From the UHGV virus genome UHGV-0101699: a stretch of DNA of 64,000 nt. The stretch is one strand, 5' to 3'. Under the pieces are notes generated by a model. That model made no database searches, was not told the origin of the DNA, and worked only from the letters and a program-made list of their open reading frames with translations. This DNA comes from a virus. Below are positions 1-64,000 of this stretch, in pieces. Made by a program: the position numbers and the translations under genes. Positions within the stretch are counted from its first letter, which is position 1; every line of letters starts with the position of its first letter.

Positions 1-1996
1 AGACATAGTCGTCCAACATGCCTGACTGAATTGGACCTGGTCTGAAAAGCGCAGTTGTGGCCACAATGGTTTTGAAGCTCATTGGCTCGATACCACCACC
101 CAGATCTTTGAGTAGCTTCCTCATGGGGCCGGACTCAAGCTGGAACACACCTTGCGTATACCCCGCGGCGAATCCATCAAGTACTTTGCGATCATCCAGT
201 GGGATGGCATCGAGGTTGACGTCCTTACCGGTGCTCTCTTTGATGTAACGTTTTGCGCTATCCAGCAGATCGAGAGTGGCCAGGCCCAGAACGTCCAGTT
301 TGATCAGCCCCATGGCCTCGCAGTATCGTTTATCGAATGCGATGCAACGCGCGTCTCCACGTCGCTCTACAGGGGTACGTTCCGTCAGAGGTACGCCAGC
401 AACAATCATCCCTGCAGCATGGCGGCCGAAGCCACGCATCAGGTTTTGCAACTTGCTCGCCGCCTTAAATGCGTCCGGATGTTTGGTGGCGTACTTGTCC
501 AGGCTGGCCAGCTGCTCGCGCAGCTCCGACAGAGATAAACTGTCATCCTCCAGGGTCTTTAGCTCCTTGGAAACAGCCATATCCGCCGCATCAACTCCAT
601 AAATACGCGCTGTGTCGCGCAGTGCGGAAGCGGCGCCCAGATAAGTGAAGTTCGGAATGCCTGCAACATACTCTTCGCCATATCGGGCATTCAGATACTC
701 GATCACCTCATGGCGCCGCGCCTGGCTAAAGTCCAAATCCGCATCCGGCAAGTCGAGACGTTCAGGGTTAATGAAACGTTCGAACAGAAGACCATGACGG
801 ATTGGGTCAACGTTAGTAATGCCGATGCACCATGCCACCAGAGAGCCGGCGGATGAACCACGACCTGGCCCGACAGGAATACCAGTCTCGCGACTATGAT
901 TCATCAGATCGCGAACCATCAGGAAATAACCGCAGAATCCCAGGCGAGTGAGCGTTTCCATTTCATACTTGAGGCGATCGACGTAAATGCGGTGCTCGGA
1001 AGCTGGTGGCGTGTAGCCAAATTCTTTGTTGCTGAGACGTTTTCGAAGCCCTGCGACAGCCAGTTTCATCAACGTTGCAGGCTCATCGTCTGCCATTTTT
1101 GGCAGCGCCGGCGCCATCTCGTGCCAGCGCCATTCGCACGCCTTAACAATGGAGTCCTGCGTTGTAGAAGCCATGGCGGCAGACACAGATACGCCCATCC
1201 GGACAGAAAACTCTTTCAGAGCCTGCAGCAGATGACGGCGACCATTTATTGCATTGTCGCGCTGGTGGGGGATACGCAGCCGGTGTGGCTGATCGACTTT
1301 GATATTGTTCATCACCATGTGGGCGATGTCTTTGATGTCAGCGTCATCAACCCCTTCGTAATAAGCTGGGTAAAACGCAACGGGCTCGATTTTCAGTGCG
1401 CTTGCCACTTTCATGGCTCGCACGTTGATCTGGTCATAGAATGGCGTAGGGTGTGGATATACGACGCTGTAGAAATTATCGCGTCCACCGGCAGTAATCA
1501 GCGCACTAATAATTTTAGCGAAGTCCGGGCGCTGGAATACGCTGCCGATATCCGAAGTCAGTAACAGTATATTGCCTTTAGCGTATGTAGCCGCCAACTG
1601 GTCGAGCGCCAGGCGTGGCACGAAGTAAAACTGCTCGCGGGTATTGGCTAAAGTCATTAGTTCGCAAATGTCGCGATAACCTTGCTCGTTTTTAATCAGT
1701 GCGGTGAAGCAGTAGTTACGTCCACGCTCCAATGATTCCATACATCCATTAGACTCTTTAGCCAGTTTAGCCCGGTACTCGTATGTTGGATCGTCGACAA
1801 CATTCAGCTTAACACCACAGATCACCGCCATCTCATCGCCAGCTGCTCGTTGCAGGGGGATAACGCTGGCGATATTCATCGTGTCAGCAGAGATAACCGC
1901 GGTATAGCCAGCCTCCTTTGCCACCTTTACTGCGTGCTCTGCTTTCAGTGCTGATTCTCCCAGGGAAAAATCAGTCCTGACCATCAGTGCTTTCAT
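1..1996 (-). CDS. dnaE: DnaE-type DNA polymerase III alpha subunit, N-terminal ~665 aa (gene runs off window start)
   Basis: Own minus-strand translation from ATG at 1996: MKALMVRTDFSLGESALKAEHAVKVAKEAGYTAV (PHP domain) ... PGRGSSAGSLVAWCIGITNVDPIRHGLLFERFINPER (DnaE palm signature); frame open to position 1; preceded by AAGGTAAAAACAC-ATG initiation region shared with other early genes. Plus-strand ORFs 57-1564 are antisense noise. Confidence 0.8.
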   Translation of the reverse strand, partial: MKALMVRTDFSLGESALKAEHAVKVAKEAGYTAVISADTMNIASVIPLQRAAGDEMAVICGVKLNVVDDPTYEYRAKLAKESNGCMESLERGRNYCFTALIKNEQGYRDICELMTLANTREQFYFVPRLALDQLAATYAKGNILLLTSDIGSVFQRPDFAKIISALITAGGRDNFYSVVYPHPTPFYDQINVRAMKVASALKIEPVAFYPAYYEGVDDADIKDIAHMVMNNIKVDQPHRLRIPHQRDNAINGRRHLLQALKEFSVRMGVSVSAAMASTTQDSIVKACEWRWHEMAPALPKMADDEPATLMKLAVAGLRKRLSNKEFGYTPPASEHRIYVDRLKYEMETLTRLGFCGYFLMVRDLMNHSRETGIPVGPGRGSSAGSLVAWCIGITNVDPIRHGLLFERFINPERLDLPDADLDFSQARRHEVIEYLNARYGEEYVAGIPNFTYLGAASALRDTARIYGVDAADMAVSKELKTLEDDSLSLSELREQLASLDKYATKHPDAFKAASKLQNLMRGFGRHAAGMIVAGVPLTERTPVERRGDARCIAFDKRYCEAMGLIKLDVLGLATLDLLDSAKRYIKESTGKDVNLDAIPLDDRKVLDGFAAGYTQGVFQLESGPMRKLLKDLGGGIEPMSFKTIVATTALFRPGPIQSGMLDDYV

Positions 1997-2176
1997 GTGT
2001 TTTTACCTTCTGTTTTTTCTTAATTTTGTCGTTGGGGAAGCCGACGAACTTCCCGTATATCGAAATCGCAACTCCTTTGGCTGCCTGGTGGCAGTCAGGC
2101 CTGTGAGCGCATGACAAACAGGCCGCGCCAGTTTCAGAAGCTGCGATAAGAGATCCAAAACAACCTTTACGCACGA

Positions 2177-3409
2177 TTAACCGAAGATTTTCTGAACCAC
2201 TTCACGCGCCGCTTGCGCAGAGGTGGAGGGGAGTTTATTGATGAATGACTTCTCGATGCCGGCTGCGAAATCACCTCGCATCATTCCGATTTTTGCGGAC
2301 AGAAGCAGCTCACGCGGGCCGATTGGTTGGCTGATCAGGTGTTGCTCATACCCGTCTCGTACCAGATTGGCGAACTTAACCATTTTTTCGGCGTATTCAC
2401 GGATGATTCCCGCTTCAACCAGCATGTTCACCTCAGCACCAGGCTTCATGTACTTGACGTGAGATACGATGCCAAAGCGAGAGAAGTTAGCCGCGTTCTG
2501 GATGTTCGTTCCTTGATAAAGCCCCGTTTCATCCCCTGAACCATTAGTGTTGCCTGTACCGATGAAGGCGAAGCGCTTATGCGGCGCCACGCGACGCCAG
2601 TCAGGTGTCGCTTCTTTGATTACGAGTGGTTCGCCTTCCAGAACTGGCTGGTAGATCCCCAGAATCTGCGGGAATGCAAAATCGTATTCGTCTGCCAGAT
2701 AGACCCAACCGTTCTTCATCGCCAGCGACAGAAGCCCAGGTTCAAAGTAGGTTGTGCCTTCTCGCGCCAGAATCTGGCCCGTAATATGGGCTTCCTCAGT
2801 TGATGCCGTATGCTGTGAGCGGATAACCGGGCGATTCAGGAGCGCGCAAAGCTGGGTTGGCAGAGAGGTTTTCCCCGTACCAGCATGACCCCACAGATAA
2901 CCAGGAATGCCGATCTCCAGCATCATGAAGATGTCTTTAATCAGATCGAAGTCGCCGTATACATAGCCGGCTTTCACTTCTGGCACGAACTCCGGATATG
3001 GCGTGTTGATGTTGACCGTCACCTGAAGGGGTTTGCCTCGGGGCGTGCCAAGTTCCTTGATAGTCAGGCCAAGCAGCTCGTGCGCGGCGACAAGCTCAGT
3101 TTTGTATTCGACTGTCCCTGCATAGCCAGGGTGGGAACTGATATCCGCGATTTTGCCGTCTGCGCCAGCCTTCTCAGAGCGTTTATTCTTTAACGCTTCA
3201 ATGGCCTTTGGAGACAGCGTTGGTTCCCCGGGGAATGCTGTGGTGTACATTTTCACTACGTCATCCACACCAAGCCCTTTGGCTTCTTCCGGAATTCCTT
3301 CGCACCGACCCATCGAAATGTGGGATTTGAGGTGATGGAAGGATTTTCCGCACCATTTGCAGGTGACGGCATCAGAGTGGGCGTTTTGTGGTAGCGCAGT
3401 CGCGGTCAT
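2177..3409 (-). CDS. cobS: CobS-like AAA+ ATPase (MoxR/CobS family) with N-terminal Cys/His zinc-finger-like motif
   Basis: 410-aa ORF; CKWCGKSFHH near N-terminus; Walker A LWGHAGTGKTSL; conserved TIR AAGGAAAAACACATG at 3407-3424. Confidence 0.65.
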   Translation of the reverse strand: MTATALPQNAHSDAVTCKWCGKSFHHLKSHISMGRCEGIPEEAKGLGVDDVVKMYTTAFPGEPTLSPKAIEALKNKRSEKAGADGKIADISSHPGYAGTVEYKTELVAAHELLGLTIKELGTPRGKPLQVTVNINTPYPEFVPEVKAGYVYGDFDLIKDIFMMLEIGIPGYLWGHAGTGKTSLPTQLCALLNRPVIRSQHTASTEEAHITGQILAREGTTYFEPGLLSLAMKNGWVYLADEYDFAFPQILGIYQPVLEGEPLVIKEATPDWRRVAPHKRFAFIGTGNTNGSGDETGLYQGTNIQNAANFSRFGIVSHVKYMKPGAEVNMLVEAGIIREYAEKMVKFANLVRDGYEQHLISQPIGPRELLLSAKIGMMRGDFAAGIEKSFINKLPSTSAQAAREVVQKIFG

Positions 3410-3471
3410 GTGTTTTTCCTTACTTGTTGTCGTTTCTGGGCTCTATTCTATACAAATGTATCAGGCTTTAT

Positions 3472-3485
3472 AGTAACTAGTTACT
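3472..3485. promoter_or_regulatory. palindrome AGTAACTAGTTACT between cobS and cobT
   Basis: read directly. Confidence 0.4.
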
Positions 3486-3505
3486 TATTTTATAGGGCGC
3501 AAGGT

Positions 3506-5785
3506 TTACTCTAAAATGATACGAGATAACTCGCTGACAACTGACGTACCCAACTCTTCGACCTTATTCACTAGCGCATAGTTTTTGTAATACCGGCGCG
3601 GCGCGTCCGTAAGAATGCCAATGGCCAACAGGTTGATGTCACTTGTGTTTTCGATGTCATTCGTTACAGAGCGCAGATGGTTACTAAAGCCATCCCCCGC
3701 AGCGCATGGGGCGCCGTCGCTCTGCACAATCATGATCTTCTTGTCTTCCATACGCCCTGCAAACAGAGAAGCCAGCTGTGCGATGCTCTCGCCATCCACG
3801 TTGTTTAGCAGGGGGAAAGTCTCCGCCACACAGCCCATACGAGCACGTATCTCTGGGGAGTTCGCTTTTTCATGCCAGTTTTTAATAATCGGCAGCATAA
3901 GCGCTTCAAAGCGGCTAAACCCACGTTTCGACATAGTTGCTACATCCGGATTGCCATACGTAGTGAAGCCGGTAATGACGTTCGGAACGTGGATACGATC
4001 TAGGGCGTCAGCCAGTGTGTATGCGGATGCCAGCGCGAGCTCGATTTTTCGGCCGCCCATTGAACCTGACAAATCGATGACCTGTTGAACGCACGCGTTC
4101 ACGGCCTTGTGGTCTTCTTTTCTCCGGAATACCCGATCGTCATTCATCGACAGTCGGTAAAGACTCGCCCCATGTACGCGTCCACGACGCTGGCCAGGGA
4201 TGAACTGAACACGGTTACGACTGGCGATCGCGCGCTCCAGGTCTTTGGCCAAGGTAGATGACACCGAGGAAGACAGATGTCTCTCCACCTTCATCACAAA
4301 CAGTTTTCTGCCCTCTGGAACAATGCGGTAGCGATCTACGGGAGAATACATAGGGATTGCGCCAAAAGCTTTTCTGGCGCGCTTAATATGCTCTTCTGCC
4401 TCGTCAATTGGCCCCAGAAAGTCGTAGGAGCGATTGTATGGCCGGTAATCAGATAGTGACGCGCTGGCCAGCTCCGACTTGATCGCCGACGCCAGCGCAT
4501 CTTCGGTTGAAGAACCTATCTCTTCATCGACGTTTTCTAATGCCTTGAGAGCATCATCAAGAGACATATCGTCAGCGTGTGGGGCAAAGCCGGCATCGCT
4601 TTCATCCGAGGTGTCCCGACCCCCTTCATCCTTCTCCTTGCCACCGTCTTTATCTGCCTTGCCTTCACCGTCTTCGACAGCTTCGCTGTCATCAGAGGAG
4701 CTGCCATGCCTGTCCTCTGAGCCATCATCCGTGGACGGACTGTAATCCCCTTCATCATCTACTTCTTCCCCTACATCCGAGCCCAGAGATGTAACAGGAT
4801 CATCAGCTGTCGTTTCTTCGCTGTCAGGCAAGTCGTCAACATTTTCATGGCCTAAATCGCCATCTTCAGGTTTACTTTCTGTATCATTTATTACTTCATC
4901 ACTGTTAGGTATGTGCTTACTTATCGATTTGTCTGATTTTTCATCATCTTCATCGTCAGAGCTAAACCCATCAGGAGTGCTTTCGAGCCCCTCTTCGTCA
5001 CAAACCTCAGTATCGTCTCCAGCAGCCGGCTCATCCGAACTGTCTTCTTCTGGTTCGGTCTTTTTGGTTACAGAGGATTCAAGCTCAGGTAACGGGCCTT
5101 CTGGCATCTCAGTCATTTCACGCAGGATCTTCGCCATTGCTGCAGCAACCTTGACGCAATCCTCAGTGCTATCCATACGACGAACAGCTTCATCGACGCC
5201 AAACTCTTTCAGTACGGCAATAGGTTTATCGATGAGGTGCCAGTGCTCCTCCATGAAATCAACAAAAGTTGGTTGGCCATCCCACGCCCGTAGAACCGGA
5301 CAGAGGAAGAACTTTAGAAACAACTCGCGTTGATCCCCGCGGCACATCGCTACCGCCTTTTTAATGTGGGGATTAAAATATTTATCAATCATTAGGTTAC
5401 GTGTGGACAATAGGTTCCGCCGGCTGCCGGTGAACACTTCACTCATGCGACGTTCGATGTAGACGTCTTCCAGGGCGTTCCAGAGTCCGAATGCCTTTGT
5501 GTTGCGCATTTTCTTGACGACTTTTTCGTCTGTGAAAAGGAGATGGCCAACCTCGTGATCAAGGAATCCACGTATGGCATTCATAAGCGCAGGGCTTGCG
5601 TCATCTGGTATGGATGGGATGTTAACCATGACTGGCTCACCCTTTTTATTGTAGCGAACGTATGCTGTGTCTCCGCATTCAGCTACAGGAATATTCTTGC
5701 CCGAAAGAAGACCAACGACGCGTTTTACGGAATCGCGGAAGTCCTGTACCTCTTTGAGTACAGTTTTGCTGGGTTTGGTTGCCAT
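3506..5785 (-). CDS. cobT: CobT-like protein: N-terminal domain, long Asp/Glu/Ser-rich acidic linker, C-terminal vWA domain
   Basis: ORF 3506..5878; likely true start MATKPSKTV at 5785 (preceded by AAGGAAAAACACATG); vWA/MIDAS-like DLSGSMGG...IVQSDGAP; ~180-aa low-complexity acidic region (about 4560-5100); pairs with upstream AAA+ ATPase. Confidence 0.6.
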   Translation of the reverse strand: MATKPSKTVLKEVQDFRDSVKRVVGLLSGKNIPVAECGDTAYVRYNKKGEPVMVNIPSIPDDASPALMNAIRGFLDHEVGHLLFTDEKVVKKMRNTKAFGLWNALEDVYIERRMSEVFTGSRRNLLSTRNLMIDKYFNPHIKKAVAMCRGDQRELFLKFFLCPVLRAWDGQPTFVDFMEEHWHLIDKPIAVLKEFGVDEAVRRMDSTEDCVKVAAAMAKILREMTEMPEGPLPELESSVTKKTEPEEDSSDEPAAGDDTEVCDEEGLESTPDGFSSDDEDDEKSDKSISKHIPNSDEVINDTESKPEDGDLGHENVDDLPDSEETTADDPVTSLGSDVGEEVDDEGDYSPSTDDGSEDRHGSSSDDSEAVEDGEGKADKDGGKEKDEGGRDTSDESDAGFAPHADDMSLDDALKALENVDEEIGSSTEDALASAIKSELASASLSDYRPYNRSYDFLGPIDEAEEHIKRARKAFGAIPMYSPVDRYRIVPEGRKLFVMKVERHLSSSVSSTLAKDLERAIASRNRVQFIPGQRRGRVHGASLYRLSMNDDRVFRRKEDHKAVNACVQQVIDLSGSMGGRKIELALASAYTLADALDRIHVPNVITGFTTYGNPDVATMSKRGFSRFEALMLPIIKNWHEKANSPEIRARMGCVAETFPLLNNVDGESIAQLASLFAGRMEDKKIMIVQSDGAPCAAGDGFSNHLRSVTNDIENTSDINLLAIGILTDAPRRYYKNYALVNKVEELGTSVVSELSRIILE

Positions 5786-5804
5786 GTGTTTTTCCTTATC
5801 GAGT

Positions 5805-5817
5805 AAACAAATTGTTT
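5805..5817. promoter_or_regulatory. AAACAAATTGTTT palindrome upstream of cobT-like gene
   Basis: read directly. Confidence 0.6.
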
Positions 5818-5902
5818 TCAGATATAAGAAAATAACACTGCGCGAACAGGGGAGGAAGCAATTCGCGCAGGGGATCAATGAGTTATAGGCGGGTTATAAA
5901 TT

Positions 5903-6133
5903 TTAGTTGATTCGAACCGCGAAAGAGAGGTCGCCAGTATTGATCAGCGTGAAAGAGCCATTTTCCAGGGAAAACCGGAAAACAGTAGCGTCGCGCGCTC
6001 TAACGTTTACCTGGTGATTTGGTAACTCAGATAGTACTTCTGCAGCCTCCAGGTGTGTCAGCGCGAAAACATTGCCTACATTCAGAGCAAGTAAATTAGA
6101 TGACAATTTTTCCATTAATAGCATCCTAATCAA
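5903..6133 (-). CDS. hypothetical small protein (76 aa), divergent from HTH gene; possible Cro-like switch partner
   Basis: ORF with normal GC flanked by AT-rich intergenic DNA; no recognisable motif. Confidence 0.3.
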   Translation of the reverse strand: MIRMLLMEKLSSNLLALNVGNVFALTHLEAAEVLSELPNHQVNVRARDATVFRFSLENGSFTLINTGDLSFAVRIN

Positions 6134-6341
6134 CAGGTTTCATTTGGAGGTGATGGTACTACCTATTGATATAAAAGTTAATAAAAATGTATCGTAATGT
6201 CTTAAACAAAAATAATCAAAAAAATCAACAGAAGTACCGGATTTTACTAATTTATACCTTATTTCGTGTGATTTATGTGCGATAATTGCCTACAAATAGC
6301 CGGATGTAAGACTTTACAATAATAACCGTTGCTGTAATATC

Positions 6342-6355
6342 GGTAAGTACTTACC
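6342..6355. promoter_or_regulatory. perfect palindrome GGTAAGTACTTACC upstream of HTH gene
   Basis: read directly. Confidence 0.6.
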
Positions 6356-6388
6356 ATACAATAAGATCACACGAGGATAGTAACTACA

Positions 6389-6769
6389 ATGACAATGGCC
6401 GATGAGAAGACCGCTCGTTACGTCGCCTACATCGATTCTTTAATCACTGTTTCGCCGAAAAGTCAGTCGGCGATCTCCCGTGAGATTGGTTACAAGAATC
6501 CCAACATTTTGTCCCTGATAAAAAAGGGAAGAATTCCGCTGCCGGTAGAGAAAGTGCTACCACTGGCAGAAGCACTGAATGCAGACCCAGTACGTCTCAT
6601 GATGATGGTTCTTGAAGACCGTCAGCCTGAGCTGGCAGATTTTTTACGAGACCAGGGCATAGCGCCGCTGACTCCGGAAGAACGTGAGGTTCTCGCAGCT
6701 TTCCGCAACCGCTTTCCGGCTCAAACTGATGGTGTTGAGCAGGTTGTGGAAGCAATTAAAAAGCTATGA
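6389..6769 (+). CDS. XRE-family HTH DNA-binding protein (candidate repressor/regulator)
   Basis: 126 aa; HTH-like SQSAISREIGYKNPNILSLIKKGRIP; perfect palindrome GGTAAGTACTTACC 34 bp upstream; adjacent to integrase. Confidence 0.6.
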   Translation: MTMADEKTARYVAYIDSLITVSPKSQSAISREIGYKNPNILSLIKKGRIPLPVEKVLPLAEALNADPVRLMMMVLEDRQPELADFLRDQGIAPLTPEEREVLAAFRNRFPAQTDGVEQVVEAIKKL

Positions 6770-7864
6770 GAAGTTTACTCTGATCAGCTCGGTGGATAGG
6801 CGATCTCCCTTCATTTTGTGGTCAATTTCTTCTAAATCTGGTTGCTCAACAATCGACGAGATGTACGATGAGAAGCTCTCAAGGGCTTCTCGCATCTGAT
6901 CCATGTAGTCATATCGGTCGTATACACGGTCGATACCTTCCAGACTATGATTCATGATCTTACGTGATACTTCCTGAGAAATATTAAGGGCTGGAAAGTA
7001 GCTGCGTGCCGTTCTACGCAGATCACGTGGGGTAAACGACTCCACTTCCCCAAGCTCTGGTCGCTCTAGAATCCGCCTCAACGCCTGGGCTATTGCAACC
7101 TTTGACATTGGCGTATCAGCTTTCTTTTTGTTCGACGGGACGAGCCACTGGCTGCCGGCGCCATAAGCAATCAATTCTTCTACGCACTTCCGCATCAGTG
7201 AGCTCATCGGAAGGGTGTGCGACCGGGCCGATTTGTTGCGAGACCCTTGATTCCATACATTTAGCTTAAGGTCGAACTCGCTTACTCTGGCCCGCAGCAC
7301 TTCATCTGGACGTCTGGCAGCTACGAGGCAAAGCCTTGCCGCCCATTTCGTGCCTGGACATACGTCGAAATAGTCCCAGACATTCCAGAATACCCAAACC
7401 TCTGCGTCCGTCAGGCATCGTTCCCGCGGGGCCGTCTTCGCGCCGCCGGCAACTTTGTTCAGCGACATATCATTCAGGGGCGATGTTTCGATAATTCCCT
7501 GGAAGGCACACCATCCCAGGAACTGCTTCATGATGGAAAAAACACGGCGACCCATCACGATCTTCCCTTCAAGGATCAGCGGGTTGACCAGCTGATTCAC
7601 CATTATTCTATTCAGGTTACTTACTTTTTCCTGAGCGATATGCGGGAGAACATGTATCAAAACACAATGGACAGCTATCTCGGGCCGGCGGCGAGTTATC
7701 AATAATGATAAGCGAGTGAATAACATGAATGCGTCGGCGAAAGTCAGATCGGCTCCCTGCATCGAGACCGATCTGGCATCCATCTGCGATGCCCGATCCA
7801 GATAGGTGATCGCTTCCTGTGACGTGTTTTCCGCTGCGCGTGCTCTGTCAAACGTGTTTTTCAT
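6764..7864 (-). CDS. int: tyrosine integrase/recombinase
   Basis: 366 aa; C-terminal catalytic region ...LRRTARSYFPALNISQEVSRKIMNHSLEGIDRVYDRYDY (R, H, Y catalytic residues in phage-integrase arrangement). Confidence 0.8.
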   Translation of the reverse strand: MKNTFDRARAAENTSQEAITYLDRASQMDARSVSMQGADLTFADAFMLFTRLSLLITRRRPEIAVHCVLIHVLPHIAQEKVSNLNRIMVNQLVNPLILEGKIVMGRRVFSIMKQFLGWCAFQGIIETSPLNDMSLNKVAGGAKTAPRERCLTDAEVWVFWNVWDYFDVCPGTKWAARLCLVAARRPDEVLRARVSEFDLKLNVWNQGSRNKSARSHTLPMSSLMRKCVEELIAYGAGSQWLVPSNKKKADTPMSKVAIAQALRRILERPELGEVESFTPRDLRRTARSYFPALNISQEVSRKIMNHSLEGIDRVYDRYDYMDQMREALESFSSYISSIVEQPDLEEIDHKMKGDRLSTELIRVNFS

Positions 7865-7962
7865 AATCTGGCCACTGTATGACGCTTTTTATACTGTGTT
7901 TATATACAGTATATTAGGCATTGTTTTTATTGAGATCAACCTAAAATACCCTCTTTTGTCTA

Positions 7963-7993
7963 ATGATTCCATACCTACCAAGTATGGAATCAT
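7963..7993. promoter_or_regulatory. perfect 11-bp inverted repeat ATGATTCCATA-n9-TATGGAATCAT upstream of int, followed by AAAGGCCTTTTTTT hairpin
   Basis: read directly; the same 11-mer recurs at 11959-11969 and 13252-13262. Confidence 0.5.
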
Positions 7994-8213
7994 AGAAAGG
8001 CCTTTTTTTGAAAATTAGTCATCAGGGCCGTGCATTTCCCGCTTGTTTGTTTGCGACATCACCCTTGTCTTTGCGTTATGTCCCATCGTTGTCCGGTGCC
8101 AGTTTAGTCATGTTTGCGTCTATGGCTGTCTCGATGCCGCCTGGTCTCGAAGGGGGGACTTCGTCAATTCATGATATGATAGCTTTAATGGTATAGCTAT
8201 GAAGGAATCATAG

Positions 8214-8573
8214 ATGATGACCTTAAAATATTATTTACGGCACTGCTTATGGGGATGGTGTGGTTATGGCTATCTGATCTATTTTATAGTGCGCGATATG
8301 AATGACGGACTAATTTTTCCTGCCTATGTTCCTTATATGCCATTTGTGGTTACATATCTTGTTTTAAGCGCCGTCCTGTACCCATTCTCATATTATACTT
8401 CGGAGAAACTAGCCCTTAAGATAATGACCAAACCCTTTTGGGATCGTCACATTGGCGTGAATAGCGGTGTGTATGGCATGTTCATTATTTTGTGGTTATT
8501 TTGCCTGCCGCTTTCGGTACCGTTATTTCTCGTATATTTATGCATACGCGCAAAGACTAGATTAAGTGCCTAA
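8214..8573 (+). CDS. pore-forming-colicin immunity protein homologue (colicin E1/10-class Imm-like inner-membrane protein)
   Basis: 119 aa, 3-4 predicted TM helices; pattern TLKYYLRHCLWGWCGYGYLIYFIV...VLYPFSYYTSEKLALKIMTKPFWDRH parallels remembered ColE1 Imm [24 protein letters not shown]...[26 protein letters not shown]; AT-rich, plus-strand, own promoter region. Confidence 0.55.
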   Translation: MMTLKYYLRHCLWGWCGYGYLIYFIVRDMNDGLIFPAYVPYMPFVVTYLVLSAVLYPFSYYTSEKLALKIMTKPFWDRHIGVNSGVYGMFIILWLFCLPLSVPLFLVYLCIRAKTRLSA

Positions 8574-8637
8574 AAAATATGAAAATTATCGCAATATAAC
8601 CACGCTACGAATGAGAAAGGCATGGAGCTGCAGGTAA

Positions 8638-9048
8638 CTACGGGTTTGTTAATTTCTGGAAGGCTGCCGCGTATTTGGCGATGTCGCTCATTTTGGCTGG
8701 ATCACTGGCTGTTTTGTGTGCCTCTTTCGGGAAGATGGCCAGCAGACTATACACGTCCTGAAACTTGGCGTGCTGGGTATAAACGAGGGCGCGGTCGCTT
8801 GTACAGTTGAACCTGTTTCGGTGACTATTTCGTTCTTGCTTGGTGAATAAGAGATGAACGTGGTAAACACGAGAGGAAACTACAGAACCAGGTTCGGTAT
8901 AGGGGCCATCTTTGCCAAAAACGGCCGGATAAAAGCCGTTTTTAAAACTCACAAAGTCAGCAAGTAAGGAGGTCTTCAGATCAGGCATTACTCTGAAGAC
9001 CGGCTCCAAAAATTGGGCGTAACTATCACTGTTCCATGTGACTTTCAT
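8638..9048 (-). CDS. YafO-like toxin (ribosome-dependent mRNA interferase family) homologue
   Basis: 136 aa; LLADFVSFKNGFYPAVFGKDGPY / HVHLLF / ALVYTQHAKFQDVYSLLAIFPKEAHKTASD resemble remembered E. coli YafO LTADFISYKRDGVLPDTFGRDALY / HIHL / HLVYCQGAFDEQAWLLIAILKPEPHKLARD. Confidence 0.5.
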   Translation of the reverse strand: MKVTWNSDSYAQFLEPVFRVMPDLKTSLLADFVSFKNGFYPAVFGKDGPYTEPGSVVSSRVYHVHLLFTKQERNSHRNRFNCTSDRALVYTQHAKFQDVYSLLAIFPKEAHKTASDPAKMSDIAKYAAAFQKLTNP

Positions 9049-9057
9049 CGATCAGCC

Positions 9058-9675
9058 TTAATGGAAGGAGAAGTTTGCGAAGACGTCCTCATCAATGAGA
9101 CCTGTCTGCGATTCGATAACCTCAACTTCGTTAAAGCACTGATTTAAAATCATCAGGAGGTCAGAAACCGCCAGACGGTACTCAGTGATAGCATCACTCA
9201 AACGTTTCAGGTACGGATGTGGCAGTTCGGCGTCACGGATGAACTTGTTAACGAAGCCTTCTAAACCGCGTATGGACAGGTCAACGTTCTTCAAGTCCTC
9301 GTAACGGCTTTCACCGAAAGTATCGCGGATCTGTTCCGCACTGTAACCTGAAATGTTATGGGTCAACTGGACGTGTTTCGCCGTCAGCTCTGCGAGCCTT
9401 TGTTCAATATCCGCAAGTTGAGCTGCGGTGTCACTCTCAGCAACCGGAATACCTTCCGTTTGCGGCAGTCTGAACTCATGGGAATCTGCAAAACCGGGCC
9501 TCGTCGACCTTGTGATGCCGCCGAAACGAGGACGCATCTTAAATTTTGTGTGTACACGCTTCGGGAATGCTTTCGGAGTGCTATTTGCATTCGAAAAGCG
9601 TGAAGCGTTAGAAGTCACGGTAGCAAGAGCATTGCTAATGACATTCATATCTTCCAAGCAATTTTCTAAATGCAT
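9058..9675 (-). CDS. hypothetical 205-aa protein immediately upstream of and co-oriented with YafO-like gene (candidate non-canonical antitoxin/partner)
   Basis: ORF with AGAGG SD; 9-nt gap to downstream gene; no similarity to YafN/Phd noticed. Confidence 0.5.
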   Translation of the reverse strand: MHLENCLEDMNVISNALATVTSNASRFSNANSTPKAFPKRVHTKFKMRPRFGGITRSTRPGFADSHEFRLPQTEGIPVAESDTAAQLADIEQRLAELTAKHVQLTHNISGYSAEQIRDTFGESRYEDLKNVDLSIRGLEGFVNKFIRDAELPHPYLKRLSDAITEYRLAVSDLLMILNQCFNEVEVIESQTGLIDEDVFANFSFH

Positions 9676-9769
9676 AAAACCTCTTTACAGCTAAATGGCT
9701 CGTACCTAAGTGTACGCTCTGTTATCAAAAGCGACAAATCAAAACGGCCCCAAACGGAGCCGTATTGTA

Positions 9770-10015
9770 TTACAGAGTGCTTGCGAAAGCAGCAAATTCT
9801 GTGTAACCGCCGATTGGAACATCGTCCAAAAACACCTGGGGAATGGTTTCTACCGGCTTCCCAACCATGCCACTCAGCTTTTGCTTATCGATCCCGGCAG
9901 CGACAATATCGATGTACTGATATTCGCCATATCCATGCCCCTGCAGCTGCTTCGCCAGCTCAACTGCCCGCTTACAGAAGGAGCAATTATCTCGGCCATA
10001 AATCACACACTTCAT
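9770..10015 (-). CDS. nrdH: glutaredoxin/NrdH-like redoxin
   Basis: 81 aa; MKCVIYGRDNCSFCKRAVELAK (CxxC active site in thioredoxin-fold context). Confidence 0.7.
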   Translation of the reverse strand: MKCVIYGRDNCSFCKRAVELAKQLQGHGYGEYQYIDIVAAGIDKQKLSGMVGKPVETIPQVFLDDVPIGGYTEFAAFASTL

Positions 10016-10398
10016 TGTTTTGCCTCGTTAAATCTTTGTTTTAAGAGATATCCTTCAAGTGGCCAGATTTTAGCGACTGCGTTCTGGCGCGCAATCTTAC
10101 GACCGATCTCCGGATCAAAGTTTTCCGGGCTTGCACAAGCTGATTCACCGGTAACGATGAATCCGTTCTCCAACACCAGTACACAAAACGTCAGTAATTT
10201 AAGCGACTCAAGATCAGCGTCGCCAGCAACTGGCACCTCTTTGCCGGCATAGGTCCCACTTGCCAGGGCGCCAGATCTGCCATCAAAGGCCGTAAAATAA
10301 TGTTCGGCGCGGATAACGCTTTGGATACGTTCTGGGGTTACTCGCGCGGCCGTTTTTCCCTTGGCCACGATTTCTTTTTCGATTTCCATGTCAGTCAT
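10012..10398 (-). CDS. hypothetical conserved phage protein (128 aa)
   Basis: ORF with AAGGAAACAAAATG TIR; start overlaps downstream stop. Confidence 0.5.
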   Translation of the reverse strand: MTDMEIEKEIVAKGKTAARVTPERIQSVIRAEHYFTAFDGRSGALASGTYAGKEVPVAGDADLESLKLLTFCVLVLENGFIVTGESACASPENFDPEIGRKIARQNAVAKIWPLEGYLLKQRFNEAKQ

Positions 10399-10407
10399 TT
10401 TGTTTCC

Positions 10408-11184
10408 TTACAGATAAGCTTGAAGCGCCACTTTGCATAGCTCAGAGCGCACGCAATCTTCGGCCGTGAACTCAATGAGCCCTACTTGGCGAGATGGCTG
10501 GAACCGCTGCAGGGCGTCCTCAAGACCAGATTTAACATTACCCGGCAGGTCGCATTGCGTTACATCACCATTCACGATGACTGTTACGTTCTCACCCATC
10601 CGAGTTAGGAACATCTTCATTTGTGACGCCGTCACGTTCTGGGCCTCATCGAGGATGACCACAGCATTTTCGAACGTGCGACCGCGCATATATGCGAAAG
10701 GTGCGATCTCGACTTTGGCCACTTCTGGTTTGAGGCAGTATTCGAGAAATGAAGCGCCCAGGCGCTTCTGGAGCACATCGTAGACGGGACGAAAGAACGG
10801 AGCGAACTTCTCGGCCATATCGCCAGGCAGGAAGCCCAAATCCTCCTCTGCCTGCAGTACGGGGCGCGTAACGATAATTCGCTCTACTTCCTTATCGAGT
10901 AATCGCTGTGCCGCGACTGCCGTCGCCAGGAAGGTTTTACCGCAGCCGGCTTCGCCAGTGGCGAACGTCAGTGCTTTGCTATCAAGGGAGATAAGATAGT
11001 GGGCCTGGGCCTCATTGCGTGCCTCTATGGGGGAAGTGTCACGCTTCGGTTTTGGGGGCAGAGCAGGGGCGGCGGTGGCCAGCTCGTCTACGATAATAGT
11101 GTCGATCTCGTATCCGAGAATACGCGATTTTGACTTAAGCGCCTGGCGAGCTGCACGTCGCGCCTGTTTACGTTTGTTTCCCAT
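10408..11184 (-). CDS. phoH: PhoH-family ATPase
   Basis: Walker A GEAGCGKTFLA, Walker B ILDEAQN; ORF extends to 11280 but terminator hairpin at 11284-11301 and MGNKRKQARR start at 11184 favour shorter form. Confidence 0.8.
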   Translation of the reverse strand: MGNKRKQARRAARQALKSKSRILGYEIDTIIVDELATAAPALPPKPKRDTSPIEARNEAQAHYLISLDSKALTFATGEAGCGKTFLATAVAAQRLLDKEVERIIVTRPVLQAEEDLGFLPGDMAEKFAPFFRPVYDVLQKRLGASFLEYCLKPEVAKVEIAPFAYMRGRTFENAVVILDEAQNVTASQMKMFLTRMGENVTVIVNGDVTQCDLPGNVKSGLEDALQRFQPSRQVGLIEFTAEDCVRSELCKVALQAYL

Positions 11185-11283
11185 ATTGAGTCCTTTCAAG
11201 TGAGTAACCAGACGAACTATACCTAAAAGAGAACGCAAAAGTAAGTAAGTAGTTACATAACAACAAGAGCGCTTATGCAAGAA

Positions 11284-11301
11284 AAGGGGCCGAAGCCCCT
11301 T
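11284..11301. terminator. GC hairpin AAGGGGC-CGAA-GCCCCTT with flanking T-runs on both strands (terminator of tRNA transcript)
   Basis: read directly. Confidence 0.5.
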
Positions 11302-11456
11302 TGGATTTTGCGCTGAAAAAGTGTTGCTAAGATGCTAGAAGCTATGGTTAAAGAACGTCTGCCGTAATGTCTATCACAGCGTTGAGCGGTCTGGCCATGG
11401 TGACAGGCGGAGTCTTTTCGATAAGAAAAACAAAACCAAACCGCTCAACGCTGTGT

Positions 11457-11543
11457 TGGCGGAGGATAATGGAATCGAACCATCATCGCTTTCGCAATGG
11501 GACGGTTTTCAAGACCGCTTGGGCGCCATGCCCTCTATCCTCC
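11457..11543 (-). tRNA. tRNA-Ser (anticodon UGA), type II with long variable arm
   Basis: reverse complement GGAGGAT...GCGGT-CTTGAAA-ACCGT...GATGG-TTCGATT-CCATT-ATCCTCC-G-CCA; acceptor, anticodon and T arms pair; CCA encoded. Confidence 0.65.
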
Positions 11544-11690
11544 GTTCGTTGTGACGCCAGATGCTTATCTTCTGGTTGCTTCAACGAGCTGCAATTCATC
11601 ACAACGGTAAGGGCATTCAGGGAATCAGATCCGTCGCGAACAGCCAAAGAGCGCGCCTTCCTTGCTGTCGTCCAAATACCCTTACCGTTG

Positions 11691-11765
11691 TGGCGATGGT
11701 GGGTGGATTCGAACCACCGACCAGTTGATTAACAGTCAACCGCTCTACCACTGAGCTACACCATC
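11691..11765 (-). tRNA. tRNA-Asn (anticodon GUU)
   Basis: reverse complement GATGGTG-TAGCTCAGTGGTAGAGC-GGTTGACTGTTAATCAAC-TGGTC-GGTGGTTCGAATCCACC-CACCATC-GCCA. Confidence 0.75.
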
Positions 11766-12037
11766 TAAGGTTGACACCGTCAGCCTCTGTCGATTCACGG
11801 ACTTGTGGGGCTGTATCGCCGATTCACCGGTGTCGTTCGCAGCAGTCCTACCGCTTTCTGCCACTTGTGCTTTACGTATTCACCAAACGCTTACAAGCCA
11901 AGATCTTCAAATACTCTCCGAGGGTTGAGGAGGGCTTTCTTTCAGATCTAATTGGATGTATGGAATCATTTAATCGTTGTGGCCACGGGGCAGTGACAAC
12001 AATGGCTATAACCAGAAGGATAATGAATCCGTGACCA

Positions 12038-12130
12038 CAACGTTGAGACCACTGGACGGATTAATGTACTTGGCCCTACATGTCTGCCGGTTCTGCCTCT
12101 GTGATGCAAAAACCAGTGGTCTCAACGTTG
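12038..12130. repeat. 18-bp perfect inverted repeat CAACGTTGAGACCACTGG (12038-12055) / CCAGTGGTCTCAACGTTG (12113-12130), 57-nt spacer, inside ~900-bp non-coding stretch
   Basis: read directly. Confidence 0.8.
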
Positions 12131-12694
12131 CGTGCTGGCTCACCTAACCAGCCGGGTTACGTCGCCATTTTTAACCCAAAACTAAACGACATAAGTAACA
12201 GAAATGACGTAACAGGATAGACGGTCGGGCCTTTGGGAGCCGGGATGTGTTGGACATAAAACCCAACCGCCCATTCTGTTACCTCATCGGTAAGGGCACT
12301 GGTTAACCAGATGCCCTACCTGCGTTTTGCAATCACACTCGCTTAGTGTGTCCCATTTCGGTGACGAGGCTGGAAACTGACCTCGCTGGTGTTTAGCTTT
12401 TTAGGCTACTGCCAGGTACTGATTGTCGTTTGCAGTTATCTTTAAACGTTCAAACAGTCGCGTTTCAACGAAAACAAGCCAATCATAGTTGTATCAATTT
12501 AATAAGTAAATACTTACCTATTATTTCATACGTCAGTTTGATCATTTTTTGATCAGTACTGGCTTCTCATCCTGCGTCCGTTGGATTGTGGCCGTTAAAC
12601 GTTTGACTCTGATCAATCGCACTTTCTTAGATCTGTAGCAGTCACCTGTTCTACGTTGTTAATACATTTTGTCGTCTATGAACGTATAAGTGAT

Positions 12695-13111
12695 TCACAC
12701 AATTTTACTTATCCATCCTTCGATAACATCATAGGCCACATAGCTTTTCGCGATAACAGTTGTCGCTATTACAAAGAACCATTTATGCTTTCCCACAAAT
12801 CTTTTCACCTTTTCATATTTACTCAGTGATCCCTCGTAATACTCAATCAGAGTAATCCACTGCTGAATTTGCTCTTTATAATGATTACAAAGATTTTTAT
12901 TTATTTGGGCTTGCTGCAACGACCGACTCCTAGACAACCAACCACCAGTAACTGGTGGCTTAATTTCAGGCAGTTCAGTATCAAATTTAGTACGTTGTTG
13001 GTTAAGCCGATCAACAACAACACGAAGTTCATCTGCGGTGAGATCATTACGAGCATAAATATCTTTCAGTTGAGCTAGTGTCATATGAAGCACTCTTTTG
13101 GTTGATGACAT
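12695..13111 (-). CDS. hypothetical protein (138 aa) with C-terminal hydrophobic segment
   Basis: ORF; AT-rich. Confidence 0.45.
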   Translation of the reverse strand: MSSTKRVLHMTLAQLKDIYARNDLTADELRVVVDRLNQQRTKFDTELPEIKPPVTGGWLSRSRSLQQAQINKNLCNHYKEQIQQWITLIEYYEGSLSKYEKVKRFVGKHKWFFVIATTVIAKSYVAYDVIEGWISKIV

Positions 13112-13262
13112 TAATTATACCATCTTCAGATATGCTCTGTAGGAGTCGCCCCGTGGAGCTACAGAAATGTAAGTTACGGGCAAACTTCTTAATCAAGTCA
13201 TGACAGATGATGAAGCCAAGGGCGACGCCTCCAAAAAAAGACAATACGATGTATGGAATCAT
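13047..13262 (-). CDS. small membrane protein (71 aa) starting MIPYIV
   Basis: AGGAG SD 9 nt upstream; ATGA overlap with upstream gene; N-terminal TM helix; overlaps 12695..13111 ORF in another frame so one start is probably wrong. Confidence 0.4.
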   Translation of the reverse strand: MIPYIVLSFFGGVALGFIICHDLIKKFARNLHFCSSTGRLLQSISEDGIINVINQKSASYDTSSTERYLCS

Positions 13263-13474
13263 GAGTATTCTCCTGCTTCAATCAGTTGCTCAAGCAGCTC
13301 TCGCCCCTTATTCGTTAACTGGTAGTTCTCTGCCTTTCCTTCCGGTTCGACATTGGCCACCAGGTTCATCTGTTCGAGCTTGGCTCGTGTCTTGGGTTTC
13401 CAGTTAGCGTAGAAACATGACCATTGGCTGATTTCACGCAGGGTTTCCTTCTCTCGCTTACTCAGGACGATCAT
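13259..13474 (-). CDS. hypothetical protein (71 aa)
   Basis: ORF. Confidence 0.45.
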   Translation of the reverse strand: MIVLSKREKETLREISQWSCFYANWKPKTRAKLEQMNLVANVEPEGKAENYQLTNKGRELLEQLIEAGEYS

Positions 13475-13576
13475 CGCCAGTCTCCTTTAGCGTGTCAGTA
13501 ATGTCGATGATGCGGTATACGCGGCCACGTCTTTCCATCAGCCCGCGCTTCACGTAATCGTTGATGCAGCTGAGCA

Positions 13577-14899
13577 TCATTCTTTATCTCCGACACGTTC
13601 TTCGGTATCGCGAAGGCATTTGGGCCACTTAAGCCGCGGATGACGCAGACTGCCATCTGGCGTGTACTCGTGAAAATTCACCTTAACAATACGGCCCATG
13701 TACTTGTCCTGGTTATGCCAGATCTCATCGAGGTAGCGATGTTTGATTCCAGAAGCGCGAACCTCGGTTCCATCTTCGAGGCGAATAACGATTTTGCCGA
13801 GCGTATGAGCAAAGCCGGCATCCGGATCTCCGGGTAGAAAGCCGATAATCTCCCCATCAGCTTCGTTTTCATCTTTTAGTTTCCACCAGCTGCGGGTGCG
13901 CTTGAACTCGTATACAGAATCCGGGTCTTTGCCCATCTCTCCTTCTTCGTTATCGTCCAGACGCTTCATAAACCGCTCTACAAAGTCTTCATGGCTATAG
14001 ATGATGTAGAAGGGGTGCATATGAATGTCAGTCGCGTAATCCTGGCCGCGTGTATTTCTGAACCAGGCCACCAACAGTGAAAGGCGCTGTTTCAGCTTCA
14101 TACCGTTCTTCTGGTATTCGACTGTTTTAGCCTGTACGCGCCACTCTGGTAGGAAGAAATCGAAGATATGATAGGTTGCGCCAACCGCCTTCACGTTCTT
14201 CTTGCGTAGCGCTGAGACTGAATTGTTAAAAGAACCTGCAGTACCTTCACCATCGAAAAAGATGTGTTTGTAGCCGGAGAGTTTGCCCAGCTCCAGCATG
14301 GCAGGTTTCAGGTGATCGAGAGATGTAATCGGGTTTCCGGTACGCGACAGAAAGTTAACCTCTTCCTCGTCCACGATCACTTCACAAATAACCCGAAGAC
14401 CATCCAGTTTGAGGCTGCCTATCATTGGCCATCTGGCTTTGGGATTCGCCTTAAATGGGTACTTGTCGCCTTTTTCTTTATAGGCGGTGGACAGCTGCAC
14501 CTCAAACTTTGGGATCGGGTTGGCGAATACCTTATTGCATAGACTTATGCCGACGCCGGCTTTCGGGTCTTTCAGCAGGAACCGGCGAAATACGTCCTGA
14601 CCGTCTGCACACATCGAAGCAACCAAAGACTCGACCGCAGTAATGGCTGCGTTCCCCGTAAGCTCCCGGGCAGCCAGTTTCTCCAGCAGCTCTATCGCTT
14701 TCTGATCACTGGGTACGGACTTGCTAAGTGGATCGGCCACTTTGTATTTCTTCACCCCGAAACGAACAAATGGGTTCAGCATGAGTGACACCATTCTTTG
14801 TTCGAAGTCATCCATACTGGCCAACGCCTCTTTCTTGGCGTTCGTTCCCATTGTTTTAATGGCGTCCAGCTTATGTTTAAGCGCGATCAGCTTCTCCAT
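13577..14899 (-). CDS. lig: ATP-dependent DNA ligase
   Basis: 440 aa; motif I KxDG in WPMIGSLKLDGLRVICEV. Confidence 0.8.
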   Translation of the reverse strand: MEKLIALKHKLDAIKTMGTNAKKEALASMDDFEQRMVSLMLNPFVRFGVKKYKVADPLSKSVPSDQKAIELLEKLAARELTGNAAITAVESLVASMCADGQDVFRRFLLKDPKAGVGISLCNKVFANPIPKFEVQLSTAYKEKGDKYPFKANPKARWPMIGSLKLDGLRVICEVIVDEEEVNFLSRTGNPITSLDHLKPAMLELGKLSGYKHIFFDGEGTAGSFNNSVSALRKKNVKAVGATYHIFDFFLPEWRVQAKTVEYQKNGMKLKQRLSLLVAWFRNTRGQDYATDIHMHPFYIIYSHEDFVERFMKRLDDNEEGEMGKDPDSVYEFKRTRSWWKLKDENEADGEIIGFLPGDPDAGFAHTLGKIVIRLEDGTEVRASGIKHRYLDEIWHNQDKYMGRIVKVNFHEYTPDGSLRHPRLKWPKCLRDTEERVGDKE

Positions 14900-15366
14900 T
14901 AGTCGGTCTTCTCCTTTAAGGTTTCTTTGATAAGTTCTGAATAAATCTCGCTGGCATCCGGCAGTCTGCCAGTTTCAGCAACGGTCGAAGATTGGCGCTT
15001 CCCTTTAATTCCACTGTAGATAGATGCACTGCCTCTCTTCGGCTGCAGAGTTCTTGCTGTTCGGTTTCTTTCCTCCACCTCTTCAATGAGCGCCGGCATA
15101 TCGACGAAATACAGCGACTCACCTTGCCGGATTTCCTCCACCATCATTTTCAGCGCCTGGCATTTTCCGGCCGAAATGGCGTTCGCACAGGAGGTGAACG
15201 ATGACGCCGGCAGTCGCTTCTCTTTGAAGGCAAGGATCGTGTGCTGACAGACGGTGTAGCTGCAGTACGAGGCATGTCCGTTAAGCTTCACTTCCGGGCA
15301 ACGCAGCGAGTAGCCGTTGAGTCCAGAGATCGAAGGGATTTTTGATAAGTCAGTTTTGGTAGCCAT
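14899..15366 (-). CDS. hypothetical protein (155 aa)
   Basis: ORF, stop/start overlap with ligase. Confidence 0.45.
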   Translation of the reverse strand: MATKTDLSKIPSISGLNGYSLRCPEVKLNGHASYCSYTVCQHTILAFKEKRLPASSFTSCANAISAGKCQALKMMVEEIRQGESLYFVDMPALIEEVEERNRTARTLQPKRGSASIYSGIKGKRQSSTVAETGRLPDASEIYSELIKETLKEKTD

Positions 15367-15441
15367 TTCTCTAAACGATAATCTTGTACTTACTAATCAG
15401 TTTAAATAACTCTGTACGGGGACACAGTACATAGTCACGGC

Positions 15442-16230
15442 TTACCAGGTGGCCCAGCCGGTCATCTTGTCACTTGCGGCTTCGTATCGATAAGGGGTTA
15501 GCAGGTCGTTTGCAGCATGAACGGCGTGGGATTTTGCTTCCTGAATCAGCATAGGCATTTCATTGGCCAAACGACTGATCTTACTTGCGTATTGCGCTAA
15601 AACCCCATCACAGACGCGGCCAGCCTCAACGATCACGTTGATTAAATCCAGATCACTACGACACAAGTCGCAGATACGCCCATAGTCCAGCTCACGAACA
15701 CGCGCTATAGCCTTGTTATAATCTCCAGACATAATCATTTCCAACAAGCCTGGTGGTGCCACCAGATCTACATGGCGCTTTTCAACATCGGGAGAGGTCA
15801 TGACGCTGACGAAAGCCTCTCCTACTGTTTCGCATTTGCTTTCTATGGCTCTTAGAGTCCCGTCCACGCTATTCTCAAGCATTTCCCTGCTTTCCATCTG
15901 GTAGCAGTTTGAGAAGATGATTTTGTCGTCATACCAGGCGCCAAAACGCGCGACTGGCCCAATGCCAGCCTCAAGCGACGGGACGATGAACGCAACCAGA
16001 GCTACACGCTTTTGAACAGTACCAGGCATTTCAGGCGTCTTTGCGTACCACACCACCACTGACGTATGTGTCGCCCCTTCTTTGAGAGGAATGCAGGATA
16101 GCGCATTCGATATATGCTCTGATGCCGTGTTGAATGAGGCATCGATGATGCTCTCCAGTTCGCTCACGCCAAGCTCTACGCCTGACTTCTTGATCATCTC
16201 TAAAACTGCCTGTTCGATATCTTCTTTCAT
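15442..16230 (-). CDS. hypothetical protein (262 aa)
   Basis: ORF. Confidence 0.5.
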   Translation of the reverse strand: MKEDIEQAVLEMIKKSGVELGVSELESIIDASFNTASEHISNALSCIPLKEGATHTSVVVWYAKTPEMPGTVQKRVALVAFIVPSLEAGIGPVARFGAWYDDKIIFSNCYQMESREMLENSVDGTLRAIESKCETVGEAFVSVMTSPDVEKRHVDLVAPPGLLEMIMSGDYNKAIARVRELDYGRICDLCRSDLDLINVIVEAGRVCDGVLAQYASKISRLANEMPMLIQEAKSHAVHAANDLLTPYRYEAASDKMTGWATW

Positions 16231-16276
16231 GTGATGTCCTCCACAACCAGAAATAAAATTATTACATGAAAATATG

Positions 16277-16290
16277 TAAGTAGCTACTTA
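16277..16290. promoter_or_regulatory. TAAGTA-family palindrome TAAGTAGCTACTTA
   Basis: perfect 14-bp palindrome in divergent region. Confidence 0.5.
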
Positions 16291-16518
16291 TCAAAAGACA
16301 GCGAAGAGGGACATAATGGCACCAACCCAACACAGCAGTGCATAGGCCACAAGAGCGTTTAGCTCGGAGCGAAGCTATCTATCAAGACTTAACCTTACTA
16401 ATGCTGTTCGTACTCTGCTAACATCTTAAAGCGCACAGCAATGTGTCAGGGTATTGACCACCCTGATTGATAACAAACGCCATAAAATCAGAATGCGTTT
16501 TGCATAGAAGAGGAAGGT

Positions 16519-17685
16519 ATGACTTTGTGGACTGACTCATATCAAAGTTCAATTGACTCAATCAGTAATTTTATCGACAATAATTTCACACATTATAATG
16601 AAATTCCCGAAAATTTATCTCGCCTAGATGATTCAGTGTTAGCGGATTGTATAATTGTAGTTGCATGGCGATACTTTAAAAACTTATACATTCATCGCCG
16701 AGACTCGCTTAACAAATACACTTCATATAATCAGAAATTTTTACACCAAGGCAACACCCCTAGCTTACAAGAACTAAAAGATGATAAATTTTACTTCCTA
16801 AATAAAATTCTAAGAATATTATTTGAGTACAACTTTTGGGCTTCTGATGATTTTGGCCCGCCCATGTTCTTAAGCCCTGAAATTCTAGAAAAACTGGACA
16901 AGCTAAAACCACCATCAGATTTCCAGGTTAATTTCATTTGGATCGAGCGATCTATGCCTGCGGCTTTGACAAAAGATTTATTGCTATCCGATAAATTTTC
17001 ATACTTAACCAAAATTGCAGTTGACGTAGAAAACTTCGAAAGCACCATATCTCAAAACATTGAAAATGGGCTTAAAGATGTCGAAAATAAAACGAATGAA
17101 TTAAGAGAGCAAATCAATGAACTTATACAATCTTCCAACTCGTCAATACAATCCTTAGACGAATATGATTCCAAACTAAAAGAATATAAAAGTGATTATA
17201 ATTTTGTTCTGTTGAGCAAAGCATTCTCAAGCTTACGAGAAAAAAAAAGAAGAGAATTCATGTTTAATAATTTTATCGTCTTGGTTTTTTCGCTATTTCT
17301 AACTTGTATCCCCCTGATTGCCTTAGCGAATCACATAAAAGGCTGGTATATTGTCGAATTAAACTTGAATTCGCTTGCTTATTACTTGCCGCTACTTTCA
17401 CTAGAGTTGTTAATGTTCTATTTCATGCGCCTTTATTATATTGAAGGGAAGGCTATTAAAGCTCAATTGCTTCAGATAGATCAACGCCTTAGTCTGTGTG
17501 AGTTTATACATGATTATGTTGAGACCAAAAAGAACTCTGGTGCTGAAAAGGAATCCTGGTCGCTTTTTGAGAAGTTGATTTTCAGCCCAATACAGGTTAC
17601 CTCTGAAAATATACCGTCTTTACTGGATGGTGCATCATCTATTGCCGAGTTAGCAGGAAAAGTATTGTCCAAAGATTCTAAATAG
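16519..17685 (+). CDS. AT-rich opposite-strand moron: 388-aa protein with N-terminal soluble domain, coiled-coil and two TM helices (candidate abortive-infection/exclusion or defence effector)
   Basis: very low GC versus flanks; TM segments FMFNNFIVLVFSLFLTCIPLIALA and YLPLLSLELLMFYFMRLYY; own upstream region with TCAGGGT-n7-ACCCTGA inverted repeat (16447-16467); strong terminator downstream. Confidence 0.7.
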   Translation: MTLWTDSYQSSIDSISNFIDNNFTHYNEIPENLSRLDDSVLADCIIVVAWRYFKNLYIHRRDSLNKYTSYNQKFLHQGNTPSLQELKDDKFYFLNKILRILFEYNFWASDDFGPPMFLSPEILEKLDKLKPPSDFQVNFIWIERSMPAALTKDLLLSDKFSYLTKIAVDVENFESTISQNIENGLKDVENKTNELREQINELIQSSNSSIQSLDEYDSKLKEYKSDYNFVLLSKAFSSLREKKRREFMFNNFIVLVFSLFLTCIPLIALANHIKGWYIVELNLNSLAYYLPLLSLELLMFYFMRLYYIEGKAIKAQLLQIDQRLSLCEFIHDYVETKKNSGAEKESWSLFEKLIFSPIQVTSENIPSLLDGASSIAELAGKVLSKDSK

Positions 17686-17690
17686 CCATG

Positions 17691-17715
17691 TTGGCTGCCC
17701 AAAGAGGGCAGCCAA
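17691..17715. terminator. bidirectional hairpin TTGGCTGCCC-AAAGA-GGGCAGCCAA between convergent genes
   Basis: 10-bp perfect stem, 5-nt loop. Confidence 0.7.
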
Positions 17716-17724
17716 CAATACACT

Positions 17725-18849
17725 TCACGAATTAAACACTTTTATACCGAGAACCTTGCTCTGGAGCTCCAGCTGCTTAGAGTAGGGTTTTGCACGATAG
17801 TAGGCTTTGAGAATTTGTTCCTGGGTGGCCTCCCCGGGATCTAGCCCTTCTTCTCCAAGACAGGCTATTTTCACATTTAACCCTATACTGGCTAATCGTC
17901 TGGCGGCCGCCATTGTGTTTCGGATCGCTTGCTTCTCGCTATCCCACATCATGATGACGTTTCGCAGACCATCAGCCTTTAACGACAGAAACGCGCCCAG
18001 TTGGTCTTCTGCGTCTACAGTCGTGTTTCCGGACAGATGCATCCCGAACGTGCCAATGGGCTCTACGTAGTCCCGGAGCGTCTCTTCGTCGAATATGGCG
18101 CGCTTAACCCCCATGACATCGAAAGCCCCTTCACAGACGACGACGGTCTGTTTACCAACTGCGTTATGACCGTTATAGAGAAACCTCCCGGATGCCGGCA
18201 GCTGCATAGGGAAGAGATATCGGCGTTCTGCTGCGCCGGTGACGTCACGCCCCTGGAATGTCTTCATCACCCCATTCAGATCGTAAATCGGTATCAGGAT
18301 GCGCATATCGAATGCCTGCCCTTTTACCTGATCGGTATATGGGTCGACATAAGCATGTTTTCCCTCGACGCAGTAACGCAGGTCAAAATATTTGGCCAGC
18401 TCCGGGGTAATGTTCCGCTCAACAAGATAGTCCGGCAGCCGACCGTCAATTGGCAGTTCATAATGCCGCGGTAAAGCCACCGGGCCTTCAAGTTCCACAG
18501 CACTGGCCAGCACAACCTCTTCTTTTTTTGGCGCCCAACCTTGAGACAAGAGTGCGTTATGTACGTACTCCTCAAAGGCACGACGAGACTTACCGCTGTA
18601 GTGTTTGAGGAAAACCAGCTTGTTAAATTGAATTTCTTCTGGGTGATCGCCGGCGAAGCATTTCCCGACGTTGTTGGTCAGGTTGAAATAGACCTTCCAG
18701 TTTGTGCTTCCGCATACCGGACATTCTTTGATATTCACTTCGCGGCCGCGGGCGCTTACACCGCCGCGACGATAGATGATGCCTTCCATATCCAGCCATT
18801 GTTCGAAATCCAGCTCGGACAGTAACTCTTTGAGGTCACTCATTGTCAT
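17725..18849 (-). CDS. dnaG: DnaG-type DNA primase (zinc finger + TOPRIM)
   Basis: CPVCGSTNWKVYF...KCFAGDH zinc-binding motif; TOPRIM VVVCEGAFDVM; 22-codon upstream ORF (18846-18914) ends in ATGA overlap with primase start. Confidence 0.8.
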   Translation of the reverse strand: MTMSDLKELLSELDFEQWLDMEGIIYRRGGVSARGREVNIKECPVCGSTNWKVYFNLTNNVGKCFAGDHPEEIQFNKLVFLKHYSGKSRRAFEEYVHNALLSQGWAPKKEEVVLASAVELEGPVALPRHYELPIDGRLPDYLVERNITPELAKYFDLRYCVEGKHAYVDPYTDQVKGQAFDMRILIPIYDLNGVMKTFQGRDVTGAAERRYLFPMQLPASGRFLYNGHNAVGKQTVVVCEGAFDVMGVKRAIFDEETLRDYVEPIGTFGMHLSGNTTVDAEDQLGAFLSLKADGLRNVIMMWDSEKQAIRNTMAAARRLASIGLNVKIACLGEEGLDPGEATQEQILKAYYRAKPYSKQLELQSKVLGIKVFNS

Positions 18850-18995
18850 TCACCGCAGTTTTTAAAAGGCAATATCTTGATAAGCCTCGGTTTTTGAATA
18901 CCATAGAGGCTCATGTGTTTTTCCTTTTGTGATTAAACAAAAGGTAATTTGGAAGGGCGTGGGGCTGTTATCCGTCTTTGCCCAACGCCTATTTT

Positions 18996-20336
18996 TTAAA
19001 GAACTTCCATGATCCGCTCGATGAAGCGCATCTGTTCGAGGTTCTGCTTAACGCGAATACTCACCCCGCCCTTCTGGTTACGAGAACCAGCAAAATAGAG
19101 TCGTGCTTCACCTTTGGCTTCTTCCTCCTCAGTCTTGTTGATAGTGATGACTAAGTCGGCAATACGGACTTTTTCGATATTGTCCGCGGCGTGCATCATA
19201 GTGGCCACTTCGGATGAGCCACCTTCACGGTTGGTCTGGGATGCCGTGATTCCTGCAACGTTGTGCTTATCGTAGAGAGCACGCAGATCGGTGTAGATAG
19301 AACGGATGTTCGCCCGGTCGTCACGGAGGTCGTAACTGGCACGCATCAAGTCCGCATAGTCGACCACCACCATATCCGGGATCATGCCATTCGCTTTCAT
19401 GCTATTGAGCATACGATCCAAATCTGCAGGCGACATGCTTCCTGACGGGCGCTCAACCACCCAGAGATTCCCCACCCCTTTCGTCGCGCCAATCTCCGCG
19501 AGTTTCCGGTGAACGTCGTCACGCTGCTCTACCAGCTTTGACATCTCCGTTTCAGACAGCCGCGCATCGAAGCGATCGGAGAGAATCGAGGTATGCACTT
19601 CGAGAGAAAGATACAAAACGTTGTAGCCGGCCAGCGTTGCGTTAATGGAAAACTCCCCCATCGCTGTCGATTTACCTGATTTCGCAAAACCCATGAAGAG
19701 CACCATCTCACGTTTCGCCCACCCTTTTTGATAGAGCATACGATCCAGCAGCGGAAGACCGGTGGTGATGCTGTTCGGCACGTAATCATCAGAGGCTTCA
19801 TATTCACGGGCCTTGTAACGTTCCGCTGCAGAGGCGAAATAGTCATAAATGCCCGTCGCTTCGTTAGAACCGATCTGCTGCACTTTGGCCATGATGGCCA
19901 TCGCTCCCTGGAAGTCGCCCTTCTCCTTCATCTCGGCCGCTTTAATCAACGCATCGTCGAACGCTACACTTTTAGCGAACGTCGCGACCTGGTCGACCAT
20001 GTAAGCCGTATCAGAGAGTTTTTCCGAGAGCACTCGCTTAAACGCCGCCACAACGTCCGGGAACATCTCTTCTCTGATCGTCTTATCGCGTTTAGCACGC
20101 TTCAACATATCGAGGATGGCCGCCGATGAAGGCGCGCTCTTATACATTCTGAAATAGCCAGATACCATGTTCACCAGTATGGCGTTCGCCGCATTGGAGA
20201 ATTGGTTGGGGGCAACCAGATCGCCGGCACGAGTCAGAAACTCATGATCGCGGCAAAAATACGCCGCCAGACGATTCTGGAAGTCGTCGTCGAACTCTTC
20301 AGACAACCCTCGTCCCGTGTGGCAAAGTTCGGTCAT
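18996..20336 (-). CDS. dnaB: DnaB-like replicative helicase
   Basis: 446 aa; Walker A GFAKSGKST in RecA-like C-terminal domain. Confidence 0.8.
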   Translation of the reverse strand: MTELCHTGRGLSEEFDDDFQNRLAAYFCRDHEFLTRAGDLVAPNQFSNAANAILVNMVSGYFRMYKSAPSSAAILDMLKRAKRDKTIREEMFPDVVAAFKRVLSEKLSDTAYMVDQVATFAKSVAFDDALIKAAEMKEKGDFQGAMAIMAKVQQIGSNEATGIYDYFASAAERYKAREYEASDDYVPNSITTGLPLLDRMLYQKGWAKREMVLFMGFAKSGKSTAMGEFSINATLAGYNVLYLSLEVHTSILSDRFDARLSETEMSKLVEQRDDVHRKLAEIGATKGVGNLWVVERPSGSMSPADLDRMLNSMKANGMIPDMVVVDYADLMRASYDLRDDRANIRSIYTDLRALYDKHNVAGITASQTNREGGSSEVATMMHAADNIEKVRIADLVITINKTEEEEAKGEARLYFAGSRNQKGGVSIRVKQNLEQMRFIERIMEVL

Positions 20337-20359
20337 GTGTTTGTTATCCTTTGGTGCTT

Positions 20360-20372
20360 AAACAAGTTGTTT
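20360..20372. promoter_or_regulatory. AAACAAGTTGTTT palindrome upstream of dnaB-like gene
   Basis: read directly. Confidence 0.6.
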
Positions 20373-20400
20373 TCTAATCGTAAAAATATGGAGAAGGCAA

Positions 20401-21126
20401 TCAACACAGTCGCCGTGCTTCTTCCAGTTCTTCCGGGTAATGGGCATAGATAACGCGCTCAGGCACCAGCTCCATCAACCAGACAGCAGAGAAGATGGTG
20501 CGGATACGCTTATCACGGGTGATGTGCTTCAAACGCTCCAGAACCCATTCAAAGTAACGTTCCTGAATTGGGTCATGCTGCATGTCTCCTAAGTGCTTAA
20601 AACTCACTACAGAGTCATCCAGACGCGTTCCCGCACGATTGGCGAGTTTGCTTTCGAAGATCTCAATCAGTTCTGGCTGCCAAAGATGCTGAGGGCGAGG
20701 TAATTTGTCCCAGAGCCGGCGCGCAGCTGCAGAGAGAACAGTTGATATAAAATAGTCATAAGAGCAGCAATACCGATCTGCAAACTGGCGAGCTTTCCAG
20801 AGAGATGTTTTGTTCACCGCCGAAAGCTCTTGGTAAGGCAGGCGTTTCAGACCAGTGCTGAATGGCGCCGTCTCGAAATGCTCGCGGCCATGAGACAGCA
20901 TGATCTGTGAGTATGCGCGCTTATAGGCTTCGGTGAACAGACAGGTTGCCATCAGCGGGTGCATGTCGCGATAGTCAAACCACTTTGTATCAAAGAGCTC
21001 AGCCTCTCCCTGGCATCGTGAAAGACCGATGTTTTCCGCAACCCACTTGTCCATAGCGACCGTGTCCCACTCTGTCATGAAGTCGTACTGGCCGTTGTTT
21101 ATGGTATCAAAAAAGATCTGGCTCAT
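20401..21126 (-). CDS. hypothetical protein (241 aa)
   Basis: ORF. Confidence 0.5.
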   Translation of the reverse strand: MSQIFFDTINNGQYDFMTEWDTVAMDKWVAENIGLSRCQGEAELFDTKWFDYRDMHPLMATCLFTEAYKRAYSQIMLSHGREHFETAPFSTGLKRLPYQELSAVNKTSLWKARQFADRYCCSYDYFISTVLSAAARRLWDKLPRPQHLWQPELIEIFESKLANRAGTRLDDSVVSFKHLGDMQHDPIQERYFEWVLERLKHITRDKRIRTIFSAVWLMELVPERVIYAHYPEELEEARRLC

Positions 21127-21404
21127 GCCCCCACCGATAGGTAACTACTTACTTAACATTTGGCTGATCATATCGACTAGTTACTGTTTTTGGAAGTGGA
21201 AACGGAAGGGAATGTGTCTGGGAATTTGGTATAAAAAGCCTGTCTCCATATAAATAATATGTAGCTTAGTATTTATATACAAAAGCAGGCTACAAAACAG
21301 ATGCCCAGAATCACATAATTTGATTTAATTCCCAGATGCTATGTTACTGACAGAACTGACTGATTAACCAAGGCTGACCATGTTAAAATCAGCGCTTTAT
21401 CCTC

Positions 21405-22478
21405 GTGAGTATTATCAATATGCGCATGAACAAACTTCCCGGATATGGTCTTCCCGAGCTGGCTTTCTGGCCTCAGCCTAAATACGAACGAAATAATTGG
21501 TCTATGTTCTGTCTGAAACTTCGTGATGATGGAACTCTGGCTTGGTATAGGCGATATGTTGATCGAGGTATGCCAAACCTCGCCTTTGATGACGTCTACG
21601 ATAGCTATCTTGATGCAAGAAAAGCGGCGGAAGAACTAAATAAAAACATAGCTTTCAATATAGATGATCTATCTTTAACTCAGCAGCAAAGAGAATCACT
21701 ACGCTTAAAAATTGATAAGGCGCTCATCTCAAAATCGCGACTGATGGATGAGGAGCATATGATGCTAAATGAGGCCATTAGAAGACACACGAACGATCGA
21801 CGTTTGTCATCAGATGAGCTAATTATCAAACCTGAAGGGTTAATCGTACGTCCCTATCTGCTAGACATACTACACGAGATGCCTTACTTGCATTGGATTT
21901 TCCTACCCACCTTCCAGACATGTTTCAGACTAACAGAACCTAACACCTGGGAGCAAGTGCATAGCCCCAGAGCAAAATCATCCAAAATTTGCTACCAGGA
22001 ACGTATCGCCAGAGGGTTTGGTTTATCAGGCACTGCACATTGGGGCAAAACAAAAGCGACTATTCGCTCAATGCTTCTGCCACGTGCCAACCAGCTACTA
22101 CAACTCGCCAGCGTAAAAAGAATGCTGGATGAGGCTCTCCGGAATGGACGAAAAGTAATCGTCGTTGGCAGCTTTGTTTTCTGGTTCGAAGACATAAATC
22201 AGATAGGTTGGAGTGTTAAAGAAGCAAATGACAGCGAAATTACCTCAAGAGGCAATACGCTCTGGAAAGAAGGTACTATCATTTCAAAAAATCACGGTCG
22301 AATAGTCGTTCTACCGTATACAAAGGAAAACGGTGAGCATGTAAAAGGCTACACCAAGAACGCCCCCAACGACGGCAAAGCGATTCCGAGGCATAAGGAT
22401 GAGTATGTTGAGCTGCCATTTGAAATTCTGGATGGTGACTTGATGTTCAGCCTGTTCGGTGAACTTAACTACGAATAA
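21405..22478 (+). CDS. hypothetical 357-aa protein on opposite strand with own promoter region and terminator (moron)
   Basis: ORF; divergent AT-rich region 21127-21404; terminator 22497-22531. Confidence 0.65.
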   Translation: MSIINMRMNKLPGYGLPELAFWPQPKYERNNWSMFCLKLRDDGTLAWYRRYVDRGMPNLAFDDVYDSYLDARKAAEELNKNIAFNIDDLSLTQQQRESLRLKIDKALISKSRLMDEEHMMLNEAIRRHTNDRRLSSDELIIKPEGLIVRPYLLDILHEMPYLHWIFLPTFQTCFRLTEPNTWEQVHSPRAKSSKICYQERIARGFGLSGTAHWGKTKATIRSMLLPRANQLLQLASVKRMLDEALRNGRKVIVVGSFVFWFEDINQIGWSVKEANDSEITSRGNTLWKEGTIISKNHGRIVVLPYTKENGEHVKGYTKNAPNDGKAIPRHKDEYVELPFEILDGDLMFSLFGELNYE

Positions 22479-22496
22479 CTGTCATAGAACGTTGTA

Positions 22497-22531
22497 TTTC
22501 TAAGGCTGGCCTGCATAGACAGCCTTAGAAA
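22497..22531. terminator. bidirectional hairpin TTTCTAAGGCTG-n11-CAGCCTTAGAAA followed by ATTTATAT
   Basis: 12-bp stem read directly. Confidence 0.7.
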
Positions 22532-22537
22532 TTTATA

Positions 22538-22900
22538 TCAGCCTTTCTTCATCAACTCGCGCTTTATTTCGTCAGTACGCATCGTCACATCAGCAGCGGT
22601 GATCGCCTCGTTCATCTTTACGATGTCCTCTATTTCCTGCGGGGACTTCTCTGCCAGATGGAAAATGGCTGCACGTATCACATCAGAACGGGTGAACTTC
22701 TCGAAGCGAGGGATGAACTTCATCATCTCCAGTAATTCGAAATACTCGTCTTCAAGAGACATCGTGCGGCTTTTGATTTTCTCTTTGCCACGTGTTGGAC
22801 GGCCTTGTGGACGGACAGGCTGGCGCATCGGGGTGCTGCTTTTAGGTGCAGCAGCTTCCGCAGCCGGACGTTTTGCCAGATCACCCATTTTCATGGACAT
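22538..22900 (-). CDS. small partition-associated DNA-binding protein, ParG-like (disordered basic/Pro-rich tail + C-terminal RHH-like region), candidate
   Basis: 120 aa; immediately downstream of ParA with ATGA-type overlap; C-terminus SLEDEYFELLEMMKFIPRFEKFTRSDVIRAAIFHL. Confidence 0.5.
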   Translation of the reverse strand: MSMKMGDLAKRPAAEAAAPKSSTPMRQPVRPQGRPTRGKEKIKSRTMSLEDEYFELLEMMKFIPRFEKFTRSDVIRAAIFHLAEKSPQEIEDIVKMNEAITAADVTMRTDEIKRELMKKG

Positions 22901-23565
22901 TATTCACCCTCCAAGGTCATTACGTATTCTACTAATGCTTCAATCTCGGCCTCAGCCTTTTTGTCGCGCTCGGCTCCAGTCATCTCAAATATGGAACGAC
23001 CCGCCTCTTCGGCATCGTCATAGACGTTGCGGTTGTAAAGATTCACCGGTACCGCCTCAATGCCAAAGGTTTCGACAATTTCTTTTGCAGCGATAATGCG
23101 CGCAGCCTGGGAAGGCAGAGACGGGCACTGGTTCATTACAGCACGGATTTTGATTTGGTCATTCACGCTGCTAACGCTGTCGACGATGGGGTCGATGTCA
23201 CGTAAGGATTTCAGATCGCGGCGTTTCGGGCGAAGCGGGATAAGGATCACGTTGGCCATCAGCATAGCCTGGCGCTGAATTTCGGAGTCGAAACCACCAG
23301 CGTCAACGACGACGTAATCGAAACGGCCGCGAAGCGAAGTGATGTGTTTGATGATGTCATCCTGGACATAGGCGAACGGGATCAGCTCCAGTTCTTCATT
23401 GTGCCGGCGGTCTTCACACCACCCTGTCGTGGTGCGCTGGATGTCGATATCAGTGATCTGGACTTTCTTTTTCTTTTTGATTTTCAGACAGGCTGCAATT
23501 TGCTGAGCAACAGTCGATTTGCCTGGGCCACCCTTGGTGCCGCCCACCACAATGATCTGAGTCAT
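22900..23565 (-). CDS. parA: ParA/ParF-type partition ATPase (type Ib)
   Basis: 221 aa; deviant Walker A GGTKGGPGKST; VVDAGG Walker B; contains KKKKK run encoded by homopolymeric tract 23463-23481. Confidence 0.8.
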   Translation of the reverse strand: MTQIIVVGGTKGGPGKSTVAQQIAACLKIKKKKKVQITDIDIQRTTTGWCEDRRHNEELELIPFAYVQDDIIKHITSLRGRFDYVVVDAGGFDSEIQRQAMLMANVILIPLRPKRRDLKSLRDIDPIVDSVSSVNDQIKIRAVMNQCPSLPSQAARIIAAKEIVETFGIEAVPVNLYNRNVYDDAEEAGRSIFEMTGAERDKKAEAEIEALVEYVMTLEGE

Positions 23566-23600
23566 TCGTGATATCCCTACGTGTGATTTATCGTCGTATG

Positions 23601-23613
23601 AAACAACTTGTTT
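23601..23613. promoter_or_regulatory. AAACAACTTGTTT palindrome upstream of parA
   Basis: read directly. Confidence 0.6.
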
Positions 23614-23749
23614 TCTTATATGCGATATAGCCTAAATGCCTACGGCTTCGGTGTAAAGGTGAAATGGTAGGTTATGTAGATACAGATAAATAAAAAATGG
23701 AGAGATTGAAAAGCTGTGGCGAGGAGGCGGCACAAAGCCGCCTGTCGAT

Positions 23750-24499
23750 TTACTGTTCGAACCAGCCGACTGGTGTTCTTGAAGAGCGCGAGATGATTAG
23801 AACAATGAACTTTTGTACATTGATCTGCACTTTATTGGGCAACCATGAGCTCAGTTCGGGGTCGAGCAGTAGGCCACGGTTCCATGGTAAAAAACCAGTG
23901 TTCTTACCCATACCATATTCACCCAGCACGTCCTCGAACTTTTCTGTTTTGGCGTTGTAAATACGGACATCGCCGGTACGCATCAGAGGGCCAGCCCAGA
24001 TCTTGGCGCCGGGAATGGTTTGGTTGTCATCGCAAACCAAATGCTCGTACCAATGAAGAAGGAAAAGATAGGTACTGTGGCACAGTCCTCGCTGACGAAG
24101 CGCTCTGACAGTTTCAACTCCAGCTACCTGATAACTTTCAACTTCAGTGTCATTTTCAACAAAGCTATATTCACGCAGAGCTATTCTGCCTGCGATCGAA
24201 TTTTTGCTATCGTCCAAAAGCCCTGAGCGGAGCAACTCTTTGATGATTTCTTCTTCAGTAGCACCTTCATCGGCTCGATCTAGGATAAACTCGCTCAGCT
24301 GACTCTGGTCATACGCACCTACTCGCTCCATAGAGACATAAAGGCAAATGTCGTCTTCTGGGTCGATGATTTGGATTTCGGAGATTTTATAGAGAGAGGC
24401 TTCGTTGATAAGAAAGCCGAAACGAGCAACGCGAGTCTCCCCAGGGTGAGGAAACTCGCTTAGGTCTTTTGAGTATGCGCTATCTAGTGTAGGAGCCAT
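23750..24499 (-). CDS. hypothetical protein (249 aa)
   Basis: ORF. Confidence 0.5.
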   Translation of the reverse strand: MAPTLDSAYSKDLSEFPHPGETRVARFGFLINEASLYKISEIQIIDPEDDICLYVSMERVGAYDQSQLSEFILDRADEGATEEEIIKELLRSGLLDDSKNSIAGRIALREYSFVENDTEVESYQVAGVETVRALRQRGLCHSTYLFLLHWYEHLVCDDNQTIPGAKIWAGPLMRTGDVRIYNAKTEKFEDVLGEYGMGKNTGFLPWNRGLLLDPELSSWLPNKVQINVQKFIVLIISRSSRTPVGWFEQ

Positions 24500-24876
24500 T
24501 TGGTAGCAGATCTATCAGCCTTTACATGACTGTCAATGCTACCATGTCCTAATACAAAGCGGCGAATAGAATGTTCGATGACCTCAGAAAATTCTTTTAA
24601 ATCGCGCAACAGTTCCGGGTACTGCTTATCAGGTTTTACGACAAAACGAACACGGCCGTTCAGGAAGATAGCTTCCGCTAACGGTTTTACGCTGGCACGC
24701 GCCATCTCAACGTCGTCCTTAAAGGTAACGATGAAGCGTGTGTCTTTGAGCTCAACCGCGTCATTGTTGAGTTTACGGACTTCAATCTTGTGCTTAGCAA
24801 GCACGTGAGTCTCAATAACACTCGTACAATCACGGATTGTCTGTATAGAACGAGAAGCGTTCAGTGCGTTGTGCAT
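24484..24876 (-). CDS. hypothetical protein (130 aa)
   Basis: ORF overlapping previous gene start. Confidence 0.45.
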   Translation of the reverse strand: MHNALNASRSIQTIRDCTSVIETHVLAKHKIEVRKLNNDAVELKDTRFIVTFKDDVEMARASVKPLAEAIFLNGRVRFVVKPDKQYPELLRDLKEFSEVIEHSIRRFVLGHGSIDSHVKADRSATKWLLH

Positions 24877-25150
24877 GTTTCCACCTTAGCCGTTAACAAC
24901 CTAATGTCAGTGCGGCGACCCCCTGTGGGGTTTAGAGGCTACGAGTATGCGTAGCTTGAATGTGACTACACGTTATGACTGTAGTCATATCAAATCTACA
25001 TCATTAAGCAGGATCATTCAACATGAGGTTGAATGAAGCACAGTTAGATGCCGTGAATATCAAGCTCTGACGACAGATGTGAAGAAAAGAGGATACGCCA
25101 TAGTTTAGGTAGTGTAACGCAGCGTATCCTCTGAGGCGGGGCATAAAATG

Positions 25151-25372
25151 CTACCGCCCCCAATCACAAATTCTTTCACCCAGCGTGTTGTGGATCAGGA
25201 TTTCCCTCTCAGTTTCTTCTGTCAGGGCGTCGTCCTTGCTGATGTAGATAGGGTTTGCCCCATCGCAGAATTGTACGCCCACGGTCTGGGGTTTAATCAC
25301 GCATCCACTTATCGCGAAGCTCGCGATGAACGGCAGAAGCATCCTTAGTCCTGACTTCATTAATCGTCTCAT
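25151..25372 (-). CDS. o-spanin (Rz1-like outer-membrane lipoprotein)
   Basis: lipobox LLPFIASFAISGC; embedded in a different frame within 3' end of i-spanin gene. Confidence 0.65.
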   Translation of the reverse strand: MRRLMKSGLRMLLPFIASFAISGCVIKPQTVGVQFCDGANPIYISKDDALTEETEREILIHNTLGERICDWGR

Positions 25373-25544
25373 TTTTCACATCCACTGTGCCTTGAAGCCG
25401 TTTGTTGTTTTCTCTCTGCGCCTTTTCTTCTATGGCCCGCCGGGCAGCGCGTCCACCCCAGGTGTACGCCCCAACGAGCACAAAGAAGACGGCAGCCAAA
25501 GTCATGATGGTCGATTTGACCTTTGAAAGCAGGCTGCCGTTCAT
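25293..25544 (-). CDS. i-spanin (Rz-like)
   Basis: N-terminal TM TIMTLAAVFFVLVGAY then charged coiled-coil; overlapped arrangement with Rz1. Confidence 0.65.
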   Translation of the reverse strand: MNGSLLSKVKSTIMTLAAVFFVLVGAYTWGGRAARRAIEEKAQRENNKRLQGTVDVKNETINEVRTKDASAVHRELRDKWMRD

Positions 25545-25546
25545 GG

Positions 25547-26239
25547 TTACACCACTCCTGCCTGATGCTTACGAACTTGCGACCAGGCAATAAAGCCGGC
25601 GACAACAATGGTCGCAATACCGAAGATAATGCGAACGGTATCCCCGCTGGTGATATGTCCCTGGGCCTTATCCATCGCAACGGAGATCTGCGGCATTACG
25701 TCCGCCAGCTGCGCAATACCGATACCTGCAGTCACCGTTGCGCCGGCTGTTTCTTTCGTGACGGGTACGGCTTTCACTGAAGTTACCGGTTTAACGACGC
25801 CGGCGCGACGCATACCTTCGTCAATAACTTCGGCCGAATACCAGCTATTGAGTGTTTTCAACGGGCCACGACCGTTCTCATGACGAATAATCGCCTCCAC
25901 CAGCGGCCGCATAGTATTGTAATCATGCAGATCGATGATCATGTCCGGCGTCACGCCTACGGCTTTAGATACCTCATTGATATAGGCGGCCGTGTTGTTT
26001 TCATGTGGCGGCGCCCAACGCTCGATGACTTCGCGGATCGTATCGATGCTGGAACCGTCTTTTGCGCGGCGCTTATCATGGTAGGTGATGAGCGTTACTG
26101 TCAGTGCTCGAATCCCCCATACGGGGTCTTTAAAAGTGCAGAACCGCGGTTCCGCCGGGTTGTTTACTAACCCTTGCCACGGCGACCCCTTATCCAGGTT
26201 ACCAGGGTTATTGTTACGAATGCCTCTTGGAGTACTCAT
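25547..26239 (-). CDS. putative endolysin (muramidase-like; N-terminal RGIRNNNPGNL motif) with C-terminal hydrophobic segment
   Basis: ORF 25547..26266, probable start MSTPRGIRNNN at 26239 with AGGAG SD; C-terminal IIFGIATIVVAGFIAWSQV. Confidence 0.55.
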   Translation of the reverse strand: MSTPRGIRNNNPGNLDKGSPWQGLVNNPAEPRFCTFKDPVWGIRALTVTLITYHDKRRAKDGSSIDTIREVIERWAPPHENNTAAYINEVSKAVGVTPDMIIDLHDYNTMRPLVEAIIRHENGRGPLKTLNSWYSAEVIDEGMRRAGVVKPVTSVKAVPVTKETAGATVTAGIGIAQLADVMPQISVAMDKAQGHITSGDTVRIIFGIATIVVAGFIAWSQVRKHQAGVV

Positions 26240-26252
26240 CCTTGTTCTCCTG

Positions 26253-26588
26253 TTATTGCAGTCCATTTTTCACGCCATAAGCGGCCAAACCCAAAAGCAG
26301 CACGGTGATCAGGAACGAGGTAATCTTGGAAATAATGCCTCCAAAGAACCCGCTTGAAATCGTGTCGAGCCGATTAAGAAGTTTGTCCAGGTTGGAATGC
26401 TGAATGCTATGTTGCGCCGGAGTCATATCACCAAAGTAGGTTCGCAGCTGATCGTTGACTTCCTGGCCAATATCATCGCGAAGCTCCTTACTTAATTTTC
26501 CTACGACTTCGCGCGCAACAATTGCGGCAATGCGCTCCACCTGCTCTGGCGTCACGCCTGCCATCTCGTTTGACATGTCTTCCTCCAT
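26253..26588 (-). CDS. putative holin (111 aa, C-terminal TM)
   Basis: position upstream of endolysin; TM ITSFLITVLLLGLAAYGV. Confidence 0.5.
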   Translation of the reverse strand: MEEDMSNEMAGVTPEQVERIAAIVAREVVGKLSKELRDDIGQEVNDQLRTYFGDMTPAQHSIQHSNLDKLLNRLDTISSGFFGGIISKITSFLITVLLLGLAAYGVKNGLQ

Positions 26589-26637
26589 GAATAAGTCAAA
26601 TCGGATGGCAGATTTATATCATAAATTAGAAACTTAT

Positions 26638-26659
26638 TGTAGGTAAGTACTTACATACA
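26638..26659. promoter_or_regulatory. TAAGTA-family palindrome TGTAGGTAAGTACTTACATACA (1 mismatch)
   Basis: intergenic between tail fibre stop and holin start. Confidence 0.5.
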
Positions 26660-26666
26660 AAATGGA

Positions 26667-28112
26667 TTAATTTAATTGCTCACTACTCATGGCCACGCCT
26701 GTATCGAAGGTATTCTGGTTTGTATTTATGGCGTCGCCCCCTTCTGATGAGTTAATTTTATTCTCCAGCGCTTCAACTCGTTTAATCAGGACCTTCACCG
26801 CCGCCAGCGTGTCCATCATTATCACGTTGTTGTCGAGCTGAAGGCGTTCACTGTTAACCTGCTTATTACCATCCAGGTACGAAATATTAACGTGTTTCAC
26901 GTATTGCTCGTCTACTTCCTCGGCCTGCTGCGCGATGATCCCCCGGCGGACGCGGTTCTGTTCGTCGTCGTTATAGACGAACGTCACCAGCTCCAGCGCC
27001 TTTATGCGGTCTACTGACTGCTGCCCATCAGTAGGCGTGATATCGTGCTTCAGGCGAGCGTCAGACGTCCCCAGAAACTGCACGCTACCGCGCTGGCTTC
27101 CGTAGATATTGCCGTCGGCCAGGAATTGCCAATACTGTATTGGTTGCGAAAATCCACCAACAGAAAGAATTAGTCGGTGGTTTGTCCCTACCTGCTCTTC
27201 GAACCACATAGCCGCCTGTCCACCATCAACGTTGCCATCACTACCGCGCGTACTAAATCTTGACGTAAAACGTGGCGCTTGTAACACGGTGCCATTTGCT
27301 ATGTTTCCAGGGTCAGTGTTTAATCTGGCAATGAAGGCTTGCCCGTACAGATCGCCGTACTGCGTAGCAATGCCATAAACCCCGAGACCGCCACGGACTC
27401 GCAGCCCCGGATAAACCGCTAAAGCCCCGTCTTCGGTGATAATTCGATGCGTATAATCTGCAGAGCTACCTTTGTGGTGAAAATCAATGTACGGCGTTGT
27501 GTCGCTGCTGATTTCCAGGTTTCCGGCGTCGATGGCAGTGAACTGTGTATTGCTATTCTTCCTGAGAATTTGCCCTGCAGCCGTTATAGTGGCACTGAAA
27601 GTAACCCCCTTACTGAATATCTGCGTCTGTGTGAACGTGTTTGCTGCGCTCGTCTTCGCTGAATCTTTCAGTGAGTTCCTGAGTTCCGCGAGGTCAGATG
27701 CTTTCGCCATCCCAGATACAGCAGGAACAGTCACAGACGTACCTGTTATAGGGTCTGTCATCGTAATGTCGCCGCTTCCGGTCAGGGCTGTAGACCATCC
27801 TTGGACAACGTTACGCCAAAGAGTAAATGCACTGGCTAGTTGGTTCGCAAAAGACGATGTGCTGGCAGTTTCTGACGTGATAATTCCATATTTCGCACCA
27901 GAAAAAGCAGTTGTTATGTTTCTCGTCAGGGTCAGTTGAGTGTCATTATTTACTGATTTGATGGCATACAGATCAGCACTTCCATTGCGATAAATGACTA
28001 AAATTGAACCCTCTTGAATACCAAGTGCGGGCTCCGACCACTTTGTTGAAATACCAGTAACCTTTGCCTGGTTTGCTGCACCCGTTACGGTGCCAACTTC
28101 ATACATTGCCAT
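26667..28112 (-). CDS. side tail fibre with C-terminal intramolecular-chaperone (peptidase S74-like) domain
   Basis: 481 aa; C-terminal SDARLKHDITP...IKALELVTFVYND... matches S74 autoproteolytic chaperone signature (S-D-x-R-L-K). Confidence 0.75.
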   Translation of the reverse strand: MAMYEVGTVTGAANQAKVTGISTKWSEPALGIQEGSILVIYRNGSADLYAIKSVNNDTQLTLTRNITTAFSGAKYGIITSETASTSSFANQLASAFTLWRNVVQGWSTALTGSGDITMTDPITGTSVTVPAVSGMAKASDLAELRNSLKDSAKTSAANTFTQTQIFSKGVTFSATITAAGQILRKNSNTQFTAIDAGNLEISSDTTPYIDFHHKGSSADYTHRIITEDGALAVYPGLRVRGGLGVYGIATQYGDLYGQAFIARLNTDPGNIANGTVLQAPRFTSRFSTRGSDGNVDGGQAAMWFEEQVGTNHRLILSVGGFSQPIQYWQFLADGNIYGSQRGSVQFLGTSDARLKHDITPTDGQQSVDRIKALELVTFVYNDDEQNRVRRGIIAQQAEEVDEQYVKHVNISYLDGNKQVNSERLQLDNNVIMMDTLAAVKVLIKRVEALENKINSSEGGDAINTNQNTFDTGVAMSSEQLN

Positions 28113-28164
28113 AATTACATTCCTTGTAATTTTAATGAGCGGCTCTCAAAGAGCCGCCTGAAAC

Positions 28165-31100
28165 TTAAGCCAGAGAGATGGAGCCAGTAGTTCTGTACAT
28201 CGAGACAACCCCTGTAAACCGGAACTGACCGCTATCGCCACGATTCGGCCACTGAATGGTAATCTGGTGACGTTGACCGAAGTTTGACGCCGGGATACGG
28301 ATTGAGAAGATTGATGTTTCAAAGTCCTTGCCATCGTTTCCAGAGTCAAAAGTCCAAACGGTCGTTTCATCAACGCGAATTGTTACGTTCTGACGCCATA
28401 CCTGAACAATCGCAACGGAACCATTGAACACCATACGCCGTTCAAAGGGCATACCGTCAATCGTTGCAATCAGGTAGCGCGTGCCGGATGAGGTATTCCC
28501 GGAAGCTGGCCAGTTTTTAACAACACGGTCGGTCATTGTCACAACGTCACCAACAATTTTATTGGCCTGAACAGTGCCAAGCACAGTGCAGTTCTCGTTA
28601 ATAGTCACGTTATTAAGCACACCAGTATTTGCGTGAACTTCACCACGAATAACTACGTTGTTGAACTGTGAACTACCGTCTTTTCCAATTCTCCAGCCAC
28701 TTGAACCGTTAACGAAATTGTCAGATCGGATTTCACCGCCAATTTTTGCATTGGTGATGGAGCCATCCTTAATCACAGCGGCATTCATGTAGGCAACGCC
28801 ATTTTCCACAACAAATGGTGTGGTCGTGTTTCCGTTAGAGGTATTGATTAAGCCGAAGCGATCAGCCTGAACCAGAAACTGGCTCTGCAAATTTTTGCCA
28901 TCGATACCTAAAGCGATACCAGCAGCATACTTTTTACCGTTGCTGTTGGTTTCCATTTTGACCATCCAGGTACTGTTAACGTTGCCGTTTTCGACAACCG
29001 TTTTCTTCAGCTCCTGCAGCTCGGCTGACTGGCCTCCTACCTGAGCTGTCAAATTCGTCTGCTGCTGAGACAGTGCGCTTATCGTTGTGGCCTGGGTCTG
29101 CTGAGTTGACTTAATTGCCGCCAGAGAGGTGGTGGCGTTATTCAACTCCGTCTGGTTTTTGATGTTTGCCGATGCCTGCGCGTCAATTTGCGACTGCAAG
29201 CTGGTATTCAGCGACGACTGCGTTTTCTCGTTGTTGGTGATGGTCTGCGCCATCTGATCAACCTTCGAAGACGCATCATTCACCTGGGACGTCAAAGAGG
29301 ACAGCTGAGACGCCTGGGATGTCACCTGCCCTTCTACATAGGTAACACGTGAGGTAAGGCTGGTGAGCGCGGATGCGTTCGCATTAGCCGAATCCTGTGC
29401 CTCTTTTGCGTCCGTGATATCGGTGACAACAACGTCATCGATATATAGATCATACCCCGGTGTACCAGTGCCAGTTGTGCCGCGGGTAGATACCCAAAAT
29501 GCGCCGCGAGTGTGGCCAGCGGCTACACGGAGCGTACCGGTGAATTTCTTCCATGCGCCTCTTGCACCCAATGCGGCTTCATTGATAGTGATTGCCGTCG
29601 GCCAGTTATTGTTGTTGGCAGCGTTTTGGGTCTGCAAACCAACGAGCGTTGACCACCCAGAGGATGGCGACTGATCTGCCGGCATCATCGCCCAGAGTTC
29701 AATGCGGAATACCGCATTTTCACGCAGAGCAATCCACTTACCGATGGTTTTATCGCTGTTTCCGCCCTCACCGGCGCTGCGGGAAACACGCAACGACTTC
29801 GTTCCGCTTCGTTTCTGAGAGCTGACGACGACCGCACGCGAGCCGCTGATCTGCTGGTTTTCGGAGTACGTCTCCAGAGAACCATCAAACCACGGGTTGC
29901 TCCCCATCGCCTGAACAGTGCTCAAAGAGTTTTTGAGCGAAGTTGTCTGGCTGCTCTGGGTTTCAATTTCTTTCTCGTTCTGCGTGACGCGGTTCGTTAA
30001 TGCCGTTAACGCAGCTGCATCCGCTTTCTTCGAAACATTTGTGTTTGTGGTCGCAAGGTCATTCTTAAGTTGCGTAACCTGGCTGCCCTGGCTGGTGATG
30101 TCATTCTCTGTCTTGGTCACACGACTATCGAGTTTAGTGATCGCGCTCGAGTTCGCCTGAGTTTCAACAGAGTCGGTCACATCGACGACATAAAAATCAT
30201 CAAAGTACATCGCGCCTGCGGACAAGAAAGCAGTGAACTGAACGTCAGCAACGACATCCTTTGTCGCCTTCCAGGTCCAGGACACTTCCTGCCAGTTCGA
30301 AGTGAACGGGCCATAAGCCTTACTTGCGATTAGACCGTTACCTTCTGCCACACGGAATTTTGTGTTGTCAGTCGACTGAATGGTGGTATTAGGGTCCTGC
30401 TTTGCCCAGATGCCAATTTTGTACGACCGATCCTTTTTGAAGGAGATCTTCTGGCCCACGCCTGCAGAACCACCCGCCGCCAGTTTGGCGGCTTTGGTGC
30501 CAAGATGTGGAACCTGCAGCGTTACCACCGTGGCAATCCCGCTCCAGCCTGTATAGCCCTCCGTACCACGCTCAAAAGACGGGTTTACGATCAGGTTCCC
30601 GGGGATCTGGCTTGCTGCATCCACGCTGGCGTTACTGGACGCAAGGCTGTTTTCCAGTGCCGTTGTCGAGGAGCTCAGGGAGTCAATATTATCCCCCTGG
30701 GTCTTCACTGTGTTCTGGAGCGTGGTAATTGCCGACGCGTTCGCATCAGCCTTCATCATCACACCGCCGGCGGCGCCCAGTCCCATCATTACCCCGTTCA
30801 CAAACTCGACTGAGGTCGAGATGTGGGCGGTGCCGTCGCCACCGGTTGGCGCACGCAGTTCCAGACCATCGCCAGGCTTCATGCCTTTGCGGCCAAGGAG
30901 AATGTAGGCACCACGATACGGTAGAGAGTTGACGACTTCGGATGTGCCACCAAGAGATTCCAGGGCAGACAATACTTTACCTCGGTTGCCAGTTGGCTCA
31001 TCGAATGTCAGGACACAAACGTAAGTCCCACTGGCCAGTGCCTCGATATCAGCCGACATCGTGGCACCATTATTCGCGCTGCCAAAGACATCGTATGTTT

Positions 31101-34100
31101 TGGATGTCGCAATCACCGTTGATCCGTCGCTGTGTTTTGCAAAAGTGACCAGCGCCCAGCTGCGACCAGGGGTAAACAGGTTTTTGCCGCTTTCATCAAA
31201 AACCCCAGGAGTTACGCTGTTGCCATTCCCCCGTGCAGTGACAGTAAACACAGTGCGACGGTTCATCGAGGCCTGCAGGCTGGTAATGCTACTGTTCGCC
31301 GCGGTTAAATCGCCCCCCTGAGATGTCACCGTGTTCCGGAGATCCTGCAATGCAGAAGCATCAGCTTTCTTGGCAATATTGTTCTGAGCTGTCGACAGCC
31401 CGTTCTCCAACGATGTGGTGCGATTTCCGATAGAGCTAATGGAAGTGCCTTGCTGATTCACTTTCGTTGTCAGCGAATCCACAGCCGACGCACTGGCGCT
31501 ATCAGACGGAGACTCGTTCCAGTCGGAAACAACGTTACCTACCTCAAACTTCGGACTGTTGATGTACACCGTCTGGTCTTTGGAGGTATTGCTCTCGATA
31601 CGGCACAGAATCAGGCGCTTGGTGCCCGTGGTAGGTGTCTGTTTCCACTTAACCCAATAGCGGGCCCATGAAGTGGTCAGCGTGAACTGCGCACGACCAT
31701 CAGTGTTGTTACCTTTCGCACCCTGGCTGGTCTCGATAGACGTTGTGGTGTTCGGATTGTAGAAGAACGCCGTCATCGTCTGGCCAGTAACGCCGCCTTT
31801 CGCATAGAAGCTGTAAACGTACTCACCTGCATCGACCGGCGACTCAAGCGTGATTTCCCGCAGATCCTTGTAACCGGAGCCGGCTTTTACAGTTGCGCCA
31901 ATTACCGCATTACCACGATACGTATCGCTGACAACGTTCGACCAGCCGGTCATATCGCCGGAGTTCTTGATCAGGTTTGTACCGCCGACAGAAATTGCAT
32001 CAACCTTGTTGTTCAGATTCGTGACAGAAGAACTCGTTGAGTTAATGTCTTTTTCGGTCTGGGTAACACGGTTGGTCAGTGCCGTCAGAGCATTTGCGTC
32101 CGCTTTTTGAGCAACGTTTGCATTTGTTGTTCTCAAATTGTTCTCAAGATTGGTAGTGCGTGTACCAATACTTAAGATGTTCTCCCCCTGCTGATTTACC
32201 GTAGAGGTCAGCGAATCAACCGCTTTCGCCGTGGCGTCGAGGGAATCCTGGACTTTGGAGGAGTCGGTTACGTTCCGCAGATGCCAGTCAGTCACATACC
32301 AGACGGTGCCGAATGGGCTGGACTGGTTAATTTGCAGGAATGGACGGAAGAAGCCGCGATCGACAATCCCCTGAGTAATTTTGAATCGCCAGGTTACTCG
32401 CTGCCATGTGGCCGACGCCTTGCGGTTGCCGCCGGATGACAGAGGCGCGCCCACGCTGCCGCTTGGCCTTGTTGCGGTTCCGAGATACAGGTTGAAATCA
32501 GCGGAGCCGGTACCACACGCGACGAGAGCAGACATTTCATAGACATCCCCCAATGTCGCCGGAATAGCAGCAAAATTTGGGTGATGGTCGCGAGCCGCAA
32601 TGCGTGCGACATAAGCGTATGGGCAATTGGCTGGCACGCCCTCAGACGAGCTGGAAACCACAGTGAAGCCCATCTGACTAAACTCTGGGTCAAATGTCGG
32701 GTTGCTAATCAAATCGCCACTTGTCGCATTCCCTGCGCGTACAGATGAATTAAGCGCAGTGATACTGCTATTCGCAGAGGATAAGCCCGACTCTGTTTGA
32801 TCGACGCGCCCGGACAACACGCTTAAAGCGCTCTGATCCGCTTTTTTACTGACGTTGTTATTGGTCGTTGCCAGGTCATTTGTCAGTTTGGTGATGCTGT
32901 TACCCTGACTGGTGATCTGGTCACCCTGTTGGGAGACGGTCGAGTCCAGTGTCGAAATCGCATTGGCGTTAGCATCTGCTGTACTTTGCGCATTGTAGGC
33001 ATCAGTTACTTCGGTAATGACCAGGTCATCAATGAGGAATGAGTTTCCCGCCTTAACGCTGCTAACGTTAGGAATAGAAATCCTCACCATTGCCTGCTTA
33101 ATACCGCTCTTCGTTGATTTCAGGTAACCAGAAACCTTCGTCCATTGAGTTGAAGAGAGATCCTTTGCCGCTTTGGTAACTGCCGGCCACTGCCAGGAGT
33201 TGTCCTGATACTGGAGCGACAAACCGATAGAGATCTGTGCATTCTCGGCCATAGCGGTACTCTTGGCATCCCGCTTAACCCAGCATTCCATATAGAAGAC
33301 TGCGTTATCGCGTACCTGGAAACCGCTGAAAATGTGATTATCGCTGTTATCAGTTGCGTTAGCGTTGTAATCATTCGGACGCGTCACACGGATGCACTTA
33401 TTACCGCCATGCGAGTCATCAGTGGTCACGATAACGCGATTATTTGATAGATTGTGGCCAACCGCGTAGCTTTCAAAAGTGCCATCAGGAAGCAGATTAG
33501 CGCCGCGTTTGGATTGCTGGTTCAGAGAGCTGCTGAGCGACGTAATGTTGCTGTTCGCCGCCGTCAGACCGGACTCCGTCTTCTCTACCCGACCTGTCAG
33601 CGTAGTGACTGCCGACTGATCGGCCTTTTTCGCGATGTTTGCGTCAGCGGCTTCGAGGTCATTGGTCAACTTAGTGATGCTGTTGCCCTGGCTGGTGATT
33701 TTGTCACCCTGCTGTGTCACCGTGCTCGACAACGTAGACAGCGCATCGCTATTAGCCTTGATCTTCACCTCATCCGTGATATCAAAGACCTTAAATGTAT
33801 CAACCCAGATTTCGGCATTAGCCGGGTGCGCGTAAAGCTTAAAGTTCTGGCCATCAGCGTTAGAGGCAGTAAGTCCAGTCTCCCAGGTAATGGTCTGCCA
33901 CTCACTGGTTAGTGTGACGTTTTTATCTTCATAATTGCTGTCGGTCTGGCCGATTTTATTCTGGCGCCGGATCAACATGTTCATCGCCCCGGACACGCCC
34001 TTGGCTTTAACCACAACACGATATTTGCGCTGACCATTAAGCGGCAGCGGCTTGTTGTTGTTGGAGAAGATGCCTGGGCTGGTAGTGGTCGTCCGGTTCA

Positions 34101-37100
34101 GCTTAACCCCAGCCTTACCATCACCGAAGTTGCCGAAAGTGACGCCTGCCGGATACTGGGTATCCCACGCAGTTGCACCCTGCAGGAAATCGTAGTTCGG
34201 GATCAGGTTGTCACCGGCGTTTCTGGCAGCGGTCAGGGTGTTATTCAGGTTCGTGATGCTGTTACCCTGGCTGGAAATCGTATCCCCCTGCTTGGAGACC
34301 GTATTTTGCAGCGTAGACAGCGCCTGTGCATCTGCCTTATTCGCCAGATTAGCGTTGGTCTGTTCGAGGCTATTTCGCAGGTCAGTAACGCTCTGTGAGG
34401 TGCTCGTGACGCGATCACCTACGGTGCTGACGTTTGAGGTGACGGCGCTAATGGCATTCGAAAGCGCGTTCATCCCAAGAGCAGAATTCAGCTGGGCTAC
34501 CTTCTCGGACAGTTTAAAACCGAGGTTAATGTAAGCCTGACCAGTCCATTGGTTCACCAGGAACTCAACCGTGCTCCAGCCAGCTTTCAGATCAAAGCTA
34601 ACCGTATTCCAGCTCGCATTACCAAAGGCAACCCTAACACCGTTCACGTACACGGCGCCCGTATCATCAAAAACACGAGAACCTGGTGCCATAGTGATGG
34701 TGGTATCAGCATTGACTTTCACGAAGGCTTTGTAATGCGCGATCACGTAACTGCCGGCGCTCGCAAAGTCCAGTTTTGCCGCGTCAGGAACCTCATCGAT
34801 CGAGATTGGCGCCTTACCGTTGATATCGCTAAAGGTCGGCTCAGTGGTATTGTTCGCCAGTTGTACGTTGTATACGCTACGCACCCACATGTTCTGGCGG
34901 CCGTTAACCATCTGGTTTGACAGCGAAGTGATGCTGTTGGAGTTCGACGTAATGTCTTTTCCCTGCTGGGTCACGGTGCTGTTGAGGGTTGATAACGCAT
35001 TGGACGTCGCATCAATCGCTTTCTCATTGCTCACGTCAACGCAGAAGACGTCATCGAGATACATATAGCCGGAAGCGACACTTGCGCGCAGAGACACAAC
35101 CACGCTGGCGGTTTTGGCTGGCGTATACTCGCCGCTAATAAGTGCCCAGTTAGTCGACAGCCCGGCGCCGGTGATCGGGATATCCTTTAACGGCGTCAGA
35201 TCTGCGTTTCGAAGGCTAATCTTGTTGTTGCCGGCATTATTGATCGCGAAGTCAGCGGATTTGCGAACCCATGCGCCGATACGATAAGTCTTGCCAGCCT
35301 GCAGCTCGACCGTTTGATTGCAGCCTGAGTCACCGCCAGAGGCCAGTTTACCCGCCTGGATGATGTATTTCCCCGATTTGGGGTTTTGGGCCTCCAGCAG
35401 AGTCCAACCAACATACTCCCAACCTTCGAAACCACGTTCAAAAGAGTTGTTTTTGAGCATGTTGCCGATGATCGCTTTCGAGGCATCCGCATCAGCATTG
35501 GCGTTATCCAGCGAGTTTGACAGGCTGGTGATGCTCTGGGACTGGCTGGAGATCTGATTTTCGGCAGCAGTTACGCGGTTTGTCAGATTAGTCACAGCTG
35601 AGGCGTCGGCTTTGTTCTTGATGCTGTTCTGCATCGAAGTGATCTGCTGCCCTTGGCTGGTAATGGTGCCCTCAACAGACGATACCCGAGAGGTCAGAGC
35701 ATTGGTGGCACTGGCGTTCGCCTCAATCGCCAGGGCATCAGTGACGTCAACAAAACCAACATCATCGAAGTACTGGGAACCGGTTTTGAGAGAAGACATG
35801 ATCGATACGTCAACTTTACCGGTCAGCGTCGCCTTCCAGGTATCAGAGACCTCTTTCCATGTTTCATCTTTGGGCAGATTCTCCGGACGGATCGGAATCT
35901 CTTTGAGCAACGTGGCTGCGCCAATACGCAGTTTGTTGTTGCCAGGGCTGCTGATTACCGCATCCGTGGTGCAGCGCACAAAAGAGGACAGCTTGTATGT
36001 CCGCCCTTCGACGACGCTTACAGATTGCGTGATTTGCACCGTGCCAGCGGCGCAAACAAGAATTTTACTACCAGAATGGGGCGCACTCGCCTTGATAATA
36101 CTGGATACGCTGTTCCCTGCAGACCACCCTGCCAGGTCACGCTCAAAGGAGGCGTTAACCAGCAAATTGCTCGGATTGCTTTTGGCAGTATCGGTATCGC
36201 TCTGGATATCGCTCAGCGAGTTATTCAGGGTGGTGATGCTTTCACTCTGGCTGCTAAGGGTTTTATCCTGCTGGGTTACGGTCGACTGCAGACCCGTGAT
36301 CGCCTTGCTATTCGCAGACACACCAGACTCAACACTTCCTACGCGATTGTCCAGCGTAGACAATGCCGCACCTTGTGATTTAAGGGTGTTGCCCTGCTCT
36401 TCAACCTTCTGGGAAATTGTCTGTACTGCACTGGCATCGGCCTTCTGGCCAAGGCTTGTTTGCAACCCGGTAATCTTGCTTGCCTGGGAAGCTTGTTCAG
36501 TGGACAGCGTATGCAGCTCTTCTGCAACAGAGGCTTTGTTTCTGTTGAATTCAGTCTGCAGGGATTCACGCGCACTCGCTTCCGCAGCATCGGCAGTGAT
36601 ACGAGCATTTTTCTCCTGATAGATCAGACCGGAGCGAATGTCGTCCAGATTTCCGCTTTCAGATGAACCGCGGATTTGTGCAGCCAATGTGCTGCGCGCC
36701 TGCGCTTCGGCGGTATCTGCATTCGCACGAGCCTGCTGCTCTTCCTGTAACGCGGCCATGCCTGCGCCCGGCGTCGGTCGACCAACGGCGATCCAGTCGA
36801 ATAACAGGTAATTGTCCGCATCCTGACCCGAAGTGAAATCGAAGCGGAAACGACGAATCGTTGTCGAATCCCGCCACTCAATGTCGTGCAGGGTCAGAAT
36901 CGCAATACCCTTGTCGTCGTATTCCGGCTCATTGATAACCACGGAGCGACCAGCATTCCAGCCAGTTTCATCAGCGCCGATCCAGAACATTCTGGCGTTC
37001 CAGGTTGGGTTGCCAACCTTTTTAACGCGCATCTTAATGAAACGATAAGCATGGGCATCGATCGTCAATCCGTTAGGGGAACGACAGGTTGAGGTCGGAT

Positions 37101-40100
37101 TGTTCGCTTTCAGCCAGCCATCGCTGGTGACGCTCATTGGCGTGTAGCCATTATCATCTTCCGTCCAGCCTTCGGCGTCCTGGTCGAAATACCAGATTTT
37201 CAGAGAGTCAAACTGTTCCCCTGTGCCAGCGGCAATCTGCGAGATCTGTCGCGCGAGGTTTTCGTCACCGGAGGTCACAACCTCAGACAAGCTATCGATA
37301 GAGGTTTTCAGCTCATTCTTCGCGCTCAGCAGTTGGTCGGCCGCTTGCTTGGCTGCATCATTAACATCTGCAATACGGTCATTCGTCTCTTTCTGAATGG
37401 CCGCAGTCAAATCTTTGCTGGTCTGGGACAGCGACGTTGTCAGTGATGACTGCGCTTTCTTAATCTCCTGCGACAGAGCAGCGTCGCCGTCTTTAATCGA
37501 CTGTTTTGCAGCTTCAATTTGGCTGTTTACATTGGAGATGTTGGTATTGATCGTCTGGTTGACCGTATCGATATTGTCGACAATTGTCTGATTGACGGTA
37601 TCAATGTCCTCTTTCAGCGACTGATTGACAGAGTCAACCTGCGCCTTAATTTCGGAGGAGGTTTGCGCAAGGTCGTTTTCAACTTGCTGAATAGACTCGT
37701 TGACTGAGTTCTGAACCTCGCCAATGGCGTTGTCTACCGCCTCCTGAGTGGCTTTGCTGTCGATTTCGTCGAGCAGCTCTTTGCCGAGTTCAGAAGATGT
37801 GATCTTGTCTTTCAGGAAAGACAATACGTCGCGAGTGGTGGCCTCTGTACCGAGGTTCGAGTTCGGCTGGCCTACCATCCCACGTTTGTTTACCGCACGA
37901 ATCCAGTAATACCAGGTCTCGTTGTCACCCAGCCCAGCGTGAGTGAAAGTCGTTGTGGCGGCCTGAGCAATGAGTGTCGCGGTGTCCAGCTTATTTGTTT
38001 TGGACGCATACACGTTGATCTGCGCGAGGTCGACTGAATCAGGGTTAACCCAATTCAATACCACGTTACGATAATCCCCCACCGCGGTCAGTGATGTGGG
38101 CGCCCCTGGCGGCGTCATCGTGCCTTTTACCTGATAGACAGCAGTAATAATCTCGGATTTTTTGCCGCCGAAGGAAACGGAATACAGCTGGAAGTCATAT
38201 CGCCCATTTTCGGCAACATTGACGATTTCATATTGTTCTTCCGTGGCGCGGGCAGATTGCCAGTTGGAGACGTTGCCCTCGTCGGAGCGGCGCCAGCTGA
38301 CCCAGTATTCTGGTGATTTACCTTCCCAGGCAAGCATCAGCTTCACGGACAAGTTGCCCGGACTGGACAGATAGGTGCCTTCTGAGATGACCAGATTGCT
38401 CGGTTTGGAATATGTGGGATCAAGAACCGTCGTATTTTCTGGAACGAGCGCGGCCCCGTTATCAATCGCCTGGTACTTAGATGCATTGTTCTGCACCACC
38501 GTGATATCAAACGACCCCGGGGTTTCACCTTGCGCGATAGCGACAACGCGCGCCCGCATTGGAACCAGGTCTGGTTCGGTGATCGTCCAGACGCCATTCG
38601 CTACTGGTTGATCGGCTGTGGCCAACGCCGTCTTGAAGGTAACTTTAGTGATGTTGTCGCCGGTCTCGTTGATGTCTCGCTCAACGATTTTGCCTTCCTG
38701 ATTGATGATGCGGATGAAGCTACCGCTCTTTTTCAGAGAGACAGGTGCATCGAGGGTGATGCTGTTTTTGGTGAAAGAGACAATGCGACCGGAATTGCGT
38801 TTGCCGGCACGATATTTGTTCTGAATCAGAACGGTTTCGCCCGGCATCAGGAACGAGGCGTCCAGGCCCGCGGTAAAGGTGATCATGTCTGACTCCATAC
38901 GCGCGGTATAGAGCAGCCACAAACCTACACGATGAGCCTGACCACGGCTGGTGCATCCGAACGCAACGGCCTCGGTCTTGCGCTCCCCGTATCGGGCCAT
39001 CGCTTCCTGATCTTCAACATACTCAACGTTCTGCTTATAGCCGTCTTGTTTGTTGTTATAAGTGATCAGCGCTACGGACGGCCGGTCTTTTCGAGCAGAG
39101 CCTTTATAGGTAAACAGGCCATCTTTTACGTTTGCGTTGGTAAACAGCATGACAGGGTCAGACGGGCTGTCCTGCATGATATTCACCATGCCACCAGCCC
39201 AGAAAACCATGCCACGGAAAGCGCCGGCAATATCCTGAATCAGACGATAAGCGTCCTGACGACTGGTGATCTGGGTGTTGATTGCAAAGCGTTTTTCTTT
39301 GCCGCCAAAGCCATCATCAACCTCTTCGTCGCAGTAGCGACCGATCTGATAAAGCTGGCCAAGGTCAATCATTGACTCCGAAACAAATTTGCCGAGGCCA
39401 TAACGAGCATTGGTCAGCAGATCGAACAGAATCCAGGCAGGGTTGGAAGACGACAGAAGCTTAAATGTTCCATCCCAAACGCCGTTATAAGTGTTCGTAT
39501 TTTCATCATAATTCGAAGGCACACGGATTTTGAGGCCACGGATAAGATACGAACGTGACGGCATAGAGCTACCAAACTGCTCAGAGTTAACCTTAAGGCC
39601 AACCAGAACGGAGTTCGGGTAGTTCATTGGGGTATCAACGATCTCACCGATAGAGTCGACCCAGGTATCGTTAAAGAGATACTGATCGTTGCTGTCGGCG
39701 GAGAGACGAAGCACGCGCACTTTATAGGCACGCCCAGGCTTTGGAAGCTGGATTTCGTAACTGCGGTAGTAGACACCAGTCTTTTTCGCAGTCAGCGTCA
39801 CGTCAGAGCTGCTCTCACCTGTAGCAATCACGTCATAGAAAGAGCCATTGCCATTGGCCAGCTGGAACTTAAACTGGACAGAAGTACCGTTTGTGTCCCC
39901 TGTTTTCTTGTCAATGCTACGCAGCGACGGGAACTTCATGATCACTCGGACACGATCAGCGTCGTCGTTATCGATGGCGACCGTAACCGCGTTTGTGGTT
40001 TTCAGCTGTGTGTTAACGGCCTTTGGCGTTTCGACAAAATCGAAACCAGGCATCGGGCTTTGGTCTTGCGAACCATCCCGGAAATCCCAGGTTACACCGG

Positions 40101-40341
40101 AATAGTTGAATGATCCGTCTTCGTTCTCCAGCGCCACGCCATCGATGAAGATAGATTTAGCGCCGTTAATCAACCCGCCAACAACACCTTCCCCGAGCAG
40201 ATCGAGGATAGACGCCATGGCCCGCGAATTAACGGTATCATCCGCTTCAACTGGTGTACGGCTTGAGCCTGAGCTCTTTTTGCCGCCCGCTCCCGCAATC
40301 AGGAGGGGCAATCTCTTTTTCTTGAACTGATCCATGTTCAA
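28165..40341 (-). CDS. J: giant central tail fibre / host-specificity protein, lambda gpJ-like N-terminus plus ~10 tandem coiled-coil + CBM-like modules (4058 aa)
   Basis: N-terminus GSSRTPVEADDTVNSRAMASILDLLGEGVVGGLINGAKSIFIDG resembles lambda J start; FN3-like TPPGAPTSLTAVGDYRNVVLNWVNP; position after I-K-L-M-H homologues. Confidence 0.85.
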   Translation of the reverse strand: MNMDQFKKKRLPLLIAGAGGKKSSGSSRTPVEADDTVNSRAMASILDLLGEGVVGGLINGAKSIFIDGVALENEDGSFNYSGVTWDFRDGSQDQSPMPGFDFVETPKAVNTQLKTTNAVTVAIDNDDADRVRVIMKFPSLRSIDKKTGDTNGTSVQFKFQLANGNGSFYDVIATGESSSDVTLTAKKTGVYYRSYEIQLPKPGRAYKVRVLRLSADSNDQYLFNDTWVDSIGEIVDTPMNYPNSVLVGLKVNSEQFGSSMPSRSYLIRGLKIRVPSNYDENTNTYNGVWDGTFKLLSSSNPAWILFDLLTNARYGLGKFVSESMIDLGQLYQIGRYCDEEVDDGFGGKEKRFAINTQITSRQDAYRLIQDIAGAFRGMVFWAGGMVNIMQDSPSDPVMLFTNANVKDGLFTYKGSARKDRPSVALITYNNKQDGYKQNVEYVEDQEAMARYGERKTEAVAFGCTSRGQAHRVGLWLLYTARMESDMITFTAGLDASFLMPGETVLIQNKYRAGKRNSGRIVSFTKNSITLDAPVSLKKSGSFIRIINQEGKIVERDINETGDNITKVTFKTALATADQPVANGVWTITEPDLVPMRARVVAIAQGETPGSFDITVVQNNASKYQAIDNGAALVPENTTVLDPTYSKPSNLVISEGTYLSSPGNLSVKLMLAWEGKSPEYWVSWRRSDEGNVSNWQSARATEEQYEIVNVAENGRYDFQLYSVSFGGKKSEIITAVYQVKGTMTPPGAPTSLTAVGDYRNVVLNWVNPDSVDLAQINVYASKTNKLDTATLIAQAATTTFTHAGLGDNETWYYWIRAVNKRGMVGQPNSNLGTEATTRDVLSFLKDKITSSELGKELLDEIDSKATQEAVDNAIGEVQNSVNESIQQVENDLAQTSSEIKAQVDSVNQSLKEDIDTVNQTIVDNIDTVNQTINTNISNVNSQIEAAKQSIKDGDAALSQEIKKAQSSLTTSLSQTSKDLTAAIQKETNDRIADVNDAAKQAADQLLSAKNELKTSIDSLSEVVTSGDENLARQISQIAAGTGEQFDSLKIWYFDQDAEGWTEDDNGYTPMSVTSDGWLKANNPTSTCRSPNGLTIDAHAYRFIKMRVKKVGNPTWNARMFWIGADETGWNAGRSVVINEPEYDDKGIAILTLHDIEWRDSTTIRRFRFDFTSGQDADNYLLFDWIAVGRPTPGAGMAALQEEQQARANADTAEAQARSTLAAQIRGSSESGNLDDIRSGLIYQEKNARITADAAEASARESLQTEFNRNKASVAEELHTLSTEQASQASKITGLQTSLGQKADASAVQTISQKVEEQGNTLKSQGAALSTLDNRVGSVESGVSANSKAITGLQSTVTQQDKTLSSQSESITTLNNSLSDIQSDTDTAKSNPSNLLVNASFERDLAGWSAGNSVSSIIKASAPHSGSKILVCAAGTVQITQSVSVVEGRTYKLSSFVRCTTDAVISSPGNNKLRIGAATLLKEIPIRPENLPKDETWKEVSDTWKATLTGKVDVSIMSSLKTGSQYFDDVGFVDVTDALAIEANASATNALTSRVSSVEGTITSQGQQITSMQNSIKNKADASAVTNLTNRVTAAENQISSQSQSITSLSNSLDNANADADASKAIIGNMLKNNSFERGFEGWEYVGWTLLEAQNPKSGKYIIQAGKLASGGDSGCNQTVELQAGKTYRIGAWVRKSADFAINNAGNNKISLRNADLTPLKDIPITGAGLSTNWALISGEYTPAKTASVVVSLRASVASGYMYLDDVFCVDVSNEKAIDATSNALSTLNSTVTQQGKDITSNSNSITSLSNQMVNGRQNMWVRSVYNVQLANNTTEPTFSDINGKAPISIDEVPDAAKLDFASAGSYVIAHYKAFVKVNADTTITMAPGSRVFDDTGAVYVNGVRVAFGNASWNTVSFDLKAGWSTVEFLVNQWTGQAYINLGFKLSEKVAQLNSALGMNALSNAISAVTSNVSTVGDRVTSTSQSVTDLRNSLEQTNANLANKADAQALSTLQNTVSKQGDTISSQGNSITNLNNTLTAARNAGDNLIPNYDFLQGATAWDTQYPAGVTFGNFGDGKAGVKLNRTTTTSPGIFSNNNKPLPLNGQRKYRVVVKAKGVSGAMNMLIRRQNKIGQTDSNYEDKNVTLTSEWQTITWETGLTASNADGQNFKLYAHPANAEIWVDTFKVFDITDEVKIKANSDALSTLSSTVTQQGDKITSQGNSITKLTNDLEAADANIAKKADQSAVTTLTGRVEKTESGLTAANSNITSLSSSLNQQSKRGANLLPDGTFESYAVGHNLSNNRVIVTTDDSHGGNKCIRVTRPNDYNANATDNSDNHIFSGFQVRDNAVFYMECWVKRDAKSTAMAENAQISIGLSLQYQDNSWQWPAVTKAAKDLSSTQWTKVSGYLKSTKSGIKQAMVRISIPNVSSVKAGNSFLIDDLVITEVTDAYNAQSTADANANAISTLDSTVSQQGDQITSQGNSITKLTNDLATTNNNVSKKADQSALSVLSGRVDQTESGLSSANSSITALNSSVRAGNATSGDLISNPTFDPEFSQMGFTVVSSSSEGVPANCPYAYVARIAARDHHPNFAAIPATLGDVYEMSALVACGTGSADFNLYLGTATRPSGSVGAPLSSGGNRKASATWQRVTWRFKITQGIVDRGFFRPFLQINQSSPFGTVWYVTDWHLRNVTDSSKVQDSLDATAKAVDSLTSTVNQQGENILSIGTRTTNLENNLRTTNANVAQKADANALTALTNRVTQTEKDINSTSSSVTNLNNKVDAISVGGTNLIKNSGDMTGWSNVVSDTYRGNAVIGATVKAGSGYKDLREITLESPVDAGEYVYSFYAKGGVTGQTMTAFFYNPNTTTSIETSQGAKGNNTDGRAQFTLTTSWARYWVKWKQTPTTGTKRLILCRIESNTSKDQTVYINSPKFEVGNVVSDWNESPSDSASASAVDSLTTKVNQQGTSISSIGNRTTSLENGLSTAQNNIAKKADASALQDLRNTVTSQGGDLTAANSSITSLQASMNRRTVFTVTARGNGNSVTPGVFDESGKNLFTPGRSWALVTFAKHSDGSTVIATSKTYDVFGSANNGATMSADIEALASGTYVCVLTFDEPTGNRGKVLSALESLGGTSEVVNSLPYRGAYILLGRKGMKPGDGLELRAPTGGDGTAHISTSVEFVNGVMMGLGAAGGVMMKADANASAITTLQNTVKTQGDNIDSLSSSTTALENSLASSNASVDAASQIPGNLIVNPSFERGTEGYTGWSGIATVVTLQVPHLGTKAAKLAAGGSAGVGQKISFKKDRSYKIGIWAKQDPNTTIQSTDNTKFRVAEGNGLIASKAYGPFTSNWQEVSWTWKATKDVVADVQFTAFLSAGAMYFDDFYVVDVTDSVETQANSSAITKLDSRVTKTENDITSQGSQVTQLKNDLATTNTNVSKKADAAALTALTNRVTQNEKEIETQSSQTTSLKNSLSTVQAMGSNPWFDGSLETYSENQQISGSRAVVVSSQKRSGTKSLRVSRSAGEGGNSDKTIGKWIALRENAVFRIELWAMMPADQSPSSGWSTLVGLQTQNAANNNNWPTAITINEAALGARGAWKKFTGTLRVAAGHTRGAFWVSTRGTTGTGTPGYDLYIDDVVVTDITDAKEAQDSANANASALTSLTSRVTYVEGQVTSQASQLSSLTSQVNDASSKVDQMAQTITNNEKTQSSLNTSLQSQIDAQASANIKNQTELNNATTSLAAIKSTQQTQATTISALSQQQTNLTAQVGGQSAELQELKKTVVENGNVNSTWMVKMETNSNGKKYAAGIALGIDGKNLQSQFLVQADRFGLINTSNGNTTTPFVVENGVAYMNAAVIKDGSITNAKIGGEIRSDNFVNGSSGWRIGKDGSSQFNNVVIRGEVHANTGVLNNVTINENCTVLGTVQANKIVGDVVTMTDRVVKNWPASGNTSSGTRYLIATIDGMPFERRMVFNGSVAIVQVWRQNVTIRVDETTVWTFDSGNDGKDFETSIFSIRIPASNFGQRHQITIQWPNRGDSGQFRFTGVVSMYRTTGSISLA
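28980..37210. repeat. in-frame tandem module repeats inside J gene (coiled-coil + beta-sandwich units; DNA motif GTGATGCTGTTrCCCTGGCTGG recurs at ~32889, 33674, 34254, 34921, 35530, 36225)
   Basis: protein-level repeats N[LP][LI]xNxSFER/GxxGW ... and DNA-level recurrences read directly; antisense ORFs in this region mirror the repeats. Confidence 0.8.
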
Positions 40342-40351
40342 AAAACTTCCC

Positions 40352-40963
40352 TTACAGTTGGTCTATGGTGATTGAAGAACTCACAATCTGTGAGCCAACT
40401 AAAATTTCCTCGCCGTAATTAAGCTGAACCGGGTTTCCCTGGTTGCTGGTGTTTTGAGGCCCATCGAAATAAAACGAATCCGTGTTATCAGCCTGTCTGA
40501 CAGACGCATTTGATGCCTGCGGCGAAATCAGCATGGACACACCGCCCATCATCAATGACATCCCTCCCATCATCAGCGCAGATGACGCACCCGCGGTAAG
40601 ACCAAAGCCAATCGCACCGACAGCGATCATCGCGGCGCCTACGAAAGTCTGGAACCACCCAAACGCCTTACCACCGCTGCCACGTGGTACGGGAGTAATG
40701 CGGATTTTTGCGATATTTTCCGACTCGCCCATCATCTGGTATTCGGTGTCGTCCATTGACCACTTGTGGCCCTGCTTATTTGTGACCTGGATGTGGTACT
40801 TATCGAAGTGGTTACGGTTACGCTTAATCCAGGCTTTAAAGCCCGGGCGATTCGCCTCAATCAAATCGATGGCTTGTTTGGTGTTGCGCACCTTCAATTT
40901 CCAATGGCGGCCAAAGTTCTTTGCCATCGCACCGCCGAGCTGAACATGAACTAATTCAGACAC
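40352..40963 (-). CDS. I: tail assembly protein I-like
   Basis: 203 aa; position between K and J; C-terminal hydrophobic/Gly-rich segment. Confidence 0.65.
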   Translation of the reverse strand: MSELVHVQLGGAMAKNFGRHWKLKVRNTKQAIDLIEANRPGFKAWIKRNRNHFDKYHIQVTNKQGHKWSMDDTEYQMMGESENIAKIRITPVPRGSGGKAFGWFQTFVGAAMIAVGAIGFGLTAGASSALMMGGMSLMMGGVSMLISPQASNASVRQADNTDSFYFDGPQNTSNQGNPVQLNYGEEILVGSQIVSSSITIDQL

Positions 40964-41748
40964 GTCTCGTCTCCCTTGAGTAAATCCCTGTGACGCAGGT
41001 GATGCGTCGTGTGCTTCTGATACATCCCACCGTAATAAGCCCGACAGCTGAGACGGTCGATCTGGTGATGCATGATCATGCCGTCGCCGATGTATACCGC
41101 GCAGTGATCTGGCATTTTCCCGTACTGGATGAAGAAGATGTCGCCGCGCTGGGGTTCCGTCCCCGGCGCCATGCGGACAAGTCCTTCATTTCGGTAGTTC
41201 TGGTCGAGGATGTCGTTGTCCCCCGTGTACCAGGAAGGAATATGCAGGTGGGCGTTTGCATTCAGCTCAACGTCAAATTCACGCTTTAGGTAATCGCGGC
41301 ACAGCATCCAGCAATCAAACACACCGAATACGTATGGGCGCCCGAGGTAGGGCATCTCAAAACCACACGGATAAATGACGTTCATTTCGCTAAAGTGGAA
41401 TGGCATATCGCTTTCCACATTTTTGCGAATTGCCAGAATCATCCACGGTAGTTCCGTCGCCTCGCACCCGGAGCGATCCGGGTCTGACGCCTCTGCGCTG
41501 CGCTCAACGTGAGAGTGCCAAATAGCGATCACTTCCCCAGCATCTTCGGCCGCAATAATGTCGCTGGCACGCATGACAAAATCCTCACGTGGCGTTTCAG
41601 AGACATTCATCGCTTCCATAAAGCGATATTTCTCACCCTGTGTGCGCACCAGAAAGCCACACGCTTCATTCGGGTAACGTTGGATAGCGCAGCGGTAGAT
41701 ATCCTGCATGACTTCTGAGCCCAGCTCAGGTAACGTCTGGTTACTCAT
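40951..41748 (-). CDS. K: tail assembly protein K-like (MPN/JAB + NlpC/P60 domains)
   Basis: JAB motif EACGFLV...IAIWHSHVERSAEASDPD; NlpC/P60-like GDIFFIQYGKMPDHCAVYIGDG; ORF extends to 41970 but MSNQTLPEL start at 41748 abuts L stop. Confidence 0.75.
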   Translation of the reverse strand: MSNQTLPELGSEVMQDIYRCAIQRYPNEACGFLVRTQGEKYRFMEAMNVSETPREDFVMRASDIIAAEDAGEVIAIWHSHVERSAEASDPDRSGCEATELPWMILAIRKNVESDMPFHFSEMNVIYPCGFEMPYLGRPYVFGVFDCWMLCRDYLKREFDVELNANAHLHIPSWYTGDNDILDQNYRNEGLVRMAPGTEPQRGDIFFIQYGKMPDHCAVYIGDGMIMHHQIDRLSCRAYYGGMYQKHTTHHLRHRDLLKGDETCLN

Positions 41749-42442
41749 ATCGTGTCGCCCCAATAAATCCGCCAAAATGAATAACGCCATTCGCGAAGTA
41801 GTTGCGACGAGCATTACAGGCGTCGTAACGCTTGGTGCAGTAGTCGGCGCCGGCCAAAGAGGTTTGCTGGTTGTTTTTGTCGAAATATGGGCCGGTGTAG
41901 CCACACTCTGTTCCGCGATATTTCCACGGGCAGCTGTTTTTGATGATCTGACGATACGGCAGTTGAACACCCATCAGATCTAAGACGCTGGACAGCTCGA
42001 ATTCGACATACTGGTGTGTCTCCAGGGTCTTCTGTTCGACGAACCACATTTCATCAGCAAAATGCTGACTTGGGTCTGCGGTCGGGTTTCCATCCGGAAA
42101 GTTCACCGCGTCCAGAAAACGTGCCAGCGTCATCTTGCGAATGATTTTGCAGCCAATCAGATCGTCATTGGCCTGCAGCTCGGCAGAAATTACACCGTCG
42201 TAGTTGGAAACCTGAATCTTTGGACGAGGAAGTGTTCCCTGACCGCTTTTATCAAAGCCAGACGCTTTAATTGGCCACGGCTCATAGGAAACTCCCTGCC
42301 AGACAATTGGCTGGCTAAGCCCGTTGGTGCCGGCATGGAAATACAACTTGCCGCCGGAGGTTGTCACCGACATATCCAGCTCGAACAACTCAATGAGCGC
42401 AGAAGGCGATAAACTCTGAATATCAGCTCTAATACCCATCAC
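41741..42442 (-). CDS. L: minor tail protein L-like
   Basis: 233 aa; C-terminal Cys cluster CGYTGPYFDKNNQQTSLAGADYCTKRYDAC. Confidence 0.75.
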   Translation of the reverse strand: MMGIRADIQSLSPSALIELFELDMSVTTSGGKLYFHAGTNGLSQPIVWQGVSYEPWPIKASGFDKSGQGTLPRPKIQVSNYDGVISAELQANDDLIGCKIIRKMTLARFLDAVNFPDGNPTADPSQHFADEMWFVEQKTLETHQYVEFELSSVLDLMGVQLPYRQIIKNSCPWKYRGTECGYTGPYFDKNNQQTSLAGADYCTKRYDACNARRNYFANGVIHFGGFIGATRYE

Positions 42443-42492
42443 TTCATCCTTGAAAAACTCAACGTCACATCCTGTGACGTTGATATATAATA

Positions 42493-42516
42493 ATAGATAA
42501 GTACTTACTTATCTAT
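42493..42516. promoter_or_regulatory. TAAGTA-family palindrome ATAGATAAGTA-CT-TACTTATCTAT
   Basis: 11-bp arms, between M stop and L start. Confidence 0.5.
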
Positions 42517-42525
42517 AGTCGCAAA

Positions 42526-42861
42526 TTAAGACTCAAAAACCTGTCTAAATGTTGCCGTAAGCACTTGATAACCTGGGTAACGTTTTACCGTATGGCTATC
42601 ACAAACCACGATAATTGCTTTGCCTCTTGGGTTAGTCCAAACGAATGACTCCACCCCTGCGCGGGCAGTCAAAAAATCATCAACGTCGTTTACCACGTCA
42701 TGGCTGCGGGTGAACGTGAGAGACCACTCTTCTTTAATCCGATTGAGCCCCTGCGACTGGCGCTGCTCGTAATCATCGCCGTAGTTCAGCACGGTCACGT
42801 TAGGCTTTACCGTTTTCTCAGACTCATAATCTGGATACCAATTAAATACTTTCCTCGACAT
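42526..42861 (-). CDS. M: minor tail protein M-like
   Basis: ORF 42526..43050; likely start MSRKVFNWYP at 42861 (112 aa, lambda M-size) just downstream of tape-measure stop. Confidence 0.6.
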   Translation of the reverse strand: MSRKVFNWYPDYESEKTVKPNVTVLNYGDDYEQRQSQGLNRIKEEWSLTFTRSHDVVNDVDDFLTARAGVESFVWTNPRGKAIIVVCDSHTVKRYPGYQVLTATFRQVFES

Positions 42862-42904
42862 ATCACTTCCTTGTGATGGCCGCCCGCTAAGGCGGCCGGC
42901 TTTA

Positions 42905-45900
42905 TTACCCTCTGGTGGTATGCGGATTAAGTGAACCACCAGAACGTTTCTCTTCGGCAATCGTCTCAAGCACAATCGACTTAATTTGCCGCGCTGCACC
43001 GTTCCAGAGATTGCTCTCACTTCCACTGCTGCTCTCGCTGGTTCGTCCATCCTTGGTCACATTGATTTGAATTGAGACAGGGGACACCGCGTTACCCGTA
43101 CTCTTTCCAGCCGACTCTGCAGAAAGTGTGACTGGAATGGTTCGACCATCTGGTAACGGGACGTAAGCCTCGTTCATTGAGCCCTCGCCAAACATCGCCA
43201 ACTGTGGTGAGGTGGCAATTCCGCCTTTCTGATAAGCTCTCAGAGGCACAACCCCTTCCCTGCCAAAGATGCCGCCATTGGCGTGTTTCTTCACATTTGG
43301 CTTTGAGCCTGATGGCGTCGAAGACCCAGCCCAAGCGGACACTGCGGTACTGGCCAGTGACAGACCGAAATTCAGCCAACGGCTGGACGAACTCGACGAC
43401 GAAGCACCTACCATGGCGAATGTAGCTGCCAGCGCCCCAGCCGCGGTAGACAGATTCCCCATACTGAGGATGCTGCTGTTAACCGCTTTGGTTTGATCTT
43501 TCGTAGCGTCAGTACCGGTGAACAATGACTTAGTCCAGTCCCAGACGCCATTCACCGCCTGGCTTAAACCGCTGGCCGCATTCTGAGACGCTTGCCCCAT
43601 AGAATTTATGCCGGAGGCTGTCTCCTTAGTGGCCTCGCCGACAGATTTATCCCCATTGGCCACCGCCCCACCAGAATTACCGAGCTGAACCCCTTGATTA
43701 GCGATCGCAGACGCTACGCCATTCATGAGATTTCCACTTTGTGCATTGCCGGCGTTTGTCGTTCCCATTCCCAACATATTCATGAGAGGCAGAGTGATCT
43801 GGGTCTTCACGACCATGTTGGTGATGTCTTTAAGGATCGATGTGGCCAGACTGGAGAAGCTCATCTTCCCGTTAACAACAAAGTCAGTAAGCGTGTCGGT
43901 TAAGCCGCTAAACAGATCTGTCCAGGTGCCCTCAATCTGCTCAGCCAGGTTCTCATACTCCAGAGCCAACTGCTGGGTCGCTGTACCTGTTTGCTTAATC
44001 AGCGCATTGTTGCCAGCGGCCACCAGCTGATTAAGCTGCTTGTTGTAAAGCGAGATGATTTTCGGGTCAGTCGCTTTATCACGCAGCTCAATCAGCGCCT
44101 TAAGATTGCGGTTGTAGGTATCCGAAAACTCGGCAGCCTTCTCCTCATGGCTTTGCATCAAGCCTGCGCTGATAATCGAATCCGATTCCGGCGCCCAAGC
44201 GCTGATCATTTGCTCGACGTTGCGGCGATTAAACATTTCACGGTATTCGGGGGTAGCGTTCCTCAAATCCGCGAGACGTTTTTTGGCCTGGTCAACCATC
44301 TCCTGCGAGATAAACTCGTTAGGCGTGGCGTTTGCAAGATCGGTTAGTGACTTAGTGACATCACGCAGCGACTGATCAAACGACACAGTAGCCTTTGAAC
44401 TTTCGCCCATTTGCCCCATGAGCTGATCAGCTTTATCCAGAGCCTTCTGGTAGCCGGCAGCCAGCTTCTGTTGCGCACTTTCCTCCCTCTTCGCGGCGCG
44501 TTCCGAGGCATTCGCGGTACGCTTCCCTGCCCTCTCGGCGGCAGCGGCATCCTGTTCACGAGCTTTGGTTAGTGCGGCTATGGCGGCTGCACGCTCCTTC
44601 TCACTCATCTTTTCCAGAGACGATGCAGTGGAGGCTTTCTGCAGGTTAAGCTGAGTTTTAAGCTGCTTCGGCCCAATGATAGGTTTTCCTTCAAAATCCA
44701 TCATTGGTGTGCCATCAGGCAGCGTGCGCTGGTAAACCGCAGAGTCCATCTGGTTGCGCATGTACTGCGCGAGCGCTTTATCAGCAGCTTTATCTCCAGA
44801 CAAACCTCCAATCCGTTTGCCATCAACGGAAAGAAGCTCTTTGCCAGTTTCTGCTGCATTGTTTCGTTCAAACTCGGCCTGTTTTAGCTCCTGAGCAATT
44901 GTCTCAAGATTCTCCTGATAACCACGAATACTGCCTTGCAGTTTACGCGCCTGCTCTGAGTTGCCCTCTTTCTTCGCTTTTTCTAGGGAATCATTAAGAT
45001 TCGCTATTTGCATTTCTACAGCGTTCTTACGTGAGGACAAGGCATCAACAAGTTGCTGTGCAGGTTCCAGATAAGATTTATTTACAATCTCACTTATTGG
45101 TTTAAGTGCTTTAATTTTCTCATCATCAGACAACGAATTATCCGACAGAATTTTTTGTCTTTTTTCCAGTGCCTCTTGACGAGCTTTCGCAAAAGTTGCT
45201 GCAAAATCTTTATTTTCATCTCTGATTTTCTCGAGTTGGGATTCAGTCGCTTCTTTTGCTAAACGTTTAGCTACAGAAATGTCTCCACGACCAATAGCCA
45301 CACTAGTTTTATCGCGTTCAGTGCGCAGATCATTCAGTTCAGCCTCAATCTTCTTACGTTCAGTCTGATTAATCTTGATAGTGGTTCCGGCCATCCCTGG
45401 TCCGTAGACCATTTTTTCACCAGAATTTAGCTCCTGCTCCTTCTGAGCTATTTGGCGATCAAGACGTTCCTTGTAATCCGCCATCTGTGCCCGCTTGGCG
45501 GCTGTCATCGCCTCGGGGATTTTGCGGATCTCATCAACGACTTTTGACGTTTCGCTGCGGAGCATAGTCATGTAAGTGATCAGCCCCGCCACTGCTGTCA
45601 TTGCGGCAGTAAACACAAAGCCAATCGGGTTTGCTGCGATAAACGCAGTCAGCCCAGCGAATGCCCCTTTCAGCCCCGTAATCGCGCCACGAATGGCAAA
45701 AATGAGCGATGGGATTGGTGCCAGTCCCATGCGTGCAGCACGATTGAAACGAGTGACCGCCGTCGCTCCCAGCGTGAATGGTGTCTGGATTACAGTGGAC
45801 ATTTTCATGAAGGTGGAAAGCATCTGGCCGCCGGCGCCGACAACACCTAAAATGCCCGCTCTGAGCATTTTAAATGCCACCATTCCGGCGACAATTTTGC

Positions 45901-47464
45901 CCAGCGTAATAACCAACTCCTGATTCTTAGCCAACCATTGCGCCAGCTCGCGCAGGCCATCAATCGCGGTGGTAAGCCCCTCTCCCAGTGAATTAGCGAA
46001 CGAAATGCCTTCAGCGCTGTTCATTACGGCCGCCAGCTCTTTCATCCCCTTGGTCAGAGAATCAAGATATCCAGCCTGCCCCACTCGATCGGCAAACAGA
46101 GTGAAAGAGGTTTGCAGCTGCGCCAACGCACCGGTGTAGGTTTGCATCATATCTTTGGCGGCATTTTCGTTTTCCGCACGCAAACCAACAAACATCAATG
46201 AAAGAGCATGTTTCGCTTCAACGGTCCCACTGGAGACGGCTTTGGTTAGCTCACCCATCGTGATACCGGCCGCATCTGCCATGGCCTTCATCGCATTTGG
46301 AACCGCTTCACCCAATTGCTGGCGGAGCTCTTCCATCGACACAACGCCTTTACCAGACATCTGTTGGACAGCCACCGCCGCTCGTTTAAGCAACTCACTA
46401 TCGCCACCAAAACGTGCGACTGAGTCCACCAGGGCCTTTAACGAGCCATCAGTGGGATCGAGCCCAGCAGAGCGGAACTTCACAAATGAGTCGGTTAAAG
46501 ACTGCATCGCAAATGGGGCGTTTTTCGCCATGTTCACGATATACTGCATGTCTTGAGCAGCGGCTTCTCCAGGATTGACTTTATCCTTGTTCAAGCCACG
46601 CAACATGACACGCATACGCTGCATTTCGGCCGCAGCCTCTACGATCGGCTTCTGCCAACCAAACAGGATGTCAGTGACCGTTCTGGCCGCATCCCCAATT
46701 TCTCCCAGAAGGAAAATATTGCCGCGTAATCCTGAGAAGACGCCATTTTCACGACCACCACCGCGATGGGGCGCAGCGGTAAATCGATCAGCGCCACCTC
46801 CGCTGCCTCCCCCGCCCGTTGTGGTTGTTCTGACCCTGACCGGACGGCTGATCAGCTGCTGGCTTCGAATAACGCCATCCATCTGATCTTTGACTTTTTT
46901 TAACCCCTCGGCCGCCTGGCTTGTCGTTGTCCCCCAATTGCTCAGACGCTTGCTGGTCGCATTTAGTCTGGTGTTCATCCCACCAAGAGAAGTAGTGGCA
47001 CCCTTGATCTCAGTGTTGAATTTACCGGCATGGTCTCCTGCGTATTTAACCCAATCAGAAAACTCATTGAGTTCCGACTGAACCTTCCGCAATGAGGCCA
47101 GGAACTTGTGCGTAGACGATGTGGCCGAATCAACGCGATCTGTGAATGTCCGCAAATCAGTGCTGATAGCGGACAGTTCACGTTGTGCCTTTCGAGAGGT
47201 GTTGGAAACGAGCTCAAAACCGGCAGCTACGTCCTGCAGTTTGTCTGCCGTAGAATTGAGTCGTGTTTCAAGAGCGCCAAGAATGCTGGAGACCGAACCC
47301 AGAGAGCGCTCGAGGTTTTTAATTTTTTGAGCCGGTTTGGTAGCCCGCTCGCCAAATTTGGTAAGTAATTTACCCGCCCGGTCGATTGACGCCGTAAACT
47401 GTTTGTCTTCCAGCGACAGGATAAACTCTACGTTTTGTGACATTCCCTTGTCATCCTCTGCCAA
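42905..47464 (-). CDS. H: tape measure protein (1519 aa)
   Basis: size, coiled-coil N-half, hydrophobic central helices, Gly-rich C-terminus; between GT and M. Confidence 0.85.
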   Translation of the reverse strand: MAEDDKGMSQNVEFILSLEDKQFTASIDRAGKLLTKFGERATKPAQKIKNLERSLGSVSSILGALETRLNSTADKLQDVAAGFELVSNTSRKAQRELSAISTDLRTFTDRVDSATSSTHKFLASLRKVQSELNEFSDWVKYAGDHAGKFNTEIKGATTSLGGMNTRLNATSKRLSNWGTTTSQAAEGLKKVKDQMDGVIRSQQLISRPVRVRTTTTGGGGSGGGADRFTAAPHRGGGRENGVFSGLRGNIFLLGEIGDAARTVTDILFGWQKPIVEAAAEMQRMRVMLRGLNKDKVNPGEAAAQDMQYIVNMAKNAPFAMQSLTDSFVKFRSAGLDPTDGSLKALVDSVARFGGDSELLKRAAVAVQQMSGKGVVSMEELRQQLGEAVPNAMKAMADAAGITMGELTKAVSSGTVEAKHALSLMFVGLRAENENAAKDMMQTYTGALAQLQTSFTLFADRVGQAGYLDSLTKGMKELAAVMNSAEGISFANSLGEGLTTAIDGLRELAQWLAKNQELVITLGKIVAGMVAFKMLRAGILGVVGAGGQMLSTFMKMSTVIQTPFTLGATAVTRFNRAARMGLAPIPSLIFAIRGAITGLKGAFAGLTAFIAANPIGFVFTAAMTAVAGLITYMTMLRSETSKVVDEIRKIPEAMTAAKRAQMADYKERLDRQIAQKEQELNSGEKMVYGPGMAGTTIKINQTERKKIEAELNDLRTERDKTSVAIGRGDISVAKRLAKEATESQLEKIRDENKDFAATFAKARQEALEKRQKILSDNSLSDDEKIKALKPISEIVNKSYLEPAQQLVDALSSRKNAVEMQIANLNDSLEKAKKEGNSEQARKLQGSIRGYQENLETIAQELKQAEFERNNAAETGKELLSVDGKRIGGLSGDKAADKALAQYMRNQMDSAVYQRTLPDGTPMMDFEGKPIIGPKQLKTQLNLQKASTASSLEKMSEKERAAAIAALTKAREQDAAAAERAGKRTANASERAAKREESAQQKLAAGYQKALDKADQLMGQMGESSKATVSFDQSLRDVTKSLTDLANATPNEFISQEMVDQAKKRLADLRNATPEYREMFNRRNVEQMISAWAPESDSIISAGLMQSHEEKAAEFSDTYNRNLKALIELRDKATDPKIISLYNKQLNQLVAAGNNALIKQTGTATQQLALEYENLAEQIEGTWTDLFSGLTDTLTDFVVNGKMSFSSLATSILKDITNMVVKTQITLPLMNMLGMGTTNAGNAQSGNLMNGVASAIANQGVQLGNSGGAVANGDKSVGEATKETASGINSMGQASQNAASGLSQAVNGVWDWTKSLFTGTDATKDQTKAVNSSILSMGNLSTAAGALAATFAMVGASSSSSSSRWLNFGLSLASTAVSAWAGSSTPSGSKPNVKKHANGGIFGREGVVPLRAYQKGGIATSPQLAMFGEGSMNEAYVPLPDGRTIPVTLSAESAGKSTGNAVSPVSIQINVTKDGRTSESSSGSESNLWNGAARQIKSIVLETIAEEKRSGGSLNPHTTRG

Positions 47465-47837
47465 AAATTTGCATCAGCTGCTCTTTGGCGTCGGGGTCTG
47501 CCTTATCCATATGCGGACGGTAGACTTTATCAGTAACGACTGGCCTTCCAATCCTGAGTTGCAACCCCTCCATGAACGCCTTAACGCCATCGCCATCCGC
47601 TTGGGCGACGCGGGCGACCTGCAGATTGCGGACATCCTCTTCCGCTCGCAGACGATCGATATTGCGGCTGAGCATCCAGAACATGGTCAACGGGACACTC
47701 AGTAGCTCTATTGGCGATACGGCGTAGTGAGCAACTACACGACTGAAATAGAATCCGAGATCTATCGAAACGGTCTTTACCCCGGATTCATCGCGGGATA
47801 TTACTTTGCCCCTTCGCCAGCCGCTTTTTCGTTCTCT
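47451..47837 (-). CDS. T: T-frame segment of tail assembly chaperone GT (-1 frame overlapping 3' end of G, open from 47837 to 47451)
   Basis: -1 frame is open across last 12 codons of G and continues to 47451; no canonical XXXYYYZ heptamer found (candidate GAAAAAG at 47824-47830). Confidence 0.5.
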   Translation of the reverse strand, partial: RERKSGWRRGKVISRDESGVKTVSIDLGFYFSRVVAHYAVSPIELLSVPLTMFWMLSRNIDRLRAEEDVRNLQVARVAQADGDGVKAFMEGLQLRIGRPVVTDKVYRPHMDKADPDAKEQLMQIFGRG

Positions 47838-48118
47838 TCATCAATCACTTCCATGGCGAAGGTGAAGATCTGCTGGAGTTGCTGGACAGTCAGTTTCTCC
47901 AGAACGGAGTCAGGTACTGACGGAATGACTTTGCGTACCAGTTCTGCGTAGGCAGTTACCTGGTCGACGGGAGACATATTCATGAGGTCTTTGTCTTCCA
48001 TCTGCTTGATAGAAACAAAGAGGCCGACGGTCATTTCAACGATGGGATATTCTTTGCCACCAAATTTGATGCTTTTTTTCGGCGGCAGAATGGAGTCGAG
48101 ATCGAGTAATTTGGTCAT
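47801..48118 (-). CDS. G: tail assembly chaperone G-like
   Basis: 105 aa acidic protein between V and H homologues. Confidence 0.65.
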   Translation of the reverse strand: MTKLLDLDSILPPKKSIKFGGKEYPIVEMTVGLFVSIKQMEDKDLMNMSPVDQVTAYAELVRKVIPSVPDSVLEKLTVQQLQQIFTFAMEVIDEENEKAAGEGAK

Positions 48119-48179
48119 GGTTTAAATCCTTTTAAACTCATACAGAGGCCCATCCATGGGCCTCTTTGGTTATCACAAT

Positions 48180-48926
48180 TTAGCTTGCGGCAGTTACAGA
48201 GACGGCTTTGGTCGCCTTCTTGGCGCCGTCATTAGTTGTGAAGGTGATATTGGCTGAACCGACAGCTTTACCAGTTACCAGTCCGTTCTGATCTACGGTC
48301 GCTTTATCAGTCGCATCAGAGCTCCACACGCCAGTCTTATTGGTTGCATCGGCCGGGGTAAAGGTTGCGCTCAACTGAACTTTAGCGCCCACTTTTACGG
48401 TCGGTGAAGACGGGGTCAGCGTGACGCTCTCAACCGGCTTTGGGAGGCTCATTTTCCCCAACACGCCAGCGTCGTCCGGGTAAGCGGAAAACTCAACTGA
48501 GAACACGCGAACGTCGTCAGACTGGTAGGTCATGGTGAAGTTACCCGCGGTTGCTGCTTTAGGGATGGTCAGAACATAATCCGTCGCATCCTGCGGGGTC
48601 AGCACCAACTCTTTCGCAACGTCGATCAGGTTCACACCCTGCGCAGACGTGATGGTTACGGTATCTTCGCCAGAACTCAGCGTGGAACCTGGCATCAGAT
48701 CGACCATGTTTTTCAACACGGATTCAGCCAGCGGCGCAGTAATGGTGATATTGCGGCCCTGGATCAGCTCGGAGATCGTGGTCTGGCCCAGCTGGTCTAC
48801 GGTCACTTTCAGCGTTTCGGTTGCGATTTCAACCTGAACACCGCCTTTGGTGTAACCCAGATCCACGCCACCAAACGACACCTTGCAGGCGCCAAGCTTG
48901 ATGTTTTTAACATGGGTATTGGACAT
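48180..48926 (-). CDS. V: major tail protein V-like with C-terminal Ig-like (Big_2) domain
   Basis: 248 aa; C-terminal VTLTPSSPTVKVGAKVQLSATFTPADATNKTGVWSSDATDKATVDQNGLVTGKAVGSANITFT. Confidence 0.8.
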   Translation of the reverse strand: MSNTHVKNIKLGACKVSFGGVDLGYTKGGVQVEIATETLKVTVDQLGQTTISELIQGRNITITAPLAESVLKNMVDLMPGSTLSSGEDTVTITSAQGVNLIDVAKELVLTPQDATDYVLTIPKAATAGNFTMTYQSDDVRVFSVEFSAYPDDAGVLGKMSLPKPVESVTLTPSSPTVKVGAKVQLSATFTPADATNKTGVWSSDATDKATVDQNGLVTGKAVGSANITFTTNDGAKKATKAVSVTAAS

Positions 48927-48976
48927 TATTGGAAAACTCCTTTTTCCGTTAAAACAGTGTCATTCCGACACACAAT

Positions 48977-48994
48977 AGTAAGTATATACTTACT
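48977..48994. promoter_or_regulatory. TAAGTA-family palindrome AGTAAGTATATACTTACT
   Basis: 18-bp perfect palindrome between U stop and V start. Confidence 0.5.
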
Positions 48995-49386
48995 TATTTA
49001 TTCAGTTCAATAAAGTACCCGGCAAATTCAAGTGGAATCCCCGTTTCAATAAGCGATCCGTCATTTATTGGATACGTTATTGGCATCGCCATCGGCCTAA
49101 CCATTTTGAAGAATACCCCGTCAGACTCAACGTTGCTAACAGGAAGGATATCCATGATTTTGTTGGCCATTTCAACAGATTTTGTGATACTCGCATTGCG
49201 AACTACTATCGTGAATGAGTCGAAGTAAAAACCCTGCAAATCCGGGTCGATGGTTATGCCTGTATTGGGATTAATCAGCAAAATGCCAGACTTAACTTTT
49301 GCTGGCATATAGTGACAGAAAATGTCCGTCCCTACTTTTCCAAGCCCATTTTTCTGTATCAATTTTGCGAATGCTTCTACAAACAT
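48994..49386 (-). CDS. U: tail terminator U-like
   Basis: ORF 48994..49473; internal start MFVEAF at 49386 gives 131 aa (lambda U size) abutting upstream stop. Confidence 0.5.
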   Translation of the reverse strand: MFVEAFAKLIQKNGLGKVGTDIFCHYMPAKVKSGILLINPNTGITIDPDLQGFYFDSFTIVVRNASITKSVEMANKIMDILPVSNVESDGVFFKMVRPMAMPITYPINDGSLIETGIPLEFAGYFIELNK

Positions 49387-49387
49387 G

Positions 49388-49861
49388 TCAACCTCGCGTA
49401 AATCCTGCTTTTCTGGCGGCTTCCATGATCGTTTGCGAAAATTGCTTTTCGCTGATCTGAGTCGCTCGCTCAAGGAAATATGGGCCCACTTTAGGCTTCA
49501 CGCCGGCGACAGGAGGGTTGGTAACATTCTTCATACGAGACAAATAACCAAGACGGTACTTACCAAGCTCCATGTATTTGGCATAGTCCCCCACCTCAAC
49601 GCCTGGATGCCCTTCTCGCTGCTTTGCGCCTGAAACGGAAAGCTCAATACGAAGCCCCGCGTATCCTTCTTTTACAACCCGCGCAAAAATGGCGCTCTCA
49701 AGCGATCCGGTTTCAAGCGGGGCCATGGCTCGTGCCAGTCGTTCAACCAGACGCGCCAGCTTTTCCATGTCCCTGATTAGATATCGCTTGAACGCTTTCT
49801 GGCTGTTATTAAGTCTGGCGCCGGCACGCTTAAACTGGTGTGCGTCATATTTCAAACCCAT
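49388..49861 (-). CDS. tail completion protein (Z / HK97 gp10-like), candidate
   Basis: position and size (157 aa). Confidence 0.45.
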   Translation of the reverse strand: MGLKYDAHQFKRAGARLNNSQKAFKRYLIRDMEKLARLVERLARAMAPLETGSLESAIFARVVKEGYAGLRIELSVSGAKQREGHPGVEVGDYAKYMELGKYRLGYLSRMKNVTNPPVAGVKPKVGPYFLERATQISEKQFSQTIMEAARKAGFTRG

Positions 49862-50310
49862 ATATTCGCCCCCAACTCAAGATGCCCAGGGCGGCCTCGT
49901 AGTCCCCATCGCCGATGTACGCTTGAGACCTTCAGCTTCTGTCCCTCCAGCACAAGAACGTCGTCGAGTTGAACAGCGGCTTCAAGTGGAGCAATAAGTA
50001 CTGCGTCAAACAATTCCAGAGCCGCCTTTCCGCGGCTTCCAGAGCTATCTGCCCTGACGGACGATTTTTCATTGCTCTGTTCAAATTTAACGACGCCTAC
50101 TTTCGTCTTCCTGACGAACTGCAATTGCGCTTCACCGTAGACGTTTTTGGAACCAAACCGGTAGATCGACAATTCGGCTTGCCACGAAATATTCATCCAC
50201 TCTCCTTGTGTGAAGTCGTCGCACTCATTACCAGGCGGAGGCGCGGTTTCCCGTCTTTGGCCTGTCGACCAGAAGTAAAGAGCACGACGTGTGTTACGCA
50301 CGACGAACAA
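49852..50310 (-). CDS. head-tail joining protein, candidate
   Basis: position; 152 aa. Confidence 0.4.
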   Translation of the reverse strand: MFVVRNTRRALYFWSTGQRRETAPPPGNECDDFTQGEWMNISWQAELSIYRFGSKNVYGEAQLQFVRKTKVGVVKFEQSNEKSSVRADSSGSRGKAALELFDAVLIAPLEAAVQLDDVLVLEGQKLKVSSVHRRWGLRGRPGHLELGANIWV

Positions 50311-51130
50311 TCATCCGATTGTTGATGTAACTAATAAGCAATCGCCAGGTGCTGCGGGCCACACGGACATTCGCCACTTTGCTTGTGCGGTACATATTGG
50401 TTGTTTCACCGATCGATTCAGACAAAATGCCGTCTTCTCGCGCACTCGCAATATCGTTGCCATTGGCGATCTCGCATGCCTCATTAACGGTGGCCAGAAG
50501 CAGCGCCTCTTTAAAGTAGTCTGGCAAATCCGCAAACTGCTCCGAAGTGATCCGCTCCCAGTCCACCAAATCCTGCCGATACACGCCGTCAGCCCCCCAG
50601 GGAATGTCATAGACATTCAGCATGTTTTGGGGACGGTCATACCGGTCGAAATCGATGCGCATGATCCTCCGGATAGAGAAAGGTAAGGTTTTGATTCGCC
50701 GTGTCGCTTCGATTAGCCGCTTGCGCATCAAACCCTCTCCATCAGCCAGCAATGTATCTCCATTGATCATATCAATGGCCTGCATTTGAGCATCGGCTAC
50801 GGTGGCAAACGACTGACCCGGGACGGATAGTTCAAAGCTATTAAGCAGCACATACATCTGCCGCTCTTCGTGGGTTAGCCCACCCGCTGTGGCCTTCACG
50901 ATGACGTAGCGCAGATCACGCTCTTTTTCGACCAGCTGGTTATGCTCTGCTGAGATCACAACCGGTATAGACATTTGGCCTTCTGCAATATCGAGAGGCT
51001 CTTCATCCACAAGTGTGGTACCTGCACTATCTCGCACAGTGTAAGAGGCGGAATCGATATCCAGTACGTTAAAGGCGAAGGTCAGAGACACGATGTCTCC
51101 GCTACGAAACGTGTCGATCAGAGCCATCAC
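50294..51130 (-). CDS. hypothetical structural protein (278 aa)
   Basis: ORF in head-tail region. Confidence 0.4.
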   Translation of the reverse strand: MMALIDTFRSGDIVSLTFAFNVLDIDSASYTVRDSAGTTLVDEEPLDIAEGQMSIPVVISAEHNQLVEKERDLRYVIVKATAGGLTHEERQMYVLLNSFELSVPGQSFATVADAQMQAIDMINGDTLLADGEGLMRKRLIEATRRIKTLPFSIRRIMRIDFDRYDRPQNMLNVYDIPWGADGVYRQDLVDWERITSEQFADLPDYFKEALLLATVNEACEIANGNDIASAREDGILSESIGETTNMYRTSKVANVRVARSTWRLLISYINNRMIVRRA

Positions 51131-51594
51131 TCACCGCCTTGTGCTTTCAGGATGCCCTCAATCATTTCAACAATGCCCTTCGCTTTCACGCCAAGCGTGT
51201 TGCCGATCTGGCGCAGGCCGGCGATACCTTCACAGTCAGCAATGGACTCCAGCTCTTCTCGGGTGAAGCGCTGCACATGTTTTGTCTCCTCCTTCGCGAC
51301 GCCACGTTTCATAGGGACAATATCAGGGGCCGTAGGCTCCACAATCTGATCGGCCACCAGCTCGTTACGATTGCTGAAGGCAGCTGATGGAGAGACATTT
51401 TGCCCATCAATCGTTTCGGCACGCATTGAGGCGCAGATCCGCTGTTGATCGAGGAATGGCAGCTCTGCTACGGAAATGCCGTCTTTAAAGTAAACGCCGC
51501 ACAGGATGCCCGTGTATCCAAGGAACTGAGGTTCCAGAAGATGAATTTTTGCTGGTTTCATGAGTTTTCCTCTGAACAGGGTGGCCAGAGCCAC
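51127..51594 (-). CDS. hypothetical structural protein (155 aa)
   Basis: ORF. Confidence 0.4.
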   Translation of the reverse strand: MALATLFRGKLMKPAKIHLLEPQFLGYTGILCGVYFKDGISVAELPFLDQQRICASMRAETIDGQNVSPSAAFSNRNELVADQIVEPTAPDIVPMKRGVAKEETKHVQRFTREELESIADCEGIAGLRQIGNTLGVKAKGIVEMIEGILKAQGGE

Positions 51595-51608
51595 CCCTTG
51601 TTACTGAA

Positions 51609-52037
51609 TCAGGCTGCAGCTGCTGTAACTTGAACAGTTGCGGTAGCTTTATGGCTGCCGTCTGCGGTCGTGACTTCAATTGTTGCAGTCCCTTCTGCAA
51701 CGCCGGTCACGAGACCAGTAGCCGCGTCAACCGTTGCAAATTCAGCATTTTTCGACGCCCAGGTAACTTTCTTGTTGGTAGCACCAGCAGGCGCCACGGT
51801 AGCCGTGAGTTGAACCGTTTTTTTCACCTCCACCGATGCCGACTTAGGACTTACCGACACACCAGTAACAGCGACAGTGGGCTCCATCGGAACCGCTCGC
51901 ATAGCTGCGGTGATACGGTTCTGCATGCGCTCGTTTACTGGATGATCGGACACCGATTTAGTGAAAGAAGTACGGAACATAACCCCCGTAAAGTCGGTGA
52001 AGGCCTTTTCAGTGATCTTCACTTTTTTTTCTGACAT
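51609..52037 (-). CDS. Ig-like (Big_2) domain protein, probable capsid decoration
   Basis: 142 aa; VTGVSVSPKSASVEVKKTVQLTATVAPAGATNKKVTWASKNAEFATVDAATGLVTGVAEGTATIEVT. Confidence 0.65.
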   Translation of the reverse strand: MSEKKVKITEKAFTDFTGVMFRTSFTKSVSDHPVNERMQNRITAAMRAVPMEPTVAVTGVSVSPKSASVEVKKTVQLTATVAPAGATNKKVTWASKNAEFATVDAATGLVTGVAEGTATIEVTTADGSHKATATVQVTAAAA

Positions 52038-52083
52038 ATATCGCTCCTATAAAAAGGGCGGGCGTATAGCCCACCCATTTAAA

Positions 52084-52111
52084 AATAATAGGTAAGTACT
52101 TACCTATTATT
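52084..52111. promoter_or_regulatory. 28-bp perfect palindrome AATAATAGGTAAGTACTTACCTATTATT (TAAGTA family)
   Basis: verified base by base; between capsid stop and decoration gene start. Confidence 0.7.
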
Positions 52112-52115
52112 AGGA

Positions 52116-52994
52116 TTAAATTTTGACGTTAGTCAGCGCCGCGATAGCTTTGTCGTGCTTATTGGCCAGAGAGCAGTACCACTTCACACGAGTACGTACT
52201 GCGTCTTTGTTCTGAACGGTGCCAATGTTTTCCACAACGATACCGGCGTTTTCGCCGCCGTACAGACCAGTTACACCGTTTTCTTCAGAAAGGTGCAGAC
52301 AGTAGATATCCGCTTTGGTGGAGTCCGCAACCGGAATGAAGTCGTTTACGATAAACGGAACGCCGTTATGGCACAGCATTGGTCGACCGAAGTTTTCCAT
52401 CATGATTTCGGACGGGCCTACGTTTACGGTTCGCAGCAGCGCACGATATGCGCGAAGATGCTCAGAACGCATCATGATGCAGTCTGCGCCCAGATCTTTA
52501 ACTGCGTCGACCAGTTCGTCGAACATAGAGAAAGTCATGGATGCGCCGGAGATGTCGATCTTCTGATCGTCATGCATCAGCTTCGGAATACCGTCGAAGG
52601 CTTTGTTGTTAGTGGTGGAGTCGCCAACAATCAGATTGCGACGGAAGGCACGAGCCAGACCTTTGACTTTCTGACGAACCTGGATAGCCAGCTGGTTGTT
52701 GGTATCAGCCATAGTGGTAGCCAGGAATTTGTCGACGTCAACGTCGCCAGCCAGAATGCGCAGCTTCGCAACTTTCTCTTCGAAGGTTGCTGCACCTTCG
52801 GTGATGGTGTCGTTCACATCAATGAAAGTAGCTTCGCTCAGGGTTTTTTCGCGGTTATAAAGATATGCCTTCGAATTGATCTTCATGAAAGGCAGGACGG
52901 CAAACAGGTCGTCACGATCGATAATGGTCTCGATCACGCCCTGTTCAAGCTCGTTATTAGACAGCTTTTCAGCTTCTTCACGCAGTAATGGCAT
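52116..52994 (-). CDS. major capsid protein, candidate
   Basis: 292 aa; position after portal and scaffold. Confidence 0.55.
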   Translation of the reverse strand: MPLLREEAEKLSNNELEQGVIETIIDRDDLFAVLPFMKINSKAYLYNREKTLSEATFIDVNDTITEGAATFEEKVAKLRILAGDVDVDKFLATTMADTNNQLAIQVRQKVKGLARAFRRNLIVGDSTTNNKAFDGIPKLMHDDQKIDISGASMTFSMFDELVDAVKDLGADCIMMRSEHLRAYRALLRTVNVGPSEIMMENFGRPMLCHNGVPFIVNDFIPVADSTKADIYCLHLSEENGVTGLYGGENAGIVVENIGTVQNKDAVRTRVKWYCSLANKHDKAIAALTNVKI

Positions 52995-53020
52995 CTTTCA
53001 TTTCCCTATGATTTAAGATG

Positions 53021-53920
53021 TTACTTGATTCCGATTTTCCCTAAACCGGCAGTCAACTTATCCATTGTCGACTTGTTCTTCGGCTGGGTTACTTTGTGGG
53101 TCGGTTTACTAATTGAACCAGCACCCTGCTTAGCTTCGCTGCGCAATAAAGCGTCAGCTTCCGGATCTGCACGTAAAATACGCTCAATCGCGGATTCGAA
53201 CGGTAACGGCTTACCTTCGCCGTCAACCAGAACAGCACGCTCTTTCTGACCTGCCGGCTTGTCATAGCCAACGACGTTACCGTCTTCACCCACTTCGAAA
53301 TGAGAGCCGTAGATAACGCGGGCCTTAGCCGGAGTCATCAGAACTTTTTCACGCAGGAAATTGGAGCCAGAAAAGGACGCACCGACGGTCATTTCAACCA
53401 GCTGGGCTTTAAGTGCGGCGTTTTCGCTCTCCAGAGCGGAAAAACGTTCATCACGTTGAGCTATCTCTGCCTGGTGAGCTTCGATCATTTGCTTTTTCAC
53501 AGCATCGAATTCACCGCGGCGTTCCAGTTCAGCTTGCTCCGCCTCACGGCGTGCGTTTTCTGCGGCTTGCTCAGCTTCAAGAAGCTGGCGTGCTCGTGCC
53601 GGATCGATATCACCGTACTGAGCCAGCTGATCGGCCATGGCACGCTCTTTTTCCTTGCGTTTCATGTTCTCTTTCAGCAGGTCAGCACCGGCTTTCTTGG
53701 ATTTACGCAATTCAGCGAGCAACTCTTCCTGAGTCATCCCTCCGAATTCATCGTCTTCGATTTTCGGCTGATCTTTCTGCTCGCCGTTCTGCTTACCAGA
53801 TTCCTGGGTGCCCTGCTCTTCTGCACCAGCGGGAGCTCCAGCGCCTGCGCCACCACGTTCATGTGATTCGGCGACATCCATGAGGCCACGACGGGCCATA
53901 AGCATTTGCCACAGATTCAT
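53021..53920 (-). CDS. scaffolding protein
   Basis: 299 aa, charged coiled-coil (EELLAELRKSKKAGADLLKENMKRKEKERAMADQLAQ...), between portal and capsid. Confidence 0.65.
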   Translation of the reverse strand: MNLWQMLMARRGLMDVAESHERGGAGAGAPAGAEEQGTQESGKQNGEQKDQPKIEDDEFGGMTQEELLAELRKSKKAGADLLKENMKRKEKERAMADQLAQYGDIDPARARQLLEAEQAAENARREAEQAELERRGEFDAVKKQMIEAHQAEIAQRDERFSALESENAALKAQLVEMTVGASFSGSNFLREKVLMTPAKARVIYGSHFEVGEDGNVVGYDKPAGQKERAVLVDGEGKPLPFESAIERILRADPEADALLRSEAKQGAGSISKPTHKVTQPKNKSTMDKLTAGLGKIGIK

Positions 53921-53942
53921 AAAAATTCCTTTTAATTACTTA

Positions 53943-55517
53943 TCACTCGGTTGCTTGAGTTGATGAGTTCCCATTCCCTTGGGATAGATCTTGTCCGCTC
54001 TCTTGGACCGTATCACGATGATAAGTAAGTACTGACTTATTTTCAAGGGTGTTAAGAGCATTTTTTGGCGGAAAATTCAAGAGATCTTTCTCAAATTCTT
54101 TCTGCATCGCGGCCGAAATATTCGGGAAGATTTTCTCAATGAGCATTTCCATCTGATATCGACGCACAGAATCCGGTGCTTCCAGCAGCCCAAGTTTCTC
54201 GGCAACGGCAAATTCATCCGTCAGACCGCGGATATCAAAGCTCTCCGGATAGGCAATCAGCGAATGCTCCTCATCGAGATCGACCCCCATCCACTTCGCC
54301 GCCAAAAACATCATCTGGCGTTCAGCCCGCTCAAGACGCTCGGCTTTAGTAATAAGCAGACTATTAACCCGCTGAAAATCATATAACTTGGCGGCCCCGG
54401 ATGAATTATCGATCCCCTTAGCGTTATCCTGCTTTGTTCGCTCGCCAGCGACCCCAACGGAGTGGTAGATCTCATTAATCACGGTCTGGATAGTGGTGAT
54501 GATCATCTGAGCTTGCTTAGGGTCTGGCGACAAATAAAAAGGCTGGTTGCCACTTTCCGAGTCATAGGTGAAGACGCGTTTTGTCCCCATTTCCATTACC
54601 TTTGCGTGATTCTCATCGCCTGGCAGGAGCGACTGAACGGGAATGGCCAGTTGGCTGAACGTCTGATCCTGAATAATGGCGTCAAGGTTCGACAGATAGT
54701 TGGCTACTGCACGGTCAAGGTAGGCGATATCATCAATAAGCGACGGGCTAAAATACGGCGATTCGCTCTCCCCTATGCAATCAACAGGAAACACAGGTAC
54801 AACGCCAAGTTTGTGTTCGCCTTTATCTTCAAGCACAACTTTTGCGGTCCGACGACCGGCATTCCCGGCGCCTTTCTTAACCTCTTCCCGGAATAGATAC
54901 CACTCGTTACGTGTCCATAGACGATAACGCTGATATTCCTGGCCAGATGAGGTAAAAGGATCTTGATCATCGCGCGCCACTTCGACAATCAGCGCCCAGA
55001 TCAAATTGCCGTCATCGTCCCACGCCATATCCAACATCTGCTGCGGAGAAATCCAGTAGGCATAGGCGCGAACATCCTTCTTCTTCTCGTCAGCGACGGA
55101 TTCTGCGTCACTATCCATCGTGCTATCGACCACCACCCAGACACGGCCATAGATGGAGGACTGGAGGTCAAGCGCGGACATAAAGCCATCGATGGAAACA
55201 TTATGTCGTGTCGCGCGTTTCCAGAACTTCTGAATTGGCTCAGGCGCTTCTTCTACATTTCGATGGATGTCCTCTTTAAAGAGATATTTATTAATCAGGT
55301 TCACCACTTCCCTGGTGTGATTGAAGCGGTAGGCGCGTTCCAGACGCTCCTTGAACTCCTGATCACCTTCTTTGAAGTATCGGAAAATGTTGTCATCGAA
55401 CCAGGCACGCCCGCCAGCGTATGTGCTGGCGAGGAAATCCCAGTGCTCTTTTTTCTTTATGTATTCGGGGTGGCGTCTTGCCACAAGATCCTTAATTTGC
55501 TTATCAGTCAATTCCAT
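53943..55517 (-). CDS. portal protein
   Basis: ORF 53943..55532; second Met MELTDKQ at 55517 has GGAAGGA SD; size and position. Confidence 0.65.
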   Translation of the reverse strand: MELTDKQIKDLVARRHPEYIKKKEHWDFLASTYAGGRAWFDDNIFRYFKEGDQEFKERLERAYRFNHTREVVNLINKYLFKEDIHRNVEEAPEPIQKFWKRATRHNVSIDGFMSALDLQSSIYGRVWVVVDSTMDSDAESVADEKKKDVRAYAYWISPQQMLDMAWDDDGNLIWALIVEVARDDQDPFTSSGQEYQRYRLWTRNEWYLFREEVKKGAGNAGRRTAKVVLEDKGEHKLGVVPVFPVDCIGESESPYFSPSLIDDIAYLDRAVANYLSNLDAIIQDQTFSQLAIPVQSLLPGDENHAKVMEMGTKRVFTYDSESGNQPFYLSPDPKQAQMIITTIQTVINEIYHSVGVAGERTKQDNAKGIDNSSGAAKLYDFQRVNSLLITKAERLERAERQMMFLAAKWMGVDLDEEHSLIAYPESFDIRGLTDEFAVAEKLGLLEAPDSVRRYQMEMLIEKIFPNISAAMQKEFEKDLLNFPPKNALNTLENKSVLTYHRDTVQESGQDLSQGNGNSSTQATE

Positions 55518-55532
55518 TTGTTTTCCTTCCAT

Positions 55533-55554
55533 GATAGGTAAGTACTTACTTATC
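55533..55554. promoter_or_regulatory. TAAGTA-family palindrome GATAGGTAAGTACTTACTTATC (1 mismatch) overlapping terL stop, 5' of portal RBS
   Basis: read directly. Confidence 0.5.
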
Positions 55555-56806
55555 TTGAGCCACCAAGAATAACACGATTTTTTACGGGATACCTACGATG
55601 AACCGGGTAGCCCAAGGCATCCGCGCTGTGCTCAATCCCCCCGCTCTTATCCATATCGCGCGAGCCTGGTTTGTAGATAACTTTCTCCAGTGAATCGATG
55701 AGATGTTTGCACTTAGGGTCGATATACAAACGAGTTTCGCCAGAGGCGCTCATCAACATGCGGTTCACTGAGTTCACACGATCAGCAATCGGTGGGTGCT
55801 TTTTCGGATAATCAACACGCAGAAAGCCCTTCTCCTTGAAGATGTCGATGTCCGATTCCCCACGAGCGTGCTGACGATAGGCGCCGGCCGGGTCTGGGAA
55901 AATTGTGACCTGCGATTTCCACCGCCAGAAGCGACGCTCCAGCTCATCGCACACTTCTGCCGTATTCGACGAAAACAAGACAAGCTCATCCACAGCCCAC
56001 AGCTCCCCATTCGGTTGTGGCTGCAGGATGACCGACGACATTGGATCAATGTTGAAGTCCTGGCCTACCCACACCGGTAATTTAGGATTGAACTGCAGCG
56101 GCTTAACGTGAACGCTACGATCGAACGGGTAATACACGCGCCCTGACATGTTTTCGAAGCTGGCGAGGTACTCCTGAGCGAACGACTTAGGGTCCATATC
56201 GTTCTTGGCTGCCTCGATTTCTGCCGTCGGAACGAATGGTGAATCAGCGGTTACAAACTGCCAGCTTTTCCACTGACCTTTGCGCTGCAGCTCTTTGTTC
56301 TGCCCGATAGTCCATAGTTTATGGAATTCGGAGAACCCTTTCGGTGTACCGATGATCAGCGCGCCGCCGCGGGTGGATGACAATGTCGGACGGAGAACCT
56401 TGTACCAGGTGTCTGGCTTCATATCCTGGAACTCGTCGAGCACAACGAAATGCAGCGCAACACCACGAAGCGTATCCGGTTTATCCGCGCCTTTAAGCGC
56501 GATCTCCGAACCGTTTTTCAACACGATGGTCATCGTGGTGTCGTTCTTCTTCCGAATCCACTTACGCGGCAGAACCTCCTGCAGATCATCCCATAGAATC
56601 TGGCGCGCCATTTGGTAGGTCGGCGCGACGTACCAAACTCGTTGTTTTCTTTCCTTAGCGGCAGCGCGAATGATGGTTGAGATCGACAGCCTCGATTTAC
56701 CCCAACGTCGTCCGGCGCACACCACTTTGAAACGATGTGGCGACTGGAAGACTTGCATCTGCCCGGAATGCAGCTGTACGAGACTTAGAGACGACGGGAT
56801 GGACAT
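55550..56806 (-). CDS. terL: terminase large subunit
   Basis: Walker A VVCAGRRWGKSR, Walker B VVLDEF; C-terminal nuclease-like region. Confidence 0.8.
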   Translation of the reverse strand: MSIPSSLSLVQLHSGQMQVFQSPHRFKVVCAGRRWGKSRLSISTIIRAAAKERKQRVWYVAPTYQMARQILWDDLQEVLPRKWIRKKNDTTMTIVLKNGSEIALKGADKPDTLRGVALHFVVLDEFQDMKPDTWYKVLRPTLSSTRGGALIIGTPKGFSEFHKLWTIGQNKELQRKGQWKSWQFVTADSPFVPTAEIEAAKNDMDPKSFAQEYLASFENMSGRVYYPFDRSVHVKPLQFNPKLPVWVGQDFNIDPMSSVILQPQPNGELWAVDELVLFSSNTAEVCDELERRFWRWKSQVTIFPDPAGAYRQHARGESDIDIFKEKGFLRVDYPKKHPPIADRVNSVNRMLMSASGETRLYIDPKCKHLIDSLEKVIYKPGSRDMDKSGGIEHSADALGYPVHRRYPVKNRVILGGSR

Positions 56807-56808
56807 GG

Positions 56809-57450
56809 TTATGCATCTCCATCATCGTCTTCGCCCGATGCGTCAAAATCGCTCTCAGCTTCGCTCAGCGCTTCTTCTTCGAGTGATTCCAACAGATCGT
56901 CATCAATCACTTCGGGCTCATCATCTTCCTTGCGCAGCTGGGCCACCTGTGATGGGGTTAGCTCGCCAAAGACAAGGTTCGGAATATCCTCTTCACCGCC
57001 TTCTTCTTTCTCCATGCCCAATGCCTTGGAGGAAATTTCGAAGCATTTGGCCAGCGTGCCGCTGGCGCGCTGCAGGCTTTTAAGATCGTCCTCAATCGAG
57101 GCCAGTGGCTTACCTTCGCGCTTTGCTGTAGTGACCTCGACCATCACCATCTGACCAAGGGCATACGCCCAGCCGTCATAGCGTGTCCGGCGGTCTTCTA
57201 TCTTTTCGGCTCGGGCTTTAGCGCGCAGTTCTGCATCGGACTTGAGAGACTCGCGCACCATCTTCCCAACAGAATCAGCGCCTTTCTCTAATCCACGCTT
57301 TTTGAAGTGTCTGGAGAGCGTTTCACGACGGATGCCGTACTCTTCTTCCAGTTTTGAGAGCGTATACTCGCCCGAAGTCCATTTCGCTTCGGCTTCCGCC
57401 CATTCAGCCGGAGTCAGGCGAGTTTTGCTCTCGTCTTTTTCGACAGTCAT
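56809..57450 (-). CDS. terS: terminase small subunit (N-terminal HTH, acidic C-terminus)
   Basis: ORF 56809..57498; MTVEKDESK start at 57450 has AGAGGG SD; HTH YTLSKLEEEYGIRRETLSRHFKKRG. Confidence 0.6.
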   Translation of the reverse strand: MTVEKDESKTRLTPAEWAEAEAKWTSGEYTLSKLEEEYGIRRETLSRHFKKRGLEKGADSVGKMVRESLKSDAELRAKARAEKIEDRRTRYDGWAYALGQMVMVEVTTAKREGKPLASIEDDLKSLQRASGTLAKCFEISSKALGMEKEEGGEEDIPNLVFGELTPSQVAQLRKEDDEPEVIDDDLLESLEEEALSEAESDFDASGEDDDGDA

Positions 57451-57492
57451 AGATCCCTCTAAAACACACACAGAGCGCTTCCTTGCGCTCTT

Positions 57493-57505
57493 AAACAATT
57501 TGTTT
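57493..57505. promoter_or_regulatory. AAACAATTTGTTT palindrome (member of 4-copy TnAAACAAnTTGTTTTCT family)
   Basis: 43 nt upstream of terS start; other copies 5805-5817, 20360-20372, 23601-23613. Confidence 0.6.
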
Positions 57506-57554
57506 TCTAGTTGTATTAATTAGGTCTGGGGAATCTGTTTGAGAGCCTGCTTTC

Positions 57555-57603
57555 GTATATATTTAATAAGTGACTTATTAGTTATATATACAGCCGCAGG
57601 CTG
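57555..57603. terminator. AT-rich imperfect palindrome GTATATATTTAATAAGT-g-ACTTATTAGTTATATATAC followed by CAGCCGCAGGCTG hairpin
   Basis: read directly; downstream of gene 57626..57892. Confidence 0.35.
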
Positions 57604-57625
57604 TTAATCTGACTCCCAGACCAAC

Positions 57626-57892
57626 TTACATCACCAGTAACTTGGCTCTGGCTCGACCTAATGTCGTCAGCCCCAGAGTTCGACGCTGGTAGCCAGAATC
57701 CTCTCGCGGCCGGCAGTCGTGCTTTTCGACCAAACCTTTCTTGATCAGCGCGCGCAGGGAGAATTGCATAGACTGCTTTGTCGTCCGGTAAGGCAGCACT
57801 TCCAGCAGCTCGTCCAGATCGAGCAAATGTCCACGTTCATGGCCTAAGTTGATGGTCTTAATGATGTCTTTCTGTTTATCAGTCAGTGTCAT
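57626..57892 (-). CDS. small winged-helix-like transcriptional regulator, candidate
   Basis: 88 aa; last gene of GNAT/ABC/ParB operon. Confidence 0.45.
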   Translation of the reverse strand: MTLTDKQKDIIKTINLGHERGHLLDLDELLEVLPYRTTKQSMQFSLRALIKKGLVEKHDCRPREDSGYQRRTLGLTTLGRARAKLLVM

Positions 57893-57901
57893 GGCAAATC
57901 C

Positions 57902-58801
57902 TTATGCCGGTAACGCAATATCCAGTGGTGCATTCAGCGGTTGTTTATCAAAAGCCAGCAGTGGCAGTGTGTCAGGCAGCTGGCGACCAAAATCAGGGTT
58001 GCGATAAACCCCATAGAGCGGTGAAGTGAAGCTCAGATTGTGAATATCCTTGAGCAGTTTCACGATGCTGGCCTCATCCACCAGGCTATCCGCGATATCC
58101 TGAATGGTAGTGCCACGGTTGCGGCCTGCTTTTGCCAGAGAACTATTCTTGTGATAGTCCGCCACCAGATCTCGCAGAGCGCGGCGCCGGCGTGAATCAG
58201 TCATCGCAAACAGCTCTTTCACAATCGCTTCGTTGTCGCCGGGATCAGAACGAAAATGGCGCTGAAAGACGCGAAGCGCGCTTTCGTAGCTCTTCGGACG
58301 TTCAGGACGGATGAAGCAAAACCCTGCTTTCATGGCAAACGGGTTATATTTGCTCATCGACGACTGGATCTCGATGATTGGCCGGTCATGCATCCTGCTA
58401 ACCAGATTAATCATGCGATACGATACCCCGACGCCACGATACTGGGTGTCCACTACAGAGCGGCTGATCACAGCGAAGTTGTTGTTTACGTAACGTCCCC
58501 AGTACTGATTTGCCACAGTGGTGTTGGTTGTGGGTTTCAGCTTTGGAAACATGCGATGCCGCGGCGCCAGCAGCAGTTTAGGGAAGGCCATAACTACAAC
58601 GCCTACCAACCGACCATCTAGCTCACAACGGTAGTAGGTAGGGGCGAACGGCTTCCCATCTGTCTTGTAGTGAAGCGACTTAAGCGCGTGCCAGTCTTCT
58701 ACCGTCCCCCTGGTGACGGTCATGCGCTCAAGAAAGTCCAGATGGCGCGGGAACTCCTCCGGGCGATACCGTTTGATGATGATGTCTGTCATGCCGATCA
58801 C
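57902..58801 (-). CDS. GNAT-like acetyltransferase-fold protein with C-terminal extension, candidate
   Basis: 299 aa; motif-A-like AVISRSVVDTQYRGVGVSYRMINLV. Confidence 0.4.
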   Translation of the reverse strand: MIGMTDIIIKRYRPEEFPRHLDFLERMTVTRGTVEDWHALKSLHYKTDGKPFAPTYYRCELDGRLVGVVVMAFPKLLLAPRHRMFPKLKPTTNTTVANQYWGRYVNNNFAVISRSVVDTQYRGVGVSYRMINLVSRMHDRPIIEIQSSMSKYNPFAMKAGFCFIRPERPKSYESALRVFQRHFRSDPGDNEAIVKELFAMTDSRRRRALRDLVADYHKNSSLAKAGRNRGTTIQDIADSLVDEASIVKLLKDIHNLSFTSPLYGVYRNPDFGRQLPDTLPLLAFDKQPLNAPLDIALPA

Positions 58802-59052
58802 CTGCGCTCGATATTGGCATTGATGAAGTCCAGGCGAAGCGATTCCATCGCCCCAACCATGACGTATGGGCGCCCACCGTTATGCCAGCAATCCAGAACA
58901 CTCCCGTCGTTATTGATCATCAGCAGCGCCAGGCTCTGGCTTTTGCCTTCTCTGGCGTACTGGAGTGCATCTTCCAGCAGGCGGATGACTTCAACGTTAT
59001 TGTTGTCAGTCTCTTTCGATGGCTTCAGCTCTACGATCTTCAAATCAGGCAT
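58798..59052 (-). CDS. hypothetical 84-aa protein
   Basis: ORF overlapping neighbours by 4 and 8 nt. Confidence 0.45.
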   Translation of the reverse strand: MPDLKIVELKPSKETDNNNVEVIRLLEDALQYAREGKSQSLALLMINNDGSVLDCWHNGGRPYVMVGAMESLRLDFINANIERR

Positions 59053-59683
59053 ATTCCACCTTCACGCGTTCTTTGTAGTGCTTGGTGATCTGCATATCCG
59101 GGCGCAGCGCGTTCTTCAGGTCTTCGTGGGTCGTCGCCACCATTACCGTCGCACCTACCTTTCGCGCGGCACGCTGGAGGTTCGACGCCACAACCTGGGC
59201 GGTAACACGATCAAGAACTGCGCCAAATTCATCCGCAGCCCATACCTTTGCGCCCGACTCAATAAGCTTGGCGATCTTGAGCCGGTATTTCTGGCCATCC
59301 GACATTTCAGAAGGTTTGCGCACAAAGAGATAGGCATCATTCAAGCCAGCCATCGAAAGCAGCCCTAACGCTTCGCTGGTGGTTTTACCCAGTTGGTCAA
59401 TGACATTGACGTCGTTGTCAAAGGTAAAGTCATCAATGGAGGCGACTGAAAGCCCTTCATCTTTCATCTGGCGTTGTAGCTCACGCAGCACGACAGATTT
59501 TCCGGAGCCTGACTGGCCAGTGATGTAGACCACATCACCCTGCTCGACTTCCAGCTCAAGATTGTCGTAAAGCGTCCAGTCTTTTTCATCCAGACCAAGC
59601 CCAAACGATTCGGCGATCTCAAGCGTGCGAGTGGTCTTGTTGACACGGGTCTGGAACGATACGTTGATGGTATATGTGCTCAT
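59045..59683 (-). CDS. stand-alone minimal ABC-type ATPase (NBD only, 212 aa)
   Basis: Walker A ITGQSGSGKS, signature MSDGQKYRL, Walker B VWAADEFGAVLD, H-loop ATTHE. Confidence 0.7.
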   Translation of the reverse strand: MSTYTINVSFQTRVNKTTRTLEIAESFGLGLDEKDWTLYDNLELEVEQGDVVYITGQSGSGKSVVLRELQRQMKDEGLSVASIDDFTFDNDVNVIDQLGKTTSEALGLLSMAGLNDAYLFVRKPSEMSDGQKYRLKIAKLIESGAKVWAADEFGAVLDRVTAQVVASNLQRAARKVGATVMVATTHEDLKNALRPDMQITKHYKERVKVEYA

Positions 59684-60357
59684 GCTTCGACTCCCCCGGA
59701 GGAAACTTTCTGCGCATAAGCAACGAACGCGTCTACCCCGCTCTCTCCCGTGATTTCTTCCATGTGGGCAAGCAAATCCCCCACGACAATCGCAGAGCCA
59801 GCAGGGAGCGTTTTAAAGCCCAGAACATCGACCACTCGAACCTCTTCGGCGGCGACTTCGCGACTGATTTCGGTGTGCTCTTCTTTCTGGCGCTCGGTTT
59901 CCTCCCCCAGATCCATAACCAGTGCGCCAGTATCCATTTCTTCGGTCATGCTACCGACCAGCACGTTCAGCTCACGCTCGTCAAAGCCGAAGACTTCAAC
60001 GTCACCAAATACCAGAGACTCCAGCTCTTTCTGTAACTTGATGGCATCGTAATCAATGCTGGCCAGCCGGTTATCCTCCAGACGCTTCGCCTTCACTTCT
60101 TCATCGGACAGATCGTCGCGAACGATCACCGGCACACTTTTCAGCCCCGCTAAAAGCGCAGCTTCGCGGCGGCCATGGCCAGTAATGATGACATCGTCTT
60201 TATCGACAGTGATCGGCTGGTCAAAACCACGCTTTTTTATGGCTGCGGCCAGGTCACGGATCTGCTGCTCGTCATGCTTTTTGGCGTTCATTTCATAGGG
60301 AATGAGCTCTGCCGGGTCTCGGTAGACGATTTCGAACGTTTTGGTCATTAAATACAC
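59680..60357 (-). CDS. ParB/Srx-fold (ParB N-terminal-like nuclease domain) protein
   Basis: 225 aa; ...PITVDKDDVIITGHGRREAALLAGLKSVPVIV. Confidence 0.65.
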   Translation of the reverse strand: MYLMTKTFEIVYRDPAELIPYEMNAKKHDEQQIRDLAAAIKKRGFDQPITVDKDDVIITGHGRREAALLAGLKSVPVIVRDDLSDEEVKAKRLEDNRLASIDYDAIKLQKELESLVFGDVEVFGFDERELNVLVGSMTEEMDTGALVMDLGEETERQKEEHTEISREVAAEEVRVVDVLGFKTLPAGSAIVVGDLLAHMEEITGESGVDAFVAYAQKVSSGGVEA

Positions 60358-61058
60358 TCCTTGTAGTTATCGACCAGCCATACCAGAGCTTCACCAGCAT
60401 TCTCCATGTCGTTGCCGGTGTTGATCGCCTGCTCTTTGATGATGGATTTGATGGTTTCGGTAACGCGATCAGAAGCGTCAAACGTCACTTTGAAGCGCAT
60501 GGTCTGGTGTTCCGCACCAACACGCTCAGCTTTTTCGCGAGAGTCCTTCTCAATGGGCTCTTCGTCGCCACGCGACAACGCCTCAAGCATTTCCAGGTCA
60601 ATTGCCGACTCACGAGCTAGTGTGGCCGCCAGTTCGTCGTCGTAAGGGGCAATTTCCGACAGCTGATAATCGAGTTCTGACTGAATTTCCTCGATCAGAC
60701 GCTGTAATGCGACCTGATCGTCTTCGCCGTATCGCTCGTTATCGACCAGAGACATTTGTTTCGCTACCAGATCGCTTATTTTGCCCACCGATATAACAGG
60801 AACCGTGGAAATACCCTGTTCCATAGCGGCTCGCCAGCGATGTTCGCCACCGAGGATCTCAAATTGGCCACCGTCCAGCTCACGCGCGAGAATTGGCTTG
60901 AAAAAACCCAGTTTTTCGATGGAGCCTTTCAGTTTTTCGAAGTTTTGAGCACCAACCGAGTTGGTGTTCCAGGGATTTGGCCGGAGTCTGGCCACTTCTA
61001 CCTGCAGAATGGTAATTTTTACGTCCATACTTTTTGATACAATCCATTGCATAAGCAC
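60348..61058 (-). CDS. ParB/Srx-fold protein (second, tandem)
   Basis: 236 aa; LRPNPWNTN...FEILGGEHRWRAAMEQGISTVPVI (GxxRxxA ParB box). Confidence 0.7.
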   Translation of the reverse strand: MLMQWIVSKSMDVKITILQVEVARLRPNPWNTNSVGAQNFEKLKGSIEKLGFFKPILARELDGGQFEILGGEHRWRAAMEQGISTVPVISVGKISDLVAKQMSLVDNERYGEDDQVALQRLIEEIQSELDYQLSEIAPYDDELAATLARESAIDLEMLEALSRGDEEPIEKDSREKAERVGAEHQTMRFKVTFDASDRVTETIKSIIKEQAINTGNDMENAGEALVWLVDNYKECI

Positions 61059-61111
61059 TTACTTACTATTCTAGCCAATTAACATATAAAAGGCACGAAG
61101 GAAAGATATTT

Positions 61112-62671
61112 ATGACTGTTAGGATTGTTTCGAACGCGGTCAACGCTATGGTCTCCGGCGCTGATGACAACGTGAAGCGACTCGTCCAGGAAATGCTGAG
61201 TTACGAAGTCGAAGCTGGCGACTGGAAAGGCACCAGTACTATGTTCAACTGGAGCAAAAATGCCTTCCCCGCGGGTTTTGCTAAATCGGTAGCAGCAAAT
61301 CTGGTGAAGGCTGGCATTAAATGCGTGCATATTCGCAAAGACAAGGTTCCGGCGCTTGGTAAACCAAACCCGGCAGTTAACCCCTTCCCCTATAATCCGG
61401 ACTATGCGTATCAAGATCAGGCTGTAGAGACACTGGTTCGCGAAGGAATGATGATTGCGCAGATCGCCACAGGCGGGGGAAAGTCGAACGTAGCTTGCAA
61501 AGCCGCGGCGCGTATTGGACGCATGACGCTGTTTTTAACCACCCGCTCTGTTCTTATGTTTCAAATGGCAGATAACTTCCAGAAGTCGATCGACTATCGA
61601 GCTGAGAATGGAGAGCCGTGGCTTAAAGGTCAGAAGGTTGGCATCATTGGTTCTGGTGAGTTTCAGGTGTCTCGCCATATCAATGTCGCAACAGTGCAAA
61701 CCCTGGCGAGTTTTCTTGAAGAGCCTCCACGCGATATGCCGGCGGAGAAAAAGGCTTATCATCTTAAGCGCCGGGAGCTGGTTAAGCGATTCCTCTCAAG
61801 CGTCTCACTGCTAATCCTCGAAGAAGCCCACGAATCCTCCGGTTCAAACTTTTATGACATCGCCAGGCTTTGCATTAACGCAGACTATCGCCTGGCGCTG
61901 ACGGCAACCCCGTTTATGAAGGCTTCAACTGAGGCCAATATGCGTCTGATGGCGGTTGCAGGACGCATCGAGATAAAGGTCACTGAAAAATATCTGATCG
62001 AGCGAGGTATTTTGGCCAAACCTTACTTCGTATACCATAAAATCGCGTACACTCCGGATGAGGCTCGTATACGAGCGGAGCTCGCTTCCAAGCATCTGAA
62101 CTTCAGAGTTGGTATGAGTACGCCGTATCAGAAAGCTTATCAGCTCGGTATCGTTTACAATATTGGACGTAACGAGGCCGTCGTTCGCGACGCGCTGATG
62201 TACCGTGATCATGGACTGAACTGTATGACCCTGGTGAGGATCAAACGCCACGGTCAGATACTGATGGAAATGATGAAAGAGAGCGGCTTACGGGTAGATT
62301 TTATTTACGGTGAATCCAACCAGAGTACCAGACAGGCTAAGCTTAACAGCCTGGCTGCAGGGAAAATTGATGTGCTGATCGGCTCTACGATACTGGATGT
62401 CGGTGTCGATGTGCCAAGTGTTGGCGCCGTAATTCTTGCCGGAGGAGGCAAGGCCGAAGTCGAAATGCGTCAACGTGTTGGTCGCGGCCTTCGTGCCAAG
62501 AAGAATCAGGCAAATGTGTGTTTTATTTCGGATTTTATCGATATAAGCAACAAACACCTGATGTCACACTCATACGAACGAAAACACATTATTGACACCA
62601 CTCCCGGGTTTGCGGAAGGCGTGTTGCCTGTCGGGAGCAGTTTTGACTTTGGTGTATTACAAAGAGATTAA
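61112..62671 (+). CDS. superfamily-2 (DEAH-like) DNA helicase
   Basis: motif I QIATGGGKS, motif II LILEEAHES, motif VI QRVGRGLR. Confidence 0.8.
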   Translation: MTVRIVSNAVNAMVSGADDNVKRLVQEMLSYEVEAGDWKGTSTMFNWSKNAFPAGFAKSVAANLVKAGIKCVHIRKDKVPALGKPNPAVNPFPYNPDYAYQDQAVETLVREGMMIAQIATGGGKSNVACKAAARIGRMTLFLTTRSVLMFQMADNFQKSIDYRAENGEPWLKGQKVGIIGSGEFQVSRHINVATVQTLASFLEEPPRDMPAEKKAYHLKRRELVKRFLSSVSLLILEEAHESSGSNFYDIARLCINADYRLALTATPFMKASTEANMRLMAVAGRIEIKVTEKYLIERGILAKPYFVYHKIAYTPDEARIRAELASKHLNFRVGMSTPYQKAYQLGIVYNIGRNEAVVRDALMYRDHGLNCMTLVRIKRHGQILMEMMKESGLRVDFIYGESNQSTRQAKLNSLAAGKIDVLIGSTILDVGVDVPSVGAVILAGGGKAEVEMRQRVGRGLRAKKNQANVCFISDFIDISNKHLMSHSYERKHIIDTTPGFAEGVLPVGSSFDFGVLQRD

Positions 62672-62673
62672 TT

Positions 62674-62952
62674 ATGACCGAAAATCGCTCAATTTCATGT
62701 CAGGTGAAGCTCACCGAAAAAGCCAACGAAAAGCTTGGTTCGTTCAAAACGCGCCTGAAAGAGCGCAACATCAAAATGTCGAAGTCAGACATCATTAACC
62801 TTGTTCTGACCAAGATGAGCACAGCAGAGTTTGAGAAGATCGCGACCTCGATGGCAGCGGCTGAAAAGGCCAGGGAAAAAGTGATACAGATCTACGAGAA
62901 CTCCGGGATGACCAAGGAAGACCTGGAAGACATCCTAAAACGGCTGCCGTAG
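62674..62952 (+). CDS. hypothetical 92-aa protein
   Basis: ORF starting 2 nt after helicase stop. Confidence 0.45.
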   Translation: MTENRSISCQVKLTEKANEKLGSFKTRLKERNIKMSKSDIINLVLTKMSTAEFEKIATSMAAAEKAREKVIQIYENSGMTKEDLEDILKRLP

Positions 62953-62977
62953 ACTTCTTCTTTTTCCCCGTCATGCA

Positions 62978-63553
62978 ATGTTCATCATGTGCTCGTCAAT
63001 AACAAAGGAGCACATGATGAATTACTTAGCAGAATTACCATTTGTTGACATCTTCGATGCCAAAGCCAACAAGGCTTTTTTCTGGCGCGTCGACAATCCA
63101 CTCGATTATAAGTGCGGCGTGAACGGGGCGAAGACGTTCGTAGAGTTTATCGAGAAGTATCCATTTATGAACAACAGCAATGTTCTTTATCGGGTCGCGT
63201 GCGATATGAGCGACTCAGGGCTTATTAAATCGGAATCAGCAAGAGGGTTCTTCAATACGCTGGATACATTGCTTTCACCGAAAAGTGAAATATCAGCCAG
63301 TGGAGCAACTAAAATCAGAGGCAGAGCACGTCGCACCATCAATGAGGTAGCATGTGATATGGGGATCACAAGCATGAAACTTCTAAACTTTCTTGCTCTT
63401 ATTGGGTGGATAGACAATGCAACTGTACAGCCAACCAATGATTCGCTTACTGAAGGCGTGTTACGAAAAAACAGCAAAATGCCGTTTGGTTTCACAATAA
63501 CCAGAAAGGGTGAACGCTTGATTGCGAGCAAATACCAAGCATTGAGTAAATAA
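62978..63553 (+). CDS. hypothetical 191-aa protein
   Basis: ORF. Confidence 0.45.
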   Translation: MFIMCSSITKEHMMNYLAELPFVDIFDAKANKAFFWRVDNPLDYKCGVNGAKTFVEFIEKYPFMNNSNVLYRVACDMSDSGLIKSESARGFFNTLDTLLSPKSEISASGATKIRGRARRTINEVACDMGITSMKLLNFLALIGWIDNATVQPTNDSLTEGVLRKNSKMPFGFTITRKGERLIASKYQALSK

Positions 63554-63684
63554 TCAACGACATGCCGGAGCTTACTTGCTCCAGCATGTGATCTACATCA
63601 CATTTCAATTATCTCGCACCTCCGGCTGAAAAAAGATCTTGATTAGCTTAGATATATGAGTAGCCTCCATTTCATAGAATTTAA

Positions 63685-64000
63685 ATGGAGGATCTGGGAG
63701 TGGCTCTTTCAAATATACAACTTCAAACCATCATTAATAATTCTGTTGACAACCCACATTATTTACTGCTGAATAATGACATAAGAATACAACGGGCAAA
63801 AGAAACAAATAAAAAAGAACATGCTAGAGGGTTCTATTTTGGAGATGAGCACATAAACTCATTAAAAAGTCCAAATATCGATCCATTTCATATATACATA
63901 ATTTCACCAGAGAATCAATCAAGAAGAGATGATTACTCGCTGGTCATATTCCCTTTCGACATTAAAAAATTAATTCATATTATTGATAGAATAGACGGCA
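63685..64000 (+). CDS. AT-rich partial ORF (MEDLGVALSNIQ...), runs off window end
   Basis: open frame from ATG 63685; very low GC. Confidence 0.35.
   Translation, partial: MEDLGVALSNIQLQTIINNSVDNPHYLLLNNDIRIQRAKETNKKEHARGFYFGDEHINSLKSPNIDPFHIYIISPENQSRRDDYSLVIFPFDIKKLIHIIDRIDG

Follow-up and report, generated by a model that had tools for sequence, protein, structure and literature searches.

Cargo genes in the hotspots of phages and phage-plasmids are known, as are many orphan defence candidates, and the gene described here adds a tidy example. In the morons of lambdoid phages, in the old/tin/fun and gop-beta-cII hotspots of P2 and P4 and in the variable slots of phage-plasmids, such cargo consists of a single gene with an upstream region and a 3' hairpin; morons and the hotspots of temperate phages are likewise oriented against their surroundings, lower in GC content and replaced at fixed breakpoints in near-identical genomes. 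The locus that we analysed, within a stretch of 64,000 nucleotides of the virus genome UHGV-0101699 (the window), has the same anatomy. Unlike the named cases, its slot separates the replication module of an SSU5-like phage-plasmid from the partition module, and its expression in the lysogen is putative. The literature searched contained no paper describing this rep/par slot of SSU5-like elements as a hotspot.

Among described single-gene systems, PDC-S31/DUF2971 is comparable, as it shares with the cargo gene its single-gene organization (about 250-330 aa), its slot and its occurrence in defence islands; DUF2971 genes also adjoin cargo homologues in Bradyrhizobium, Vibrio and Salmonella plasmids. 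One DUF2971 protein, Aristaios, has been shown experimentally to be a single-gene antiphage system (PMC11381338). Whereas PDC-S31/DUF2971 is of the Aristaios type, acting by abortive infection and resembling ADP-ribosyltransferases, the cargo protein has neither sequence or fold similarity to it nor a transferase motif. The two also differ in layout, with the DUF2971 slot genes lying on the minus strand and apparently co-transcribed with the par operon, while the cargo gene is insulated on the plus strand.

Over the 3.3 kb around the cargo gene, the window is 99% identical to the Klebsiella phages/phage-plasmids vB_KpnS_p4727 and GArcari-2022a/b and about 81% identical to Salmonella phage SSU5. 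Open reading frames (ORFs) for CobS/CobT-like proteins, a recombinase, PhoH, a DNA ligase, a primase, a DnaB-like helicase and ParA fit an SSU5-like phage-plasmid; tail genes, an S74 tail fibre among them, are also in the window, and homologous lysis genes come next in SSU5, pJN2-26 and Cyrano. On sequence grounds, the window is thus an SSU5-like phage-plasmid of Klebsiella. The minus-strand replication genes lie on one side of the cargo ORF and the parA operon, also on the minus strand, on the other, and every large neighbour is on the minus strand, in agreement with the preliminary description of this DNA, which had placed a plus-strand gene (21405-22478) inside a minus-strand region (Table 1). 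The conserved spacer to the left is presumably the promoter region of the minus-strand phrog_2500/dnaB/primase operon, a role suggested by its conservation, and the adjoining backbone hairpin (dG -16 kcal/mol, z -2.2) looks like a terminator for minus-strand transcripts leaving the slot and like the left border of the slot.

Table 1. Features of the cargo locus and its flanks (positions in the window).
Feature	Position	Strand	Remarks
Primase	17725-18849	-	
DnaB	18996-20336	-	
Left flank gene, phrog_2500	20401-21126	-	241 aa; conserved backbone, unknown function; upstream of DnaB
Conserved backbone spacer	21127-21229	-	upstream of the phrog_2500/dnaB/primase genes
Backbone hairpin, AGCCTG-(AT palindrome)-CAGGCT	21230-21291	-	U-run next on the minus strand; in all lineages
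Exchangeable cassette	21292-22534		content of the variable slot here; blastn breakpoints against pJN2-26, SSU5 and Cyrano
Cassette-specific upstream region	21292-21419	+	128 bp
Extended -10-like TGTTAAAAT	21381-21389	+	conserved in the Klebsiella, E. coli and Salmonella versions
Weak Shine-Dalgarno-like GTGAG	~21405-21409	+	
Cargo ORF, uncharacterised family phrog_22329	21420-22478	+	352 aa; stop codon included in the coordinates
Perfect 13-bp inverted repeat	22496-22508 / 22520-22532		11-nt loop; 3' end of the cassette
Right flank, ParA partner, phrog_5111	22538-22900	-	120 aa
Right flank, ParA	22900-23565	-	

Comparison by blastn with pJN2-26, SSU5 and Cyrano, whose flanks are 97%, 81% and 77-79% identical to the window, respectively, revealed that backbone homology ends at 21289-21291 and restarts at 22535, three bases short of where the 120-aa gene beside parA has its stop codon. 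The segment between these points is made up of 128 bp of upstream sequence, the ORF and a 56-bp tail with a hairpin, and GC content is 0.37-0.47 over 21150-22500 compared with 0.49-0.55 in the flanks. Counting as carriers those PLSDB plasmids that cover at least 80% of the query, we found the cassette in 142 of the 784 plasmids matching the backbone (~18%). The slot of SSU5 and pJN2-26 instead holds a DUF2971 gene and two small genes on the minus strand, that of Cyrano a 267-aa gene and that of other Klebsiella plasmids a gene for a 572-aa P-loop NTPase, while in pHCM2-like plasmids of Salmonella the cargo gene and a DUF2971 gene occur together. The preliminary description had proposed a moron cassette from its self-contained layout, naming presence/absence polymorphism in related genomes as a check and universal conservation with a housekeeping annotation as evidence to the contrary. 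The polymorphism was found (142/784), and a gene present in about 18% of backbone-positive plasmids is not universally conserved, nor does it have a housekeeping annotation; the breakpoints at 21291/22535, the other genes in the gap of pJN2-26, the lower GC content and a hairpin that travels with the gene also bear out the proposal. Anatomy and polymorphism therefore support an insulated accessory cassette, or moron, in a multi-allelic slot, for which we infer expression in the lysogen.

The cassette is found in the same slot of plasmids from E. coli/Shigella, Salmonella/Citrobacter and Cronobacter, with a divergence about equal to that of the backbone. The layout is unchanged in the E. coli/Shigella version, which has 78.7% DNA identity over the whole 3.3 kb, and the cargo protein is 79% identical in E. 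coli, 70% in Salmonella/Citrobacter and 65% in Cronobacter. Because the same slot is occupied in several genera by a protein 65-79% identical, at roughly the divergence of the backbone, we read the cassette from these comparisons as an old, recurrent slot allele that is exchanged via conserved flanks rather than a recent one-off pickup.

The open frame extends from a GTG at 21405 to 22478, and a 357-aa product had initially been assumed. While the plus-strand ORF stands, this start does not: phrog_22329 matches residues 6-357 of the 357-aa frame end to end, and the PHROG family and all of the ~120 homologues listed begin at M6 (MRMNKLPGY...; MR[ML]...), which makes ATG 21420 the most likely start, with a product of 352 aa, and GTG 21405 an unlikely one. 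Comparison with the E. coli orthologue gave a dN/dS of 0.15 for the whole gene (0.17 in the N-terminal and 0.08 in the C-terminal half), and 0.16 was obtained with the Salmonella plasmid orthologue, values for the N-terminal half ranging over 0.17-0.22; the cargo ORF is therefore a real gene under purifying selection.

Upstream of the gene, a 278-bp AT-rich divergent region had been described as the gene's own promoter region. The region is indeed AT-rich (GC 0.37-0.43 versus 0.49-0.55 in the flanks), but measured from ATG 21420 the spacer is 293 bp long, and the leftmost 165 bp (21127-21291) belong to the conserved backbone, leaving only 21292-21419 to the cassette. Conservation of TGTTAAAAT in three lineages suggests that the cassette may have its own promoter, although a sigma-70 scan returned no full match in 21292-21419 and TGTTAAAAT, counted as a motif, does not exceed chance expectation.

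At the other end, the hairpin faces the stop codon of the convergent 120-aa gene and is predicted to be stable as RNA in both directions (dG -19.5 kcal/mol and z -3.4 on the plus strand, dG -20.1 kcal/mol and z -3.2 on the minus strand), its stem combining a 5-bp GC-rich core with an 8-bp AT-rich extension. It is kept in the Klebsiella, E. coli and Salmonella versions of the cassette, the last with three compensatory pair changes (A-T to G-C, T-A to A-T and T-A to G-C), and it is under selection. Since the hairpin stays with the cargo gene in the Salmonella pHCM2-like plasmids, lying there between the cargo gene and the DUF2971 gene, it is part of the cassette. The preliminary description had called this element (22497-22531, 12-bp stem) a strong bidirectional terminator. 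What stands is a selected hairpin, slightly longer at 13 bp (22496-22532), whereas its strength and bidirectionality are a matter of interpretation: the stem is followed by UUUAUAU on the plus strand and by no U-run on the minus strand, so that neither strand has a clean, canonical one, and a consensus terminator scan did not call it. A role as terminator or insulator is probable.

The impression that the protein contains no recognisable motif was borne out by domain searches of Pfam, NCBIfam and PADLOC, none of which gave a match; PADLOC 2.0 gave none at E<=1 either. In PHROGs, the protein matches phrog_22329 only, which is unannotated. A sequence search of the PDB with three profiles returned nothing below E 0.04, the sole matches being spurious, and Rfam gave only sub-threshold chance matches, including a 'fluoride riboswitch' inside the ORF. 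Structure prediction and profile searching, both suggested at the outset, led to a confident model with no PDB relative by sequence or fold. In a first AF2 model built from 32 sequences, the C-terminus was left unmodelled (pLDDT below 50), and a second, built from 127 sequences including distant relatives, reached a mean pLDDT of 84.6 and a pTM of 0.78. The latter predicts a beta-meander and helix (residues 1-75), a 35-residue helix (88-122), an alpha/beta unit (138-200), a basic helix pair (208-241, about 206-245; pI 11.8) and a beta-rich C-terminal domain (246-336). Foldseek found no match at E<=0.001 to the PDB with either model, nor to the BFVD viral structure library with the first; a fold match to a WGR domain was discarded (Foldseek probability 0.04), and hhalign detected no internal repeat.

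Conservation is unevenly distributed along the protein, with distant gammaproteobacterial homologues 31-36% identical in the N-terminal and 62-71% in the C-terminal half. W282, S289, N291, P299, G310, T312 and R324 are invariant across the 127 sequences; there is no acidic residue and no histidine among them, and the C-terminal half bears no nuclease, NTPase or transferase signature. For these reasons, a metal-dependent nuclease or hydrolase appears disfavoured, and a non-catalytic binding module would fit better. An exhaustive search by profile through 1.84 billion cluster representatives yielded only 141 representatives, and the distant members among them revealed no informative domain fusion apart from one weak DUF6613 match. 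Some distant relatives keep the ~90-aa C-terminal module alone, behind unrelated N-termini, for example a zinc ribbon and coiled coil or long helical regions. The module's pattern, W..G.I.S.N.G...P....DG..V.GYT+N.....A.PR (~90 aa, beta-rich), is common to several architectures. A word-indexed search with this module returned fragments only, and for two of the distant architectures (P0177 and P0239) the contigs were too short for informative context. An apparent fusion to an 'EEP nuclease' in Sinorhizobium was rejected as a 53-aa remnant downstream of a nuclease gene. A literature search by accession numbers found nothing.

The genes that alternate with the cargo gene are themselves defence candidates. 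The slot genes of SSU5 and Cyrano match PDC-S31/DUF2971 in PADLOC (2e-33 and 3e-41), and the 572-aa P-loop NTPase matches PDC-S49 (3e-24). The Klebsiella SSU5-like plasmid p2 of Kp1604 has been reported to decrease phage plating 10- to 100-fold and to lower plasmid uptake (PMC8969562). We rejected the cargo gene as the source of this anti-phage phenotype, because p2 (CP085480) carries the DUF2971 allele and lacks the cargo gene. For pHCM2-like plasmids, DefenseFinder 1.3 reports zero defence systems (10.1101/2025.09.12.675607); these plasmids carry the cargo gene, and the cargo family is therefore absent from defence catalogues.

In 185,579 species-representative genomes, 88 loci for relatives of the cargo protein were found; they come from Gamma-, Beta- and Alphaproteobacteria and from single metagenome-assembled genomes of Bacteroidota and Chlorobiaceae, a rare and patchy distribution as expected of horizontally moving cargo. 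The homologue is always a stand-alone gene with changing neighbours and no conserved partner. In Vibrio splendidus, it sits between CBASS and a HEPN_Toprim_N gene, and in V. parahaemolyticus the same place is held with a full-length standard Gabija system, directly adjacent, replacing CBASS; in four Pseudomonas species it lies directly beside a full-length Gabija system of a particular subtype (GajA ~530 aa, GajB ~360 aa) in both gene orders. Further homologues are located near Mokosh type I (Enterobacter), PDC-M68B (Janthinobacterium), a defence-type dCTP deaminase (Shewanella), IetAS and DUF2971 genes (Bradyrhizobium), HipA-like and AAA_13 genes (Rhodopseudomonas), the beta protein of gop-beta-cII (Pseudomonas) and an SRA-HNH gene beside a prophage integrase (Aliamphritea). 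In Salmonella the homologue lies next to a prophage integrase, between it and an LRR-NEL effector gene, in Aeromonas next to an integrase at the end of a prophage or island, and in a P2-like Vibrio phage it is co-oriented after the repressor, an AAA_21 ATPase and the integrase; on a Pantoea plasmid it adjoins umuDC and parM, a context that is not defence-specific.

Pseudomonas capeferrum carries its homologue as cargo in a Gamma-Mobile-Trio (GMT)-like island, where an integrase is followed by genes for proteins of 1127 aa and 228 aa and where caspase and TIR genes also occur. GAPS2, one of the GAPS candidates of Mahata et al. (10.1101/2023.03.28.534373), is likewise a domain-less single protein. 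Identity of the cargo protein with GAPS2, 3, 5 and 7-13 was rejected, as their N-terminal construct sequences do not match the family, and identity with GAPS1 and GAPS4 (PD-(D/E)xK) or with GAPS6 (a TPR/PIN pair) was rejected as well.

When the two ORFs to either side of the gene were pooled from 37 loci (147 proteins) and scanned, the PADLOC families matched most often were LmuB, mad3, DRT helicase, AriA, GajA, GajB and Old, counts that give an upper bound on the number of independent systems since the ATPase models of PADLOC cross-match. Homologues of the cargo gene thus cluster with known defence genes, a qualitative, guilt-by-association finding that has no matched control set.

Gabija is the most frequent immediate neighbour of the homologues, at a spacing of 41-140 bp and often on the same strand, and this proximity brings up a different explanation, in which the gene product partners a neighbouring immune system in an accessory or regulatory role, for example as a mobile Gabija modulator, or else acts in counter-defence. 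Adjacency to the Gabija subtype in four Pseudomonas species, in both orders, and to the standard system in V. parahaemolyticus would be in line with a partner, and phage-plasmids also carry anti-defence genes (10.1101/2025.09.12.675607). However, the cargo protein is not homologous to GajA or GajB, and since these genes are missing from the window and from most homologue loci, co-occurrence is not obligate; in Vibrio, moreover, the gene persists although the system upstream of it differs, being CBASS in one species and Gabija in the other. For counter-defence, chromosomal defence islands and lysogeny operons are atypical surroundings, and we regard either role as improbable, at roughly one chance in eight. 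Identity with the MazF-like 'GajC' of type II Gabija (PMC13069673) was rejected.

Slightly less probable still is a factor for lysogenic conversion whose target is the host or its environment, for fitness or virulence, and not phages. Moron positions at prophage ends, such as that of the Salmonella copy, would suit such a factor, and a Klebsiella SSU5-like plasmid has been reported to alter virulence (PMC8969562), but that plasmid lacks the cargo gene. The hosts, which include soil and marine Pseudomonas, Bradyrhizobium, Vibrio and Sphingomonas, share no niche, the neighbours are overwhelmingly defence genes, and no secretion-associated domain was found in the cargo protein. We consider it just as unlikely that the gene is a selfish module for stabilisation or competition, toxin-like or excluding, that retains its element or blocks rival plasmids with no anti-phage role. 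It adjoins par and rep modules here and also on the Pantoea plasmid, and such slots often hold addiction systems, with a KacAT toxin-antitoxin pair present in the next slot of Cyrano; yet the loci examined lack a partner antitoxin gene and any conserved small ORF or RNA alongside, and the gene is often chromosomal, a setting in which stabilising a plasmid has no relevance. A backbone helper of replication or partition, for which the position between dnaB/primase and parAB and the basic helix pair (206-245) might speak, is effectively ruled out by the polymorphism, the cargo gene occurring in ~18% of backbone-positive plasmids and being replaced by unrelated genes in near-identical backbones, and its homologues lie in unrelated chromosomal contexts.

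The reading that we favour, with a confidence of about one half, is that the cargo gene is stand-alone accessory cargo in a defence hotspot and encodes a single-protein defence against phages or other mobile elements, or superinfection exclusion. It is the best supported because of the gene's neighbours, the defence candidates among the slot alternatives and the combination of a variable N-terminal with a conserved C-terminal half, while homology by Pfam, NCBIfam, PADLOC, PDB sequence search and Foldseek links the protein to no function. Under this defence or exclusion model, the slot between the replication and partition modules would work as a defence-gene hotspot whose content is exchangeable by recombination, and the cassette would form a stand-alone transcription unit of upstream region, single gene and a 3' hairpin separating it from the convergent par operon, a layout that would fit expression in the plasmid-prophage state. 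Within the protein, the fast-diverging N-terminal half (1-185), with its beta-meander and helix domains joined by a long helix, may serve sensing or specificity, and the strongly conserved C-terminal half (186-352), with the basic helix pair and the beta-rich module, may provide the output, which would proceed by binding nucleic acid or a conserved cellular or host factor and not by catalysis. We infer both this sensor/effector split and the defence role. A more specific version, to which we give somewhat less than an even chance, is that the cargo protein represents a single-protein system against phages that has so far escaped recognition, with a fold lacking any PDB relative and a ~90-aa output module without a recognisable enzymatic site, and that the slot is a dedicated exchange point for defence alleles in clinical Enterobacteriaceae.

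Clinical Klebsiella, E. coli, Shigella sonnei and S. Typhi commonly carry SSU5-like phage-plasmids, which are usually regarded as cryptic. Should the slot prove to be a swappable defence locus, it would help to explain the changed phage sensitivity of plasmid carriers, which bears on phage therapy against Klebsiella, and it would offer a simple place for finding new immune genes. As a single gene with a confident AF2 model and a family that ranges from Klebsiella to Bradyrhizobium, the cargo protein makes a clean candidate for a defence family not described before.

Homologues of the cargo gene (plus strand, 21420-22478; phrog_22329 family) stand directly beside Gabija at several loci, separated from it by 41-140 bp. 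In four Pseudomonas species, the adjoining Gabija belongs to a subtype whose GajB is short (about 340-365 aa), and both gene orders occur. Such adjacency is commoner than we would expect of two unrelated island genes. Two Vibrio species have the same HEPN_Toprim_N gene downstream of the homologue, while the system upstream differs, being CBASS in one and Gabija in the other; PADLOC returned no match for the HEPN_Toprim_N protein. The remnant in Sinorhizobium meliloti, which shares 53% identity with the C-terminus of the family, has an EEP-family gene just upstream and an 'ABC-three component system' downstream, and looks like a decayed family copy in another conflict island.

Features of the window (UHGV-0101699), its sister elements and the homologue loci
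Feature	Location	Strand	Remark
Gabija	L008 5376-9071; L047 7370-11053; L048 7212-11017; L064 5230-9122		Pseudomonas
Gabija	L017 4158-9056		Vibrio parahaemolyticus
HEPN_Toprim_N gene, 428 aa	L004 9174-10460; L017 9178-10464		V. splendidus; V. parahaemolyticus
phrog_22329 C-terminus remnant, 53 aa	L026 4001-4159		S. meliloti pSmeAK21b
Opposite-strand gene, 388 aa, phrog_9373	window 16519-17685	+	minus-strand surroundings
Conserved backbone hairpin	window 21230-21291	-	left edge of cassette slot; U-run on minus strand
120-aa gene	window 22538-22900	-	1-base overlap with parA end
parA-to-lysis-gene block	window about 23566-25000; L001 (SSU5) 7112-8268; L002 (pJN2-26) 7279-7836; L003 (Cyrano) 6313-7147		intergenic; variable content
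Tail-fibre gene	window 26667-28112		S74 chaperone domain
Single ORF, 4058 aa	window 28165-40341	-	adjoins tail-fibre gene

On the left of the slot that holds the cargo gene, the hairpin is likely a terminator that stops transcripts of the par operon and the slot ahead of the dnaB operon promoter. On the right, the 120-aa gene is annotated in phage Cyrano as 'RelE/ParE putative toxin', and the sole match of its product, a weak one with E 2e-4, was an aCcr1 model of the ribbon-helix-helix type; its position suggests that it encodes the ParA partner, a centromere-binding protein. An Rfam fluoride riboswitch match within the cargo ORF (21541-21605, plus strand) reached 18.6 bits, below the gathering score of 34, and was rejected as a chance match.

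The phrog_9373 gene, which besides the cargo gene is the one that runs against its neighbours in this region, has a very low GC content (0.31-0.39), and its product gave weak matches only, of coiled-coil type (Sec20, ZorA, Rad50). The matching position holds an annotated ORF, partly shown, in pJN2-26 (1167 bp) and likewise in SSU5 (966 bp). An ORF as large as that of 4058 aa is unusual in a siphovirus-like element.

Beyond parA, the window carries minus-strand genes of 249 and 130 aa, Cyrano a KacAT-type toxin-antitoxin pair, pJN2-26 a single 558-bp plus-strand gene and SSU5 two minus-strand genes. This variable block looks like a second hotspot.

Follow-up and report, generated by a model that had tools for sequence, protein, structure and literature searches.

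How does a central tail fibre of the phage lambda type come to span more than four thousand residues, and what would such a length serve? The window that raises this question is a 64,000-nucleotide stretch of the UHGV virus genome UHGV-0101699, in which a single open frame of 4058 codons runs from position 28165 to 40341 on the minus strand and, when translated, holds no internal stop, as the original prediction had it. The probable start is the ATG at 40335, two codons inside this frame and used in annotated relatives, which yields 4056 aa. The gene encodes the tail-tip central fibre (gpJ/TipJ type) of an SSU5-related Klebsiella phage-plasmid of ~110 kb, and its predicted product is of lambda-J type, with a coiled-coil rod carrying 11 different domains of sugar-binding type that brings it to about four times the length. 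The upstream genes follow the order H-M-L-K-I and lead into the fibre gene; the homologues of I, K, L, M and H that had been read from the DNA are borne out by a Pfam scan of the neighbours and by the annotation of relatives:

26667-28112 (-): 481-aa second fibre protein carrying an intramolecular chaperone of endosialidase type (Pfam Peptidase_S74); co-varies with the J tip allele
28165-40335 (-): giant gpJ-type central tail fibre gene, 4056 aa from ATG 40335 (mechanical ORF list: TTG at 40341, 4058 aa)
40352-40963 (-): tail assembly protein in the gpI position, from position and annotation shared with relatives; no Pfam match
40951-41748 (-): gpK homologue (JAB + NlpC/P60)
41741-42439 (-): gpL homologue (Pfam Phage_tail_L, 1.7e-91)
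42526-42861 (-): gpM homologue (Pfam Phage_min_tail; limits from relatives)
42905-47464 (-): tape measure protein of gpH type, up to 1519 aa (Pfam TMP_3 + Tape_meas_lam_C)

Both ends of the fibre follow the plan of lambda J:

37762-40335 (-): lambda-J-like tail-tip hub with FN3 domains, aa 3-860 (Pfam FNIII-A_GpJ, Phage-tail_3; lambda J match)
28621-29016 (-): conserved J distal fibre domain (Phage_Tail_Tip / DUF1983), aa 3776-3907 (Pfam 1e-42; lambda J C-terminal fragments 8xcj, 8jvm)
28168-28620 (-): variable, putative receptor-binding end, aa 3908-4058 (NCBIfam lambda_TipJ positions 999-1085, 2.7e-9; at least three alleles among relatives)

The gpJ architecture with FN3 originally proposed for residues 1 to ~840 was recovered by every search. 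Pfam places FNIII-A_GpJ at residues 103-237 (3.1e-31) and Phage-tail_3 at 359-521 (4.5e-31), phmmer aligns residues 22-862 with residues 3-837 of lambda J (8iyk_J; 5.4e-144), the hub is homologous to the F2 pyocin fibre (7.5e-144), and the PHROG scan matched phrog_31, ‘central tail fiber J’. The distal part (residues 3776-4058) has to be read differently from the original prediction, which took the last ~270 aa as unique and as a distal receptor-binding tip: PF09327 (Phage_Tail_Tip) covers residues 3778-3907 (1e-42, with structure matches 8xcj, 9wca and 8jvm), and residues 3775-3971 match 133-323 of a lambda J fragment that starts at residue 713. Most of this region is thus a conserved J tip, and the receptor-binding role suits what lies beyond it. 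Variation in the distal part is confined to the final ~125-150 aa, with at least three alleles among relatives, as would be expected for the receptor-binding end of a J protein, and among these relatives the tip allele and the downstream second fibre protein vary together. With 580.4 bits the fibre does not reach the cut-off of 1950 for NCBIfam lambda_TipJ (NF049904); judged by its sequence, it is a relative within the TipJ family and not the equivalent of lambda J.

The lambda J plan is interrupted by an insert of ~2,900 aa, which separates its distal fibre from the last FN3 domain. This insert is a rod of 12 heptad coiled-coil segments, ~1,220 aa in total, that alternate with 11 globular modules. 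Whole-protein self-BLAST gave the identity match only, and the repeats were resolved by windowed BLAST and an iterated motif HMM; a simple heptad score was discarded, as it flagged globular parts too. The HMM found 19-20 copies (per-copy E 1e-8 to 1e-16) of a 30-aa heptad motif, A[LIV]xxLxxxVxxxxxxIxSxxxxITxLxxxL, in which A1 and V9 are invariant and L5, I16, I23, L26 and L30 near-invariant, on a/d positions. The repeat region with heptad-like linkers, first placed at ~1045-3790, is thereby upheld with limits of 1046-3775, and the rod segments are as follows:

37207-37761 (-): first long coiled-coil segment CC0, aa 861-1045 (only coiled-coil-type Pfam matches, Apolipoprotein and SF-assemblin; aligns with fibre 9l9p_S to residue 1046)
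36175-36675 (-): linker Lk0, coiled coil with 3-4 motif copies, aa 1223-1389 (motif HMM)
35470-35733 (-): linker Lk1, two heptad motifs, aa 1537-1624 (motif HMM)
34900-35025 (-): short linker Lk2, one motif, aa 1773-1814; holds a D1 repeat copy (see below), 34920-35013
34210-34506 (-): linker Lk3, aa 1946-2044; holds the D1 copy 34245-34338, breakpoint of the M4 deletion
33505-33768 (-): linker Lk4, aa 2192-2279; holds the D1 copy 33666-33759, breakpoint of the M4 and M5 deletions
32710-32997 (-): linker Lk5, aa 2449-2544; holds the D1 copy 32883-32976
31975-32259 (-): linker Lk6, aa 2695-2789 (motif HMM)
31240-31506 (-): linker Lk7, aa 2946-3034 (motif HMM)
30604-30756 (-): short linker Lk8, one motif, aa 3196-3246 (motif HMM)
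29905-30168 (-): linker Lk9, aa 3392-3479 (motif HMM)
29017-29406 (-): last coiled-coil segment CCend, aa 3646-3775, adjoining the tip domain

The modules, of which ~10 had been counted originally, comprise 10 globular domains of 130-170 aa in slots delimited by linkers, plus M0 at residues 1046-1222:

36676-37206 (-): M0, CBM11-like, aa 1046-1222 (phmmer 2e-5 to residues 525-617 of the roseophage R4C megatron, 8gtc_M)
35734-36174 (-): M1, CBM_4_9, aa 1390-1536 (Pfam 34.6 bits, cut-off 25.9)
35026-35469 (-): M2, CBM_4_9, aa 1625-1772 (Pfam 37.3 bits)
34507-34899 (-): M3, PA14-like lectin fold, aa 1815-1945 (AF2 model + Foldseek; no Pfam match)
33769-34209 (-): M4, CBM_4_9, aa 2045-2191 (Pfam 29.3 bits); missing in the relatives L004 and L006
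32998-33504 (-): M5, CBM_4_9-like (type B), aa 2280-2448 (Pfam 23.3 bits, below cut-off; hhalign 78% to M9, 100% to M10); missing in L007
32260-32709 (-): M6, distant CBM-like, aa 2545-2694 (hhalign probability 90% to M9); deleted in L005, replaced in L003
31507-31974 (-): M7, GTA head-spike-fibre type, CBM-like fold, aa 2790-2945 (NF048003 37.8 bits, cut-off 36; AF2 + Foldseek)
30757-31239 (-): M8, ILEI (FAM3/GG-type), aa 3035-3195 (Pfam PF15711 36.7 bits, cut-off 27)
30169-30603 (-): M9, CBM_4_9 / CBM16-like, aa 3247-3391 (Pfam 38.1 bits; PDB 2zew CBM16, 2e-8)
29407-29904 (-): M10, CBM_4_9-like (type B), aa 3480-3645 (Pfam 24.9 bits, below cut-off; hhalign probability 100% to M5)

A Pfam scan of the whole protein gave zero CBM_4_9 matches, M8 included, and seemed to refute the carbohydrate-binding reading, a verdict that was reversed once each module was scanned singly against CBM_4_9 (PF02018, CAZy CBM4/9/16/22; gathering threshold 25.9 bits). 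Four modules (M1, M2, M4 and M9) then pass the threshold, and three further modules, the near misses M5 and M10 among them, are tied to the group by near-threshold scores or profile comparison; M0, M3, M6 and M7 gave no CBM_4_9 match in these single-module scans. The megatron region matched by M0 is a CtCBM11-like carbohydrate-binding domain (PMC10276861). Against NCBIfam GTA_spike_fiber, M6 (22.8 bits) and M8 (15.9 bits) stay under the cut-off of 36. For M7, which has no Pfam match, the AF2 model (pLDDT 73.7, shallow alignment) retrieved CBM4 (CBM4-2), CBM16, CBM22 and BT_4411 in Foldseek at TM 0.43-0.48, the matches to CBM4-2, CBM16 and CBM22 having E 7e-5 to 1e-3. The model of M3 (pLDDT 79.5, pTM 0.80) also rests on a shallow alignment, because a homologue search with M3 only returned Klebsiella fragments and nothing else; its best Foldseek match in the PDB is Cea1A (E 6.5e-5, TM 0.55), followed by KpFlo2, Flo1/5, Epa1A, anthrax PA and the MpIBP PA14 domain, and in BFVD several phage ‘PA14 domain-containing’ proteins are matched. 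M3 matched no PA14 or GLEYA Pfam profile at E up to 10, so that its PA14 identity is not supported by sequence and was accepted at fold level only. TM-scores for the M3 and M7 models are moderate overall, at 0.43-0.56.

From these profile scores and models, 8-9 of the 11 modules appear to be jelly rolls of CBM4/9/16/11 type, one PA14-like and one ILEI. The CBM_4_9-style units of the original prediction thus stand for most of the array and fail for M3 and M8. Its N[LP][LI]xNxSFE start occurs in five modules and its DVTD-type end in six, not in all; the ~170-aa insert that it placed within a CBM unit is a separate module in its own slot, recognised by Pfam as ILEI (residues 3076-3153, about half of the 160-aa module), and the second non-CBM module, PA14-like at 1815-1945, had been missed. 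The modules share at most ~40% identity or are unrelated, and the array therefore looks multi-specific: lectin-type modules in series, as proposed, though not a multivalent repeat of one site. Glycan binding itself is putative.

The module set is edited in two ways. The shared DNA core of the original prediction, GTGATGCTGTTRCCCTGGCTGG, is real, with only three occurrences at up to three mismatches (0 expected), and is enclosed in a 94-nt repeat, D1, whose four copies are 61-71% identical and spaced by 783, 579 and 675 nt. The lack of M4 in L004 and L006 corresponds to a 579-nt deletion and that of M5 in L007 to one of 783 nt; both sizes equal D1 spacings and the junctions overlap D1 copies, in agreement with the earlier idea that the repeat DNA is a substrate for recombinational length variation, close relatives indeed differing in module number through deletions. 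M6 is missing in L005 and a different M6 occurs in L003, while M9 and M10 differ in L006. Moreover, M5, M7 and M8 recur at 96% identity (94-95% in nucleotides) in 48ST307, an N15-like phage with just 33% identity in the J N-terminus. These sequence comparisons show editing by recombination in conserved linker DNA and by block exchange with unrelated Klebsiella siphophages.

The explanation that we favour as a whole, and consider reasonably probable, combines a J-type hub, a lectin-studded rod and a receptor-binding end, with reversible glycan binding. By homology, the hub of the tail tip is made up of the first ~860 residues and the homologues of M, L, K and I. The fibre would be a trimer, like every J protein, whose heptad segments may form a three-stranded coiled coil of ~180 nm, or ~200-260 nm with nodes and tip, about as much as the tail itself, whose length follows from a tape measure of 1519 aa. 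The tail tip would thereby sit ~200 nm away from the end that binds the receptor, a gap that speaks against this explanation, since the tip must still reach the membrane. At every node one module would be presented in triplicate, and the varied modules could bind several polysaccharides (capsule, O-antigen) weakly and reversibly, keeping the virion on heavily encapsulated Klebsiella while the fibre threads the capsule without a depolymerase, until the terminal domain would find its outer-membrane receptor and ejection would follow, as in lambda.

Much of this would also hold if the rod were only a spacer or ruler, coil and beads together spanning the capsule, with the modules as structural, stabilising or hinge nodes devoid of a specific ligand and the choice of host left wholly to the second fibre and the domain at the C-terminus. 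CBM_4_9-type folds do also serve as plain structural decorations, the several tip alleles co-vary with the downstream fibre, and natural variants without M4, M5 or M6 persist; in addition, acapsular mutants are the better hosts for S8 phages, whose tropism has just a weak link to capsule type (PMC9989827). However, a spacer alone would make such module diversity or turnover needless, whereas equivalent slots have taken up four lectin-type folds that are unrelated to one another (CBM jelly roll, PA14, ILEI, GTA spike fibre) and highly identical modules move between phages with differing scaffolds, and we regard this reading as unlikely, with a real if minor chance of being right. Adherence to the animal host, in which the modules would bind mucins or gut glycans and hold virions in mucus like Ig-like capsid decorations, could draw on the fact that ILEI and PA14 domains are known binders of eukaryotic glycans and that the elements come from Klebsiella and E. 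coli isolated from the gut and in the clinic. Yet the modules are carried by a receptor-seeking central fibre and not by the capsid, and it is with Klebsiella phages, not with gut phages at large, that the units are associated: 54 of the 66 phage records carrying them are Klebsiella phages, and four of five confirmed loci among species-representative genomes are from Klebsiella, a count from one narrow peptide pattern that says little on taxonomic spread. We give this explanation a slim chance. Slimmer still is that of an active tether, in which, by analogy with the F7 pyocin, some or all of the 12 coils would switch to a compact beta-prism after binding of the outer-membrane receptor, the ~200-nm fibre shortening stepwise and reeling the tail tip through the capsule with the lectin nodes as ratchet holds.

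CBMs usually accompany enzymes, whereas J proteins work as uncleaved trimers, as established for lambda J and with matched structures solved. That the product is a polyprotein, or has a hidden polysaccharide-degrading activity whose catalytic parts the CBMs would target, is an idea raised by Beamud et al. for S8 RBPs of >1,500 aa, and S8 phages show low, strain-dependent depolymerisation (PMC9989827). Scans of Pfam, PHROG and NCBIfam gave no match to a catalytic family, beta-helix depolymerase or protease across the 4058 aa, and all stretches are assigned to hub, coil, lectin-type module or J tip; an enzymatic or depolymerase reading was rejected on these grounds and strikes us as highly improbable. 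An assembly artefact, with repeats collapsed or joined into a chimera, could appeal to the breaks that short-read assemblies do show within the gene and to the many ‘partial’ homologues in databases that stop where a contig stops (searches with shorter queries returned proteins of <=~1,600 aa only, many of them contig-end fragments). But ~300 complete plasmids carry the same gene at 95-99.5% identity, together with several phage records, the full 12,177 nt being colinear at 96.7-99.5% across many independent complete plasmids and phage genomes, and repeats only 61-71% identical over 94 nt are too diverged to collapse; mis-assembly, raised as a caveat at the outset, is thereby refuted, and we grant it practically no chance. 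The lectin-studded, reversibly binding fibre remains our preferred explanation.

Capsules are the chief barrier to phages of Klebsiella, and most Klebsiella phages rely on capsule-type-specific depolymerases, which narrows their host range and limits their use in therapy. The fibre described here would be an extreme case, among those examined, of a depolymerase-free alternative that combines a very long central fibre, swappable lectin-type cassettes and an end for receptor binding that can be exchanged on its own. Clinical isolates with the phage-plasmid family to which this gene belongs number in the hundreds, from Klebsiella as well as E. coli, and its members carry resistance genes while their host range has been called poorly understood (PMC9600943). 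The module map and the natural deletion and replacement variants offer a handle for testing module-glycan pairs and for predicting or engineering host range.

The architecture is confirmed and striking, but the family has already been sequenced many times and is partly noted in the literature, phiKO2 gp21 and the broad-range S8 Klebsiella phages being known examples of the kind. With lambda gpJ (8iyk, 8xcj) the fibre shares the N-terminal hub, FN3, Phage_Tail_Tip, the H-M-L-K-I-J order and a variable C-terminal end, which sets the receptor; unlike in lambda gpJ (1132 aa), ~2,900 aa of coil and 11 lectin-type modules are inserted. The gp21 of phiKO2, a Klebsiella telomere phage, is a 3433-aa protein annotated in GenBank as ‘similar to lambda J’, and both it and the fibre of 48ST307 (3193 aa) have the 30-aa linker motif (22 and 18 copies by the motif HMM, 20 here) and shared module families in linker-delimited slots. 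Our fibre, which scores 4493 bits with phrog_2589, has the gp21-type plan of a hub and a tip split by 30-aa heptad motifs with modules of 130-190 aa. The differences lie in the backbone, linear and N15-like there and circular and SSU5-like here, in the J hub (33% identity), in the number of modules (at least 6-7 linker-delimited ones there, 10 plus M0 here) and in an internal duplication of ~1,210 aa in phiKO2.

Grafts of CBMs on core tail-tip proteins are also known from the ‘evolved’ Dit/Tal of Gram-positive siphophages, where they add saccharide binding beside the true receptor-binding domain; there, in contrast, one or two BppA-type CBMs are set in loops of hub domains, without a rod or serial array (PMC7291167). 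The central fibres of F-type pyocins and siphophages are likewise J-type, with a homologous hub and a coil just N-terminal of the tip, which in the F7 pyocin is a fold-switching trimeric coiled coil before a beta-prism tip, a single 163-residue coil as opposed to the 12 segments here (PMC12874032). By a crude regular expression, the SxSxxMxxLxS pattern of the F7 pyocin occurs four times in CCend, a non-significant excess (1.6 expected, p ~0.06), and 10 times in Lk0 (2.4 expected, p 0.002) and is not enriched in the other linkers.

Homologous coil-plus-CBM units occur in S8 siphophages of Klebsiella (VLCpiS8a/b/c; H133, H139) and in HSE3-like phages (~48 kb), the S8 group being the sole relative found with experimental host-range data. 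S8 phages encode, as here, two RBPs in succession, first a giant one with CBMs and then one that has an endosialidase chaperone, and lack depolymerase folds; they form no haloes, depend weakly on capsule type and give clearer spots on acapsular mutants, and no capsule binding emerges from what has been published on them (PMC9989827). Unlike our phage-plasmid, they are isolated and characterised phages with genomes of ~48 kb, and ‘2-3 CBMs’ were reported for their RBPs, which measure 2,309-3,201 aa (PMC9989827), compared with the 11 modules that single-module scans distinguish in this fibre.

The giant gene of the window codes for a lambda-J-type central tail fibre expanded by serial coiled-coil linkers and lectin-type modules. 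The original prediction holds overall, in its description as in its main interpretation, with refinements on the number of modules, an insert, the tip and avidity. The 4058-aa frame is present without break. Its start is a TTG in the mechanical ORF list and, in annotated relatives, an ATG two codons later (window 40335), preceded by GGGAAG 10 nt ahead; the product most likely starts at this ATG, which would give 4056 aa. The gene neighbours form a lambda-type tail-tip module, and the placement after homologues of I, K, L, M and H, first read from the sequence alone, is borne out by Pfam matches together with the annotation of relatives.

The giant gene and its tail-tip neighbours
Central fibre: window 28165-40341, minus strand, single open frame of 4058 codons
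Tape measure: up to 1519 aa, Pfam TMP_3 and Tape_meas_lam_C
M homologue: Pfam Phage_min_tail
L homologue: Pfam Phage_tail_L, 1.7e-91
K homologue: JAB and NlpC/P60
I-position protein: assigned by position and by the relatives' annotation as tail assembly protein
Fibre protein after the giant gene: 26667-28112, 481 aa, endosialidase-type chaperone domain (Peptidase_S74)

Elsewhere in the window, a lone plus-strand ORF (16519-17685, 388 aa, without Pfam family) lies among minus-strand genes in a low-GC stretch (0.395 at 16001-18000 vs ~0.50) and may be an accessory gene that was acquired.

Residues 22-862 align to lambda J 3-837 (5.4e-144) and also to the F2 pyocin fibre, and residues 3775-3971 to positions 133-323 of a lambda J C-terminal fragment that begins at residue 713. 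Pfam recognizes FNIII-A_GpJ, Phage-tail_3 and Phage_Tail_Tip (1e-42, residues 3778-3907), in agreement with the predicted J-like N-terminus and its FN3-like part; against the NCBIfam model of lambda J itself the protein scores 580 bits, far below the cut-off of 1950. From the alignments of both ends, the protein is therefore lambda J plus ~2,900 extra residues that separate the last FN3 domain from the distal fibre: hub and distal fibre are alike in both proteins, whereas the insert is the feature of the window protein. The last ~270 aa, taken at first to be unique, include the conserved J tip, and what stands of that claim is a variable end of 125-150 aa (J aa 3908-4058, window 28168-28620), with at least three unrelated alleles among relatives otherwise 95-99% identical. 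The downstream 481-aa fibre co-varies with the tip allele, at 97% identity between copies that share the allele and 77% against a copy with a different one. In 15 of the 15 E. coli plasmid copies among the matches listed, the match ends at nt 11684-11699, so that these copies have a tip other than that of the window.

Between the two ends, ten globular domains sit in linker-delimited slots and one more, M0, comes after the first coil.

Globular modules of the giant fibre (residues in 4058-aa numbering, assignment, evidence)
M0: 1046-1222, CBM11-like, 2e-5 to residues 525-617 of the R4C megatron (8gtc_M)
M1: 1390-1536, CBM_4_9, 34.6 bits vs cut-off 25.9
M2: 1625-1772, CBM_4_9, 37.3 bits
M3: 1815-1945, PA14-like fold, AF2 pLDDT 79.5, pTM 0.80, all-beta
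M4: 2045-2191, CBM_4_9, 29.3 bits
M5: 2280-2448, CBM_4_9-like, 23.3 bits, slightly below cut-off
M6: 2545-2694, distant CBM-like, hhalign 90% to M9; GTA_spike_fiber 22.8 bits, under cut-off
M7: 2790-2945, GTA head-spike-fibre type, NF048003 37.8 bits vs cut-off 36
M8: 3035-3195, ILEI, Pfam 36.7 bits vs cut-off 27
M9: 3247-3391, CBM_4_9 / CBM16-like, 38.1 bits; solved CBM16 2zew at 2e-8
M10: 3480-3645, CBM_4_9-like, 24.9 bits, slightly below cut-off

What had been described as about ten tandem CBM-like modules is indeed a serial array with CBM-type modules, although it consists of 11 modules of four fold classes and not of one unit repeated ten times, and the supposed ~170-aa insert in one unit is the separate ILEI module M8. 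Seven of the modules are connected when their families are compared profile to profile: M1, M2 and M9 to one another at 100% probability, M9 to M4 (95%), M6 (90%) and M5 (78%), and M5 to M10 (100%). The whole-protein Pfam scan did not return CBM_4_9, whereas four modules scanned singly after excision (M1, M2, M4 and M9) exceed its gathering score; annotation pipelines thus under-count these modules. For M0, the matched part of the R4C megatron lies within residues 482-629, a CtCBM11-like carbohydrate-binding domain according to its authors (PMC10276861). Structure prediction also favoured lectin-type folds. The M7 model (AF2 pLDDT 73.7) retrieved CBM4, CBM16, CBM22 and BT_4411 sugar-binding folds with Foldseek. 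M3 has no sequence-family match, and the top PDB matches of its model are PA14 lectin domains, namely Cea1A (6.5e-5, TM 0.55) and then KpFlo2, Flo1/5, Epa1A, anthrax PA and MpIBP; in the viral structure library it matches several 'PA14 domain-containing' phage proteins. In M3 an F-D-D with xxxVYVNG after it is almost unchanged throughout, and this motif is similar to the Asp-Asp site for calcium and sugar in PA14 lectins, which serves as a lead only. No catalytic or beta-helix family was found across the whole protein in Pfam, PHROG and NCBIfam scans. The avidity-based recognition originally suggested retains its array of lectin-type modules but, as far as sequence and fold matches indicate, the array looks multi-specific, each module being present three times in the predicted trimer, rather than built on a single repeated site.

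A 30-residue motif was detected 19-20 times (E 1e-8 to 1e-16 per copy) by an HMM built up iteratively from a single linker, with A1 and V9 invariant, L5, T24 and L26 in 18/20 copies each, S18 in 16/20, N28 in 14/20, I/L/V at position 16 and L/V/M at position 30. Hydrophobic positions 2, 5, 9, 16, 23, 26 and 30 keep to the a and d sites of a heptad pattern that runs without interruption, and positions 12 and 19, which are a/d sites too, are mostly polar. In most linkers the motif occurs twice, at a spacing of 44 residues; in two short ones it occurs once. Including the two coils that flank the array (185 aa after the hub and 130 aa before the tip), the non-globular segments total 1,218 residues. 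If the coil is continuous and trimeric, at ~0.148 nm per residue, it would extend over ~180 nm and the fibre with its nodes and tip over ~200-260 nm, comparable to the tail implied by the 1519-aa tape measure at ~0.15 nm per residue. In the central fibre of the F7 pyocin, a 163-residue coiled coil converts into a beta-prism on receptor binding (2026 preprint, PMC12874032). Its fold-switch strand pattern, SxSxxMxxLxS, is enriched here solely in linker Lk0 (J aa 1223-1389, window 36175-36675; 10 vs 2.4 from shuffles, p ~0.002), and not significantly so in the last coil (4 vs 1.6 expected).

A mis-assembly of collapsed repeats, the alternative that the original prediction named against itself, is ruled out because many independent complete assemblies carry the gene. 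Its 12,177 nt match ~110-kb Klebsiella phage and plasmid records at full length and at least 98% identity, including GArcari-2022a/b, vB_KpnS_p4727, vB_Kpn_1825-KPC53 and pJN2-26. In PLSDB, 605 plasmids matched, 301 of them over at least 80% of the gene, and plasmid copies occur in 15 complete E. coli genomes at 95-97% identity. The carriers are non-mobilizable IncFIB plasmids of ~110 kb whose backbone includes a DnaB-type helicase, a primase, a ligase with AplA and a MipZ/ParA ATPase. The SSU5-like E. coli phage Cyrano has a J hub 70-85% identical to the one here, which fits the SSU5-related 'pKpn' phage-plasmid group (PMC9600943). One E. coli plasmid copy (NZ_OZ501614.1), in which an IS3-family transposase splits the tape-measure gene (locus L001 6601-12437), is probably a defective phage. 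A large share of database homologues are 'partial' and located at contig ends, and many contigs of ~48-49 kb stop inside the gene. Short-read assemblies routinely break within the repeats, and the gene is therefore poorly represented in draft genomes.

Six near-identical copies differ by whole modules. M4 is missing in relatives L004 and L006 (579-nt deletion), M5 in L007 (783 nt) and M6 in L005 (738 nt), while L003 has a different module in place of M6, and L006 in place of M9 and of M10. The sole sizeable DNA repeat in the gene, of 94 nt, encodes the linker motif and has copies at 32883, 33666, 34245 and 34920 (61-71% identical). Deletions of 579 and 783 nt equal the spacings between these copies, and their junction overlaps (74 and 59 nt) fall on them. 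Module number thus changes via recombination in linkers, and the length variation predicted from the repeats is seen in real genomes. The 22-nt core said to be shared by the repeats does occur three times with none expected, and it lies inside this four-copy repeat. A ~3-kb block with M5, M7 and M8 (window 30644-33628, J nt 6714-9698) shows 94-95% DNA identity to the N15-like Klebsiella phages 48ST307 and Kp4865-4, whereas the J hub of 48ST307 is 33% identical to that of the window protein, which indicates, from sequence comparison, a recent lateral exchange of module blocks between unrelated phage backbones.

The window protein is no outlier but one of the large proteins of an established family that is rich in sequences. 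Residues 2192-3391 searched with HMMER against 1.84 billion cluster representatives matched 1,022 clusters (E<=1e-3), 145 of them with E<=1e-30, and many of the proteins have 2,000-4,800 aa. P0259, the largest checked (4797 aa), contains FNIII-A_GpJ, ILEI, CBM_4_9 and Phage_Tail_Tip, and P0315 (4,524 aa) and P0392 (4,356 aa), which like P0259 come from public assemblies, also exceed the window protein; P0315 has coiled-coil hits alone in Pfam and may carry module types absent from family libraries. Proteins of this type already have a profile in PHROGs, phrog_2589 (3,686 positions), to which the window protein scores 4493 bits. One unit used as tblastn query matched 66 phage records, 54 from Klebsiella, two labelled 'Enterobacter' but grown on K. 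aerogenes, and ten from Acinetobacter, these last over ~80 residues at the C-terminal end of the query only, mostly linker. Among related fibres, phiKO2 gp21 ('similar to lambda J') has 3433 aa and 22 linker motifs, the J of 48ST307 3193 aa and 18 motifs, and HSE3-like Klebsiella siphophages (~48 kb) at least six modules. phiKO2 gp21 (L009 3115-13416) contains an internal duplication of ~1,210 aa, its modules 1405-1575 and 1701-1878 recurring at 2615-2785 and 2911-3088 with best hits unchanged. In vB_KleS-HSE3 (L010 1179-10594), the annotation divides the J-like gene into three overlapping CDS (gp047, gp048 and gp049), and the cause could be sequencing errors that shift the frame or genuine breaks; gp048 is a single PA14-like module 47% identical to M3. 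The sole confirmed genome-scan locus without a Klebsiella label (L013 1001-1483), an A-type CBM module 45% identical, lies on a 52-kb contig (NZ_BMZO01000013.1) labelled Limoniibacter endophyticus and could stem from a genuine phage, from contamination or from a transfer.

Judging from the folds, the gene position, the host association and data on the S8 phages, the function of the fibre is most likely depolymerase-free attachment to, and passage through, Klebsiella polysaccharide: it would bind surface polysaccharide layers and traverse them, and at the end contact a receptor in the manner of lambda. The host range of SSU5-like phage-plasmids has been called poorly understood (PMC9600943), and we found no paper dissecting the phage-plasmid J protein itself. 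Broad-range S8 Klebsiella phages were described by Beamud et al. 2023 (PMC9989827), and homologous units are present in VLCpiS8a/c. Their first receptor-binding protein (RBP) has 2,309-3,201 aa 'with 2-3 CBMs', a count that under-annotation may explain, and their second bears an endosialidase chaperone domain; the giant fibre and the 481-aa fibre here form a matching gene pair. For these phages the authors found neither a depolymerase fold nor haloes, and the dependence on capsule type was weak; they proposed that the CBMs help to reach secondary receptors through the capsule, and they also described clear spots on acapsular mutants and an entry that is probably independent of capsule binding in some hosts (PMC9989827). 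In Gram-positive siphophages, CBM decorations are carried by the Dit and Tal proteins (review PMC7291167). The window fibre is a very large addition to an already known kind.

Follow-up and report, generated by a model that had tools for sequence, protein, structure and literature searches.

An operon at 57626-61058 of an SSU5-like Klebsiella phage-plasmid, between an SF2 helicase gene and terS/terL, may encode an ATP-dependent acyltransferase of several subunits, with phage DNA as its most likely substrate, a tentative reading to which we give slightly less than an even chance. Judged by homology, its ABC protein and its 299-aa GNAT protein correspond to the two parts of an enzyme that most relatives make as one polypeptide, and the locus appears to be a split member of the predicted ABC-GNAT kind of DNA-base acylation system, equipped with two ParB proteins. 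In SSU5-type phage-plasmids the operon belongs to the core gene set. A first-pass annotation of the window (the whole 64,000-nucleotide stretch that was analysed) had considered either virion-packaged anti-restriction factors or a DNA-modification module, and the comparative evidence favours the second.

Results

The six minus-strand open reading frames and the plus-strand helicase frame reported in the first-pass annotation were all found, at the same coordinates. The features of the region are as follows.

60348..61058, minus strand: ParB1, ParB/Srx N-terminal domain with an acidic C-terminal half, without HTH
59680..60357, minus strand: ParB2, ParB/Srx nucleotide-binding domain, helical linker and C-terminal helical module
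59045..59683, minus strand: ABC-type nucleotide-binding domain protein, 212 aa, putative ATPase half of the split ABC-GNAT
58798..59052, minus strand: 84-aa protein (p84), function unassigned, phrog_796
57902..58801, minus strand: 299-aa GNAT protein, putative transferase half of the split ABC-GNAT
57626..57892, minus strand: 88-aa basic protein, probable winged-helix DNA-binding protein, last gene of the operon, phrog_900
61112..62671, plus strand: divergent SF2 helicase (ResIII + Helicase_C), with Pfam, PHROG, NCBIfam and PADLOC matches
56809-57450, minus strand: terS-like gene, downstream of the operon
55550-56806, minus strand: terL, downstream of terS (terS and terL assigned from phrog_867 and Terminase_6N)
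61052..61061, strand not applicable: palindrome TAAGCACTTA, overlapping the ParB1 start
57472..57622, minus strand: structured intergenic region between operon and terS, with an approximately 100-nt imperfect palindrome and a terminator-like hairpin

With the start codons first assigned, the junctions overlap by 10, 4, 8 and 4 nt and end with a 9-nt gap, as had been described. The annotation of the identical plasmid CP052409 provides alternative starts, under which ParB1/ParB2 overlap by 1 nt (TAATG), ParB2/ABC by 4 nt (ATGA) and ABC/p84 by 8 nt, and p84/GNAT and GNAT/wHTH are separated by gaps of 5 and 9 nt. The genes are thus tightly packed under both sets. ParB1 starts at GTG 61058, or at ATG 61052 as on CP052409; the annotated ParB2 start is ATG 60348, and the most likely terS start is 57450 instead of 57498.

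The TAAGTA-family site noted at 61051-61069 exists, although its exact form is the palindrome TAAGCACTTA at 61052-61061. TAAGNNCTTA occurs seven times in the window against 0.51 expected, a count reached in 0 of 100 shuffles, and the extended consensus of these sites is about ATAGGTAAGTACTTACCTAT. Sites of the TAAGCACTTA family stand in front of the portal, head and tail operons as well, and relatives from Yersinia, Acinetobacter (6 sites in 19 kb) and Magnetospirillum have related palindromes ahead of ParB1. A shared promoter region had been proposed between operon and helicase; the 53 nt between the divergent genes gave no sigma-70-like promoter. The hairpin taken to end the operon, at 57591-57603, is present (CAGCC-TGC-GGCTG) but has no T tract and was not called by the terminator scan, which places a better terminator-like hairpin at 57472-57491. 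It forms one element of the approximately 100-nt imperfect palindrome (57523-57622), whose region folds as RNA at -60 kcal/mol (z = -6.85), and the GenBank records of SSU5 and Cyrano end within this palindrome, at window positions 57564 and 57563.

The 212-aa protein matches ABC_tran (E 5.7e-13), and its Walker A (GQSGSGKS), signature (SDGQ), Walker B (DE) and H-switch are kept in 29 orthologues, in agreement with its initial description as an ABC domain with all motifs. It is closer to transporter and ABC-F types than to the DNA-binding SMC, UvrA or MutS classes. The GNAT-like call for the 299-aa protein (pI 9.8) was likewise upheld: the fold was confirmed, with an acyltransferase domain at about residues 27-165 and an acyl-CoA binding loop, followed by a conserved helical/beta C-terminal domain. 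The loop is among 35 columns that are invariant across proteobacterial classes and, together with the complete ABC motifs, this predicts a catalytically intact enzyme. The protein has no match in Pfam or NCBIfam, including none to Pfam Mom at E 0.1. Its best viral structural match is Mom, itself a DNA-modifying GNAT, but these matches are generic: acetyltransferases for small molecules, N termini and ribosomal proteins score level with Mom.

A profile of the 299-aa family collects 972 relatives, many of them proteins of 440-560 aa whose GNAT part begins at residue 200-230, behind an ABC_tran domain. The 212-aa ABC protein is homologous to the N-terminal half of these fused proteins, with which it has family motifs such as AFGLG.DE and LSDGQKYR in common, and the fused-family consensus has motifs in common with both window proteins. 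With the fused protein P0302 as query, tblastn matched both window genes in SSU5-type phages, and a gene of Tenacibaculum phage pT24 matches the fused-family profile at E 3.3e-56. Existing names agree: the 212-aa protein is 'ABC-type ATPase with predicted acetyltransferase domain' at JGI, and sources already attach COG2401 to both proteins. Since most relatives carry the two as one fused gene, the window genes would encode halves of one enzyme, and the ABC domain, initially seen as standing alone without an effector, has its probable partner in the 299-aa GNAT protein. At least 24 contigs carry fusions of a family-B DNA polymerase to ABC-GNAT, within a replication module, and one fused ABC-GNAT gene adjoins DNA Pol III alpha.

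Both ParB-fold assignments held. ParB_N is matched by ParB1 (E 1.2e-14) and ParB2 (E 3.8e-9), and the GG.HR and GHGR boxes of the two proteins, like the DN.RYG.DD motif of ParB1, are kept in 28 orthologues. ParB1 matches phrog_723 (E 3.5e-82), and its nearest PDB sequences are Spo0J, ParB and Noc. The domain search found no HTH_ParB in either protein; their C-terminal halves are acidic (pI about 4.1 for both, 4.2 for that of ParB1). ParB2 resembles the ParB domain fused to phage DNA methyltransferases. In P0334, P0365, P0311, P0338 and P0344 a ParB part is joined to ABC and GNAT in a triple fusion, recognised by the family HMM at E values down to 1.7e-10 and by Pfam ParB_N at 4.4e-4, and a ParB gene stands directly upstream of the fused ABC-GNAT gene in 12 of 24 unrelated viral loci. 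The arrangement recurs in Gordonia phages Sisko and Jace and in Leptospira phage LE4, which its authors describe as lytic (PMC6078989). The fusions and these loci suggest that ParB works with ABC-GNAT.

That the genes form one co-conserved operon was supported by a comparison of 33 clade loci from alpha-, beta- and gamma-proteobacterial elements of about 36-46% identity. Among them are Pseudomonas phage nickie and Rhizobium phage RHEph10, whose database records are for phage genomes and not plasmids. The order helicase / ParB ParB ABC … GNAT (wHTH) terS terL portal is identical in 32 of them. Locus L004 carries the complete module with no terminase beside it. Elsewhere, terL lies directly upstream of the fused gene in 13 of 26 group I loci and within four genes of it in 18; group III usually runs ParB, ABC-GNAT, one gene, terL (within four genes in 14 of 24), and in locus L211 a triple fusion comes before a 158-aa gene, with terL and portal next. 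A ParB gene followed by ABC-GNAT also adjoins terL in unrelated Gordonia, Leptospira and metagenomic phages. In Komp_PAO1_1 and Porphyromonas phages ABC-GNAT follows the tail genes, away from the terminase. Neighbours of fused homologues include formyltransferases (Sisko, Komp_PAO1_1, a Porphyromonas phage), PanD and a CoA-transferase (Jace), adenylosuccinate-synthetase/PurZ-like, radical SAM/SPASM, QueC, amidoligase and ASCH proteins and, in one case, PTH2.

The 84-aa gene is an exception to this co-conservation. Counted as part of the operon at first, it is a lineage-specific insert in a variable slot and not core: it was detected in only 4 of 33 scanned loci, all close relatives of the window, and is absent from E. 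coli phage Cyrano and all diverged clade members. In other members gp49_66, RyR or DUF2829-type small genes occupy the ABC/GNAT slot. Its product has no match in Pfam, NCBIfam or PADLOC. The 88-aa protein (pI 9.8; phrog_900, E 1.8e-46), found in 21 of 33 clade loci, is probably a winged-helix DNA-binding protein, as originally suggested, with a LexA_DNA_bind match (E 7.6e-4) under Pfam's cut-off; same-position small genes in RHEph10 and behind a triple fusion also give weak wHTH matches. The identity and divergent orientation of the SF2 helicase stand (ResIII, DEAD and Helicase_C matches), but as a neighbour of the module it is constant only in the SSU5, nickie and RHEph10 clade. There it occurs in 32 of 33 loci, the exception (L120) being a 5-kb contig that starts inside the module, and it is absent from the fully read Gordonia and Leptospira loci and from L211.

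Discussion

The combination of genes had not been recognised as a described system. The coupling of a GNAT with an ABC ATPase was, however, already predicted to acylate a DNA nucleobase (Iyer, Zhang, Burroughs and Aravind, NAR 2013, as relayed in PMC7824862), and the window has the same two catalytic domains, coupled, with intact ABC motifs and a GNAT carrying an acyl-CoA loop. Base acylation by such systems is a prediction in that account as it is here. It is homologous in sequence to COG2401-type fused members such as the pT24 gene, from which the window enzyme differs in being split into two genes around a variable slot, in the addition of two ParB paralogues and a wHTH gene, and in forming a fixed core upstream of terS/terL in a clade of about 110-kb phages and phage-plasmids. 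ParB-dependent thymine dioxygenases (5mYOX clade E; PMC13229309) and ParB-methyltransferase fusions likewise pair a post-replicative DNA-modifying enzyme with a ParB made of a nucleotide-binding and a C-terminal domain, without a DNA-binding domain, and ParB2 matches the ParB domain of the methyltransferase fusions. Such clusters often lie near terminase genes, as here, whereas the catalytic enzyme here would be an ABC-GNAT acyltransferase, with two ParB paralogues and not one. Mom of phage Mu, a GNAT-fold DNA adenine N6-methylcarbamoylase, is similar at fold level only and, unlike the window module, works alone, without ATPase or ParB partners; membership of its family was rejected, given the lack of any Pfam or NCBIfam match for the 299-aa protein.

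In the proposed mechanism the ABC domains would dimerise on ATP, with the ATP cycle driving substrate engagement or opening, and the GNAT domain would move an acyl group from acyl-CoA onto an amino group. Because the operon has no donor-synthesis genes, the donor would probably be host acetyl-CoA; the acceptor would most probably be the exocyclic amine of a DNA base. The ParB/Srx proteins may load or activate the enzyme on double-stranded DNA, a role modelled on ParB-methyltransferase fusions and on the phage ParB without a DNA-binding domain that activates a DNA-modifying enzyme, the thymine dioxygenase, on double-stranded DNA (PMC13229309). The wHTH protein may be a DNA-binding accessory or regulator. 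From the palindrome common to the head and tail operons and the position just before terS/terL we infer that the module acts late, on replicated DNA awaiting packaging, a timing that depends solely on that palindrome. The polymerase fusions, the Pol III alpha neighbour, the basic GNAT protein, the methyltransferase-type ParB2 and the Mom match all point to DNA, and the formyltransferase, PanD, CoA-transferase and other enzyme neighbours suggest acyl or small-group chemistry. The generic GNAT matches, an ABC domain that does not resemble SMC, UvrA or MutS, and a ParB/Srx fold that also covers small-molecule kinases (SerK, SbnI) and sulfiredoxin weigh the other way and keep DNA as substrate just under evenly balanced. 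For SSU5-type phages, our literature search brought up no account of a non-canonical base.

Linkage to terL is very strong across three gene arrangements and could equally fit a role in packaging, in which ParB/ABC-GNAT would work with the terminase and not in genome-wide base modification. The complex might, for instance, prepare or mark concatemer DNA at pac/cos, or acylate terS, terL or portal. The operon also ends at the palindrome that holds the SSU5 and Cyrano record ends. We consider such an accessory unlikely, though the foremost of the alternatives. The polymerase fusions and Pol III neighbour place the enzyme at replication, Komp_PAO1_1, the Porphyromonas phages and L004 have it apart from the terminase, and donor-type neighbours suit a chemical modification pathway; DNA-modification clusters in general are, moreover, often found with terminases (19% of contigs, preprint of PMC13229309). 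Somewhat less probable again is a role in anti-defence or host takeover, with proteins or small molecules as targets. In that case the GNAT substrate would be a signalling nucleotide or a host protein, such as one of defence or of the nucleoid; the acidic ParB tails could be DNA mimics, and virion delivery might be involved. Phage GNATs do acetylate host proteins, such as Rac on RNA polymerase alpha (cited in PMC7824862), ParB and GNAT domains are combined in polyvalent phage proteins (PMC5512222), and the deposited linear genome has the operon at one of its ends. A host-protein target is, however, hard to square with the polymerase fusions. Anti-defence genes are as a rule variable accessory genes, and this module is a vertically inherited core set with its invariant GNAT columns. 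PADLOC returned no match to a defined system, only generic domain-level ones (the MTase_II ParB part, mad3/8 and PtuA P-loops, and PbeA-like for the helicase).

TmcA combines an ATPase with a GNAT and forms N4-acetylcytidine in tRNA. By analogy, the operon could specify an ATP-dependent acetyltransferase of the TmcA/NAT10 kind whose substrate would be tRNA or aminoacyl-tRNA and whose ABC domain would function as in ABC-F factors. The likeness extends to a nucleic-acid-facing C-terminal domain and to the logic by which ATP hydrolysis presents a base to the acetyltransferase, and the ABC domain has ABC-F-like matches (NF000355, E 1.1e-11; Lsa(A)). Formyltransferase neighbours recall enzymes acting on aminoacyl-tRNA amines, and PTH2 and ASCH are also among the neighbours. 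We nevertheless regard an RNA target as improbable. The ATPase is ABC-type and not a helicase-like P-loop, homology to TmcA/NAT10 is confined to the GNAT core, and ParB and the polymerase fusions indicate DNA as the probable substrate; Rfam found no RNA element in the region and the tRNA genes of the window are unlinked to the module. Identity with TmcA/NAT10 itself was rejected, the NAT10_TcmA_helicase domain being absent.

Database names such as 'ParB-like partition protein' and 'ABC transporter' would make the operon an ordinary partition locus or transporter component, which is very improbable. No operon protein matched a membrane or substrate-binding family, and the partner domain of the ABC in relatives is GNAT. 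The module also occurs in phage-deposited elements (nickie, Gordonia phages) and in LE4. The first-pass view that this is neither ordinary ParAB partition nor a methyltransferase system was sound: the centromere-binding HTH of ParABS is missing, the adjacent ATPase is ABC and not ParA/MinD type, and the ParA-like gene of the element lies about 36 kb from the operon, at 22900-23565, where with a small partner it spans 22538-23565.

A predicted ABC-GNAT enzyme encoded by two genes

The operon lies between a divergent helicase gene and the packaging genes:

61112-62671, plus strand: SF2 helicase
60348-61058, minus strand: ParB1
59680-60357, minus strand: ParB2
59045-59683, minus strand: ABC ATPase domain
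58798-59052, minus strand: 84-aa protein (phrog_796)
57902-58801, minus strand: 299-aa GNAT-like protein
57626-57892, minus strand: 88-aa wHTH-like protein
56809-57450, minus strand: terS-like protein, most likely starting at 57450
55550-56806, minus strand: terL

All six minus-strand reading frames and the divergent helicase frame exist as the first-pass annotation described them. With the starts chosen there, successive genes overlap by 10, 4, 8 and 4 nt before a 9-nt gap, but the starts annotated on an identical plasmid (CP052409) differ and give overlaps of 1, 4 and 8 nt followed by gaps of 5 and 9 nt. This packing is consistent with translational coupling, which we infer from it. Pfam matches bear out both ParB-fold assignments (ParB_N, 1.2e-14 and 3.8e-9), the ABC domain (ABC_tran, 5.7e-13) and the helicase (ResIII, DEAD and Helicase_C). 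The winged helix proposed for the small 88-aa protein is of LexA type and sub-threshold (7.6e-4), and the 84-aa and 299-aa proteins had no domain match in the same search. Every operon protein falls in an existing PHROG family, and the genes are therefore known as sequences, mostly under uninformative names.

The 299-aa protein returned nothing from Pfam, NCBIfam or a PDB sequence-profile search and was identified solely by structure prediction and by its fusion partners. A first IMG/VR scan with its family and an ABC homologue search gave close relatives only. Alignment of 36 relatives contains 35 invariant columns, among them the R-G-x-G loop, and a profile search of 1.84 billion representative proteins recovered 972 relatives. 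Many of these are 440-560 aa long, with the GNAT-like part beginning at residue ~200-230, ABC_tran in front of it and weak Acetyltransf matches on the second half. In an alignment of 24 such fused proteins the first half shares AFGLG.DE, SG.GKS, LSDGQKYR, DEF..LDR and TTH with the window ABC protein, and the second half shares DY..L..FHY, R.VV.P.YRG.G.G and YNPF...AG with the window GNAT protein. Several sources already name both window proteins 'ABC-type ATPase with predicted acetyltransferase domain'. On the fused relatives, the shared motifs and these labels, the two proteins are a single enzyme split into two genes, and the ABC domain, which had been considered partnerless, has its other half in the 299-aa protein. 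An ABC transporter was rejected, as there is no membrane subunit and the ABC domain is fused to GNAT in relatives. A GNAT toxin-antitoxin pair with the wHTH protein as antitoxin was likewise dropped, the GNAT protein being 299 aa long, tied to an ABC domain and encoded by a core gene.

The 84-aa gene, previously counted as part of the operon, sits in the split, is missing from E. coli phage Cyrano and every diverged relative, and is an insert in a variable slot rather than a core gene. Enterobacterial elements have the 84-aa gene in this slot, and distant relatives have other small genes there (gp49_66, RyR or DUF2829-type). The slot spans 58798-59052 in the window, 6961-7999 and 5393-5895 in the homologous loci L003 and L006, respectively, and holds nothing in Cyrano.

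A conserved core of SSU5-type phage-plasmids

Positions 57500-62700 match Klebsiella pneumoniae plasmid pC17KP0008-2 (CP052409) at 100% identity, Salmonella phage SSU5 at 84% and Escherichia phages Cyrano and PhiR41_1 at 80%. The same region is carried by 766 PLSDB plasmids, nearly all non-mobilisable, from Klebsiella, Escherichia, Enterobacter, Yersinia, Salmonella and others. These matches place the window in a phage-plasmid of the SSU5 type, a group that includes Yersinia pestis pMT1-like elements and plasmids of Klebsiella, E. coli and Salmonella in their hundreds. Downstream of the operon, the minus strand carries tail, head and packaging genes. Elsewhere the window encodes tRNA-Ser(tga) and tRNA-Asn(gtt) (11457-11765, minus strand). 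One CP052409 gene (record-locus 954-2186) has moved or changed relative to its expected place in the window (about 954-2186), and the IS3 transposase gene of that plasmid (12346-13466) was not found in the window.

Conservation was assessed in 33 loci of the clade, comprising 29 from one-genome-per-species bacterial assemblies, mostly on contigs of 100-118 kb, and four phage or metagenome loci. The order helicase (opposite strand), ParB1, ParB2, ABC, variable slot, GNAT, optional wHTH, terS, terL, portal is identical in 32 of the 33, including distant loci with 36-46% GNAT identity; in the exception, L004, the module is present with no adjoining terminase. The first-pass annotation was right in seeing an unusual co-conserved module beside the packaging genes. 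The module is a vertically inherited core, which alone does not prove a functional link among its genes. Two clade members, Pseudomonas phage nickie and Rhizobium phage RHEph10, have been submitted to the databases as phage genomes and not as plasmids; a wheat-phyllosphere phage paper proved to concern unrelated nicked phages. The whole block from helicase to portal is also present on the Halomonas sulfidaeris chromosome (L122), where helicase, GNAT, terS, terL and portal are each broken into 2-3 ORFs, and this locus looks like a decaying integrated relative.

ParB proteins without a DNA-binding domain

Both ParB proteins have a ParB/Srx N-terminal domain whose motifs (GG.HR and DN.RYG.DD in ParB1, GHGR in ParB2) are kept in 28 orthologues, and very acidic C-terminal halves (pI about 4.1-4.2). 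HTH_ParB matched neither protein. The ParB2 model (pLDDT 80) matches PadC, KorB, sulfiredoxin, pNOB8 ParB-N, SbnI and a serine kinase, with roughly 85-106 residues aligned in the top matches. After this part the model continues as a helical linker and a C-terminal helical module predicted with confidence, and nothing in it matched an HTH DNA-binding domain. Further matches of ParB2 are to the ParB domain found in ParB-methyltransferase families of phages (phrog_498, E 3e-32; PADLOC MTase_II, E 2.5e-18). A nucleotide-binding and a C-terminal domain with no DNA-binding domain make up ParB2, as has been reported for phage ParBs that serve as activators of thymine dioxygenases on double-stranded DNA (PMC13229309). 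Papers on Druantia and SNIPE name ParB as a DNA label only.

An ordinary partition system was rejected for this module, given that it lacks an HTH domain and an adjacent ParA, occurs also in phage-deposited elements and is accompanied by a ParA-like cassette elsewhere in the window:

22538-23565, minus strand: ParA/MinD-type ATPase of 221 aa (AAA_31, MipZ and ParA matches) with a 118-aa partner downstream

On these matches the cassette is likely to be the true partition cassette of the phage-plasmid.

Fusions and neighbours outside the clade

ParB-ABC-GNAT triple fusions were found in five cluster representatives (family HMM E down to 1.7e-10; Pfam ParB_N 4.4e-4), one of which, at L211, is followed directly by a 158-aa gene and then by terL and portal. 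Gordonia phages Sisko and AnClar have the order ParB-like, ABC-GNAT, formyltransferase, terminase; Sisko gp3 (L123, 1814-2464), annotated as a 'tRNA-methyltransferase', is a formyltransferase-domain protein (PF00551, E 4.5e-10). In Gordonia phage Jace, ParB and ABC-GNAT are followed by an aspartate decarboxylase (2e-33) and a CoA-transferase (2e-8), and Leptospira phage LE4 encodes a ParB-like ORF12, an ABC ORF13 (GNAT label in BFVD) and terL as ORF17. Neighbours were counted at 50 IMG/VR loci carrying fused genes. Of the 26 genes encoding ~480-510 aa, 13 have terL directly upstream and 18 have it within four genes; of the 24 encoding ~360-410 aa, 12 have ParB directly upstream and 14 have terL within four genes. 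Contigs end within or right after the ~500-aa fused gene in 10 of 26 cases (L129-L157), perhaps because the genome ends there or because the sequence that follows is hypervariable or repeated.

At least 24 contigs encode a 1260-aa protein made up of a family-B DNA polymerase, an ABC and a GNAT domain. Its gene, at 8001-11783 on the metagenomic phage contigs L008/L009, sits in a replication module together with genes for a 5'-3' exonuclease, Prim-Pol, RecA and RNA ligase. A further fused gene immediately precedes the one for DNA Pol III alpha. An adenylosuccinate-synthetase (PurZ-like) gene overlaps the ABC-GNAT stop, and in Komp_PAO1_1 and Porphyromonas phages the fused gene comes after the tail genes and is followed by an overlapping formyltransferase gene. 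Further neighbours are radical SAM/SPASM, QueC, PAPS reductase, amidoligase, 2OG oxygenase and ASCH genes. In some phages the enzyme thus travels with possible makers or tailors of acyl or amino donors; beta-alanine from PanD, activated by CoA-transferase, would be one example and formylation of an amine another. Repeated recruitment of ParB domains, occasional polymerase fusion and such companions form a pattern typical of phage DNA hypermodification islands.

Regulatory palindromes and the structured gap before terS

The 'TAAGTA' site noted in the divergent region corresponds to a palindrome, TAAGCACTTA, at 61052-61061. The 10-bp palindrome family TAAGNNCTTA, mostly TAAGTACTTA and with an extended consensus of about ATAGGTAAGTACTTACCTAT, has 7 sites in the window against 0.5 expected (6344, 20590, 26644, 42498, 52093, 55539 and 61052). 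Copies stand ahead of ParB1 and of the operons for portal, head and tail proteins; the one at 55539 falls within the 17 nt separating terL from portal, and the one at 61052 overlaps the ParB1 start. Yersinia, Magnetospirillum and Acinetobacter relatives also have related palindromes ahead of ParB1, with 6 sites in 19 kb of the Acinetobacter locus L121. TAAGNNCTTA is probably the site of a conserved phage regulator, for which the 88-aa wHTH protein is a candidate. A sigma-70 scan of the divergent intergenic region gave no promoter and Rfam had no match across 55000-64000.

At its other end the operon meets a structured gap:

57451-57625, 175 nt: structured gap between the wHTH gene and terS (RNA fold -60 kcal/mol, z = -6.85)

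The hairpin reported at 57591-57603 exists, but as a single element within a ~100-nt imperfect palindrome (57523-57622) that has nested arms at 57529-57562/57584-57617 and 57556-57571/57573-57588; a terminator-like hairpin lies at 57472-57491. The SSU5 and Cyrano GenBank records begin and end at about 57563/57564, within this palindrome, and the gap is a candidate cos/pac site or late operator.

Proposed function

Both the ABC and the GNAT catalytic motifs are intact, and the enzyme is repeatedly joined to ParB domains and sometimes to a replicative polymerase. It is predicted to be a catalytically intact ATPase-acyltransferase, and the best explanation for the locus would be ATP-driven, ParB-assisted acylation of phage DNA, for which we infer substrate, donor and timing. 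Late action is probable given the palindrome family shared by ParB1 with the portal, head and tail operons. As the window operon has no donor-synthesis genes, the donor would be an acyl-CoA of the host, in the simplest case acetyl-CoA. Genes for post-replicative DNA modification are often found at this position, ahead of terS/terL, and terminases are among the most frequent domains co-occurring with such genes (preprint of PMC13229309). Between the DNA modification and anti-restriction roles suggested at first pass, DNA modification is the better. Tentatively, SSU5-type phage-plasmids may carry a new acyl-CoA-derived DNA-base modification, put on late by a ParB-loaded, ATP-driven ABC-GNAT enzyme in step with packaging, with relatives adding other acyl groups, such as beta-alanyl or formylated ones, through accessory enzymes; we regard this fuller scheme as possible rather than probable.

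A packaging accessory is the strongest rival, because three different gene arrangements repeat the link to terL and the operon stops at the large palindrome that coincides with the SSU5 and Cyrano record ends. Fusion to polymerase, loci that lie apart from terminase genes and neighbours of donor type speak against such a role. A host-directed protein acetyltransferase or a virion-delivered anti-defence factor is possible, yet either would fit poorly with a strictly conserved core module and with the polymerase fusions; among known defence and anti-defence systems PADLOC gave generic domain matches only. A tRNA or translation target is also possible and draws on TmcA-like logic, ABC-F-like matches and the formyltransferase and PTH2 neighbours.

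Acylation of phage DNA was anticipated by Iyer et al. in 2013, who predicted that a GNAT with an ABC ATPase makes an acyl modification of a DNA base. The prediction is restated, citing that NAR paper and with Tenacibaculum phage pT24 as the example, in PMC7824862. As pT24 is among our tblastn matches and its gene matches the fused-family profile (E 3.3e-56), this kind of system was already predicted in the literature and the combination is not wholly undescribed as first supposed. Our comparative analysis arrives independently at the 2013 reading, and the locus is best classed as a split, two-ParB member of this predicted ABC-GNAT kind. Literature searches found no experimental study of the ABC-GNAT family and no paper on COG2401 or an ABC-type ATPase fused to acetyltransferase. 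The module being a fixed core part of SSU5-type phage-plasmids and of cultivable phages such as SSU5, the open 2013 prediction comes within reach of E. coli and Salmonella genetics and of nucleoside mass spectrometry. If true, it would add a chemically new class to the known phage DNA modifications and provide another case, the second, of ParB as a partner of DNA-modifying enzymes, and could explain how these clinically common elements cope with restriction as they pass between hosts. The ParB- and polymerase-ABC-GNAT fusions and the donor-enzyme neighbours supply concrete hypotheses on partners and donors.
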